32,000 nt of DNA. It comes from Synechococcus sp. C9. GTDB taxonomy: Bacteria; Cyanobacteriota; Cyanobacteriia; Gloeomargaritales; Gloeomargaritaceae. The DNA lies in contig NZ_JALAAD010000001.1 of NCBI RefSeq assembly GCF_022984075.1, positions 878,455 through 910,454 on the forward strand. Reading direction: 5' to 3'. Under the pieces are notes generated by a model, which did not search any database, was not told where the DNA came from, and saw only the letters and a program-made list of their open reading frames with translations. A program made the translations under genes and the position numbers. This document shows positions 1 to 32,000 of this stretch, piece by piece. Numbering within the stretch: the first letter of the stretch is position 1; each line of letters begins with the position of its first letter.

Positions 1-470
1 GAGATCAGCCCCGCCTGTTGATAGGCCAAAAACGTGGTCAACCAAAATAATTTCACCACGCTGGCGGGATAGCGAAATTCCTGTTGCTGATAACCGGCAA
101 TCTGGGGGCGATCCGGCTGGGTGACATCCATGAGGGTGATGGACAAAGCCGGTAGGGGTAAACCCTGCTGTTGTACCCAGTCCACCATCTGATTCACGGT
201 CGCCTGCAACTGGGGATTGTAGGTGGTCGGGGGTGCAGTACGGACATTGTAAATTAGTTGTCCTGGGGGAATGACCGTGCTGGGTTCCAGGGGATTGCTT
301 GTATTAGCCGTTGGGGTGGGGTCGGTCGGAATCAGGGTCGGTTGCCCCCAGCGCAGGGCCAGCCAGCCTCCCGCCAAGAACCCCCCACTCCCCGCACCGA
401 TGGATAAAAGCAAACCCAACCAAGGCCAACTCCATTTCCATCCACCATGCTTGCGCCCGATCACATCCAC
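1..470 (-). CDS. serine hydrolase, class A beta-lactamase-related (partial; C-terminus lies beyond the left window edge)
   Basis: Hand translation of the minus strand. It is absent from the ORF track because no stop falls in the window. GTG start at 470 or 464, then DVIGRKHGGWKWSWPWLGLLLSIGAGSGGFLAGGWLAL (hydrophobic anchor), a Pro/Thr linker, then ...QIAGYQQQEFRYPASVVKLFWLTTFLAYQQAGLI. This contains an S-x-x-K (SVVK) motif in the context typical of class A beta-lactamase-like serine hydrolases. Confidence 0.5.
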   Translation of the reverse strand, partial: MDVIGRKHGGWKWSWPWLGLLLSIGAGSGGFLAGGWLALRWGQPTLIPTDPTPTANTSNPLEPSTVIPPGQLIYNVRTAPPTTYNPQLQATVNQMVDWVQQQGLPLPALSITLMDVTQPDRPQIAGYQQQEFRYPASVVKLFWLTTFLAYQQAGLI

Positions 471-500
471 CTCACACCGGGTTCACATGAGTATTTAGTA

Positions 501-710
501 TATCCATTCAGGGGAATATAGCCATCCTAATTGATTCACGTTAATTCCCCAGAACCAAGGATGGGGGTGTTCCAAATTCATGTGGGATTATCATCTATCC
601 ATTGGGGAGAATATCGCCATCTTGATTGATTCACGTTAATTCCCCAGAACCAAGGACGGGGGCGGTGTCCCTGCGACCCCTATTTCAAATTTAATTGGAT
701 TTGTTATCGG
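501..710 (+). repeat. two tandem copies (period ~95 bp) of the left arm plus core of the MITE-like family
   Basis: tatccattcaggggaatatagccatcctaattgattcacgttaattccccagaaccaagga (501-561) recurs as tatccattggggagaatatcgccatcttgattgattcacgttaattccccagaaccaagga (596-656). The second copy continues into the full core cgggggcggtgtccctgcgacccc. The first copy diverges after aaggatggggg. Confidence 0.7.
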
Positions 711-741
711 TTCCCATCAACCCTGAACTAGGTTGGGGACT

Positions 742-1518
742 CTAACAGGGCAAACCCGTTTCCAAGGGCAAGGTCACCGCCTGTTGGGGGGGCAATTCCA
801 TCACCCGGGTAGGCAATCCCGCCTGCGTCAACTGCTGTTGAAACGCCGCTATATCCCCCTTCGCCTGCACCAGTGACAACAGCAACCCACTGGCTTCGTA
901 ATCCCCCATCGCCGTTGAGAGCATCACCTGGGGACGCAATTTCTGCGCCAACTCCAAAGCCACCCGATTCCCCCGGATGATCGGCCCCACCAGCGGCAAG
1001 GTCAAATCCATCACCGGCGCAATCACCACATCCACCTGGTTCACCAACCGCATAATCCCCTGGTGATAGCCATGCGGTTCATAGTACAAGGTCTGCCCAG
1101 TCCGGTGTTCCCGCAAAAGATAGCCATTTTCCACCTGGGTCGGCCCCAGCGGCGCTCCCGGCACCGCTTGGATAGTGATGTGTTCCCCTAACGTGGTGGT
1201 TTGCCCATGCGCCAACGCCGTCACCTGCTGGTAGCCCAACCGCCGCACCACCTGGGCGGCACTGGGACTGGCAATCACCGGAATCCCCCGGTCGAAACGG
1301 CTCAGGGTCAGCGGGTGGCAGTGGTCTTCTAACCCCTGCGTAATCACAATCGCATCTAAATGGCTGGGTAATTCCCCAATGGGTTGCCGCCGTTCCGCCT
1401 TGAATAACCAATCCAATTTGCCAAAGACCAGCGGCCCCACCAACCAAGGGTCAAATAACAACCGCAACCCCCCCCACTCCACCAACCAGGTGTTCGCCTC
1501 AAACCAGGTAACCTGCAT
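742..1518 (-). CDS. MBL-fold metallo-hydrolase
   Basis: 258-aa ORF. N-terminus MQVTWFEANTWLVEWGGLRLLFDPW and the ITQGLEDHCH motif (a variant of HxHxDH) are typical of the beta-lactamase-fold hydrolase family. The other two ORFs overlapping this span are off-frame. Confidence 0.8.
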   Translation of the reverse strand: MQVTWFEANTWLVEWGGLRLLFDPWLVGPLVFGKLDWLFKAERRQPIGELPSHLDAIVITQGLEDHCHPLTLSRFDRGIPVIASPSAAQVVRRLGYQQVTALAHGQTTTLGEHITIQAVPGAPLGPTQVENGYLLREHRTGQTLYYEPHGYHQGIMRLVNQVDVVIAPVMDLTLPLVGPIIRGNRVALELAQKLRPQVMLSTAMGDYEASGLLLSLVQAKGDIAAFQQQLTQAGLPTRVMELPPQQAVTLPLETGLPC

Positions 1519-1680
1519 GACCCTGCCCCCGTGATAGTTTTCATGATAACTTTATATAATTTAACATTTTGACTGGGGATTGACCTGGATGCGGGGCAAC
1601 CACTGGGCATTATGCAGGGAGTGTTAGTACAAAACTGGGGATTTACGAATTTGTGTAAAGAATCTCTCTATGTATATGTA

Positions 1681-1783
1681 TATAGCAATCCTACTTGATT
1701 AACAAACAGCAATTCTCTAGAACCAAGGACGGGGGCGGTGCCCCTGCGACCCCGATTCTATTCTCATTTAGGACTACTATAGC
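1681..1783 (+). mobile_element. MITE-like element, near-complete copy (~103 bp)
   Basis: Terminal inverted repeats TATAGCAATCCTA ... TAGGACTACTATA flank the core TAGAACCAAGGACGGGGGCGGTGCCCCTGCGACCCC (1718-1752). There is no coding capacity. Confidence 0.75.
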
Positions 1784-1955
1784 TAAGCAGGCAAAGGTTG
1801 ACATATAGAGCAGATGACTGAATCTATAAGATCATGAAGATTTTGGGTTGTAGATGTCAATGTACAAATATCGAGAATCGCCTAAGGTGAGAGCCTGTCA
1901 AGCATTGATGAGATTAGATTATTGACGAGATTAAATTTATAAATAAAGTTGTAGC

Positions 1956-2057
1956 TATAGCAATCCTGAATGAATTTAGAATATGGGTCGCAGGGGCACC
2001 TTCCCCATCATTGGTTCCGAGGAATTTCTATTCATTAAATGGGTGGGTTGATGATAT
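1956..2057 (-). mobile_element. MITE-like element, inverted orientation, degenerate distal arm
   Basis: tatagcaatcctgaatgaatttagaatatGGGTCGCAGGGGCACCttCCCCatcaTTGGTTCc matches the reverse complement of the family consensus. The far arm (ttaaatgggtgggttgatgatat) is decayed. Confidence 0.6.
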
Positions 2058-2080
2058 GACAATTACCGGGATAATCAGGG

Positions 2081-2524
2081 TTAAATTTCCTCAAAACGAG
2101 CGTTGATATTAATCGTATTGGGAGCCAGCATGGTGCCCTGATACACCAGCACCACCGTTTTACCAGGGATGGTCGGTTTCATGGCAAGATTAGGCGGCAG
2201 GTCAAACACCACGCTAAAGCCCCACTGACCGCTGGTAGTATTCACTTTACGCTCCACATAACCCTTGCTGGTTAAAGAACTTTGAAAAAATTTCAGGGCT
2301 GATTCGGGCCCCATTTTCGCCTGATAGTTGATGGATTTTTGCTGATAAGCATTAGCCGCAAACAGAGAACTAACAGCAGTACTAGTTTCCTTGGGGCGGG
2401 GCATTTTACTCAATAACGCCTCAGCACTGGTCTGTGCCACCACCAAAGCGGCGGGTGCGAAACCGAGTAAAGCCGTCGTCACAATCACACTGCGGGCAAA
2501 AGGCATGGTACGCTCTCCAGGCAT
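2081..2524 (-). CDS. hypothetical secreted or periplasmic protein
   Basis: 147-aa ORF with a signal-peptide-like N-terminus (MPFARSVIVTTALLGFAPAALVVAQTSAEA; the likely true start is the second Met at 2506). I recognise no family. Confidence 0.5.
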   Translation of the reverse strand: MPGERTMPFARSVIVTTALLGFAPAALVVAQTSAEALLSKMPRPKETSTAVSSLFAANAYQQKSINYQAKMGPESALKFFQSSLTSKGYVERKVNTTSGQWGFSVVFDLPPNLAMKPTIPGKTVVLVYQGTMLAPNTININARFEEI

Positions 2525-2626
2525 GGGCTACATCATCATACCAAACAGACATCCGCCCTGCTTCGATCTGTTCTGAAGGAAAATTTCGTAATTTTTTAAT
2601 CATCACCTTGGCGGTGGGGAACAGCG

Positions 2627-3865
2627 GTGGTATGGTTAAAGGGGGATCGAGTTCATCTAGCCGGGTTATTGAGGGGCAAATCGGTGAAACAAATTACGAT
2701 TTTGGGGGCGACGGGTTCGATTGGCACCCAGACTTTGGAAATTGTGACCCAATACCCAGAGAAATTTCGGGTGGTGGGATTAACCGCCGGTCGGAATATC
2801 CCCCTATTCGCCCAACAAATTCGCCAGTTTCAACCAGAAATTGTCGCAATCCAAGATGAGGATTTAATTCCTGAATTACGGCTGGCAATTAGTGAAATGC
2901 AACCTCAACCGGAGATTCTTGTGGGTGCCGAGGGAATTGCCACTGTGGCAGGGTATGGAAATGCGGAAATTGTCGTCACCGGCATTGTCGGCTGTGCGGG
3001 TTTATTGCCCACGATTGCGGCGATTCGGGCGGGGAAAAATATCGCTTTAGCCAATAAAGAAACCCTGATTGCGGGGGGGCCAGTGATCTTACCCTTACTA
3101 TCAAAATATGGGGTGAAATTGCTACCCGCTGATTCAGAACATTCGGCAATTTTTCAATGTCTGCAAGGGGTGCCGGCAGGGGGCTTAAAACGCATTATTC
3201 TCACTGCATCGGGGGGAGCTTTTCGGGATTGGCCGGTGGAACAAATGGCAAACGTTACCGTTGCCGATGCCCTCAAGCATCCCAATTGGAGTATGGGGCA
3301 AAAAATTACCATTGATTCTGCAACTTTAATGAATAAGGGTTTGGAAGTGATCGAAGCCCATTATCTATTTGGGTTGGATTATGACCACATTAATATCGTG
3401 ATTCACCCGCAAAGTATTATTCATTCTTTAATTGAATTGCAGGATACGTCCGTGTTAGCGCAGTTAGGTTGGCCGGATATGCGTTTGCCCCTATTGTATA
3501 GTTTGTCCTGGCCAGAGCGGTGGCCAACGCCTTGGAAATCCTTAGATTTAGTGAGCATTGGCAGTTTAACTTTTCGGGAACCGGATCATCACAAATATCC
3601 CTGTATGAATTTGGCCTATGCGGCGGGCCGGGCGGGGGGTGCCATGCCAGCGGTTTTAAATGCGGCAAATGAGCAGGCGGTGAGTTTATTTTTAGCGGAA
3701 AAAATCACCTTTGCCGATATTCCCCGTTTGATTGAATCAACCTGTGCTCATTATGACTCCATGAACTGTGCGAACCCTGAGCTAGATCAAATTTTAGCCG
3801 CAGACCGTTGGGCGAGAGAAATGGTACTTGCATCCTATGCCCCATCCCGTGTATTGGTTGTTTAG
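2627..3865 (+). CDS. dxr: 1-deoxy-D-xylulose 5-phosphate reductoisomerase
   Basis: [23 protein letters not shown]-binding N-terminus, [21 protein letters not shown] and [27 protein letters not shown] are hallmark Dxr motifs. The true start may be the in-frame GTG at 2684 (VKQITILG...), which would remove a 19-aa extension. Confidence 0.95.
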
Positions 3866-3926
3866 TTATTTAAGGGAACCTCTATTTATGTGAACCACTC
3901 ATCAATCCCATCCTGGGAATGCCCAT

Positions 3927-3966
3927 ATTCCCCAGAACCAAGGGCGGAGGTGCGCCCTGCGACCGC
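3927..3966 (+). repeat. degenerate core-only copy of the MITE-like family
   Basis: attccccagaaccaagggcggaggtgcgccctgcgaccgc matches the family core with several substitutions. The arms are not recognisable. Confidence 0.5.
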
Positions 3967-3991
3967 TAACTTGGAATTTATAAAAGTGCCC

Positions 3992-5221
3992 TTAATCTAA
4001 AATCGTGATGTTTTCTAATTCTAATAAAAGGTTAGCTAACACGATATTGGACATCAGAAATCCCTGGGGTGGAATGAGAAACCATTGGTTACGTTTTTTC
4101 CCTACCCATCCCTCCGCTTGAAACCGGCTTAATTGACGCACAATTAAATTCTCAACTAAGGTTTTGGTACCGGCAGGAAATTTCTTGAGTAATTGGGTTA
4201 AATTAATTCCTTCCCGCAGGCGCAACCCTAACATCAAATTCTCAATTAACTGTTCTTTAGTACTGAGGGGATAATCCAGCATTTCAATGCTTCCGAAAAT
4301 CGCCTGTTCTTCCACCCATTTGTAATAGGCTTTAAGTTGTTTAGGACGTTGAAAGCGCACTTGGTCAAAATAACTCGTTGCCCCCAAACCAAAACCGTAA
4401 TAGGGTTGATTGTGCCAATAGGCTAAATTATGACGGCATTGGTAATCGGGCTGGGCATAGTTGGAAATTTCGTAGTGGTGATAACCGTGCTTTTCTAAAA
4501 ATTCATGGGCGAAACAGTACATTTTAGCGGTCAATTCATCCCCAGGTAACGCTGGAGAATCTTCCGGGTAGTCGCGATAGAAACGGGTTTTGGGTTCTAG
4601 GGTTAAATCATAGACAGAAATATGTTTGGGCTGGGCTGTTATCGCTTTTTGTAAACTCAATTCCCACTGTTCTAAAGTTTGTCCCGGCAAGCCTTGAATT
4701 AAATCTAAACTCCAATTTTCCCAACCACAGGCTTTAATCTGCTGAATTGCCGTTTCTATATCTTCAACCCTATGGGTGCGTCCACTCACCTGCAGTAATT
4801 CTGGGATGAAACTTTGCACCCCCAAACTCAAACGATTTACCCCTAGTTTTTGATACTCTTCCAGATAGTGAATGCCAGGTGTACCGGGGTCCGCTTCCAA
4901 GGAAATTTCTATATCTTCCGCAAAGCCAAATTGTTCTCGCAAATCCTGTAAAATTTGCCCTAATTCCGCCGGGGTGAGTAATGATGGTGTCCCACCACCA
5001 AAAAAGACTGAAGTTAAGGGTTGTCTGCGACCAGGGGTGAGTTTAATTTCCCAGCGCAAGGCTTCTAAATACTTAGACCGATGCCGGGAATTGGGCTTAT
5101 CATCCACCACTACCGGGAAATCACAGTAATGGCATTTCTGTTGACAAAAAGGGATATGCACATACGCCGCCTTGGGAGCCAGAGCCGCCCGTTTTTTGTA
5201 ATAGCTTGGGGGCAGAAACAT
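3992..5221 (-). CDS. hemW: radical SAM heme chaperone HemW (HemN-like, coproporphyrinogen III oxidase family)
   Basis: 409-aa ORF. It has the AAYVHIPFCQQKCHYCDF radical-SAM CxxxCxxC cluster motif, FFGGGTPS, and a HemN C-terminal-like domain. Confidence 0.85.
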   Translation of the reverse strand: MFLPPSYYKKRAALAPKAAYVHIPFCQQKCHYCDFPVVVDDKPNSRHRSKYLEALRWEIKLTPGRRQPLTSVFFGGGTPSLLTPAELGQILQDLREQFGFAEDIEISLEADPGTPGIHYLEEYQKLGVNRLSLGVQSFIPELLQVSGRTHRVEDIETAIQQIKACGWENWSLDLIQGLPGQTLEQWELSLQKAITAQPKHISVYDLTLEPKTRFYRDYPEDSPALPGDELTAKMYCFAHEFLEKHGYHHYEISNYAQPDYQCRHNLAYWHNQPYYGFGLGATSYFDQVRFQRPKQLKAYYKWVEEQAIFGSIEMLDYPLSTKEQLIENLMLGLRLREGINLTQLLKKFPAGTKTLVENLIVRQLSRFQAEGWVGKKRNQWFLIPPQGFLMSNIVLANLLLELENITILD

Positions 5222-5248
5222 GGCAGTACTCCTGGGTATCTGGCAGGA

Positions 5249-7177
5249 TTAAATTGTTCCCGGTGTGGTTAGGCGAGTGAGGACGAAGCTGGCTCGGTCT
5301 AAAAAGCTCTTCATGCTTTCCGGGTCAAATCCTTTTTGTGCCATCAAAGCTAAATCGTAGATATGTTGGCATAGGTTTTTCATCAATTCCTGCCGAGGAG
5401 AATCCCCTGATGACTGCACAATAATTCCTCCTTGGGAAAGGCTGACTAAATTTTCCACTAGGGGATGCGCCATGTTCACCACGAGGGTATGTTCTTCAGG
5501 AAATTCGGCTTTTTGTTGCTGTAATAAGGCGGTCATATCCCGCAACCGGCGCAGGGCTTCGGGTAATAAAATCATCGCTGGGGGTGCCGACCCACTCAAG
5601 GATTCCGTGCGAATGGTAACTTTGGGTTTATCCAAGTATTGCTTAAAGAGTTCCTGCACCAATTCGGAACGGGTTTTGTTGGTTTTGGGGTCAATAAGTT
5701 CCGCAGATTTATTCGCATCAATTAAGCTCGCATCCAAATCTGCATCCACCCGTGTGAATTTGACATCGGTGTATTCCCGCTCCAGATAGCTAATAAAATG
5801 GGTGTCAATAAAACTATCTAGGAACAGTACTTCTAACCCTTGATTTTGGTGCAGGGCAATGTAGGTGGCTTGGGCGACCTCATCGGTGGCATAAAAAACC
5901 CGATTGGCATGGCGGTCTTTTGCCCGTTCTAAATAGTCCTGCAAAGTGGTGTAATGGAACTTCTGATCCCCTGCCCCTGGGGAAGATAATTCTGCCGTAG
6001 TGCGATAGATGATAATATCCTGCACCTGTTTTTTGAACTTTTCATCATTCAGGCAACCGTATTTCACAAACAAACTTAAATCCCCCCAAATTTTCGTATA
6101 TTGGGCAAAATCATTTTGGTACAATTCCTGCAAGCGGTCGCCCACTTTTTTGGCAATAAAATCCCCAATCCGCCGCACGGTGCGATCCATTTGTAGGGCA
6201 CTGCGGGACACATTTAAGGGAATATCCGGGCTGTCGATTACCCCCCGCATCGGTAACAAAAATCGGGGAATGATTTCTTCGCAATGGTCACTCACATAAA
6301 CTTGATTGCAAAAGAGTTTGATCTGACTGCGGGTGACGTCAATATCCGGTTGTAGTTTCGGGAAGTATAAAATCCCATTCAATAAAAAGGGATAATCCGT
6401 TTGCAGATGCACCCAGAGTAACGGTTCCTCTTGAAATGGATACAGGTAGCGATAAAATTCCAGGTAATCTTCAGCGGTTAAATTGCTTGCGGACTCCCGC
6501 CAGATGGCTTTTTGGCGATTGATGACTTCCCCGTCCAATTTAATCGGTACGGGCATAAAATCACAGTATTTTTTCACCAGTTGGCGAATCCGATTGGGGT
6601 CTAAATACTCCTCTTCCCCTTCCAAAAGGGTTAAAATCACCGTCGTGCCCCGCTCAGAACGCTCAGAAGATGCCAGGGAAAATTCCGGGGAACCACTGCA
6701 CGTCCAATGCACCGCTTCCGCATCTTTTTTATACGACAGGGTATCAATTTCCACCTGTTGCGCCACCATAAACGCAGAATAAAACCCCAAGCCGAAATGT
6801 CCGATTAAGGGTTGGTCACCACCTTGGTATTTTTGGATAAATTCTTCGGCGCTAGAAAAAGCCACCTGATTAATATATTTTTTCACCTCATCGCCGGTCA
6901 TGCCAATGCCATTATCCGTGATACTTAGGGTGCGTTTTTCTTTATCAATGGTAATGTTAATCTCCGGTTGAAAATCCCCTAATTCCGTTTCGCCTGCATA
7001 GCCGACCATTTTTAACTTTTGGATCGCATCTACCCCGTTGGAAACCAATTCCCGAAAAAATACCTCATGGTCAGAATACAGGGACTTTTTGATGATGGGA
7101 AAAATGTTTTGAGTGTGAATGGTAATGGTTCCTTGTTCCAACATGGTTAAGCACCTGTTATCGTGGCAATGAGTCAA
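5249..7177 (-). CDS. htpG: molecular chaperone HtpG (Hsp90)
   Basis: LYSDHEVFFRELVSNGVDAIQKL, ITDNGIGMT and GHFGLGFYSAFMVA are the GHKL ATPase motifs of Hsp90/HtpG. The probable true start is the Met at 7144 (MLEQGTITIHTQ...). Confidence 0.95.
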   Translation of the reverse strand: MTHCHDNRCLTMLEQGTITIHTQNIFPIIKKSLYSDHEVFFRELVSNGVDAIQKLKMVGYAGETELGDFQPEINITIDKEKRTLSITDNGIGMTGDEVKKYINQVAFSSAEEFIQKYQGGDQPLIGHFGLGFYSAFMVAQQVEIDTLSYKKDAEAVHWTCSGSPEFSLASSERSERGTTVILTLLEGEEEYLDPNRIRQLVKKYCDFMPVPIKLDGEVINRQKAIWRESASNLTAEDYLEFYRYLYPFQEEPLLWVHLQTDYPFLLNGILYFPKLQPDIDVTRSQIKLFCNQVYVSDHCEEIIPRFLLPMRGVIDSPDIPLNVSRSALQMDRTVRRIGDFIAKKVGDRLQELYQNDFAQYTKIWGDLSLFVKYGCLNDEKFKKQVQDIIIYRTTAELSSPGAGDQKFHYTTLQDYLERAKDRHANRVFYATDEVAQATYIALHQNQGLEVLFLDSFIDTHFISYLEREYTDVKFTRVDADLDASLIDANKSAELIDPKTNKTRSELVQELFKQYLDKPKVTIRTESLSGSAPPAMILLPEALRRLRDMTALLQQQKAEFPEEHTLVVNMAHPLVENLVSLSQGGIIVQSSGDSPRQELMKNLCQHIYDLALMAQKGFDPESMKSFLDRASFVLTRLTTPGTI

Positions 7178-7483
7178 TCTTTATTCTATTTTACGCAGTT
7201 GATGTCATCTCCGGCAGGGGCGGTACAGGTGTGGATTTCCGGACGGGTGCAGGGGGTGGGCTATCGGGCGGCGACCCGGCGGCAGGCGTTGGCGTTGGGT
7301 GTCAAGGGTTGGGTGAAAAATTTACCGGATGGACGGGTAACGGCGGTGTTTGCGGGTGAACCAGTGGCAGTGCAGAAAATGGTGGATTGGTGCCATCGGG
7401 GTCCGGCTCTGGCACAGGTGACCCAGGTGGTGGTGGAACCCTGTAACGCCATTCCTGATGAGGGTTTTACCATTATCTCCTAG
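7163..7483 (+). CDS. acylphosphatase
   Basis: VQVWISGRVQGVGYRAATRRQALALGVKGWVKNLPDGRVTAVFAG matches the acylphosphatase signature (V.G.VQGV.FR ... GWV.N..DG.V). The start is ambiguous (GTG 7163, ATG 7169 or ATG 7202). Confidence 0.85.
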   Translation: MAMSQSLFYFTQLMSSPAGAVQVWISGRVQGVGYRAATRRQALALGVKGWVKNLPDGRVTAVFAGEPVAVQKMVDWCHRGPALAQVTQVVVEPCNAIPDEGFTIIS

Positions 7484-7551
7484 CTCATCCATTGCCGCTG
7501 GGGGGTGGATTCTGGTAGCCTAGATGACTAAATTACCGATGGAGTGAAGCC

Positions 7552-8814
7552 TTGCCACGCCGTTACCTATTTACCTCCGAATCCGTCACCGAAGGTCACC
7601 CGGATAAAATCTGTGACCAGATTTCGGACACGATTGTGGATGAATTGCTCACCCAAGACCCCCTGAGCCGGATTGCCGCTGAGGTGGTGGTGAAAAATAA
7701 TGACCTGTTTATCCTGGGGGAAGTGAAAACCCAGGCGGTGGTGAATGAGGACTATTATCGGGATTTGGTGAAACGCAAAATTACGGAAATTGGCTACACC
7801 AACCCGGACTACGGTTTTTGTAGTGACGAATGCCGGGTGCAGGTGTTTTTGGATGTGCAATCCCCGGAAATTGCCCAGGGGGTGAATCTGGCGTTGGAAC
7901 ATCGCAGTGATGGGAGCGTTGACCCCTTGGACCAAACCGGGGCGGGGGACCAGGGACTCATGTTCGGTTTTGCCTGTGATGAAACGCCGGAATTGATGCC
8001 TTTACCCATTGCTTTGGCGCATCGCCTCGCCCGCCAACTGGCTCAGGTTCGCAAACAGGGCACCCTCCCCTACCTACGCCCGGACGGCAAAACCCAGGTG
8101 ACGGTCATCTATGAGGATTTTCAGCCGGTGGGAATTGACACCATTTTGATTTCCACCCAGCATGACCCCACGATTGGTCATTACACCAGCAATGAGGAGG
8201 TGCAGGGGAAGATCAAAAGCGACCTGTGGGAAGCGGTGGTTTTGCCCGTGTTTGGGGATGACCTGGTGCGCCCGGATGGGAATACCAAATTTTTGGTCAA
8301 TCCGACCGGCAAATTCGTCACCGGCGGTCCCTGTGGGGATTCGGGCTTGACGGGGCGGAAAATCATTGTGGATACCTACGGGGGCTATGCCCGGCATGGG
8401 GGGGGCGCCTTTTCCGGTAAGGACCCCACCAAGGTGGATCGCTCGGCGGCCTATGGCTGTCGGTTTGCGGCAAAAAATATCGTGAAGGCGGGGTTGGCGA
8501 GCCGCTGTGAGGTACAGTTGAGCTATGCGATTGGCAAGGCACGTCCCGTGAGTATTCTGGTGGAAACCTTTGGCACCAGTCGGGTACCGGAGAATGTCCT
8601 GCTGGATTTGATCCAAAAGTATGTGGAACTGCGTCCAGAGGGGTTAATTCAGCAATTTAACCTGCGGCATCTGCCAAAAGAGCGGGGCGGGCGGTTTTAT
8701 CAAGATGTGGCGAGCTATGGACATTTTGGTCGCCTGGATTTGGATTTGCCCTGGGAATATACCCAGTTGAGTAACCAATTTCGGGATTTAGCCCTTTCGG
8801 CAACGGTGTCGTAG
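7552..8814 (+). CDS. metK: S-adenosylmethionine synthetase
   Basis: [32 protein letters not shown] and [19 protein letters not shown] are canonical MetK motifs. The track start codon is TTG. Confidence 0.95.
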
Positions 8815-8854
8815 ATCGGGGCAAATTGATCGCAATTGCATCCCAAAGTTCATC

Positions 8855-9167
8855 ATGGCACTGGCGGTTGCACCCCTTAGTTTTGAGGAATTTCTTGCCC
8901 ACTATGGGCAGGACAACCGCTATGAACTGATTGATGGTGAGGTTTTTGATGGGGAACCTACGGGTGCCCATGAGGAAGTGGTTGCGTGGCTGACCCGCAA
9001 AGTCTGTGGGGCACATGGGTAAGCCCAAACAACCGACGCTTTCGATTGGTACTTTGGTCAGGGGCGAGTATGAAATTCAGCAATTTCGGGATAATCAAGT
9101 CATTCATTCCCCCACCTTTCCTGCCTGGTGCATGACCGCCGCTGAACTCTTGGGAATCCAACCCTGA
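8855..9167 (+). pseudogene. Uma2-family (DUF820) endonuclease remnant with an internal deletion and frameshift
   Basis: Hand translation. ATG 8855 gives MALAVAPLSFEEFLAHYGQDNRYELIDGEVFDGEPTGAHEEVVAWLTRKVCGAHG* (stop at 9020-9022), an Uma2-like N-terminus. A different frame at 9063-9167 gives GEYEIQQFRDNQVIHSPTFPAWCMTAAELLGIQP*, an Uma2-like C-terminus. The total is ~313 bp, whereas my recollection is that intact members are roughly 180-200 aa. Confidence 0.55.
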
Positions 9168-9192
9168 GCATGAATCATTCTCGTTGAGAAGG

Positions 9193-9292
9193 TATAGTAA
9201 GCCTAAATGAATTGAGAACACGGGTCGTAGGGACACCGCCCCCGTCCTTGGTTCTGGGGAATTTTTCTTCGTTAATCAGGTAGGATTGCTAT
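9193..9292 (-). mobile_element. MITE-like element, inverted orientation (100 bp)
   Basis: TATAGTAAGCCTA ... TAGGATTGCTAT termini flank GGGTCGTAGGGACACCGCCCCCGTCCTTGGTTCTGG, which is the reverse complement of the family core. Confidence 0.75.
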
Positions 9293-9469
9293 GGTTCCAA
9301 AAACAGGTTGTCGCAATCTGACCTTGATCATTCACTACTCCTGTGGTTAAAATTGGTGAACCCTAGTATTGGCTAGAAACCAGGTTATCGGTTAGGATTA
9401 AGATGCAATTTTTCGGTCAGCCTAAGTGTAACGTGTAATTAGCCACCATACAGGGAGCCGCTGGAAGGG

Positions 9470-9943
9470 ATGATGACCACAGATGCTGCAAATTCTTCCG
9501 CCTTGAGCTTGACCGACCGCCTGATGTTTTTGCGGGATGTGCCCATTTTTCGGGGCATCAACAATTACGATTTCCTGCGGGATTTGGCGGTGGAGATGGT
9601 GGAATTGCACTTCCAACCGGGGGAAACCATTTTTGAGCGGGGGGATATTGGGCAGTTGCTTTATATCCTTTCCCAGGGGCAAGTGAAAATCCATATCGGC
9701 GAGGTGGAATTGGCTCGGCTGGAGGCGGGTGCCTATTTCGGGGAAATGTCTTTGTTTGACAGCGACCCCCGTTCCGCTTCGGTGACCGCCATGACCCCCT
9801 GTACCTGTCTGTGTTTGTCCCAGCCCCAGATGCAGGAGGCGATTTTGAATAACCCTGCCATTGCCCTGAATGTGATCCAAAATCTCTGCCAACGGATTCG
9901 CCGCCTCAACCAGTTGGTCAGCGTGGGCGCCTATGCCGGTTAG
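9470..9943 (+). CDS. cyclic nucleotide-binding domain protein (stand-alone cNMP-binding domain, no HTH visible)
   Basis: 157-aa ORF. FLRDVPIFRGI..., GETIFERGD, LYILSQGQVKI and GAYFGEMSLFDSDPRSASVTA are the cNMP-binding beta-barrel and phosphate-binding-cassette motifs. Confidence 0.85.
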   Translation: MMTTDAANSSALSLTDRLMFLRDVPIFRGINNYDFLRDLAVEMVELHFQPGETIFERGDIGQLLYILSQGQVKIHIGEVELARLEAGAYFGEMSLFDSDPRSASVTAMTPCTCLCLSQPQMQEAILNNPAIALNVIQNLCQRIRRLNQLVSVGAYAG

Positions 9944-10856
9944 CCGTCGGGGGCAGATTCGGCGGGTACTGTTAACGGTTCTGTGGTACAACTTATTCGT
10001 GTTGGGGATCAAGGTAACGGTGGGTTTGGGGACGGGTTCCCTGGCGGTATTGGCGGATGCCCTGCACAGTTTGACGGATAGCTTGAGTAATCTGCTAGGG
10101 CTGTTGGTAAACCACTGGGCGAAGCCGGAACCGGATCGGCAGCATCCCTACGGGCATCAGAAATTTGAAGCGATTGCGGCACTGGGCATTGCCGTATTTC
10201 TGGGCATTACCTGTTTTGAGGTACTGCGTCAGGCGGTGGAACGGTTGGTGGGGCAGACCCCGCCGCCCCAGGTGGGAGGGCTGGAATTGGGGTTGCTGGT
10301 GTTGGTGTTGCTGGTGAATGGGGGGGTGGCTCAGTATGAACAACGGCAGGGCAAAGTCCTCGATAGTCCGATTCTGTTGGCGGATGCCGCCGATACTCTC
10401 AGCGATGTGTGGATCAATCTCACGGTGCTGGCGGGTTTGCTGGGGGTGATGGCTGGGTGGACGTGGCTGGATGCCGCTCTGGCGATTCCGGTGGGGTTGC
10501 TGGTCTTTCACAGCGGTTGGCAGATTTTGACCACCAATTTGCCCTGGCTGGTGGATGCGATGGCGATTGCCCCGGAAGCGATTGCCCAGGTCGCCCAACA
10601 GGTGCCTGGAGTGGTGGAATGCCATTCCATTACCTCCCGGGGGGTGGTGGGACGGCAGGTGTTTATGGAATTGCATTTAGTGGTGACGGCTACGGATTTG
10701 GTCACCGCCCACGATTTGAGCGAACAGGTGGAAGCGTTATTACAAAAGCACTATGGTCCGGCGGGGATTACCATTCACATTGAACCAAAGGAAATTTGCC
10801 ATTCACCCAAATCAGTTGATACATTAGAGTCAAACCGAGGGAATGATCATGCCTAA
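9933..10856 (+). CDS. cation diffusion facilitator (CDF) family metal transporter
   Basis: 307-aa ORF with six hydrophobic segments. It has LADALHSLTDSLSNLL and HPYGHQKFEAIAAL motifs and a C-terminal cytoplasmic domain (HIEP). Its start overlaps the upstream cNMP gene by 11 nt. Confidence 0.9.
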   Translation: MPVSRRGQIRRVLLTVLWYNLFVLGIKVTVGLGTGSLAVLADALHSLTDSLSNLLGLLVNHWAKPEPDRQHPYGHQKFEAIAALGIAVFLGITCFEVLRQAVERLVGQTPPPQVGGLELGLLVLVLLVNGGVAQYEQRQGKVLDSPILLADAADTLSDVWINLTVLAGLLGVMAGWTWLDAALAIPVGLLVFHSGWQILTTNLPWLVDAMAIAPEAIAQVAQQVPGVVECHSITSRGVVGRQVFMELHLVVTATDLVTAHDLSEQVEALLQKHYGPAGITIHIEPKEICHSPKSVDTLESNRGNDHA

Positions 10857-11211
10857 TACGCCGGAAATGTGGTTGCAACAGGGATTTCGCGTGGCTTTGG
10901 GATTTGCCGGTACCCTAGTGGAATTGGTGCAGGATGAGCAAAAACGCCAAACCCAACTGCACCAGTGGCAACAGGACATGGAGCAATTAATCCAGGAATT
11001 AGTGGTCAAGGGGGAAAAAACGGAGGCGGAAGCCCGGGAATTTGTGGAGCGGCTGTTCAACCGTACCAGTCCCCCGCCCGCCTCTCCCCCCCCACCGGTG
11101 GAAGTGGAGGTGACCAGTGCCCCCGCCGAAGCCGCCGCTGAATTGCAGGAATTAACCCAGGAACTCTCCTCCCTGCGGGAAACCTTGGAGCAGTCCCGCC
11201 CCGGCGAATAA
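10843..11211 (+). CDS. hypothetical helical, coiled-coil-like protein with a Pro-rich linker
   Basis: 122-aa ORF whose ATG overlaps the CDF stop (ATGATCATGCCTAA). The composition looks coding (Q/E/L-rich heptad-like stretches, PPPASPPPP linker). The opposite-strand ORF 10830-11357 is low complexity and was rejected. Confidence 0.5.
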   Translation: MIMPNTPEMWLQQGFRVALGFAGTLVELVQDEQKRQTQLHQWQQDMEQLIQELVVKGEKTEAEAREFVERLFNRTSPPPASPPPPVEVEVTSAPAEAAAELQELTQELSSLRETLEQSRPGE

Positions 11212-11228
11212 CCCCCAAAACTGGTACA

Positions 11229-13451
11229 GTGGGGGTAAACTGTGGGGGGAAACCGATGCCGCATCCGCTGTACATTGCCTTTATTTGGCACCAACATCAA
11301 CCCCTGTATAAAAGCCCGTTGACCGGGGAATACCGAATGCCCTGGGTGCGACTGCACGGCACGAAAGATTACCTGGATTTACTGCTGTACCTCACCCGCT
11401 ATCCCCAGTTTCACCACACGATTAATTTGGTGCCGTCCCTGCTGGTGCAGATCGAGGACTACGCCCAGGGGCGGGCGATGGACTCCTACCTCCAGGTGAG
11501 CCTGAAACCGGCGGCAGAGCTGAGCGAGTGGGAACGGAATTTTGTGGTGACCAGTTTTTTTGATGCCCACCACCGCACCATGATTGACCCCTATCCGGGG
11601 TATCGGCGTCTGTACGAACAACAGCAGAACCAGGGGCGGGCTTGGTGTTTGGAGCATTGGTCACTCCAGGATTTTGACGACCTGCTCATGTGGCACAACC
11701 TCACCTGGTTAGACCCCCTGTTCCATGACCGTCCCCAGGTGCAGTCCTGGTGGGAAAAGGGCGGCAATTTCACGGTGGCGGACCGGCAAGCCCTGTGGGC
11801 ACTCCAGCGGGAGATTTTGGGGCAGATTATCCCGGAACATCGGCGCTGGCAGGAAGCGGGGGTGATTGAACTGACCACTAGCCCCTACAGCCATCCGATT
11901 TTGCCCCTGCTGTGGGATACGGAGAGCGCCCGGGTGGCGGTTCCCAAGATTGCCCTCCCCCATCGCTTTCAATGGCCCCAGGATGTCGCTTGGCAGTTGC
12001 AAAAGGGTTGGGAACATTATCAACGGTACTTTGGCAAGACACCCCAAGGGTTGTGGCCGTCGGAGCAGTCGGTCAGCCCGCCAATTTTAGAGCCGATTGC
12101 CAAACAGGGGTTTCGCTGGCTCTGTAGCGATGAGGGGGTGTTGGCGGCGAGTGTCAGGCAACCGATTCGGCGGGATACCCAGGGGCAGGTGGTGGATGCG
12201 GATGTATTATATCGTCCCTACAAAATGCAAACATCAGCGGGGGAACTCGCCTTGGTGTTTCGGGATCATCGCCTCTCGGATTTGATCGGGTTTTCCTACA
12301 GTCATCTCCCGGCGGAGACGGCGGTGGCGGATTTGGTCACCCGGTTGGGGCTGATTTACGAGCGGGCGCAGGTGGAAACCACCCCGGCGGACCCCTGGTT
12401 GGTGACGATTGCGTTGGATGGGGAAAATTGCTGGGAGTATTATCCGGGGGATGGGGGGGAATTTTTGCAAAGGTTGTTTGCCACCCTCAGCCGGGATCAG
12501 CGGTTCCGGGGGGTGACGGTTTCCGAATTTCTAGGGGAATTTCCCCCGCAAGTGACCCTGACTGACTTGCACAGTGGTTCCTGGATTGAGGCAAGTTTTA
12601 CCACCTGGATCGGCGACCCGGTGAAAAATCGGGCGTGGGACTGGCTGGGGCGGGCACGGGCGGCGGTGGCACGGGCGGAAAACCCGGCAGAGGTGGTGTG
12701 GGAAGCCCTGTTGGCGGCTGAGGGTTCCGACTGGTTTTGGTGGTTTGGGGCGGGGCACAGTTCCCGCTTGGACCCGGTGTTTGATGCCCTGTTTCGGGAG
12801 CATCTCCAGGCGATTTACCAGGGGTTGGGGCAAACGCCGCCGCCGGAGTTGGATTATCCGCTGGAACCCCAGCATTTTCAGGGGGATTACCCGCCGGAGG
12901 GGTTGATTCAGCCGGTGATTGATGGGCGGGGAGATGAACAGGATTGGTTCCGCGCTGGGTTGGTGCGGGTGGGGACAGCCCGGGCAACCATGCACCAGAG
13001 TCACCCGATCCGGACAATCCGCTACGGCACGGACCACCTGCATTTCTACCTACGGGTGGATTTTCGCCAGGGGTTCATTCCGGGCAAAGAGGGCTTTTCG
13101 AGTTTGCATTTGCTGTGGTTTTATCCGGGGCAGGTGGGGCATACCAGCCCGATGCCCCTGACCGATGTGCCGGATGTGGCACCCTGTAACTACCGATTTC
13201 GCCATCACCTGGGGATTCAGTTGGCGGAACGGTTTTGCTGGTTGATGACCGCCGCGGCAGGGGACAGGTGGTGCCCCCAACCCACCCGCAGTCAAGTGGC
13301 ATTGGATACCTGTCTGGAGGTGGCTGTCCCCTGGGATGAACTCCCGGTTGCCCCTAATTGGTCGGTGTCCCTGCTGTTGGTACTGGGGCAGGCGGGGCGG
13401 TTTCGGGGCTATCTGCCGGAGCAGGGGTTGCTGAATTTTGCGATTCCGTGA
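11229..13451 (+). CDS. glycoside hydrolase family 57 protein (alpha-glucan-active)
   Basis: IAFIWHQHQPLY...MPWVRLHGTKDYLDL is the GH57 N-terminal signature. WPSEQSVS, DGENCWEY and GSDWFWWFG are also GH57-typical. The likely start is the Met at 11256 (MPHPLYIAF). Confidence 0.9.
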   Translation: MGVNCGGKPMPHPLYIAFIWHQHQPLYKSPLTGEYRMPWVRLHGTKDYLDLLLYLTRYPQFHHTINLVPSLLVQIEDYAQGRAMDSYLQVSLKPAAELSEWERNFVVTSFFDAHHRTMIDPYPGYRRLYEQQQNQGRAWCLEHWSLQDFDDLLMWHNLTWLDPLFHDRPQVQSWWEKGGNFTVADRQALWALQREILGQIIPEHRRWQEAGVIELTTSPYSHPILPLLWDTESARVAVPKIALPHRFQWPQDVAWQLQKGWEHYQRYFGKTPQGLWPSEQSVSPPILEPIAKQGFRWLCSDEGVLAASVRQPIRRDTQGQVVDADVLYRPYKMQTSAGELALVFRDHRLSDLIGFSYSHLPAETAVADLVTRLGLIYERAQVETTPADPWLVTIALDGENCWEYYPGDGGEFLQRLFATLSRDQRFRGVTVSEFLGEFPPQVTLTDLHSGSWIEASFTTWIGDPVKNRAWDWLGRARAAVARAENPAEVVWEALLAAEGSDWFWWFGAGHSSRLDPVFDALFREHLQAIYQGLGQTPPPELDYPLEPQHFQGDYPPEGLIQPVIDGRGDEQDWFRAGLVRVGTARATMHQSHPIRTIRYGTDHLHFYLRVDFRQGFIPGKEGFSSLHLLWFYPGQVGHTSPMPLTDVPDVAPCNYRFRHHLGIQLAERFCWLMTAAAGDRWCPQPTRSQVALDTCLEVAVPWDELPVAPNWSVSLLLVLGQAGRFRGYLPEQGLLNFAIP

Positions 13452-13722
13452 GTGCCAGCCGTTGCGCCATCCCCACGGCGTAGTAGCCCAGCATCGAAGC
13501 CACGGTCAACCCCACCAGAAACAGCACCACCAGTAAACCAGCACCCCGCCCGACAATTCCCATCTGGGCTAACTGACCTTTGCCGGTGGTCACTTCCCCA
13601 ACCACCAGACAGATGATGCCGATCATGGCTAACCGCCCATTCCACAGTTCGGCAAAATGGGTAAACCCAAACGTGCCCGCCCCGGTGGGGTTAACGTTAA
13701 TATTCTCCATCAAGCGTTTCAT
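13354..13722 (-). CDS. high-light-inducible (HLIP/CAB/ELIP family) protein with an additional C-terminal hydrophobic helix and Pro/Ala-rich tail
   Basis: FGFTHFAELWNGRLAMIGIICLVVGE is the chlorophyll-binding CAB/HLIP helix motif (E..NGR.AM.G). A second hydrophobic stretch, GAGLLVVLFLVGLTVASMLGYYAV, follows. The ORF overlaps the convergent GH57 3' end by 98 nt. Confidence 0.75.
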   Translation of the reverse strand: MKRLMENINVNPTGAGTFGFTHFAELWNGRLAMIGIICLVVGEVTTGKGQLAQMGIVGRGAGLLVVLFLVGLTVASMLGYYAVGMAQRLALTESQNSATPAPADSPETAPPAPVPTAGTPTN

Positions 13723-13853
13723 ACCATCACCTCGTTTAACCTATTTTTTCAATTATCCCACAATTGTTACATTTTGTTAAGAATCGTTGGACAAACTTAG
13801 CCAGCGGGCGACGGGTGGGAGGGTCATCCCTTCGTTCCCAGGGAAATATGGGT

Positions 13854-14023
13854 TATAGCCATCCGACTTGATTAACAAACAGCAATTCTCCAGAACCAAG
13901 GACGGGGGCGGTGCTCCTGCGACGAGCAGTGAGGAGTAAGGAGTGAGAAGCGAGAAGTGAGATTCCCTAGAACCAGAACGGGGCGGTGCCCTGCGACCCA
14001 TGTTCTCAATTCAGTGAGGATGG
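13854..14023 (+). mobile_element. composite MITE-like element with two cores separated by a purine-rich insert
   Basis: The left arm TATAGCCATCCGACTTGATTAACAAACAGCAATTC plus core (to ~13922) is followed by the insert gagcagtgaggagtaaggagtgagaagcgagaagtgagattcc. A second core CTAGAACCAGAACGGGGCGGTGCCCTGCGACCC then follows, with the tail ATGTTCTCAATTCAGTGAGGATGG. Confidence 0.65.
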
Positions 14024-14162
14024 CTCCATTTCCCCAAAGCCCTGATTCTCGAAGCTGTCTTGTGAAACCTTGCGGATGTTAGTGAATCTTGAGGTTATGG
14101 TTAAAAGTGTTGATTTATGAGAGTTTTGAGCGGTTATGGTACGGCGTGGGAAACTAAGGGTA

Positions 14163-14247
14163 CGGAGAGAGTGGGATTCGAACCCACGGTGAGTTGCCCC
14201 ACACAGCATTTCCAGTGCTGCGCCTTCGACCACTCGGCCATCTCTCC
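14163..14247 (-). tRNA. tRNA-Ser (anticodon GGA), 85 nt, CCA not encoded
   Basis: Reverse complement: GGAGAGATGGCCGAGTGGTCGAAGGCGCAGCACTGGAAATGCTGTGTGGGGCAACTCACCGTGGGTTCGAATCCCACTCTCTCCG. Acceptor GGAGAGA/TCTCTCC; D stem GCC/GGC; anticodon stem CAGCA/TGCTG with loop CTGGAAA; long variable arm; T arm GTGGG-TTCGAAT-CCCAC; discriminator G. Confidence 0.92.
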
Positions 14248-14442
14248 CCAAGCGGCAAGACCCTATTGTACTCCCTAAAACCCTCGGCTTACCACACCAA
14301 TCCCCAACCAAATCACTGAACGCACCGGGTCACGGCACACATGGGGCTGTGTAAGTGCAAAAATTCGTCAATAGAGATGTTCTAAAAATTAGGTTATGCT
14401 CGCTACCTGATTGATGGGCACCTCTATCAATTCAAAGTTAAT

Positions 14443-14478
14443 GGTCGCAGGGGGGCACCCCCGCCCTTGGTTCTGGGT
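14443..14478 (-). repeat. core-only fragment of the MITE-like family (inverted)
   Basis: ggtcgcaggggggcacccccgcccttggttctgggt matches the reverse complement of the family core. Confidence 0.55.
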
Positions 14479-14573
14479 AACATGGGTATGCCAACAGATG
14501 TTTGGTTGGCGCAAATCAATAGAGATACCCTTATGATAAGGATAATGCAGTTGTTTTAATTCTTATCCTAACG

Positions 14574-14996
14574 ATGTCCCTACCAATTTCACCCCAACAG
14601 GTTTTGTATTGGGGGATTGCGATTGCCGCCGGATTGATTTACCTCCCCTACCTACTGGTAGCCTATGGACGGGTCACGAGCGGATTTGACCCCAATGCCC
14701 CCCGGGCGATTTTTGACAAATTACCCCCCTACGCTCAACGGGCAACCTGGGCGCACCAAAACGCCTTTGAAAGTTTTACCCTATTTGCCCCAGCGGCAAT
14801 TTTGGTGGTTTTTGCCCAAGCCGCTTCCCCTTATACTAATGCGGTGGTAATCACCTATTTGCTCACCCGCTTGGCCCATAGTTTGTTTTACATTATCAAG
14901 ATATTTCCATTACGGGGGTTGGCCTGGATCGTCAGTTTGGGTTGTATTGCCAGTCTCTATGGAACGGCGATAACTAAAATCAGCCTCACGCCTTGA
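14574..14996 (+). CDS. MAPEG-family membrane protein
   Basis: 140-aa ORF with ~4 hydrophobic helices. RATWAHQNAFESFTLFAPA resembles the MAPEG R..RAH.N..E..P.F motif. Confidence 0.7.
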   Translation: MSLPISPQQVLYWGIAIAAGLIYLPYLLVAYGRVTSGFDPNAPRAIFDKLPPYAQRATWAHQNAFESFTLFAPAAILVVFAQAASPYTNAVVITYLLTRLAHSLFYIIKIFPLRGLAWIVSLGCIASLYGTAITKISLTP

Positions 14997-15416
14997 CCGA
15001 TGAAGCCTGCGCCTGCCAGTTAGGGGAAAAAGGTGAAATTCACCAAATTGGTTGAGCAGGTCACCCACGCACATACCCAAAGCTGGTTCTGAGGCGAATC
15101 ATCCGGTTGCCAATTAGTTTTTATCCCCCGATTCTGTCAGAAAAACTGCCGTGAATACGACCAAAAAAATTTCAGTCATCAGGGTTAGGAATGGTGGTTC
15201 CGAATGCACGGTTTCCGTGTCGTGAAATCATCTTTATTGCCATCAATTTTTGAGATTTTTATAGAGGTGCCCTATGGCGATATTGCTGGTTATTAGCAAC
15301 AAAAAATCCGACTGCTCAACCGCATAAGCGCCGGGATTCCACTTCTTCCTAGCCTTCGCAACGATTCTTAGTGATGGGAGTGGTGCAGAGGTTGTTAAAT
15401 TAGAAATTGGTGTTTA

Positions 15417-16430
15417 TTGGAAGCTACGACTATCATGCCTATTCCCGGATTGCCACCTACGGATTCCCGCCTGCGGGTCAGCACTTTTTTACAACAAATC
15501 CAGGAGGATATTTGTCGGGAATTGCAGGCCACCGACGGTAAGGGCACCTTCAGGGAAGACCGGTGGGAACGTCCAGAAGGGGGTGGGGGTCGCTCCCGGG
15601 TGTTGGAGGGGGGTGCGCTGTTGGAACGGGGCGGGGTGAATTTCTCGGAAGTGTGGGGCAAACAATTGCCGCCTGCGATTATCGAGCAACGCCCGGAGGC
15701 CAAAGGCCATGAATTTTATGCGACGGGCACGTCCCTAGTATTGCATCCCCGTAATCCCTATGTCCCAACTGTACATTTGAATTATCGTTATTTTGAAGCG
15801 GGGCCGGTGTGGTGGTTTGGCGGCGGGGCGGATTTAACCCCTTACTATCCCTTTCGGGAGGATGCGGTGCATTTTCACCAAACCCATAAAACGGCTCTGG
15901 ATGCCCATCACCCGGAATATTATCCGGTATTCAAACGCTGGTGTGATGAGTATTTTTATCTCAAACATCGCCAGGAAATGCGAGGAATTGGGGGCATTTT
16001 TTTGGATTATCAAGATGGGGTAGGTTTGATTTATCGGGGGAACAATTCCCAGGGAAATGCGGCTATTTACAGCAACAAAATTGGCGAGTTGCCGCCCCGG
16101 AGTTGGGAGGATATTTTTGCCATGATCCAAAGTTGTGCCCAGGCGTTTTTACCGGCTTATCTGCCGATTGTTGAACGGCGGCGGGGCATCCTTTATGGGG
16201 AACGGGAACGGCAATTTCAACTCTATCGCCGGGGACGGTATGTGGAGTTTAATTTAATCTACGACCGGGGGACAATTTTTGGGTTGCAAACCAATGGGCG
16301 CACTGAATCTATTTTGATGTCCATGCCGCCCTTGTGTCGTTGGGAATACTGCTATACCCCGGAACCGGGTAGCCCGGAAGCCGCCCTGACGGAGGAGTTT
16401 CTCAAACCCCAGGATTGGCTGGCTGGGTGA
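15417..16430 (+). CDS. hemF: oxygen-dependent coproporphyrinogen III oxidase
   Basis: [62 protein letters not shown] and [20 protein letters not shown] are canonical HemF motifs. The track start is TTG; ATG at 15435 (MPIPGLPP) is more likely. Confidence 0.95.
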
Positions 16431-16604
16431 AGGGTCAGGTCATGGGATTGTTCCAGGAAAAAAGGGGGGCAACCCTGGAGAGAGCCGGACATAAAACCCC
16501 AAAATTCCTGGAACATTGATCCCTGATTTGCCATCACTAGCGGTAGGTCTCTTTTACAATAACGATGACAGCCCTGTTTGGGGTGAATCGTCATCCCCGT
16601 CCCC

Positions 16605-17750
16605 GTGAGGAGTCAATCCATGCGTTCTATTTACCGAGTCATTGCCCCGTTTGCCATTGCTGTACCCTTACTTGGGGCTGGCACCGTCACCGCAAATCCG
16701 GCTGGGAATAAATTGGCTGTGCCCTCACCTCCCCCAGCCACAACGAAACCCAACCCTGCCCCCGCCACAGCTAAGCCCACCCAAACGACGGTACAACCCA
16801 CCGCCAAACCCGCCAGTCCCTCCCCGGCGGCGGCCATCCCGAAGGTGGAAATGCCTGCCCCCACCCCCACAGCGGTCAATGTCCAACGGGTGCTGTATGT
16901 CAACCCCACCAGTGGCCAGGACACCCACAACGGGCAAACCGCCCAAACCGCCTTCCGCACCATCACCCAGGCTCTGAAATTCGCCGAAGGGGGCACCTTG
17001 ATCCAACTGGCTCCAGGGAAATACAGTGCCGAATCGGGGGAGCAATTTCCCCTGGCCCTGAAACCCGGCGTGATCCTGCGGGGGAACGAGTCCACCCGGG
17101 GAGAAGGAATTTTGATTGAAGGGGGCGGACGGTTTGTCAGCCGGATTTTTGCCCGCCAAAATGCCACCATCCTGGCCGGCGAAACCACCCACATCCTGGG
17201 GGTCACCGTCACCAACCGCAACATCCGGGGCACGGCCATCTGGGTCGAATCCACCAACCCCTACATCCGCAATTGCACCTTTACCAACAACCACCGGGAA
17301 GGGGTGTTTGTCACCGGGGAAGGGGCGCCCCGCATCGAAGATAACCTGTTTATCCGCAACGGCGGCAACGGGGTTTCCCTCACCAAGGCTTCCAAAGGGG
17401 AGGTGCGGCGGAATGTCTTTATCCAAACTGGCTTTGGGTTAGCCATCGGCGGCGTTGCTTCCCCCATCGTGGCGGACAATCGCATCGAAAATAACGTGGA
17501 TGGCATGGTGATCAGCGATGTGGCTCGACCCGTCCTGCGGGGGAACCGGATCGCCTTCAACCAGCGCACGGGGATTATCGTGATTTCCAATGCCCAGCCG
17601 GATTTGGGTACCCCTGCCAGCCCCGGCAACAATACCTTTCAAAGCAACGGCAATCATGACCTGCAGAACGCCACCAAAAACATCACCCTCACCAGCATTG
17701 GCAACCGCCTGGATGCCACCAAGGTGAACGGGCCAGTGCAATTGCAGTGA
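16605..17750 (+). CDS. secreted DUF1565 / right-handed parallel beta-helix repeat protein
   Basis: Signal peptide, then a Pro/Ala/Thr-rich linker, then YVNPTSGQDTHNGQTAQTAFRTITQALKFAEGGTLIQLAPGKY (DUF1565-type start). Repeated N-x-hydrophobic beta-helix rungs follow (IRNCTFTNN, IEDNLFIRNG, VRRNVFIQ, VADNRIENN, LRGNRIAFN). Confidence 0.8.
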   Translation: MRSQSMRSIYRVIAPFAIAVPLLGAGTVTANPAGNKLAVPSPPPATTKPNPAPATAKPTQTTVQPTAKPASPSPAAAIPKVEMPAPTPTAVNVQRVLYVNPTSGQDTHNGQTAQTAFRTITQALKFAEGGTLIQLAPGKYSAESGEQFPLALKPGVILRGNESTRGEGILIEGGGRFVSRIFARQNATILAGETTHILGVTVTNRNIRGTAIWVESTNPYIRNCTFTNNHREGVFVTGEGAPRIEDNLFIRNGGNGVSLTKASKGEVRRNVFIQTGFGLAIGGVASPIVADNRIENNVDGMVISDVARPVLRGNRIAFNQRTGIIVISNAQPDLGTPASPGNNTFQSNGNHDLQNATKNITLTSIGNRLDATKVNGPVQLQ

Positions 17751-17762
17751 AGTTAAGAAAAG

Positions 17763-18482
17763 TTAAGACCCTGACCTAGCTCGATAAAACAATTCCAAAC
17801 TGGCGGGGGTGCCCACAAACCGCCAATGCCAGGGTTCATAGCTAATCCCTTGGGGGTTGTTGCGGGGGAAGGACAACTCAAAGTGAAATTGCGCCGCCCG
17901 TTTCTGCAACCAAGCAAAAGCCGCCGTTTCCTCAAAGCTCTCGTGAATATGGGTGCCCGGTTGTTTCCCATCCCCCACATCCAGGGCATAACCCGTATGG
18001 TGTTCGCTGTAACCCGGCGGGGCACTGACCTTGGCGCGTTCCGCCACCTGTTGCCCCCGTTCTGCCTTCACCCCGTAAAACAATTCCTCCTGCTGTTGCC
18101 GGGAGCGAAACCCGGACAGGGGCACCAAAATCACCCCCTCCGCCCGGGCGGCAGACTGCATGGCGAGAAAGGCTTGAGCCGCATCCCGGTGCAATTGGAC
18201 CCGCCCATCCGCTGTGACCGCCTGCAAATCCTGGGCTGGGGCTTCAGGATACGGTAAATGTCCTAACAAATCCACAGATGTAATGGTCGGGGCAGGCTTG
18301 GGTTCAGAAGCTACAGGCGTTGAAGCGGGAGTAAGCCACCACCAAGCTACTCCAGTCACAGCCACCACCGGAATCCCCAGCCATGCCCACCGCCAGGGAG
18401 AAGGGACCAAGTGCGGACGGGGGGAGGATTGCCGCCGGGCTTCGGGAATCTCATCAATGGGATACAAACGCTCCTCCTGCAT
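17763..18482 (-). CDS. M15-family D-alanyl-D-alanine carboxypeptidase (VanY-like)
   Basis: N-terminal TM anchor, then SGFRSRQQQEELF and PPGYSEHHTGYALDVGD...EPWHWRF. These are the H-x6-D ... H zinc ligand motifs of VanY/M15B peptidases. Confidence 0.85.
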   Translation of the reverse strand: MQEERLYPIDEIPEARRQSSPRPHLVPSPWRWAWLGIPVVAVTGVAWWWLTPASTPVASEPKPAPTITSVDLLGHLPYPEAPAQDLQAVTADGRVQLHRDAAQAFLAMQSAARAEGVILVPLSGFRSRQQQEELFYGVKAERGQQVAERAKVSAPPGYSEHHTGYALDVGDGKQPGTHIHESFEETAAFAWLQKRAAQFHFELSFPRNNPQGISYEPWHWRFVGTPASLELFYRARSGS

Positions 18483-18511
18483 TCACAACGCCAATTGCAC
18501 CAAACATCAAC

Positions 18512-18633
18512 TATAGCAATCCTACTTGATTAGTGTTAGCTTGCGTGCCGTAGGCATACAGAGATTCCCCGGAACCAAGGACGGGGGCGGTGCCCCTGCG
18601 ACCCCTGTTCCATTCTCATTTAGGACTGCTATA
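18512..18633 (+). mobile_element. MITE-like element, complete copy with a ~30-nt internal insertion (122 bp)
   Basis: TATAGCAATCCTACTTGATTA-[gtgttagcttgcgtgccgtaggcatacagag]-ATTCCCCGGAACCAAGGACGGGGGCGGTGCCCCTGCGACCCCTGTTCCATTCTCATTTAGGACTGCTATA. The termini are inverted repeats with one mismatch. Confidence 0.75.
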
Positions 18634-18682
18634 TTTTTAATGGAAATTTATAGATATTTCAAGTATTTTCTATCGTTAATCC

Positions 18683-18781
18683 TATCGCAATCCCATGCAA
18701 TTCACGAACAGAAATTTGCCAAAACTAAGGACAGGGGGTACCCCTGCAACTTATGTTCTCAATTCAGTTAGGATCACCATA
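18683..18781 (+). mobile_element. MITE-like element, degenerate copy
   Basis: TATCGCAATCCCA ... aaaactaaggacagggggtacccctgcaacttatgttctcaattcagTTAGGATCACCATA. The tail matches the tgttctcaattca subfamily also seen at 9193-9292 and 13990-14023. Confidence 0.55.
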
Positions 18782-18811
18782 ATCTATCGGAAATGACCAC
18801 AACAACGCCCA

Positions 18812-20866
18812 TCAATTTATCCCCAGTGCCTTCATCGCCGCTGTCATTGGGTCGGAGAAGAATATAGGGTCAACCCGCTCGATGATCTCGCCCGATACTT
18901 CCAGAAAGTTTCGCTTGTTTTCGAGGGGAATAAGTGCCCGCCGTGCTCCGTTATCCATGCTGACCTGCAACGGCTCGGCTAATGAGCGAACAGCTTTGAT
19001 ATTTCCTTGAATGCTCAGGTCGCCGAGGATCACCAAACCAGGCAATACCGACTGCCGCTGGATAGCGGAATAGATGGCGACCACCAAGGCGATCCCAGAT
19101 TCACAAGGAACGTGGTTACTGAGTAAGTCAATCGCCTCGACATGAAAATCTGTTGTGTCGAATTGTTGAGCAATCCCCATCTTCACTTTTTGGCTTTGGA
19201 GATAGGCGAAGGCTCGTTGCAGGGATTCCTTCATCGCCCCTTCCACACCCCCTGCCACCTTCAGTTTGCCAGTGCCGGGTGAACAGCCCACTTCCAGACG
19301 ATAAAGACCCACTTTACCCTGGTCATCCACCGAGGCGGTATAAACCGATCCAGGGGCAAGGGGGTCAGCGGCAATCATATCCCGCCCCCCCTGTTCGGGT
19401 ACCCCGACAAACCGTTCTTCCCTGGTGGTGTTGTCAATAAAAGAGAACGAGGTTTGGTGGTACTCGAAGGAACCCATCTTTTTCAGCTGTTCCTTGACCC
19501 GGCGACGGCCTTCCAAGGCCAGTTCGGTAAGCTCAGCCAGTTCATCCCTGGACAACTCACCGTGGGGATAGACCAGCTTCACCAGCCCAGAAACCGACTT
19601 GCGGACAGCCTTCACATCACGGGCATTGAGATGGGAGCCAAGGGAGAAATGCCGGTCGAGCATCTCGGTGAAGTTATGCTTGCGCAGTATCCGCAGTGCC
19701 TCAGCCAAATAATCCACGACGAAGCCGTAGTGGTCGGTGAAAAATTCAACCCGCATCTTCGGGATTTCCCAGCCGGGAATGTAAAAGTGAATGCGATCCA
19801 GGAATGCCATGTCCTCACGGATCACGTCGGGCAGTGGCATGAATAAATGGGAGGAGCGCACCATGACCTCCACCGGCTGGTTGGTATTGCCGAACATGGC
19901 AATGGATGCCATACCAGACAGGGAATCCTTCCCCCGGGCAAAGGTGCCAGACTCACAGTAGGTTTTCAGGGTCGTTACCACCTCTTTCGGCATCTTTTGC
20001 AGGTCAGCCACCTCATCAAACGCCACCGCATCCCAAATCCCAACTAGCCCTATTTTGTTGGTAGCCATGTTGTAAAAAAGATTGGCTACGGTTGTCGGGC
20101 CGGTGAGCAAGATGGTGTAGGGTGAAAGCTCCTGATAGCCATAACTCTTACCTGTGCCACGGGGGCCAAGCTCCACCAGATTGTAATTCCGTTCGCAGAG
20201 GGGTACCAGTCGCACCAGAAGTAGCAATTTAACCCGTCGCTCAAAATGAGATGGCTCTATGCCAATGGTGCGGAGCAGTAGGTCAATCCACTCCTCGGTG
20301 GTAAATTCCCGGCGACAATCACAGTATTCTTCCAAGTCGAACTTAGCCAGTTGAATTGGCTTGAGGCTTTCGATCCAAAAAGGACTGCGTTTTCCTTTTT
20401 GTTCTTCATCGTACTGGTGCCGCAAATCTACTTGTGCCCAAATGCCGCCCATTAACAAACGGTCGTAGTCCCGCAGGAAGTGTTCGGGAATGTGAACGTA
20501 CCGATGCCCGAAGTTCTTTAATTCCGCCCAGTATTTGTCATCGTCGGAAACGTAGCGCACCTGCACCTTGTCAATGAGGGTGTGCTTCCCCTTGTCCTTT
20601 ACCAGCGACTGGGCTTTGTTGGCTTCCCCAGGGGTGACAAAATTCGAGGAGAGGGTATTGTTAACCACTTTCAGCCCCGCATCAATCGCCACAGGGTCAT
20701 CGGTAGCACAATACTTGCCTAACAGGTATTCGAGAACAAAGACTGGGACATTTGCTCCCACTTTCACCTTGCGAACCAAATCTTTGCGGACGACTTTACC
20801 CGCAAATACGGTTGCCGCTTTTCGATCCAGTTCAGACATGGTAGGTTCCTCAGATCGAAATGGCAA
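18812..20866 (-). CDS. brxL: BREX system Lon protease-like protein BrxL
   Basis: N-terminus MSELDRKAATVFAGKVVRKDLVRKVKVGANVPVFVLEYLLGKYCATDDP is characteristic of BrxL. A central AAA-like region (LVELGPRGTGKSY) and a C-terminal Lon-protease-like domain (GDLSIQGNIKAV) follow. It sits immediately downstream of pglZ. The likely true start is ATG at 20839, preceded by GAGGAA that overlaps the pglZ stop. Confidence 0.9.
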   Translation of the reverse strand: MPFRSEEPTMSELDRKAATVFAGKVVRKDLVRKVKVGANVPVFVLEYLLGKYCATDDPVAIDAGLKVVNNTLSSNFVTPGEANKAQSLVKDKGKHTLIDKVQVRYVSDDDKYWAELKNFGHRYVHIPEHFLRDYDRLLMGGIWAQVDLRHQYDEEQKGKRSPFWIESLKPIQLAKFDLEEYCDCRREFTTEEWIDLLLRTIGIEPSHFERRVKLLLLVRLVPLCERNYNLVELGPRGTGKSYGYQELSPYTILLTGPTTVANLFYNMATNKIGLVGIWDAVAFDEVADLQKMPKEVVTTLKTYCESGTFARGKDSLSGMASIAMFGNTNQPVEVMVRSSHLFMPLPDVIREDMAFLDRIHFYIPGWEIPKMRVEFFTDHYGFVVDYLAEALRILRKHNFTEMLDRHFSLGSHLNARDVKAVRKSVSGLVKLVYPHGELSRDELAELTELALEGRRRVKEQLKKMGSFEYHQTSFSFIDNTTREERFVGVPEQGGRDMIAADPLAPGSVYTASVDDQGKVGLYRLEVGCSPGTGKLKVAGGVEGAMKESLQRAFAYLQSQKVKMGIAQQFDTTDFHVEAIDLLSNHVPCESGIALVVAIYSAIQRQSVLPGLVILGDLSIQGNIKAVRSLAEPLQVSMDNGARRALIPLENKRNFLEVSGEIIERVDPIFFSDPMTAAMKALGIN

Positions 20867-23456
20867 CGGGGAGGGTCAGAGGCGGAGCTAGTTCTACCCC
20901 GGTAATGGCATCCAGCAGATATACCCGCACCGTCTGTTGGGAAATTTCCTCCGACAGCATTACGGTAACAGTATTTGGCTCGATGCGTCTGGGATCATGT
21001 TCAGCAAGTTTCAGCCTCACTTCGCCGGTGGCATCCTCAAATCCGTAAGAGGCACTCACTGGCTGGGAGACACACTTTTTATTAGCTCGCACTTCGATCC
21101 GCACCGTCGGTGGCTTCAATCCAAATAGGTCAATCTGCTCCTGGTTGCCGCTAATCTGTATGGAAAAAAACCGGGTGGTCAGTTTGGGGGTTCCTGGCGT
21201 TAGTGTCCACCGAATGCTGGTCGTTGTTGCTTTTGGTTGTGCCCTTGAGTGCATGACCAGTACAGGCACGATCAGCTCTTGGGGAGACAAGCCGCCGTGA
21301 AAATAAGCGCGACCACCCCCTTTCGATTTGAAAACGGCGAATGTCCAGGGGGTGGCAATGTCATATTCACTCTCTACGCCTAGGGAGGTCAGGGAGGTTC
21401 GCAGGTAAGTGGATTCCGAATTGCCGCCGATGCCCACCCACACTCGGCGATGCAGGTCTGCTACTTGTCCACCGGGGGCTTCAATTTTCATATCCTCCCC
21501 GACTTCATCGGCAAACAAGTGACCGTGATCCGCAACCAGCACGATGGTTTTAATGCCGTGATCCGCCAAGATGCGCACACCCCGGCGCAGATGCCCCAGC
21601 ACACCGTCAATTTGCAGTCGGGCTTGAGCGAGGTTGTCGGTCTCGCCCAGCTCATCAATTTCCTGGGATGTGATCAGGATTAGCTGGTGGTTCTGGATCC
21701 CGTCTTTGACCTTTTTGCTGGGCTTGGGGAGGAGGTCTTCGAGTTTGGCATCAAAGACTGCAACCCCTGCATGGTTCTTCAGGAACGCTACCCGGTCGTT
21801 GCGATTTCTCATGACCTGACCGGCGATCTCCACGCCCAGTTTGCCACCCCCAACCCCGACCACCTTGGCTGACTCGTGGGCTTTGGGGAGTAATGCCGCC
21901 ATGCCAATCTCGGTGATTGTGGGGATCATGGCGAGGGCGGGCTGACATGCGAGCGGGAAGTCGTTTGCCAAGAGGCGGGACAACTCACGCGCCATTTCAA
22001 ACCGCAGGGCATCCACCCAAACATAGGCAACCTTGCCTTCGCTCAAATGGGGCTTGACCTGTTTCTCAAAGATGTTTTGTTGCCGTAGTAAACCCTCGAT
22101 GGGATGCTTGGCTTTGGCAAATTGGGTGATGAAATGTTTGGCTAGTTCACTGCCGACCTGGGTGTACCGCTGTTCAGCCTTGGTGATCAGCTTTTCCAGT
22201 GCCTGATGATCGTCCCCAGGGGCAAACTCGAACTGATACTTGCGGCTTTCCAGGTGGCGGTGATGGGTGTCGAGTAGGCACCAAGGTTGGTCATCCTCGG
22301 CGTAGGCTTTGACGAGTTCGAGAACGGTGGTGGGGGCTTTTTTGAGTGCTTTTGCGACTCGGTCGGCTGAGAGTAAGACCTCGGCGGCGGATGCCACCAG
22401 TGCCCAGCGGGCTTGAATCTGTGACTCCACATCTGCCCAGAAGCGGGCGCGTCGTTGCTTGACTAGGTGAAGCCTTTCCGGGGTGACTTGCTTGAGAAGC
22501 TCTGTTTCGAGATGCACCAGCAAGGTTTTTTCGACGCACAGGAAGGTTTCATTCTCCTGGAGGGGATCCACGGGCAGGTCAAGCCGACTGAGACCAAGCT
22601 CCTGTTCGGTTCTGTTGGCGATGGTAATGTAACTGTCTCGATGTTCGCGGCTATTTCGCCATGAACGGGCAAGCCGGACACAGGCATCAACACCAGCCGG
22701 GCTGTGGGCAATGGCAACCGATGCTAATGGGGAAGGCACCTGTTCTTTGAGAGCGGCGCATAGGTCAGTGAGGAGAATGTGTCGCCCCAACTTGACTCGC
22801 CAGTGTGACAAGGTTTCAGCGGTAGGAAGCTGAATCTCGAAGCCCATTTCGAGCAGACGTTGGAGTTCGGTCTTCGCTCCTTTTTTGGCAATCTCCTGGT
22901 CATGCCGGTCATCGTGGAGAAAGGCTAAGGCGACTTCCTGGGGGGTGGCGGTGCCGAAGATCAGGGTGAGTACCCCAGTGGCAAGGTCTTTGCCTTTGTC
23001 GGCGAGGGCGTTGAGGTCTGCCAGGGACAATTTCCCCGCTTCCACTTGCCGCTCGATTTCACCCACTTGCTCCTCGCTCAAAATCGGCTTGAGGGCGTTG
23101 CGAGCCACGACAGATAAGCGGGTGTTGCAGGCGGGGGGTTGTTGCCGGGGTTGCATTACTACTCCGGCGGCATCCAGTTCGATCAGGGCGGCGTGGGTCT
23201 TTTCCCGTGGGAGGGGGACGTAAACGACCAAGCGAGGCGGTTGCCGGTCGTTCATGAGGTGGTCAATGTCTTTGCGCAATTGGAAGAAACTCCCCTCATA
23301 ACGAGCCACGGTGGTGTTGGGGAGGGTGAGTGTTTCTGCAATGGAGCCGTAGGCTTGCTCCGGGTCATACCAGACCACCAGCCCTTTGTCCTCGACCTGC
23401 TTGGCAATCAGTTGGGTCAGATAGGCGGTGACCACAGCCATACTCATCCCTACCAA
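20850..23456 (-). CDS. pglZ: BREX-1 alkaline-phosphatase-superfamily protein PglZ
   Basis: 868-aa ORF. N-terminus ...YLTQLIAKQVEDKGLVVWYDPEQAY is followed by a PglZ-domain region (YVWVDALRFEMARELS ... ITSQEIDELGE ... LVADHGHLF). It lies between pglX and brxL. The likely start is ATG 23447, 2 nt after the PIN1 TAG stop; the track start at 23456 is TTG. Confidence 0.9.
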   Translation of the reverse strand: MVGMSMAVVTAYLTQLIAKQVEDKGLVVWYDPEQAYGSIAETLTLPNTTVARYEGSFFQLRKDIDHLMNDRQPPRLVVYVPLPREKTHAALIELDAAGVVMQPRQQPPACNTRLSVVARNALKPILSEEQVGEIERQVEAGKLSLADLNALADKGKDLATGVLTLIFGTATPQEVALAFLHDDRHDQEIAKKGAKTELQRLLEMGFEIQLPTAETLSHWRVKLGRHILLTDLCAALKEQVPSPLASVAIAHSPAGVDACVRLARSWRNSREHRDSYITIANRTEQELGLSRLDLPVDPLQENETFLCVEKTLLVHLETELLKQVTPERLHLVKQRRARFWADVESQIQARWALVASAAEVLLSADRVAKALKKAPTTVLELVKAYAEDDQPWCLLDTHHRHLESRKYQFEFAPGDDHQALEKLITKAEQRYTQVGSELAKHFITQFAKAKHPIEGLLRQQNIFEKQVKPHLSEGKVAYVWVDALRFEMARELSRLLANDFPLACQPALAMIPTITEIGMAALLPKAHESAKVVGVGGGKLGVEIAGQVMRNRNDRVAFLKNHAGVAVFDAKLEDLLPKPSKKVKDGIQNHQLILITSQEIDELGETDNLAQARLQIDGVLGHLRRGVRILADHGIKTIVLVADHGHLFADEVGEDMKIEAPGGQVADLHRRVWVGIGGNSESTYLRTSLTSLGVESEYDIATPWTFAVFKSKGGGRAYFHGGLSPQELIVPVLVMHSRAQPKATTTSIRWTLTPGTPKLTTRFFSIQISGNQEQIDLFGLKPPTVRIEVRANKKCVSQPVSASYGFEDATGEVRLKLAEHDPRRIEPNTVTVMLSEEISQQTVRVYLLDAITGVELAPPLTLPVAISI

Positions 23457-23836
23457 TACCTCGTGATTTTGTAAGCGTCCAGTGCCGGGTCATTGCTAAT
23501 GATTGGAATTCCTTCGGTAAGTGCCTGGGCGACCAGCAAACGGTCGAAGGGGTCTTTGTGGTGAAAGGGCAACCCGATCACCCTCGCCGTGTGCATCGGA
23601 TCGATCGGAAGGATGATAAACCCGTATTTGTTCATACACGCTTCGATGAAGTCTTCATAGGGCTGATGTAGATTTAGCTTGCCAATGCTGACCTTAATGG
23701 CAATCTCCCAATACGTCGCTGGGCTGATGAAAATCTCGTTGGCTGGATCCAAAATCAATGCCCTAGCCGTCTCGCTGAGTTGCGGGTCGCCCAGCGTGTA
23801 CCAAAGGAGCGTGTGGGAATCGAGAAGGTGCCTCAC
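23450..23836 (-). CDS. PIN-domain toxin (VapC-like, type II TA) - cassette 1
   Basis: 128 aa. MRHLLDSHTLLW (first acidic PIN residue), WEIAIKVSIGKL and HHKDPFDRLLVAQAL..IPIISND match the PIN nuclease family that pairs with Phd/YefM-type antitoxins. The start overlaps the antitoxin stop by 4 nt (ATGA). Confidence 0.85.
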   Translation of the reverse strand: MRHLLDSHTLLWYTLGDPQLSETARALILDPANEIFISPATYWEIAIKVSIGKLNLHQPYEDFIEACMNKYGFIILPIDPMHTARVIGLPFHHKDPFDRLLVAQALTEGIPIISNDPALDAYKITRYW

Positions 23837-24069
23837 GGCATATACTCCGCAAAGTCCTTGAGATGCTCATCATCGTCCGCCACGATGGTGATCATGCCCT
23901 TGCACAGCCCAGGTGGTGGGCGCAGACCAGCTATCGGTTTCGGCGATTCGCTCACCAGCTTCGCCACGGGTCGATCGTTCTCTGTGATCACCAATTCTTC
24001 ACCGGGATTTAGCCGATGAATAAGATCGGGCAGTTGGGCTTGGGCTTCTTGGATGGTGACGGTTGTCAT
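23833..24069 (-). CDS. Phd/YefM-type antitoxin - cassette 1
   Basis: MTTVTIQEAQAQLPDLIHRLNPGEELVITENDRPVAKLV is the Phd/YefM-like N-terminal fold signature. The acidic C-terminus is ...DDDEHLKDFAEYMP. I prefer the ATG at 24069 (AAGAG upstream) to the track start at 24141, which would run through the pglX-remnant stop region. Confidence 0.8.
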   Translation of the reverse strand: MTTVTIQEAQAQLPDLIHRLNPGEELVITENDRPVAKLVSESPKPIAGLRPPPGLCKGMITIVADDDEHLKDFAEYMP

Positions 24070-24218
24070 AATTGGGTGCGCTCTTATAGTCATTATTTTA
24101 CCAACCCCTTTTCCCGTAACTGTTTGCCAATGGATGACCACTCGTATTTGCCCGCCAGGAGTTCTTCCCAGTATTTTTTGGCATCCTTCCAGGGGACGAG
24201 TTCCCAGAGGGGGGCGAT
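23987..24218. repeat. direct repeat copy 1 (antitoxin 5' end + leader + pglX 3' end), partner at 24825-25054
   Basis: By-eye alignment with 24825-25054: about 3 mismatches in 65 nt over the antitoxin 5' codons and about 10 in 120 nt over the pglX C-terminal codons. A more divergent ~45-nt centre lies around the antitoxin start. Confidence 0.85.
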
Positions 24219-24284
24219 ATTCAAGACAACAGATCTTAGTTTTTCTGTGTCAGAGATTCGGTGACCACAGCCATTGGTAAACAC
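24093..24284 (-). pseudogene. duplicated remnant of the pglX 3' end (last ~42 codons)
   Basis: The ORF ends ...IAPLWELVPWKDAKKYWEELLAGKYEWSSIGKQLREKGLVK. The genuine PglX C-terminus is ...IAPLWELVPWKEAKKYWEELLAGKYEWSSISKQLREKGLVK. The upstream 21 codons are unrelated. The remnant is contiguous and in frame with PIN2, separated only by PIN2's TGA. Confidence 0.85.
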
Positions 24285-24674
24285 TCAGCTCCAGATTCGG
24301 TTAACACCATAGGGATCGAAGATGTGATCGGCACTGACCAGCGGGATGTCTTCGACGAGTGCCTGAGCCGCCAGCAGGCGGTCGAACGGATCCCGATGAT
24401 GGAACAGCAACCTGGTCTGCCGCTCGGCGTGGTCGAGGGTGATTGGTAGCACTGTCAAGACAAGGTCGGCGATTGCCTTGTCCATCCACGGGCGGTAGGG
24501 CATGGATAACGGAAGGGTGCCTTTGCCGAACTTAATGGCGATTTCCCAGATGGTCGCCGCACTGAGGAGGCGTTCCATATCAGGGTTCGCTATGATTGCC
24601 ATCGCTCCTGGCGGAATCTGTGAGGGATCCTCCGCCGCCCAGATCAAGGTATGGGTGTCAAGGAGCAACCGCAT
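24285..24674 (-). CDS. PIN-domain toxin (VapC-like, type II TA) - cassette 2
   Basis: 129 aa. MRLLLDTHTLIW, WEIAIKFGKGTL and HHRDPFDRLLAAQALVEDIPLVSAD match the same family as PIN1, but identity is only ~40% by eye. The start overlaps the antitoxin stop (TAATG). Confidence 0.85.
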   Translation of the reverse strand: MRLLLDTHTLIWAAEDPSQIPPGAMAIIANPDMERLLSAATIWEIAIKFGKGTLPLSMPYRPWMDKAIADLVLTVLPITLDHAERQTRLLFHHRDPFDRLLAAQALVEDIPLVSADHIFDPYGVNRIWS

Positions 24675-24907
24675 TATGTATACTCCTCGAACTCCTCAAG
24701 GGGGTCGTCGAAGTGCTCCATCGAAAGGACGGTTCCCTTCAAGGTGCCGAATTTTGGGGCTTTTCGAGCCTCGGCGGTTGAGGCGGTAGGTACCAATCGA
24801 GCCACCGGCTGGTTGTTTTCAGTAATCACCAACTCTTCACCGGGATTTAGCTGATGAATAAGATCGGGCAGTTGGGCTTGAGCTTCTTGAATCGTAATGC
24901 TCGCCAT
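24674..24907 (-). CDS. Phd/YefM-type antitoxin - cassette 2
   Basis: MASITIQEAQAQLPDLIHQLNPGEELVITENNQPVARLV is nearly identical to antitoxin 1 over ~35 aa. The C-terminus diverges (...MEHFDDPLEEFEEYT). AAGGAG lies 7 nt upstream of the ATG, and the ATG lies 21 nt after the pglX stop. Confidence 0.85.
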   Translation of the reverse strand: MASITIQEAQAQLPDLIHQLNPGEELVITENNQPVARLVPTASTAEARKAPKFGTLKGTVLSMEHFDDPLEEFEEYT

Positions 24908-25054
24908 GTTGAGTGCTCCTTATTATTGTCATTTTACCAACCCCTTTTCCCGTAATTGTTTGCTGATGGATGACCACTCGTATTTGCCCGCTAATAGTTC
25001 CTCCCAGTATTTTTTGGCTTCTTTCCAGGGGACGAGTTCCCAGAGGGGGGCAAT
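24825..25054. repeat. direct repeat copy 2 (antitoxin 5' end + leader + pglX 3' end), partner at 23987-24218
   Basis: See copy 1. The offset between copies is 838 bp. Confidence 0.85.
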
Positions 25055-28000
25055 GGTTAGTGCTACGCCGTCGTTGATGTCCGGGTCGAGGTGCAAATTG
25101 GCTGCTCGCCGTAACCGTTCTTCCAAGTCCCGCAGATCGGACAACAATTCTTCCTGTTTCTCGATTGCTTTGGCGAGGCGTTTGGCTTCTTTGCCGCTGG
25201 TGCCCGCTGTGTTTTTCTGGGTGCGGAGGGAATCGAGCAAGCTGGTTTGTAGGCGAATTTCTGGCTCGACGGCGTTGAGCAATACTTTGAACAGGGTGTC
25301 CCGGTCGTATTGCCGGGCGTGTAGCCAGACGGCGAAATTTTTCTTGGGGGATTGCAACAGCCAGTAGATGGGTCGCTTGCGGTATTGTTGCAGGTGCCGC
25401 TTGAAAAAAGGTTCTCCCAGGTCGTTGGCGAGTCGTTCGCTCAGATTCCCTGAACCGCAGGCGGTGGCGGTGGTCACTACCTCGGTAGCGGCGGTTTCTC
25501 CCAAGCGGGTTTCCAACTGATTGAGTACCTGCTCAGCCAGTTTGTGCCGTGACCAGAAGGCTCCCTGTGCAAAGACTTTCATCACGGCAAAGCTAATCCA
25601 GGCGTGCGCCAACCCTGTGCGGTCTGTGGGAATGCTGATGGACTCTTCCTCGTTTTCTAAGGACTCCGTCCCGCTAACGCGAACGGTGGGGGGGTCGTCG
25701 TCTTCGGTTGCGGGTGGGCTTTCGGCTAATTCGGTTTCAATGGCGGCACGGTCTTGGTCGCTAATGCCGTAGAGCCGATAGACTTCTTCGTCAATCTGCC
25801 GTTCGATCTCGGCGAGTTGGGTGTGGCGTTGGGCAACCTGTTCCAGTCCATCCGACCAGGGGGGCGGGGCGACAAAATCCCAGGTGGTCTCATCTTCGGC
25901 ACTGTCCTGTTTGGCAAGGGCAATGGCTTGCTCGACCAGGGCTTCTAGTTCGGGGCTGGATTGATCGGGAATGGGTAATCGTTCCAGGTCGCCGACTTGT
26001 GTATTTACGGTCGGGTTAATGAGCCACAGTAGATATTGGAATACAGAAGAATTCAGTACAGCAAGCAATTGCATTGGATTTTGTGGGAATAGACCTGATG
26101 TTGCGTCTGCAAAAATAAACCCTTCAGGGGATAATCTCGCTGTAAATCTTCCACTCGTTACTTTAGGACACGTCACGCCGCGGCGGAAGTAGTAGTCGGG
26201 GTTCTTAGCGACCCATTCCCATTTGCCATCCAAATACGGATAACGCTCACAAATCCAGTTTTTGATCTCCGCACCATCATTTTCCCAGTTGACGACATAT
26301 TCCTGGTTGCCATACCAGCGTTGGAACGAGCCGCCCTTCATATAGGGGAACCAGCGTTTTTGGGTCTGCCGGGCTTCTTCGGCGTTTTGGCAACCAAAAG
26401 CGATGTGGGATGCGCCAACTTCCCACCAGTAACGCAGGAAACGGAAATTATCGGCAGTGGCTAAACCTTGCCGGGGTTGTGCTACATCTCCCAGTTTCGG
26501 CAGGGTCTGGAAGAGGCGGCGCAGTCCGGGTGGGATCCAATACACCCAGGGGCTACCGGGGATGGCGGCAAAGTCTTTTTGGGCATAGCGGCAGATGATC
26601 GGGTCGGTGTCGAGGTGGCACAGTGCTTGCTCAAACCGTCGGCGTTTGCTCTCGGCATCGGGTTCCTTCACCAACCGGAAATAGGTGCCAATACTCTCCT
26701 GTCGCCGCTGGGCGTTGGGTTCCTTGCGAAGGACAATCAGCGTCGTATTCACCTTCTCACCGGAGACTTCATCGAAAGCACGGGGACCAACGTGACCGAT
26801 TACTTCATTCACGGATTGTTCACCAAGCCAATTACGCAACTTCTCGTAACTGGAGATGAACATGAACGATTGCTGTGTGATCATACCGAGTCGTCCGCTG
26901 TTTCTGAGCAAGTCAATCCCCCGGAGAATAAAAGCCGCATAGAGATCACCCTTTCCCGTCGGGTACAACTTAGCAATGGCTTCTCTCATAACCGGATTCA
27001 TGTTTCGTGCCGTCATATACGGCGGATTCGTCACGACCACATCGTAGGTTTGACCTAGCAATTCCAGCAGTCTCAACCCCTGCACGGTCTCCTGAGCAAA
27101 ATAGGTCTGGTTGTATCCCCGCTCCGTTTCGGCTTTGGCAAAGGCATCGAGGGCTTGGCTGACTTGCTCTTCGAGGGTTTCCCAAAATTTCCCCTGGCTT
27201 GCTTCGCTCTCAAATTGTGCCTGGCTCCAGCCAAAAATGTCCGGTTGTCGCCCTTCTTTCTCGTAACGCTGACGCTCCACCTCGATCAACTGACGGATGC
27301 GCTTTTCCAGGGGCAATAGCGAGCCAAGATGTTCGGAGAGTTGGAGTTCCTCTTGCAAGGCTTGGAGAATCCGACCGTAAATGGGGCGTTGGTTCAAGCC
27401 AGCCGACTGGAGAAAAGCCCCCAACCGTTCCCCATTGAGCATATGCACATTGGCACAGGCTAAGCGTGATTGGCTGAGCGACCGCCGGGGTGCCAGCACC
27501 TTCGCCTTCAGGTACAACGCCAAGGCACTGATCTGGACGGCACGGGGATCAATGTCAATGCCATGTAGGTTGTGGGCGAGAATTGCGGCAGGGATTTCCT
27601 CCAGGGAAGCGACGGGGGGCGTTTCACGCCAACCGGGTTGACCGGCTCGCTCGCATTCCTCCCGATACATTTCCACAAAGAGATCAAAGGCGACCAAGCC
27701 AAAGTGCATGGTTCCGCAAGCCGGATCGAGCAGGCGAATGGAACGGATAGTGCGGACTGGACTACTTCTGGGTGCAACCTGGCGTGGGATGTAGTAGTGC
27801 AATTGCTCGGCAAGGGGGGAGTCAGGGTGCATCTCCAGCCAAAGCGTCCCCAGGGTGTTGTGAACAAGAAAGCGAACCATCCAATAAGGCGTGAAAATCT
27901 GCGTGGCGGCTGGGATGTCGTGAGGGGTGACTTTTTGCTTTTTCTTGTACAACTTCTCAAACACTTCGTCTTTTTCAGCTTCGACAAAAAACTGATACAC

Positions 28001-28627
28001 CCAACCCAATGTTTCCTCACTGCCCGGTTGCCATGCCTCGGCGAGGTCGGGGGTGTTGAGCGTTTCGGCAAGTTGCTTGAGAGCAGTGGCAGGGGGAGCG
28101 AGTCGGGTAGCCAGATTATCGGGGTCAAACAACACCCGGATTTCCGCCGCTAATTCCCCACAACGTGCCAACAGGAAGCGATGATAGGCGGCACTGCGAT
28201 ACTCCCCACCCCGCTCGTAATCTGCCAGATCAGCCTCCCGTCCAGTCTGCGTGACCCAGTGCTTGAAGCCATTGGAGTCTTCCCAACGTCCGATGGTTTC
28301 CCGGATCAGCTTGCGAGTCTCCAGCATTTTGAACGCAACGAAGCGGTTCAGCCAAGTAAAGGCGACTTCCCGCACCAGTTGCCGGTAAGCATCCACTTTG
28401 CTGATTCCCTGGGACTCAAGCAAATCAAAATGTTCCAACACCTGCAACCGCACGGATCGCTCTTCCTCGCTCAAGTGCGCCACCGAAGCCGTCCGATCTG
28501 CTATCAATGAGTTTCCTTTGAGAAAAATGGTGAACCGCCCTTCCAGCCGTTGCGCCACCGCCTCTTCCAACCACCGGCGGGATTGGGTGACGACGTTGCG
28601 GAGCTTGTTGCGAATTTCTGGGTGCAT
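24929..28627 (-). CDS. pglX: BREX-1 adenine-specific DNA methyltransferase PglX
   Basis: 1232-aa ORF. The N-terminal helical region is MHPEIRNKLRNVVTQSRRWLEEAV. It has LDPACGTMHF (SAM-binding motif I-like) and VVVTNPPYMTARN (the NPPY catalytic motif of N6-adenine methyltransferases). Its size and its position between brxC and pglZ fit PglX. Confidence 0.9.
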   Translation of the reverse strand: MHPEIRNKLRNVVTQSRRWLEEAVAQRLEGRFTIFLKGNSLIADRTASVAHLSEEERSVRLQVLEHFDLLESQGISKVDAYRQLVREVAFTWLNRFVAFKMLETRKLIRETIGRWEDSNGFKHWVTQTGREADLADYERGGEYRSAAYHRFLLARCGELAAEIRVLFDPDNLATRLAPPATALKQLAETLNTPDLAEAWQPGSEETLGWVYQFFVEAEKDEVFEKLYKKKQKVTPHDIPAATQIFTPYWMVRFLVHNTLGTLWLEMHPDSPLAEQLHYYIPRQVAPRSSPVRTIRSIRLLDPACGTMHFGLVAFDLFVEMYREECERAGQPGWRETPPVASLEEIPAAILAHNLHGIDIDPRAVQISALALYLKAKVLAPRRSLSQSRLACANVHMLNGERLGAFLQSAGLNQRPIYGRILQALQEELQLSEHLGSLLPLEKRIRQLIEVERQRYEKEGRQPDIFGWSQAQFESEASQGKFWETLEEQVSQALDAFAKAETERGYNQTYFAQETVQGLRLLELLGQTYDVVVTNPPYMTARNMNPVMREAIAKLYPTGKGDLYAAFILRGIDLLRNSGRLGMITQQSFMFISSYEKLRNWLGEQSVNEVIGHVGPRAFDEVSGEKVNTTLIVLRKEPNAQRRQESIGTYFRLVKEPDAESKRRRFEQALCHLDTDPIICRYAQKDFAAIPGSPWVYWIPPGLRRLFQTLPKLGDVAQPRQGLATADNFRFLRYWWEVGASHIAFGCQNAEEARQTQKRWFPYMKGGSFQRWYGNQEYVVNWENDGAEIKNWICERYPYLDGKWEWVAKNPDYYFRRGVTCPKVTSGRFTARLSPEGFIFADATSGLFPQNPMQLLAVLNSSVFQYLLWLINPTVNTQVGDLERLPIPDQSSPELEALVEQAIALAKQDSAEDETTWDFVAPPPWSDGLEQVAQRHTQLAEIERQIDEEVYRLYGISDQDRAAIETELAESPPATEDDDPPTVRVSGTESLENEEESISIPTDRTGLAHAWISFAVMKVFAQGAFWSRHKLAEQVLNQLETRLGETAATEVVTTATACGSGNLSERLANDLGEPFFKRHLQQYRKRPIYWLLQSPKKNFAVWLHARQYDRDTLFKVLLNAVEPEIRLQTSLLDSLRTQKNTAGTSGKEAKRLAKAIEKQEELLSDLRDLEERLRRAANLHLDPDINDGVALTIAPLWELVPWKEAKKYWEELLAGKYEWSSISKQLREKGLVK

Positions 28628-28631
28628 GGGG

Positions 28632-28805
28632 CTACCAAAGTCTGTTCAATCCGTAACAATCGAACGTCCCATCAGCGGATACAAGGCACAGTCCCTCGAC
28701 CAGGGCGGTTGCGGCAATGAGACGGTCGAACGGATCACGGTGGTATAGCGGCATTGTCGAGAGGGGTTCGATATGAGCCGATTCTAGCGGTAATAAATGG
28801 ATGTC
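28632..28805 (-). pseudogene. PIN-domain toxin remnant (C-terminal ~57 codons only) - cassette 3
   Basis: Hand translation of the frame ending at TAG 28632-28634: ...IHLLPLESAHIEPLSTMPLYHRDPFDRLIAATALVEGLCLVSADGTFDCYGLNRLW*. This aligns with the C-terminal halves of PIN1 and PIN2 (LPI...HHRDPFDRLL.AQAL.E..PLVSAD...YG..R.W). The N-terminal ~70 codons, including the MR.LLD.H motif, are missing. The only in-frame ATG (28754) leaves 40 aa. Confidence 0.7.
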
Positions 28806-29068
28806 TTCTCTAAATAATCCCGCATATCTTCAAGAGGTTCCTTGAAGTCGTCGGGTACAGTGAACTGCCCCTCATAACGACCTGCTTTGGGAATGCCCGT
28901 GACCGGGGGGCGTGGTCGTGGTGGACTGGCTTGCACAAGCGACCAAGGAATGATCTGGGCAACCGGACGCTCATTCTCGGTGATGGTCACCACTTCATCC
29001 GGCGCAAGACAGTGGATCAATTCAGCGAGGGTGTTCTGAGCTTCGTTGAGTGAAACAGTTTTTGCCAT
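28784..29068 (-). CDS. Phd/YefM-type antitoxin - cassette 3 (orphan, extended C-terminus)
   Basis: MAKTVSLNEAQNTLAELIHCLAPDEVVTITENERPVAQIIP is the same fold signature as antitoxins 1 and 2. The C-terminus ...DDFKEPLEDMRDY matches the ...PLEEFEEY ending of antitoxin 2, then runs on 9 extra codons (LEKTSIYYR) into former toxin sequence. GGAG lies 8 nt upstream of ATG 29068; the track start at 29089 is TTG. Confidence 0.75.
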   Translation of the reverse strand: MAKTVSLNEAQNTLAELIHCLAPDEVVTITENERPVAQIIPWSLVQASPPRPRPPVTGIPKAGRYEGQFTVPDDFKEPLEDMRDYLEKTSIYYR

Positions 29069-29092
29069 CTGCTTTCTCCAACTTTGCAAAAT

Positions 29093-32000
29093 TTACTCCA
29101 AAATAACAATCGCTCCTTCATCAATACACTTCTGAAGGGAATCCCGAATCCGGTCAAGTACCTGGTCGAGTTCCGCCTGCGTCTGAATGGGACGACTGAA
29201 AAATTCTGATACTTTTATCTTTCGCACCGGGGCTTTCTTCTCTCTACCGATGGAGAGTTCCTGCAACTTGACCAGCACCGACGATTTCAACCCCTCCACA
29301 GCCGCAAGGTCGGATTCCATTTCTGTGAGGCTGGATGTGCCCAGGGATTGCCCTTCTGTCACAGCCTGTTTGTCCTCTTCCGTGCCCACGCGACTCTGCA
29401 AGGGGGACAACAGGGATTGAGCCAGACTGGGGTTCGCGGCTGCCACAGGTGCCCACTCAGGACGGTTTTGAATTTCGTCAATGGCTGACTCGTAAGCCTG
29501 TTTGCGACGGTCGAAAAGCTCACAGTAGGCGGTTTGGTACGCCTCCAGCACCTGTTTGGTGTAGGCAACAATGTTGTCCCACGCATCGAGAAACTGCTCT
29601 GAAACGAGCAGGGCTTTGAGTTCTTCAACCCTAGTGTGAAGTTCGGGGGAGGGGGCATGAGCCGACAGCCGTTGCCACACTTGCTCGGTTGCCTGACGGG
29701 CTTGCCGGAGAATGGCGATAGCCTCCTGGTTCAGGAACTCCCGCAGTTTACGCACCTTGTCCCGTGTTGCTCCGAACTCTCTGCCGCTCTCGGTCAGAAT
29801 GCGAACGCAATCATCAGAAGCGGAGGACTGAATCCCCATCAAGGTTTGCTGGTACTCCGAAAGCATGGGCAACACCGGCAGGCGATGGGCTTCGGCAAGG
29901 GCTTTGAGGGGATAGAGCTTTGCCAGTTCCTCGGCGGCAACTTTCTGAAAGGCGGTGGCAATGGCTCCTTCCTCCACATCCACCTCTTCCCCGGTCAGGT
30001 TCTCCAGTTGCTGTACAGCTTGGGTAAGGGTTTTGAGACCAACCGATTGGCGGGGCGAGAACAGCGACGAGCGAAATGCTGAAATGTTGGTAAATGGGGT
30101 GCGGGAAGCGGGGTCTTGGTAGTTGTGAAAACGGTTGCTTTGATAAGTAACTTCAATCTCGCCCGCCCGGAATAGGGTAGCCAGAATCAGCCGTAGCATA
30201 TCCCGTTCCCAGCCGTAGGGCGTGCCGCTGAAACGTTTTTCCAGTGCCTTGCCCATGCAGGTGTCTCTGTTGCCATAACTGAATTCGCTCTTGAGGTAGT
30301 CCAGCACTTCTTTGGCAACGGGGGCGGTGGTGCAGATGATATTTTTCGCACCGTCCTTGACGACCAGCCCTAACCCTTGCTCCCCGGCGTAGAAGACGTT
30401 GGGCAGGGCTTTCAGGTCGGCGGCTTTGAGAATCTGCTCAGCTTCATCCCCTTTAAGCGGACGAGAACCCATTGGCAACTTGGGGTAGAGGTCAGGCACC
30501 ACTTGCCCGAAGAGCTTTTTGAGGATTTCGCCCAAACTTTTTCCCAAGGCAGAAGCATCCTTCTGCACACCCCGGAACATACCCGTGCCACTCTCTAAGG
30601 CTTCGGTGAGCTTGTCCCGCAGGCGAATTTCATAGCCGTTTTTTAAGTTTTTCTCGTCTTGCAGGCAGGTGGCTTCGTCGGGGCTGATTTTTTGTTGGGC
30701 ACTCAACTGGTTGTATTTGTCCACCATTTTGCAGGAAGCATAAAGTTGATGGACAAGTTCATCAATCTCTGGAGTCAGGCAGAAGAGCCAATACAAATCA
30801 TTTTCGTGGGATTTTTGCTGGCTTTCGGTGCGGATTTCCTCAAGGCGTTGGGTGAGTTCATCGGCATCGTCCGAAACACATAAAGTCAGGGGCAATTCCC
30901 CTTCATCTCCAATGCTGGTGCCGTCAACATTAATGCCGATACGAAACGAGCGATTTTGATAGCGGAAGGTCTTGAACTCCGGATCATTAAAGAGCTGCTG
31001 CAGGGCAGTACGGATAAGTTCCCTTTCTTCACGGGGCTTGGGATCGAGATACCCGCTGCGTTCGTTGGTCCAGCTCTTTTCTTGAGCAGTCTGGAGCTTC
31101 CAGCCTTCCTCAGTGTTGCGAATGAATTTGGCGGACTCCAGTCGCTTCACGGCGGCTTGCACTTCCTTGAGGGGGGCAGCCTTACCAACTTCATCCACGA
31201 GCATGGCGGCAATGTTGACTTCAGTGCGGGGCAGGTCACGAATGAACTCCAGGAGACAGATGACTTTAGCGACCTGCAAAGCCCAGCCCTGATCGTCGGG
31301 ATCGGTCTTGAATCGCTCCGAGATTTCGTAAATGTCCGTACGTTTCTCGTTGGAAAGATTGCCCTCCACCAACTCGAACACCTTGTCGAGGGTCACCAAT
31401 GCCCCAATCGGCTTGTTGGCAAAAGCGGTGCGCTCGGACACGAGCATCTCGTAGGCTTGTTTGATGATTGTGCGGTTACTGCCGCCGTAATGCCGGGGGG
31501 CGCCAGGTTGCAACCGGATACCTGACATGATGCCGATGCACAGGTCAATGTAGTGGGGGGGATAGGGATAGAATTGCACGAAATCCGCCTCGGTAATCTC
31601 CGTGCGGTGGGTGGGGCGTTCCAAACGCAGAGCGGCGTTTAGTTGTCCTTCGTTTTTCTTGAACAAATCCCGTAGGAGTGCTTCAGCTTCGGGCTGCTTC
31701 GCCAGGACACGCTTGGTGGCGACTTCCCGAATGTCGGACGGGGCAAGGTCAACCCGGTAACGGAACCGGTCTTGGAGTTTGGCTAACTCTACCCTTTTAG
31801 AGTCAATGGCGGCGACTACTTCATCGAGCTTTTCCTGGGATGTGACCACAATCCAGCAGGGAGCAATGATCTTTCTCGCCTTGAGCAAGTTTTTGCCAAC
31901 CTTGCCAAACTCCTCAATGGTCGCCCGCAGGTCTTCAATTTTGTCACCGCTCCGAGCCACGTGCTGACCCACTTCGTCAATGATAAATACAAGTGCTTTC
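29093..32000 (-). CDS. brxC: BREX system P-loop ATPase BrxC/PglY (partial; N-terminus beyond the right window edge)
   Basis: The reading frame stays open upstream of the track's GTG at 31972, right to the window edge: KALVFIIDEVGQHVARSGDKIEDL..., where FIIDEV is Walker B-like. More than 960 aa are in the window, and the gene sits directly upstream of pglX as in type 1 BREX. The helical repeat-rich C-terminal two-thirds is typical of BrxC. Confidence 0.85.
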   Translation of the reverse strand, partial: KALVFIIDEVGQHVARSGDKIEDLRATIEEFGKVGKNLLKARKIIAPCWIVVTSQEKLDEVVAAIDSKRVELAKLQDRFRYRVDLAPSDIREVATKRVLAKQPEAEALLRDLFKKNEGQLNAALRLERPTHRTEITEADFVQFYPYPPHYIDLCIGIMSGIRLQPGAPRHYGGSNRTIIKQAYEMLVSERTAFANKPIGALVTLDKVFELVEGNLSNEKRTDIYEISERFKTDPDDQGWALQVAKVICLLEFIRDLPRTEVNIAAMLVDEVGKAAPLKEVQAAVKRLESAKFIRNTEEGWKLQTAQEKSWTNERSGYLDPKPREERELIRTALQQLFNDPEFKTFRYQNRSFRIGINVDGTSIGDEGELPLTLCVSDDADELTQRLEEIRTESQQKSHENDLYWLFCLTPEIDELVHQLYASCKMVDKYNQLSAQQKISPDEATCLQDEKNLKNGYEIRLRDKLTEALESGTGMFRGVQKDASALGKSLGEILKKLFGQVVPDLYPKLPMGSRPLKGDEAEQILKAADLKALPNVFYAGEQGLGLVVKDGAKNIICTTAPVAKEVLDYLKSEFSYGNRDTCMGKALEKRFSGTPYGWERDMLRLILATLFRAGEIEVTYQSNRFHNYQDPASRTPFTNISAFRSSLFSPRQSVGLKTLTQAVQQLENLTGEEVDVEEGAIATAFQKVAAEELAKLYPLKALAEAHRLPVLPMLSEYQQTLMGIQSSASDDCVRILTESGREFGATRDKVRKLREFLNQEAIAILRQARQATEQVWQRLSAHAPSPELHTRVEELKALLVSEQFLDAWDNIVAYTKQVLEAYQTAYCELFDRRKQAYESAIDEIQNRPEWAPVAAANPSLAQSLLSPLQSRVGTEEDKQAVTEGQSLGTSSLTEMESDLAAVEGLKSSVLVKLQELSIGREKKAPVRKIKVSEFFSRPIQTQAELDQVLDRIRDSLQKCIDEGAIVILE

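Follow-up and report, generated by a model that had tools for sequence, protein, structure and literature searches.

The locus of Synechococcus sp. C9 described here is, with high confidence as to identity and architecture, a chromosomal type 1 BREX operon that carries three Phd-PIN toxin-antitoxin (TA) cassettes, one of them broken, between its core genes. It lies in a window of 32,000 nt (the whole stretch of DNA that was analysed), on the minus strand of which the order is brxC, AT3, a PIN3 remnant, pglX, AT2-PIN2, a scar, AT1-PIN1, pglZ and brxL. The best overall explanation, to which we give about an even chance, combines a BREX-1 system of a mobile subfamily, cassettes housed in accessory-gene slots, recombined alleles and an abortive-infection backup. 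Within this explanation, a role in defence is far less secure than identity and architecture, and an abortive-infection function, as predicted from sequence, is plausible.

Hosting additional genes is a described habit of BREX loci. One or more genes are present between pglX and pglZ in approximately 7000 of approximately 9000 genomes (Went et al. 2024, PMC11341690), and embedding in BREX is systematic, 96.7% of the embedded genes having the same orientation (Payne et al. 2024, 10.1101/2024.01.29.577857). A survey published in NAR in 2026 (PMC12839542) reported RNases of the PIN, HEPN and Schlafen types from within BREX core loci and named them "backup suicidal effectors", HEPN being common and PIN less so, and also noted TA-like MNT-HEPN pairs. 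Phd-PIN cassettes and Phd/VapB-type antitoxin partners are absent from the text and searchable supplements of that survey, in which searches of the latter for Phd, VapC or Gloeomargarita gave nothing relevant. The earlier note knew of no described BREX subtype defined by in-operon PIN TA cassettes, and had itself named an already common and described arrangement as a ground for refutation; in the light of these three studies, the claim of novelty fails for the general arrangement. Similarly, its statement that canonically nothing lies between the core genes holds for the textbook order only, as both the related loci analysed below and Went et al. 2024 show frequent inserts.

Core genes of the BREX operon

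All open reading frames that had been proposed were present at their coordinates on the minus strand, which is the strand of every feature given below, and the assignment to type 1 BREX was backed by profile matches and by the core order brxC-pglX-pglZ-brxL. The window holds the 3' 969 codons of brxC (29093..32000; the 5' end lies outside), matching the PADLOC BrxC model with 465 bits and NCBIfam NF033441 with 447 bits (cut-off 400). Downstream, pglX (24929..28627) encodes a BREX-1 adenine methyltransferase and specificity subunit with an NPPY motif, which scores 844 bits against BREX_1_MTaseX (NF033452; cut-off 500) and stays under the cut-offs of the BREX-5 and BREX-6 NCBIfam models. The product of pglZ (20850..23447) is an alkaline-phosphatase-superfamily protein by PF08665 (65 bits) and the PADLOC PglZ model (366 bits); its start, previously placed at 23447, is probably the ATG at 23441, in agreement with the relatives and with the 863-aa NCBI model, and the protein matches the PglZ of Synechococcus sp. 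C9 at 100% identity. The last gene, brxL (18812..20839), encodes a Lon-like AAA+ protein with matches to PF13337, PF20442 and PF05362 (BrxL_N, BrxL_ATPase, Lon_C) and 951 bits against PADLOC BrxL. The locus has PglZ, a PglX of the BREX-1 type, a BrxC P-loop ATPase and BrxL in the gene order of a BREX-1 core.

A role for BrxL as a Lon-type protease degrading the antitoxins was considered and set aside, not from the C9 protein but from the Acinetobacter BrxL, a DNA-binding AAA+ ring whose C-terminal domain is without the Lon catalytic motif (PMC10164562). A terminator-like hairpin with a T-rich tail (18731..18747), located 65 nt past the brxL stop, is a candidate end of the operon from a consensus scan only. 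The 18.8 kb past brxL consist of housekeeping genes (dxr, hemN-like, htpG, metK, a CDF transporter, GH57, hemF, VanY) and one tRNA-Ser, and no integrase or mobile-element context was found in them.

Toxin and antitoxin genes

Profile searches agreed with the earlier calls for PIN, PhdYefM, PglZ, BrxL, BrxC and PglX, with the exception of AT3, which is below the Pfam cut-off and is assigned by its homology to AT1 and AT2. The reading of the inserts as type II TA cassettes with a Phd-type antitoxin and a VapC-like PIN toxin is borne out by matches to PF02604 and PF01850. The antitoxins AT1 (23833..24069; PF02604, 35.9 bits) and AT2 (24674..24907; PF02604, 33.4 bits, also TIGR01552; cut-off 29.8 for both) combine a Phd/YefM N-terminus with a VapB-like C-terminus. 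Their intact VapC-like partners, PIN1 (23450..23836) and PIN2 (24285..24674), score 52 and 39.6 bits against PF01850 (cut-off 23.6), share 45% aa identity, and keep the four acidic PIN catalytic residues D6, E44, D98 and D116, which are invariant in the alignment. In both intact pairs the small antitoxin gene lies upstream of the toxin gene and overlaps it.

The third cassette is broken. AT3 (28784..29068), now an orphan antitoxin, has a Phd-like N-terminus and a VapB/DUF2281-like C-terminus (19.7 bits; weak in NCBIfam) and ends in a 7-aa foreign tail that is the product of a deletion. The proposal that one toxin is a remnant is confirmed, in that PIN3 (28632..28805) retains only the C-terminal 57 codons, matches only positions 68-115 of the PIN profile, has no start codon, and lacks D6 and E44 through loss of its N-terminal 70 codons. 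Neither the PINs nor the HEPN protein of related loci had a match in NCBIfam, and none was obtained for PIN2 in a sequence search of the PDB or for the TA proteins among the PADLOC defence models.

Junctions and transcription signals

The tight packing reported for this operon is real: all gaps measure 0-24 nt and all inserts are in operon orientation. Spacers of 24 nt (brxC stop to AT3), 21 nt (pglX stop to AT2) and 23 nt (scar stop to AT1) precede the antitoxin genes, the PIN3-remnant TAG is followed after 4 nt by the pglX ATG, the PIN1 TAG after 2 nt by the ATG at 23447, and the pglZ stop after 10 nt by the brxL start. AT2 and PIN2 overlap in TAATG at 24674. This TAATG and the gaps of 2 and 4 nt are as given in the earlier note. 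The 4-nt overlap of AT1 and PIN1 at 23833-23836, given there as ATGA, is really GTGA, which makes GTG the start codon of PIN1.

That the junctions contain no separate promoters or terminators agrees with a consensus scan, which found no minus-strand promoter-like or terminator-like site in 23400-29100; the scan is uninformative for cyanobacteria, for which it was not designed, and its counts (9 found, 6.6 expected) did not differ from shuffles. The spacers before the antitoxin genes, where an autoregulated TA promoter/operator would be sought, are only 21-24 nt long and without a consensus promoter; a promoter may lie inside the conserved pglX 3' end. Most likely, judging from this layout, the cassettes are transcribed together with the BREX genes. 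An AAGGAG 8 nt upstream of AT2 and a GGAG 7 nt upstream of the AT3 ATG resemble Shine-Dalgarno sequences, so translational coupling of the antitoxins to the BREX gene ahead of them is not obvious.

The scar between the two cassettes at the pglX-pglZ junction

The reading frame at 24093-24284, formerly described as a pglX 3' remnant, is of pglX 3' origin only at about 24093-24231, where the last ~46 codons and the stop are retained; the frame as a whole is chimeric, as it also includes a 5' piece of pglZ. This pglZ 5' scar (24235..24273) consists of an ATG and 11 codons followed by TAA, and its segment 24246-24274, out of frame in the 24093-24284 ORF, shares 86% identity with 23413-23441, where the true pglZ begins. 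On the pglX side, 24083-24218 is 89% identical to 24919-25054. The two cassettes at this junction are accordingly parts of a tandem, head-to-tail unit of about 837 nt composed of pglX 3' end, antitoxin, PIN and pglZ 5' end, in which the flanks are conserved (89% and 86% nt) and the cores have diverged. The pglX 3' remnant is also kept in the sister genome VI4D9.

As the scar suggests, a pglX-AT2-PIN2-pglZ' segment of a diverged BREX allele probably recombined ahead of a resident pglX'-AT1-PIN1-pglZ, an event that would have stacked the cassettes and replaced pglX at the same time. A simple tandem duplication in situ by unequal crossing-over, followed by divergence and involving no second BREX allele, would likewise leave a head-to-tail repeat running from the pglX 3' end to the pglZ 5' end, in an arrangement older than the split of C9 and VI4D9. 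Divergence is however strongly uneven along the unit (nt identity of 89% for the pglX 3' end and 83% for the 5' part of the antitoxin gene, aa identity of 45% for the PINs), which disfavours a recent simple duplication, and PIN2 is nearer to the BREX-embedded PIN of a Gemmataceae (planctomycete) locus, L018 (70% identity), than to PIN1. We therefore consider in-situ duplication very unlikely.

Comparison with the sister genome VI4D9

VI4D9 has the same layout as C9 but differs in the state of two toxin genes, with an intact PIN3 and a PIN2 that is interrupted by a nonsense codon (W12 stop). Its brxC is 94% identical to that of C9, compared to 75-86% in most other relatives and 46-47% in two Anaerolineae loci. 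Relative to VI4D9, the loss of PIN3 in C9 is a clean 210-nt deletion that took out the stop codon of AT3 together with codons 1-70 of PIN3. This reciprocal decay indicates that no single toxin is indispensable.

The genes of the intact pairs are under purifying selection. dN/dS values between the two genomes are 0.19 for AT1, 0.13 for PIN1 and 0.16 for AT2, with AT1, PIN1, AT2 and PIN2 all in the range 0.13-0.19 (core genes 0.07-0.30), and a synonymous excess is seen in each of the four (p = 3.6e-5 to 5e-3). dS is 0.07 and 0 for the AT3/PIN3 remnant and 0.08 for PIN2, compared to 0.26-0.41 for the core genes (p = 1.6e-8 and 2e-7), pointing to recent lateral exchange of these cassettes.

AT3 matches its VI4D9 counterpart at 100% identity over residues 1-87, and dN is 0 over these first 87 codons. 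The retention of such a conserved antitoxin without a functional toxin might mean that the antitoxins are mainly transcriptional regulators of the BREX operon, Phd-type DNA-binding proteins co-opted to tune pglX or pglZ-brxL, with the toxins being secondary. AT1 and AT2, which are 82% identical over the DNA-binding N-terminal 39 aa and have unrelated C-terminal halves (26%), would be compatible with a common operator. No operator-like repeat or promoter was however found upstream, orphan antitoxins are expected from ordinary TA decay, and recent exchange accounts for how little AT3 has diverged, as its dS is low too. A mainly regulatory role is in our view highly improbable.

Accessory slots in related BREX-1 loci

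We surveyed 33 related BREX-1 genome loci, with counts over 30 loci for the pglX-pglZ junction and over 23 for the brxC-pglX junction, and both junctions beside pglX act as accessory slots. The brxC-pglX junction is occupied in 19 of 23 relatives, 17 of the 23 carrying a gene for a 273-aa RiboL-PSP-HEPN protein or a frameshifted copy of it. At the pglX-pglZ junction, 19 of 30 relatives are empty, most of the insert-free loci having a TAATG overlap of the two genes, and 11 are occupied, by GmrSD (as in L006), an AAA_21 (OLD-like) ATPase, AbiE (AbiEi/Eii), MNT-HEPN, TumE or Phd-PIN. Locus L073 has stacked cassettes with pglZ fragments, and L084, a distant BREX-1 locus (PglZ 25% identical), has a Phd-PIN cassette with overlapping stops and starts at the same junction. 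The main inserted ORFs of the relatives are all on the operon strand, so that position between core genes, shared orientation and recurrence of the site are found together. PglX itself is hypervariable over residues 1 to ~1000 (~28-33% identity to most relatives) and conserved in its C-terminal ~160 aa (residues 1074-1232, 59-69% in most). In C9, slot 1 (brxC-pglX) holds AT3 and the PIN3 inactivated by the 210-nt deletion, where relatives normally have the HEPN RNase gene, and slot 2 (pglX-pglZ) holds two intact cassettes with the scar between them. The best explanation for these patterns is a horizontally mobile BREX-1 subfamily in which the junctions flanking pglX serve as accessory-gene slots.

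The PIN family to which the toxins belong is a generic Phd-VapC family that is widespread outside BREX. Among the best 80 metagenome relatives, the same antitoxin type adjoins in about 64, and of the 40 whose PIN has flanks of at least 900 nt upstream and 600 nt downstream, only 2 (L073 and L084) are BREX-embedded. A PIN clade dedicated to BREX was rejected, as the embedded PINs are spread over four or more clades of a neighbour-joining tree.

Role of the cassettes

Rare and polyphyletic embedding of a family that nearly always travels with the same antitoxin is what would be seen if the cassettes were selfish or neutral passengers, i.e. generic mobile Phd-VapC addiction modules in permissive, recombination-prone BREX junctions, which persist by post-segregational killing or by hitch-hiking with pglX allele exchange and which at most stabilise the locus, with no part in phage defence. 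The reciprocal pseudogenisation of toxins in C9 and VI4D9 with retention of the antitoxins, the classic order of chromosomal TA decay, fits this as well, as do the recent lateral exchange and the absence of a PADLOC match for the TA proteins. It accounts less well for relatives that fill the same slots with recognised defence modules (GmrSD, OLD-like ATPase, AbiE, HEPN), for cassettes that are always in operon orientation with tight junctions preserved, for purifying selection on the intact pairs, and for the replacement of one RNase by another, HEPN by PIN, in slot 1. A passenger status is possible, but we are inclined to doubt it.

According to the backup that we prefer, each labile antitoxin would neutralise its PIN RNase as long as host genes are expressed; once infection or an anti-BREX measure stops this expression, the freed PIN could cleave RNA and arrest the cell. 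This would constitute an abortive-infection-type backup to BREX, and loss of the locus might be penalised incidentally. A stronger proposal, which we rate as unlikely, is that the pglX-flanking junctions are dedicated, interchangeable RNase-effector slots (HEPN, PIN, MNT-HEPN) functionally wired to BREX. As the cassettes would then rely on read-through of the operon and on close coupling, any means by which a phage silences or blocks BREX would lead to loss of the antitoxins and set PIN free. Recombination of diverged BREX alleles at the conserved pglX 3' and pglZ 5' arms would, in a single step, exchange the methylation specificity and stack backup toxins.

Should the cassettes be functional and be triggered by a block of BREX, they would make the locus a compact natural case of layered immunity, in which an epigenetic exclusion system is backed by RNase toxins, and the HEPN-to-PIN replacement in slot 1 would then argue for selection on what the slot does, whichever gene fills it. 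Together with the reciprocal loss of toxins in C9 and VI4D9, the scar forms a readable record of cassette stacking and loss inside a defence operon, and of pglX specificity alleles exchanged along with the cassettes. As the phenomenon in general has been published before, the value of the locus lies in a well-resolved case and a testable pair of organisms, C9 and VI4D9, instead of in a new class of system.

Comparison with known systems

The C9 locus is a tidy real example of the BREX habit of hosting extra genes at the junctions flanking pglX. BrxU/GmrSD in the BREX locus of E. fergusonii pEFER and PARIS (ariAB) in that of Salmonella D23580 are likewise extra genes between core genes. In contrast to these, the C9 inserts are canonical two-gene Phd-VapC cassettes; two junctions together carry three of them along with recombination scars, and one of the toxins has decayed. 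Any role of theirs in defence is a predicted one. Like the C9 inserts, the accessory genes of Payne et al. 2024 have the orientation of the operon, often sit between pglX and pglZ, and were proposed to form a complementary or backup layer.

The RNase effectors of PMC12839542 lie inside the operon with core genes on either side, as in C9, and our survey of relatives reproduces the types reported there, with HEPN at the brxC-pglX and MNT-HEPN at the pglX-pglZ junction. The only pairing specified for PIN in that survey is with OLD-ABC ATPases, whereas the C9 PINs pair with Phd/VapB-type antitoxins.

The cassettes themselves resemble VapBC/Phd-PIN type II TA systems, in which an upstream antitoxin gene overlaps that of a ~128-aa PIN toxin with four acidic residues; the C9 antitoxins also have the predicted N-terminal DNA-binding domain and C-terminal toxin-binding tail of that family. 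Unlike free-standing VapBC modules, they are wedged into a larger operon and thus seem to have no room for a promoter/operator of their own, and their TA activity is a prediction. The PrrC anticodon nuclease of the EcoprrI type I restriction-modification locus is a comparable RNase nested in a restriction-like system, and is proposed to become active once that system has been disabled. PrrC is kept inactive by the restriction-modification proteins themselves, whereas the C9 PINs have a dedicated antitoxin and nothing links their control to the BREX proteins.

Architecture of the cassette-bearing BREX operon

Every minus-strand ORF that the earlier note had placed between 18812 and 32000 is present, and the BREX core gene calls are each backed by profile searches: BrxL carries BrxL_N, BrxL_ATPase and Lon_C domains (PADLOC 951 bits), PglZ matches PF08665 (PADLOC 366 bits), PglX (24929-28627) possesses an NPPY motif and scores 844 bits against NCBIfam BREX_1_MTaseX (cut-off 500), and BrxC, whose 5' end lies outside the window, scores 447 bits against NF033441 (cut-off 400). 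PglZ is 100% identical to a Synechococcus sp. C9 protein (Gloeomargaritales) and probably starts at ATG 23441, the NCBI start matched by relatives, rather than at the start first proposed. Given the structure published for a BrxL (PMC10164562), the BrxL here is unlikely to link BREX to the toxin-antitoxin (TA) cassettes as a Lon protease.

The PIN and Phd assignments of the two cassettes between pglX and pglZ agree with Pfam, above cut-off. PIN1 and PIN2 are intact PIN-domain proteins (52 and 39.6 bits; cut-off 23.6), each preceded by an antitoxin of 77-78 aa (AT1, AT2) of which the N-terminus passes the PhdYeFM model and the C-terminus is VapB/DUF2281-like. PIN nucleases are defined by four acidic residues, and in our alignment D6, E44, D98 and D116 are invariant across PIN1, PIN2 and relatives. 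Between brxC and pglX, all that is left of a PIN gene (PIN3) behind the third antitoxin (AT3) is its final 57 codons. The operon is as tightly packed as had been claimed, with every gap at 0-24 nt, the PINs overlapping their own antitoxin genes and the pglZ start 2-8 nt past the PIN1 stop; the 4-nt AT1/PIN1 overlap is real, its sequence being GTGA instead of the ATGA read before, and the PIN1 start codon is therefore GTG. We consider this identity and architecture secure, with little room for doubt.

A consensus scan found no promoter-like or terminator-like sites on the minus strand from 23400 to 29100 and a hairpin with T-run 65 nt past brxL; its promoter part, of which the consensus does not model cyanobacterial promoters, showed no enrichment over shuffles. 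These data are compatible with co-transcription of the cassettes with BREX. SD-like sequences of the antitoxins' own precede AT2 (AAGGAG) and AT3 (GGAG). The best promoter-like match of the region (24063-24090, plus strand, TTGTCA-16-TATAGT, 10/12), antisense to the AT1 start and to the chimeric ORF upstream of it, is probably due to chance. Beyond brxL, window 1-18800 holds ordinary housekeeping genes (dxr, HemN-like radical SAM, htpG, metK, CDF transporter, GH57, hemF, DUF1565, VanY) and one tRNA-Ser(GGA) at 14163-14247; no integrase or other mobile-element gene was found in this stretch.

Accessory slots beside pglX

Our survey covered 33 genome loci with a relative of the window's PglZ (most 63-93% identical to it, four 39-50%), drawn from Planctomycetota, Acidobacteriota, Proteobacteria, Chloroflexota and others, and the BREX core was mapped onto them. 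In this BREX subfamily, accessory genes use both junctions beside pglX as slots. At pglX|pglZ the genes abut without insert in 19 of 30 loci, most with a TAATG stop/start overlap, and the 11 loci with inserts include GmrSD (L006), an AAA_21/OLD-like ATPase with partner (L015), MNT-HEPN and an unknown gene (L016), AbiEi/AbiEii (L026), TumE with two Phd genes and a PIN (L004), Phd-PIN (L018, L019), a nucleotidyltransferase with an unknown gene (L034) and unknown proteins (L002, L012). The crowded slot of Thiocystis (L004 7950-9951) comprises a 91-aa protein with a TumE-family toxin, an orphan Phd-like antitoxin and a Phd-PIN pair. In a Gammaproteobacteria MAG (L032 8669-9710) a Phd-like antitoxin lies just upstream of pglZ with only an N-terminal PIN fragment ~600 nt farther up, which looks like another instance of TA decay in this slot.

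The brxC|pglX junction is occupied in 17 of 23 loci by the gene of a RiboL-PSP-HEPN protein of 273 aa with an RRNDIVH motif (Rx4H), or by a frameshifted form of that gene (in L003 at 5024-5845, in 16 more loci at the corresponding place). Strongly conserved and at most 6 nt and 1 nt from its neighbours, it resembles in its behaviour a seventh core gene of the BREX-1 subfamily. In L004 a 23S-rRNA-IVP four-helix protein takes its place, four loci are empty, and Phd-PIN occurs here only in C9 and in the sister genome, Gloeomargaritales cyanobacterium VI4D9 (L019). The Gloeomargaritales have therefore swapped one RNase gene for another at this junction.

PglX residues 1 to ~1000 are just ~28-33% identical to most relatives, whereas the last ~160 residues reach 59-69% in most loci and BrxC (75-86%), PglZ (63-81%) and BrxL (84-91%) are likewise conserved, a few distant loci scoring lower. 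The slots thus flank a hypervariable specificity gene, and its variable body amid conserved surroundings suggests allele replacement of the specificity module. Compared to VI4D9, the PglX body is 82% identical, with ~260 nt (around 26735-26997) unaligned by blastn.

Origin and spread of the cassettes

An ~837-nt repeat is present in two copies, each consisting of the last ~136 nt of pglX, a spacer, antitoxin, PIN and the first ~30 nt of pglZ. The PIN2 stop is followed by ATGGCTGTGGTCACC, which matches the true pglZ start at 86% identity; this piece runs for 12 codons up to TAA (24273-24235) and abuts the ~46 terminal codons of a pglX (~24231-24093), which share 89% identity with the 3' end of the resident pglX. 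The ORF described before as a pglX 3' remnant (24093-24284) is thus in part what it was called, its 5' part being derived from pglZ. Divergence along the unit is uneven: nucleotide identity is 89% at the pglX 3' end and 83% in the 5' part of the antitoxin genes, AT1 and AT2 share 82% of their N-terminal 39 aa and 26% of their C-terminal halves, and PIN1 and PIN2 are just 45% identical. PIN2 is nearer to the pglX|pglZ-embedded PIN of a Gemmataceae BREX (L018, 70%) than to PIN1. From this unevenness and the affinity of PIN2 we infer that a segment pglX_B-AT2-PIN2-pglZ_B' of a diverged BREX allele was joined to the resident pglX_A'-AT1-PIN1-pglZ_A, a step that would have put the cassettes one behind the other and exchanged the pglX. 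That the unit was simply duplicated in situ is less likely, as both the varying divergence and a foreign PIN closer to PIN2 than its own neighbour speak against it. The metagenome locus L073 shows a stack comparable to that of C9: pglX 3' end, Phd, PIN, pglZ fragments, OLD-like ATPase with 213-aa partner, pglZ. The same cassette of two genes, an OLD-like AAA_21 ATPase (~445-486 aa) with a ~200-aa partner without Pfam match, occupies pglX|pglZ both there (1129-3749), behind Phd-PIN and the pglZ fragments, and in L015 (8015-9945).

With the PIN alignment as query, a metagenome scan returned 80 best relatives (37-61% identity), of which ~64 have the same antitoxin type directly upstream. Only two of 40 adequately flanked loci place the PIN in BREX (L073, L084), both at pglX|pglZ; L084, a distant BREX-1 (PglZ 25% identical), is equally tight, with an ATGA overlap and a PIN stop overlapping the pglZ GTG. 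PINs embedded in BREX are spread over at least four clades of an NJ tree, with non-embedded ones among them. A BREX-specific PIN family is ruled out by this rarity and interspersion, and, judged from these placements, capture of Phd-PIN into BREX is sporadic yet recurrent at the same junction.

Maintenance and decay

Between C9 and VI4D9, dN/dS is 0.19 (AT1), 0.13 (PIN1), 0.16 (AT2) and 0.17 (PIN2), next to 0.07 (BrxL), 0.10 (BrxC), 0.15 (PglZ) and 0.30 (PglX) in the core. The synonymous excess of the TA genes is significant (p = 3.6e-5 to 5e-3); the intact pairs are therefore maintained. dS is far lower in the AT3/PIN3 remnant (0.07 and 0) and PIN2 (0.08) than in flanking core genes (0.26-0.41; p = 1.6e-8 and 2e-7), suggesting that cassettes have recently been exchanged or converted between the two lineages.

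VI4D9 shares the C9 architecture, including the chimeric ORF. PIN3 is whole in VI4D9, whereas in C9 a clean 210-nt deletion takes out the AT3 stop codon and PIN3 codons 1-70; conversely, PIN2 is intact in C9 and its VI4D9 ortholog (L019 8779-9168) has a stop at codon 12 (W12*). All three antitoxins but only two of the three toxins thus survive in either genome, and these close relatives have lost different toxins. The pglX start (28627-28635) lies 4 nt past the PIN3 remnant stop with no obvious SD-like sequence there; as the start codon of the remnant went with the deletion, translation of pglX, if it is coupled at all, may be coupled differently in C9 than in VI4D9.

Discussion

Most likely, the cassettes form a co-expressed layer of type II TA systems by which the cell would be arrested once host expression breaks down, with stabilisation of the BREX locus as a putative side effect. 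The main rival, in which the cassettes ride along selfishly in a site that is permissive and prone to recombination, stays close, because the PIN family is generic, BREX-embedded PINs are polyphyletic and toxin decay is reciprocal between C9 and VI4D9.

The earlier premise that nothing lies between type 1 core genes fails for real loci: in ~7000 of ~9000 genomes, Went et al. 2024 found one or more genes separating pglX from pglZ, mostly unrecognised as defence, with BrxU (16%) and PARIS (2.2%) among the recognised ones (PMC11341690). Of the suggestion that in-operon PIN TA cassettes are undescribed, the general part is superseded; as to the specific part, our literature search (including PMC12839542) found no explicit account of Phd-VapC cassettes in BREX. 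Payne et al. 2024 formalised "guilt-by-embedding" and reported embedded genes to be co-oriented with the host system in 96.7%, suggesting co-regulation (10.1101/2024.01.29.577857), and a 2026 NAR survey describes HEPN, Schlafen and, less commonly, PIN RNases in BREX core loci as "backup suicidal effectors", noting MNT-HEPN pairs as TA-like (PMC12839542). Next to these systems, the C9 locus is not a system of a new kind; it is a clean example that is informative about evolution.

Follow-up and report, generated by a model that had tools for sequence, protein, structure and literature searches.

How did two toxin-antitoxin (TA) cassettes with almost the same front end and strongly diverged cargo come to lie one behind the other between two core genes of a single BREX phage-defence operon? 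The window analysed here, the whole stretch of 32,000 nucleotides, raises this question at the junction of pglX and pglZ. An earlier, sequence-only reading had described a pair of direct repeats at this junction and proposed cassette acquisition or exchange on a shared anchor, gene conversion of the anchor, and a locus that varies within the population.

The BREX operon and its toxin-antitoxin cassettes

The type 1 BREX operon in the window comes from a thermophilic, Gloeomargaritales-like cyanobacterium and has brxC, pglX, pglZ and brxL, all encoded on the minus strand, as are all cassettes, leaders and remnants described below. The intact pglX (24929-28627) matches the NCBIfam profile NF033452 (BREX-1 PglX) with 844 bits (cut-off 500), and the Pfam profiles Eco57I and N6_Mtase also match. 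The intact pglZ (20850..23441, 863 aa) matches Pfam PglZ with 65 bits (cut-off 25), and its match to the NCBIfam profile BREX-1 PglZ type A is below the cut-off (185 vs 270). The operon ends with brxL (18812..20839), which reaches 1088 bits with NCBIfam BrxL (cut-off 628). For brxC (29093..31972, listed ORF start 31972) a match of 447 bits to NCBIfam BREX_BrxC (cut-off 400) was obtained; since it covers positions 262-1172 of the 1173-position model, the true start of brxC is probably past the window end. The genes brxA and brxB fall outside the window, and the related contig L003 has both upstream of brxC (Pfam BrxA, BrxB). Neither the ORF list nor profile searches revealed a recombinase gene between brxC and brxL in the window. 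The sole tRNA of the window is located at 14163-14247. A tRNA or att site at the ends of the BREX island was considered and rejected, as the ~80 nt of flanking similarity belong to a repeat that is dispersed over the window in at least 9 copies.

VapBC-like TA pairs, composed of a PhdYefM/DUF2281-type antitoxin and a PIN protein, occupy the gene junctions of this operon. Between pglX and pglZ we found the antitoxins AT1 (23833..24069, 78 aa) and AT2 (24674..24907, 77 aa), matching Pfam PhdYeFM_antitox with 35.9 and 33.4 bits (cut-off 29.8), and the toxins PIN1 (23450..23836, 128 aa) and PIN2 (24285..24674, 129 aa), matching Pfam PIN with 52 and 39.6 bits (cut-off 23.6). The earlier gene calls were thereby upheld, with both PIN and both PhdYeFM_antitox matches over the Pfam gathering score and PglX over the NCBIfam BREX-1 cut-off. 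A C-terminal DUF2281 match is below the gathering score in both antitoxins (AT1 19.3 bits, AT2 22.2 bits). The GTG start of PIN1 overlaps the AT1 stop (GTGA, 23833-23836), and the ATG of PIN2 overlaps the AT2 stop (TAATG, 24672-24676). By alignment reading, both toxins carry the PIN acidic motifs LLD(S/T) at about residue 6, WEIA at about 43, DPFDR at about 95 and S(N/A)D at about 115. Each of the two pairs has the appearance of an ordinary, autoregulated type II module. The pair TA1 is probably co-transcribed with pglZ-brxL, because PIN1 ends 8 nt before the pglZ ATG.

A third antitoxin of the same family, AT3 (28784..29068, 94 aa), is present in the gap between brxC and pglX; it shows PhdYeFM_antitox and DUF2281 matches, both below gathering scores, and 34-36% identity to AT1 and AT2. 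Of its toxin, PIN3, the window retains the last 40 aa only (28632..28754), which match positions 88-115 of the Pfam PIN profile. PIN3 is intact (128 aa) in the related sequences L003, L013 and L060, and against these relatives the window has an in-frame deletion of 210 bp, visible as a 210-nt alignment gap, by which the N-terminal 70 codons are gone.

PIN1 and PIN2 share 45% identity. The proportion of synonymous differences is 0.87 for the PIN genes and 0.82 for the antitoxin C-halves, so that dS is saturated, and dS in the repeat is 0.22-0.48. Judged by these values, the TA cargo diverged anciently. The antitoxin C-halves had been called essentially unrelated; this does not hold, as they are homologous, with 36% identity (z = 9.5 vs shuffles), and both match the DUF2281 motif at sub-gathering scores.

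The tandem unit, its stubs and its converted front end

The two direct copies of ~230 bp reported earlier, 23987-24218 and 24825-25054, were recovered by global alignment with 202/232 identical positions (87.1%) and 2 gap columns (shuffle control, n=300: mean 46%, max 53%). A repeat search detected the blocks 24083-24218/24919-25054 (136 nt, 89%, spacing 836) and 23963-24069/24801-24907 (107 nt, 83%, spacing 838). Each copy comprises the end of pglX, a leader and codons 1-28 of an antitoxin. The pglX part of copy 2 is formed by the last 42 codons and stop of the intact pglX (24929..25057), and the pglX-tail parts of the two copies are identical at 116/129 positions (90%). Leader 1 extends from the stop of the pglX remnant to the AT1 ATG (24070..24092), and leader 2 (24908..24928), with an AAGGAG ribosome-binding site, separates the AT2 ATG from the pglX stop. 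Leader 2 is a divergent patch within the repeat, identical to leader 1 at 14/23 positions; taken together with antitoxin codons 1-8, the identity is 30/47 (64%). Antitoxin codons 9-28 are again highly similar (56/60, 93%). The sharp identity boundaries between the copies fall within the antitoxin gene, and their longest perfect match is about 30 nt. The much greater divergence described outside the repeat was confirmed, with nucleotide identities of 55% for the remaining antitoxin and 53% for PIN compared with 87% inside.

The homology spans a complete tandem unit of 836/838 bp, with the order pglX tail, leader, PhdYefM/DUF2281 antitoxin, PIN toxin and first 10 codons of pglZ, and the 230-bp repeat is its best-kept part. 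The pair of copies therefore stands as first described, and the pglZ stub closing the unit had been overlooked. An assembly artefact was ruled out, as a relative has the same tandem in its complete genome and 12 metagenome contigs, each assembled independently, contain it as well. Contig L001, from the same strain and 100% identical, is broken off at the edge of the repeat.

The pglZ' stub (24245..24274) is a copy of the first 10 pglZ codons (MAVVTESLTQ), 25/30 identical to 23412-23441, with a stop two codons later. In the Gloeomargaritales genome VI4D9 the stub reads MAVVTEYPTQ and its own pglZ MAVVTEYLTQ. The orphan pglX 3' end noted earlier at 24093-24218 was confirmed; at the protein level the remnant comprises 45 codons and stop (VVLNIAPLWELVPWKDAKKYWEELLAGKYEWSSIGKQLREKGLVK, 24093..24230), slightly more than the 42 codons first given, and is part of a 63-aa ORF (24093-24284). 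VI4D9 has the same remnant, whose match to its own PglX tail scores 228. Between the two remnants a junction filler of 14 nt (24231..24244) was defined by alignment. It shows no convincing similarity to pglZ from codon 11 onward or to pglX upstream of codon -45, and no microhomology assignable to either parent was found in the alignment. The filler marks an illegitimate join.

The two pglX tails differ by 9 synonymous and 3 non-synonymous substitutions (dN/dS ~0.07), while ~17 non-synonymous differences would be expected for a remnant under neutral drift. The tail therefore appears to have diverged as part of a functional gene; alternatively, a low dN/dS can result when functional alleles overwrite a remnant again and again. 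The window and VI4D9 are 97-98% identical over the orphan tail and junction, compared with 89-93% for the BREX core genes and 93.6% for one measured flank. This high conservation fits a recent exchange of the segment from TA2 to the tail, and the tail and junction could also be constrained, for example as a promoter or a small ORF. We regard the orphan pglX tail and the pglZ stub as likely scars and propose no separate function for the repeat.

A search with the 63-aa remnant ORF, made for counting orphan PglX tails elsewhere, returned short ORFs only and gave no reliable count of scars. The long contigs opened from it contained mostly pglX fragments in frameshift-rich assemblies (L063-L065), and in L061 and L062 only short, fragmented ORFs were called at the expected pglX site. 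The same search brought up the strain L060, which carries a 5-kb insert with three tyrosine-recombinase genes in leader 1.

Gene conversion of the anchor, one of the possibilities raised earlier, found direct support in VI4D9. In the leader and codons 1-8, where the two window copies agree at 30 of 47 positions, the two VI4D9 copies are identical at 46/47 and have VI4D9-specific bases in common. Over the same tract, VI4D9 copy 2 and window copy 2 agree at only 28/47 positions, with flanks at 93-98%. Leader 2 of VI4D9 has thus been replaced by a copy-1 type, and its AT2 carries an AT1-type leader and first codons. The derived states common to the VI4D9 copies are absent from the orthologue and confined to a delimited tract, as in gene conversion between tandem paralogs. 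Variant states are also shared patchily between the two copies across strains, and the boundary of the conversion tract differs in alleles of the type seen in L004.

Origin of the stacked cassettes

We compared the cassettes with 41 BREX loci of many phyla; the cross-phylum cassette comparison rests on 8 cassettes. The same antitoxin-PIN family was found between pglX and pglZ in five of these loci (L020, L029, L030, L035 and L038). PIN1 is closest to the PIN proteins of L035 (64%) and L020 (59%), and PIN2 to that of L038 (57%). The C-half of AT1 shows 70% identity to the L020 antitoxin and 59% to that of L035b, and the C-half of AT2 64% to the L038 antitoxin compared with 37% to AT1. The N-terminal 28 aa of AT1 and AT2 are 86% identical to each other and at most 71% to any other antitoxin, and their codons 9-28 share only 57-68% nucleotide identity with any other. 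The antitoxin N-terminus thus pairs AT1 with AT2, while by C-half and PIN, TA1 belongs with L020/L035 and TA2 with L038. This incongruence of anchor and cargo, together with the pglZ head stub, supports the proposed acquisition on a shared anchor.

BREX loci of Pirellulales and Desulfobacterales likewise have flank stubs between two blocks of cargo. The Pirellulales locus L032 has the order pglX, nucleotidyltransferase and a 240-aa protein, 'pglX tail, DUF433 and DUF5615, pglZ. In the Desulfobacterales locus L044 the order is pglX, AAA_15 ATPase and a 282-aa protein, pglZ' head, RHH and PIN, pglZ. Among the 41 loci, the cargo of the pglX-pglZ gap includes ATPases and effectors (AAA_15/AAA_21, GmrSD, Schlafen/AlbA_2, SIR2-like), as well as nucleotidyltransferase, DUF433/DUF5615 and RHH-PIN or PhdYefM-PIN pairs. 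Across phyla, nucleotide identity in the 42-aa PglX tail is 75-81%, an extreme conservation that would make this tail a ready homology arm.

On this comparative evidence, the tandem probably arose when two allelic cassettes were stacked together with their BREX flanks, after which gene conversion homogenised the front end. The flank stubs suggest that the starting point would have been two BREX loci or alleles whose cassettes occupied the same position in the pglX-pglZ gap but were different and had already diverged for long. A single recombination event may then have joined them, on one side by homologous pairing of conserved BREX sequence and on the other by an illegitimate join of about codon 10 of pglZ of one parent to codon -45 of pglX of the other. 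Unequal crossover and homology-facilitated illegitimate recombination after DNA uptake are candidate pathways. The product is the arrangement present in the window, pglX-TA2-pglZ'/'pglX-TA1-pglZ. Later, as the comparison of copies and strains indicates, short-tract conversion between the copies and exchange with other alleles evened out the pglX tail and antitoxin codons ~9-28. Through this homogenisation the antitoxins share one N-terminal, presumed DNA-binding domain and keep lineage-specific, presumed toxin-binding C-halves that match their own toxins. A relative with a single cassette (pglX-TA1-pglZ or pglX-TA2-pglZ) was not recovered in the cyanobacterial lineage, and the two parental alleles are therefore inferred rather than observed.

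The repeat may also be read as a shared regulatory module, in which a promoter or operator in the tail and leader and the matching antitoxin N-domain let the pairs cross-regulate each other and pglZ-brxL, with toxin-binding halves that differ against cross-neutralisation. In agreement with this, the homogenised tract stops where the PhdYefM match ends (Pfam codons ~1-42, with identity falling past codon ~28-31), and conservation of the orphan tail among relatives, at 97.7-100%, exceeds that of the adjacent BREX genes. A TGGTAAAAT motif resembling an extended -10 is located at the pglX stop in both copies, PIN1 ends only 8 nt from pglZ, and a separate pglZ-brxL transcript is described in the literature for other type 1 BREX systems. 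However, a consensus sigma-70 promoter scan of the coding strand gave nothing, an inverted-repeat operator of at least 8 nt is absent from both repeat copies, and the copies are least alike (61-64%) in the leader, the expected place of an operator. The TGGTAAAAT motif is moreover confined to the cyanobacterial copies, other phyla having the pglX stop overlapping the next start codon, and AT3 of the same operon has a different N-terminus (46% identity). We therefore consider a regulatory role of the repeat rather unlikely; it would be compatible with the stacking history, adding a selective reason for the conversion without replacing that history.

Duplication of one 838-bp unit in situ, by unequal sister-strand exchange, with long divergence of the TA cores and a front end kept by conversion or selection, would explain the perfect head-to-tail unit with its single junction, the demonstrated front-end conversion and the age of the tandem. 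In-paralogs should nevertheless be mutual closest relatives unless both spread later to other phyla. PIN1 and the AT1 C-half are nearer to cassettes of Planctomycetota and other BREX loci (59-70%) than to PIN2/AT2 (37-45%), and PIN2/AT2 are nearer to L038 (57-64%). The mostly synonymous differences of the pglX tails (9 vs 3) are likewise unexpected for a drifting pseudogene copy, and an in-situ origin appears improbable. The earlier statement that the locus is not a simple recent tandem duplication is borne out by the saturated cargo dS, compared with a front-end dS of 0.2-0.5.

VI4D9 (~91% nucleotide identity) shares the tandem, as do 12 metagenome contigs that span it. The relatives comprise 13 sequences spanning both copies and 5 partial contigs, from at least 16 samples. 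The sequence-only reading had predicted an 838-bp deletion with a chimeric antitoxin, of which none was detected in the 13 spanning sequences or the 5 partial contigs. Its expectation of different cargo beside the same anchor likewise failed in the close relatives, which all keep the same two cassettes in the same order. Exact-protein look-ups, which rest on PIN1, AT1 and AT2 (PIN2 and PglX being absent from the records), revealed neither a single-copy arrangement nor any other cargo following the anchor, and scanning metagenome contigs with 20-mers, which gave 2 matches only, both tandem-compatible, led to the same result. The tandem predates the ~9% nucleotide divergence from VI4D9, which argues for an old and fixed rather than an actively varying locus; in the sampled relatives, the sequence comparison indicates that the stack is old and fixed. 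Variation within the population, as anticipated earlier, does exist in the form of short conversion or exchange tracts, two alleles of the AT1 C-half, toxin decay and the one insertion with three tyrosine-recombinase genes, without the 838-bp deletion. An actively exchanging site with frequent 838-bp deletions, chimeric antitoxins and varied cargo behind the anchor is thus hardly tenable: the 230-bp repeat at 87% is a possible RecA substrate, small natural chimeras such as the VI4D9 AT2 exist and the locus varies in other ways, but the tandem is kept in 13/13 spanning sequences with 5 partial contigs in agreement, the look-ups and the scan gave no single-copy arrangement or other cargo, and the short stretches of perfect identity (about 30 nt) limit homologous recombination.

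Comparison with known systems and significance

Accessory effectors are known from type 1 BREX, such as BrxU/GmrSD in pEFER and PARIS in Salmonella BREX, and a recent survey describes effectors of the HNH, OLD, HEPN, PIN and Schlafen classes that are embedded in BREX core loci (NAR 2026, PMC12839542). The present locus is similar in having extra defence or toxin genes, of classes already published there, between core genes and in the same orientation. As far as the consulted parts of this literature go, co-occurrence is reported and not the arrival of cargo, whereas in the window the pglX and pglZ stubs between cargo blocks record recombination of BREX by BREX, and three copies of one TA family are found in two junctions of one operon.

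The pairs resemble VapBC modules with a Phd/YefM-fold antitoxin, such as M. tuberculosis VapBC46, in the small upstream antitoxin overlapping the PIN gene and in its N-terminal PhdYefM match followed by a C-terminal tail. Among solved structures, the AT2 N-terminus matches VapB46 faintly (E = 0.066), and none is detectably similar to PIN1. The window antitoxins differ in their DUF2281-like C-terminus (below the gathering score), and toxicity and neutralisation are putative here. Similar to the concerted evolution of tandem paralogs, the VI4D9 copies share lineage-specific bases over a short tract in which the orthologues differ. Here, in contrast, the tract spans the live pglX end, a pseudogene stub and the 5' parts of two different antitoxins, and conversion over these 5' parts yields chimeric antitoxins.

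Homology-facilitated illegitimate recombination or unequal crossover reportedly leads to insertions in naturally transformable bacteria (de Vries and Wackernagel 2002; Prudhomme et al. 2002). The locus is comparable in its plausible homologous side and its one non-homologous join leaving partial duplicates of the recipient genes; it differs in the 14-nt junction without assignable microhomology, so that this route is a candidate pathway here.

For PglX, programmed inversions and silent cassettes have also been described (Goldfarb 2015; Milman et al. 2023, PMC9881135), and in the window, too, a partial extra pglX copy adjoins the full gene. This copy is however direct, 45 codons long and without a neighbouring recombinase, and it covers the invariant tail instead of the variable part for target recognition; therefore, the repeat cannot switch PglX specificity. 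Phase-variable PglX was accordingly rejected, the extra piece being a direct repeat of the invariant tail and no inverted pglX copy being present in the window. The related contigs L005 and L007 show an inverted 1.16-kb pglX 3' segment, a candidate for a silent cassette connected with the repeat; an inverted amplification chimera would have the same shape. An integron-type cassette array was rejected as well, since no integrase is found in or next to the array in the window and no inverted repeat of at least 8 nt in the repeat copies; the cassette boundaries are stubs of BREX genes, not attC-like sites.

Tentatively, and with some doubt on our part, the pglX-pglZ gap in a widely transferred type 1 BREX clade may work as an integrase-free cassette array, in which the PglX tail and PglZ head serve as universal homology arms for swapping and stacking immune genes and TA pairs between unrelated bacteria. 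Imprecise events would leave stubs of the pglX tail or pglZ head, such as those of the window and, independently, of L032 and L044. Stacked pairs might come to share an antitoxin DNA-binding domain by conversion, so that their regulation would be coupled to that of pglZ-brxL.

Published work already covers BREX-embedded effectors. The locus is instructive as an evolutionary scar; it is neither a new kind of system nor an active switch. It represents a sequence-readable record of cargo entering and piling up in a BREX operon, by recombination between BREX loci via conserved gene ends followed by local conversion. Its modular antitoxins, which have the N-terminal domain in common and a toxin-binding half each of their own, make it a natural example in which cross-regulation could be set against insulation of co-resident TA pairs.

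Organisation of the BREX operon and its repeat unit

The genes of interest all lie on the minus strand, where brxC (29093-31972, which probably starts outside the window) is followed by the antitoxin AT3 (28784-29068), the last 40 aa of the toxin PIN3 (28632-28754), and pglX (24929-28627). Two antitoxin-toxin cassettes are stacked between pglX and pglZ (20850-23441): TA2, formed by AT2 (24674-24907) and PIN2 (24285-24674), and TA1, formed by AT1 (23833-24069) and PIN1 (23450-23836). They are separated by a pglZ' stub of 10 codons (24245-24274), a junction filler of 14 nt (24231-24244), and an orphan pglX tail (24093-24230). The gene brxL (18812-20839) follows pglZ. Profile searches placed PglX, BrxL and BrxC above the NCBIfam BREX cut-offs, and PglZ, both PIN proteins (PIN), AT1 and AT2 (PhdYeFM_antitox) above the Pfam gathering scores. 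AT1, AT2 and AT3 also possess a DUF2281-like C-terminal match in the Pfam search, below the gathering score in all three. Since the PIN1 stop is located 8 nt before the pglZ ATG, TA1 is predicted to be co-transcribed with pglZ-brxL.

The direct repeat reported by the sequence-only reading is real. Segments 23987-24218 (copy 1, orphan pglX tail and AT1 front) and 24825-25054 (copy 2, intact pglX end and AT2 front) are identical at 202 of 232 positions (87.1%, two gap columns), against a mean of 46% and a maximum of 53% in shuffled controls, and a repeat search of the window gave spacings of 836 and 838 bp. Identity between the copies is 90% in the pglX tail, 64% (30/47) in the leader and antitoxin codons 1-8, 93% in codons 9-28, 55% in the remainder of the antitoxin, and 53% in PIN. 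Overlooked in that reading was a 30-nt duplicate of the beginning of pglZ, downstream of PIN2 (25/30 identical). The repeat unit therefore begins with the pglX tail and ends with pglZ codon 10, with a single junction (24231-24244). The stub shows that PIN2 was formerly located directly before a pglZ gene, as PIN1 is today.

A dispersed repeat, rich in G+C and about 50-80 nt long, is also present in at least nine copies in the window (18555-18639, 1703-1781, 9193-9262, 639-687, 1956-2029, 13876-13923, 13959-14031, 14443-14495, and 3927-3967), one of them just downstream of brxL. Copies are also present at both BREX-island ends in Gloeomargaritales cyanobacterium VI4D9 (L013) and upstream of brxA in the relative L003. 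Neither tRNA nor Rfam matches were detected for this repeat.

Ancestry of the cassettes and exchange between the copies

The window proteins were mapped onto a comparison set of 41 BREX loci from the same clade and many phyla, five of which (L020, L029, L030, L035, L038) carry the same antitoxin-PIN family between pglX and pglZ. PIN1 and PIN2 are 45% identical; the nearest matches of PIN1 are in L035 (64%) and L020 (59%), and that of PIN2 is in L038 (57%). The antitoxin C-halves track their own toxins (AT1-L020 70%, AT2-L038 64%, AT1-AT2 only 37%), whereas the N-terminal 28 residues follow the opposite pattern, with 86% identity between AT1 and AT2 and at most 71% to any other. At the nucleotide level, the 93% identity of codons 9-28 compares with 57-68% to others. 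Front ends and cargo thus show incongruent relationships in these sequence comparisons, and AT1 and AT2 are mosaics because C-halves and toxins point one way and N-termini the other. Their back halves and toxins represent two old BREX-associated lineages, and the front ends were homogenised within this genome lineage. The C-halves had been described as essentially unrelated; they are 36% identical, with z = 9.5 against shuffles and a common motif, G-x-KG...D(D/E)xL(K/E)(D/E)F-EY.

VI4D9 is the closest genome, with 89-93% nucleotide identity across the BREX core genes (93.6% for one neighbouring flank), and it shows a conversion tract. In its copy 2, the leader and antitoxin codons 1-8 are of copy-1 type, identical at 46/47 positions to VI4D9 copy 1, with VI4D9-specific bases in common, and at 28/47 to the orthologous window copy 2, with flanks 93-98% identical. 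Other variant positions of the pglX tail are common to both copies in a patchy fashion across strains, the copy-1 tail of L006 is a third allele of more foreign type, and L004-type strains possess an AT1 with a longer copy-2-like tract. The two pglX tails of the window differ by nine synonymous and three non-synonymous changes. Neutral pseudogene drift of the remnant would predict about 17 non-synonymous differences, so the remnant goes back to functional pglX alleles, whether by origin, by later overwriting or both. Eight metagenome strains mostly match the window at 99-100% identity over the region running from AT2 through the orphan tail, apart from the L006 tail and L008 leader 2 (both 86%), and their flanking pglX and pglZ are 91-93% and 92-98% identical.

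Speculatively, selection may maintain the shared front end as a joint promoter, operator and DNA-binding module. Between the window and VI4D9, conservation of the orphan tail and junction (97-98%) exceeds that of the BREX core genes. However, this is accounted for equally well by a recent exchange of the segment from TA2 to the tail, the leader is poorly conserved between copies, and a promoter scan and an inverted-repeat search gave no support for such a module. A plain duplication is unlikely, since synonymous sites of the cargo are saturated (pS 0.82-0.87, with dS of 0.22-0.48 in the repeat) and toxins and C-halves are nearer to other BREX loci than to each other. In the favoured explanation, recombination between alleles, there would have been two parental BREX alleles, each with its own cassette, and a single event with one illegitimate join would have stacked both cassettes.

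Conservation and variation of the stack in relatives

Relatives were found by exact-protein look-up, from AT2 contigs (10 of 15 on record), AT1 (9) and PIN1 (2). The order AT2-PIN2-stub-tail-AT1-PIN1-pglZ is kept in all 13 sequences spanning both copies, including VI4D9 and L060; five partial contigs are consistent with the tandem order, and a 20-mer scan of metagenome contigs added no differing arrangement. Across these three sources, neither the 836/838-bp deletion, nor a chimeric AT2/AT1 gene, nor alternative cargo behind the repeat was seen. The switching by 838-bp deletion with a chimeric antitoxin, suggested earlier, is hence not visible, the tandem being kept in 13/13 spanning sequences. 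The same arrangement in VI4D9 shows that the stack is older than about 9% nucleotide divergence.

Several differences between relatives concern the cassettes themselves. L060 carries a 5.05-kb insert in leader 1 (L060:7232-12278), placed precisely between the orphan pglX tail and the start codon of AT1 (between window 24087 and 24084). It encodes three adjacent tyrosine recombinases (737, 489 and 370 aa; 'recombinase in trio'-like), and about 19 nt (24133-24152) are repeated at its left edge. The AT1 C-half (23837-23985) has two alleles among strains, about 16-19% apart (31% in L012); in L004 and L009, PIN1 adjoining the variant C-half is still 99-100% identical, and the VI4D9 C-half is two codons shorter.

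Toxin genes have decayed repeatedly, and the antitoxins persist. PIN3 in the window (28632-28808) lacks its first 70 codons through a clean 210-bp in-frame deletion, with the catalytic Asp and Glu region gone; the full 128-aa toxin is preserved in L003, L013 and L060, and AT3, which the window retains, shares 98.5% identity with its VI4D9 counterpart. PIN2 is interrupted by a stop at codon 12 in VI4D9 (L013:11154-11540) and is split into 31 + 105 aa in L060 (L060:6610-7000). PIN1 was called at 124 aa in L011, L057 and L060, and at 78 aa in L003, whose contig is rich in frameshifts; PIN1 of L003 and L056 was grouped with the decay cases.

The pglX gene is mosaic among close relatives. Blocks at 26735-26997 and about 25940-26481 (PglX residues ~543-631 and ~715-896) are unaligned or about 80% identical at the nucleotide level, with 89-95% in the remainder, which suggests that target-recognition segments are swapped between strains. 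L005:1-1290 and L007:1-1040 (window 24806-26095 inverted) contain an inverted 1.16-kb segment of pglX 3' end, leader and AT2 5' end, head-to-head with the AT2 leader, giving 125-nt inverted repeats and departing from the window pglX upstream of 26020. Either a genuine inverted pglX cassette or a chimera from inverted amplification or assembly may explain this arrangement in the two contigs, which come from samples JGI 3300007386 and SRR6053829. In L004:1-1136, pglX begins only at the equivalent of residue ~441, and the 1.1 kb upstream had no match in the window or in loci fetched by then; the alternatives are a rearrangement and a chimeric contig. In the long metagenome contigs L061:7001-10513 and L062:7001-12584, a PglX-tail ORF is followed by antitoxin, PIN and pglZ genes, with no recognisable pglX body and, in L062, transposase genes upstream of the tail ORF. 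Tail and cassette appear to survive pglX loss in these frameshift-prone assemblies.

The pglX-pglZ gap across BREX loci

Among the 41 loci, the pglX-pglZ gap is between 3 bp and about 3.4 kb long. Its cargo includes AAA_15/AAA_21 ATPases, a GmrSD enzyme, a Schlafen/AlbA_2 protein, a SIR2-like protein, a nucleotidyltransferase, and DUF433/DUF5615 and RHH-PIN or PhdYefM-PIN pairs. In L032 (Pirellulales), a pglX tail remnant (12454-12537) separates a nucleotidyltransferase block from a DUF433/DUF5615 block; in L044 (Desulfobacterales), an ATPase block and an RHH-PIN pair flank a pglZ head remnant (6200-6247). Across phyla the PglX tail hardly varies as protein, with 75-81% nucleotide identity, and is thus a natural homology arm. 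In L029:11533-12542 and L035:11117-11998, from other phyla, the gap contains antitoxin-antitoxin-PIN; here an orphan antitoxin of one C-terminal type precedes a complete pair of another, a further way in which cassettes stack and decay.

That BREX loci can harbour additional defence genes, such as BrxU and PARIS, is well documented in the available literature, and the accessible text of a 2026 survey (NAR, PMC12839542) describes PIN, HEPN, Schlafen and OLD effectors, among others, inside the core loci. The accessible parts of the literature on embedded BREX effectors contain neither BREX gene stubs as evidence of cargo arrival nor partial homogenisation producing chimeric antitoxins. Programmed PglX inversions are known from the accessible text of Milman et al. 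2023 (PMC9881135); however, the extra pglX piece in the window is short, in direct orientation and copied from the invariant tail, and the inversion model is inapplicable. Extra genes inside BREX loci are thus known, and the stack is an instructive scar; with three cases only, the comparisons support recombination between BREX loci as a recurrent route of cargo stacking.
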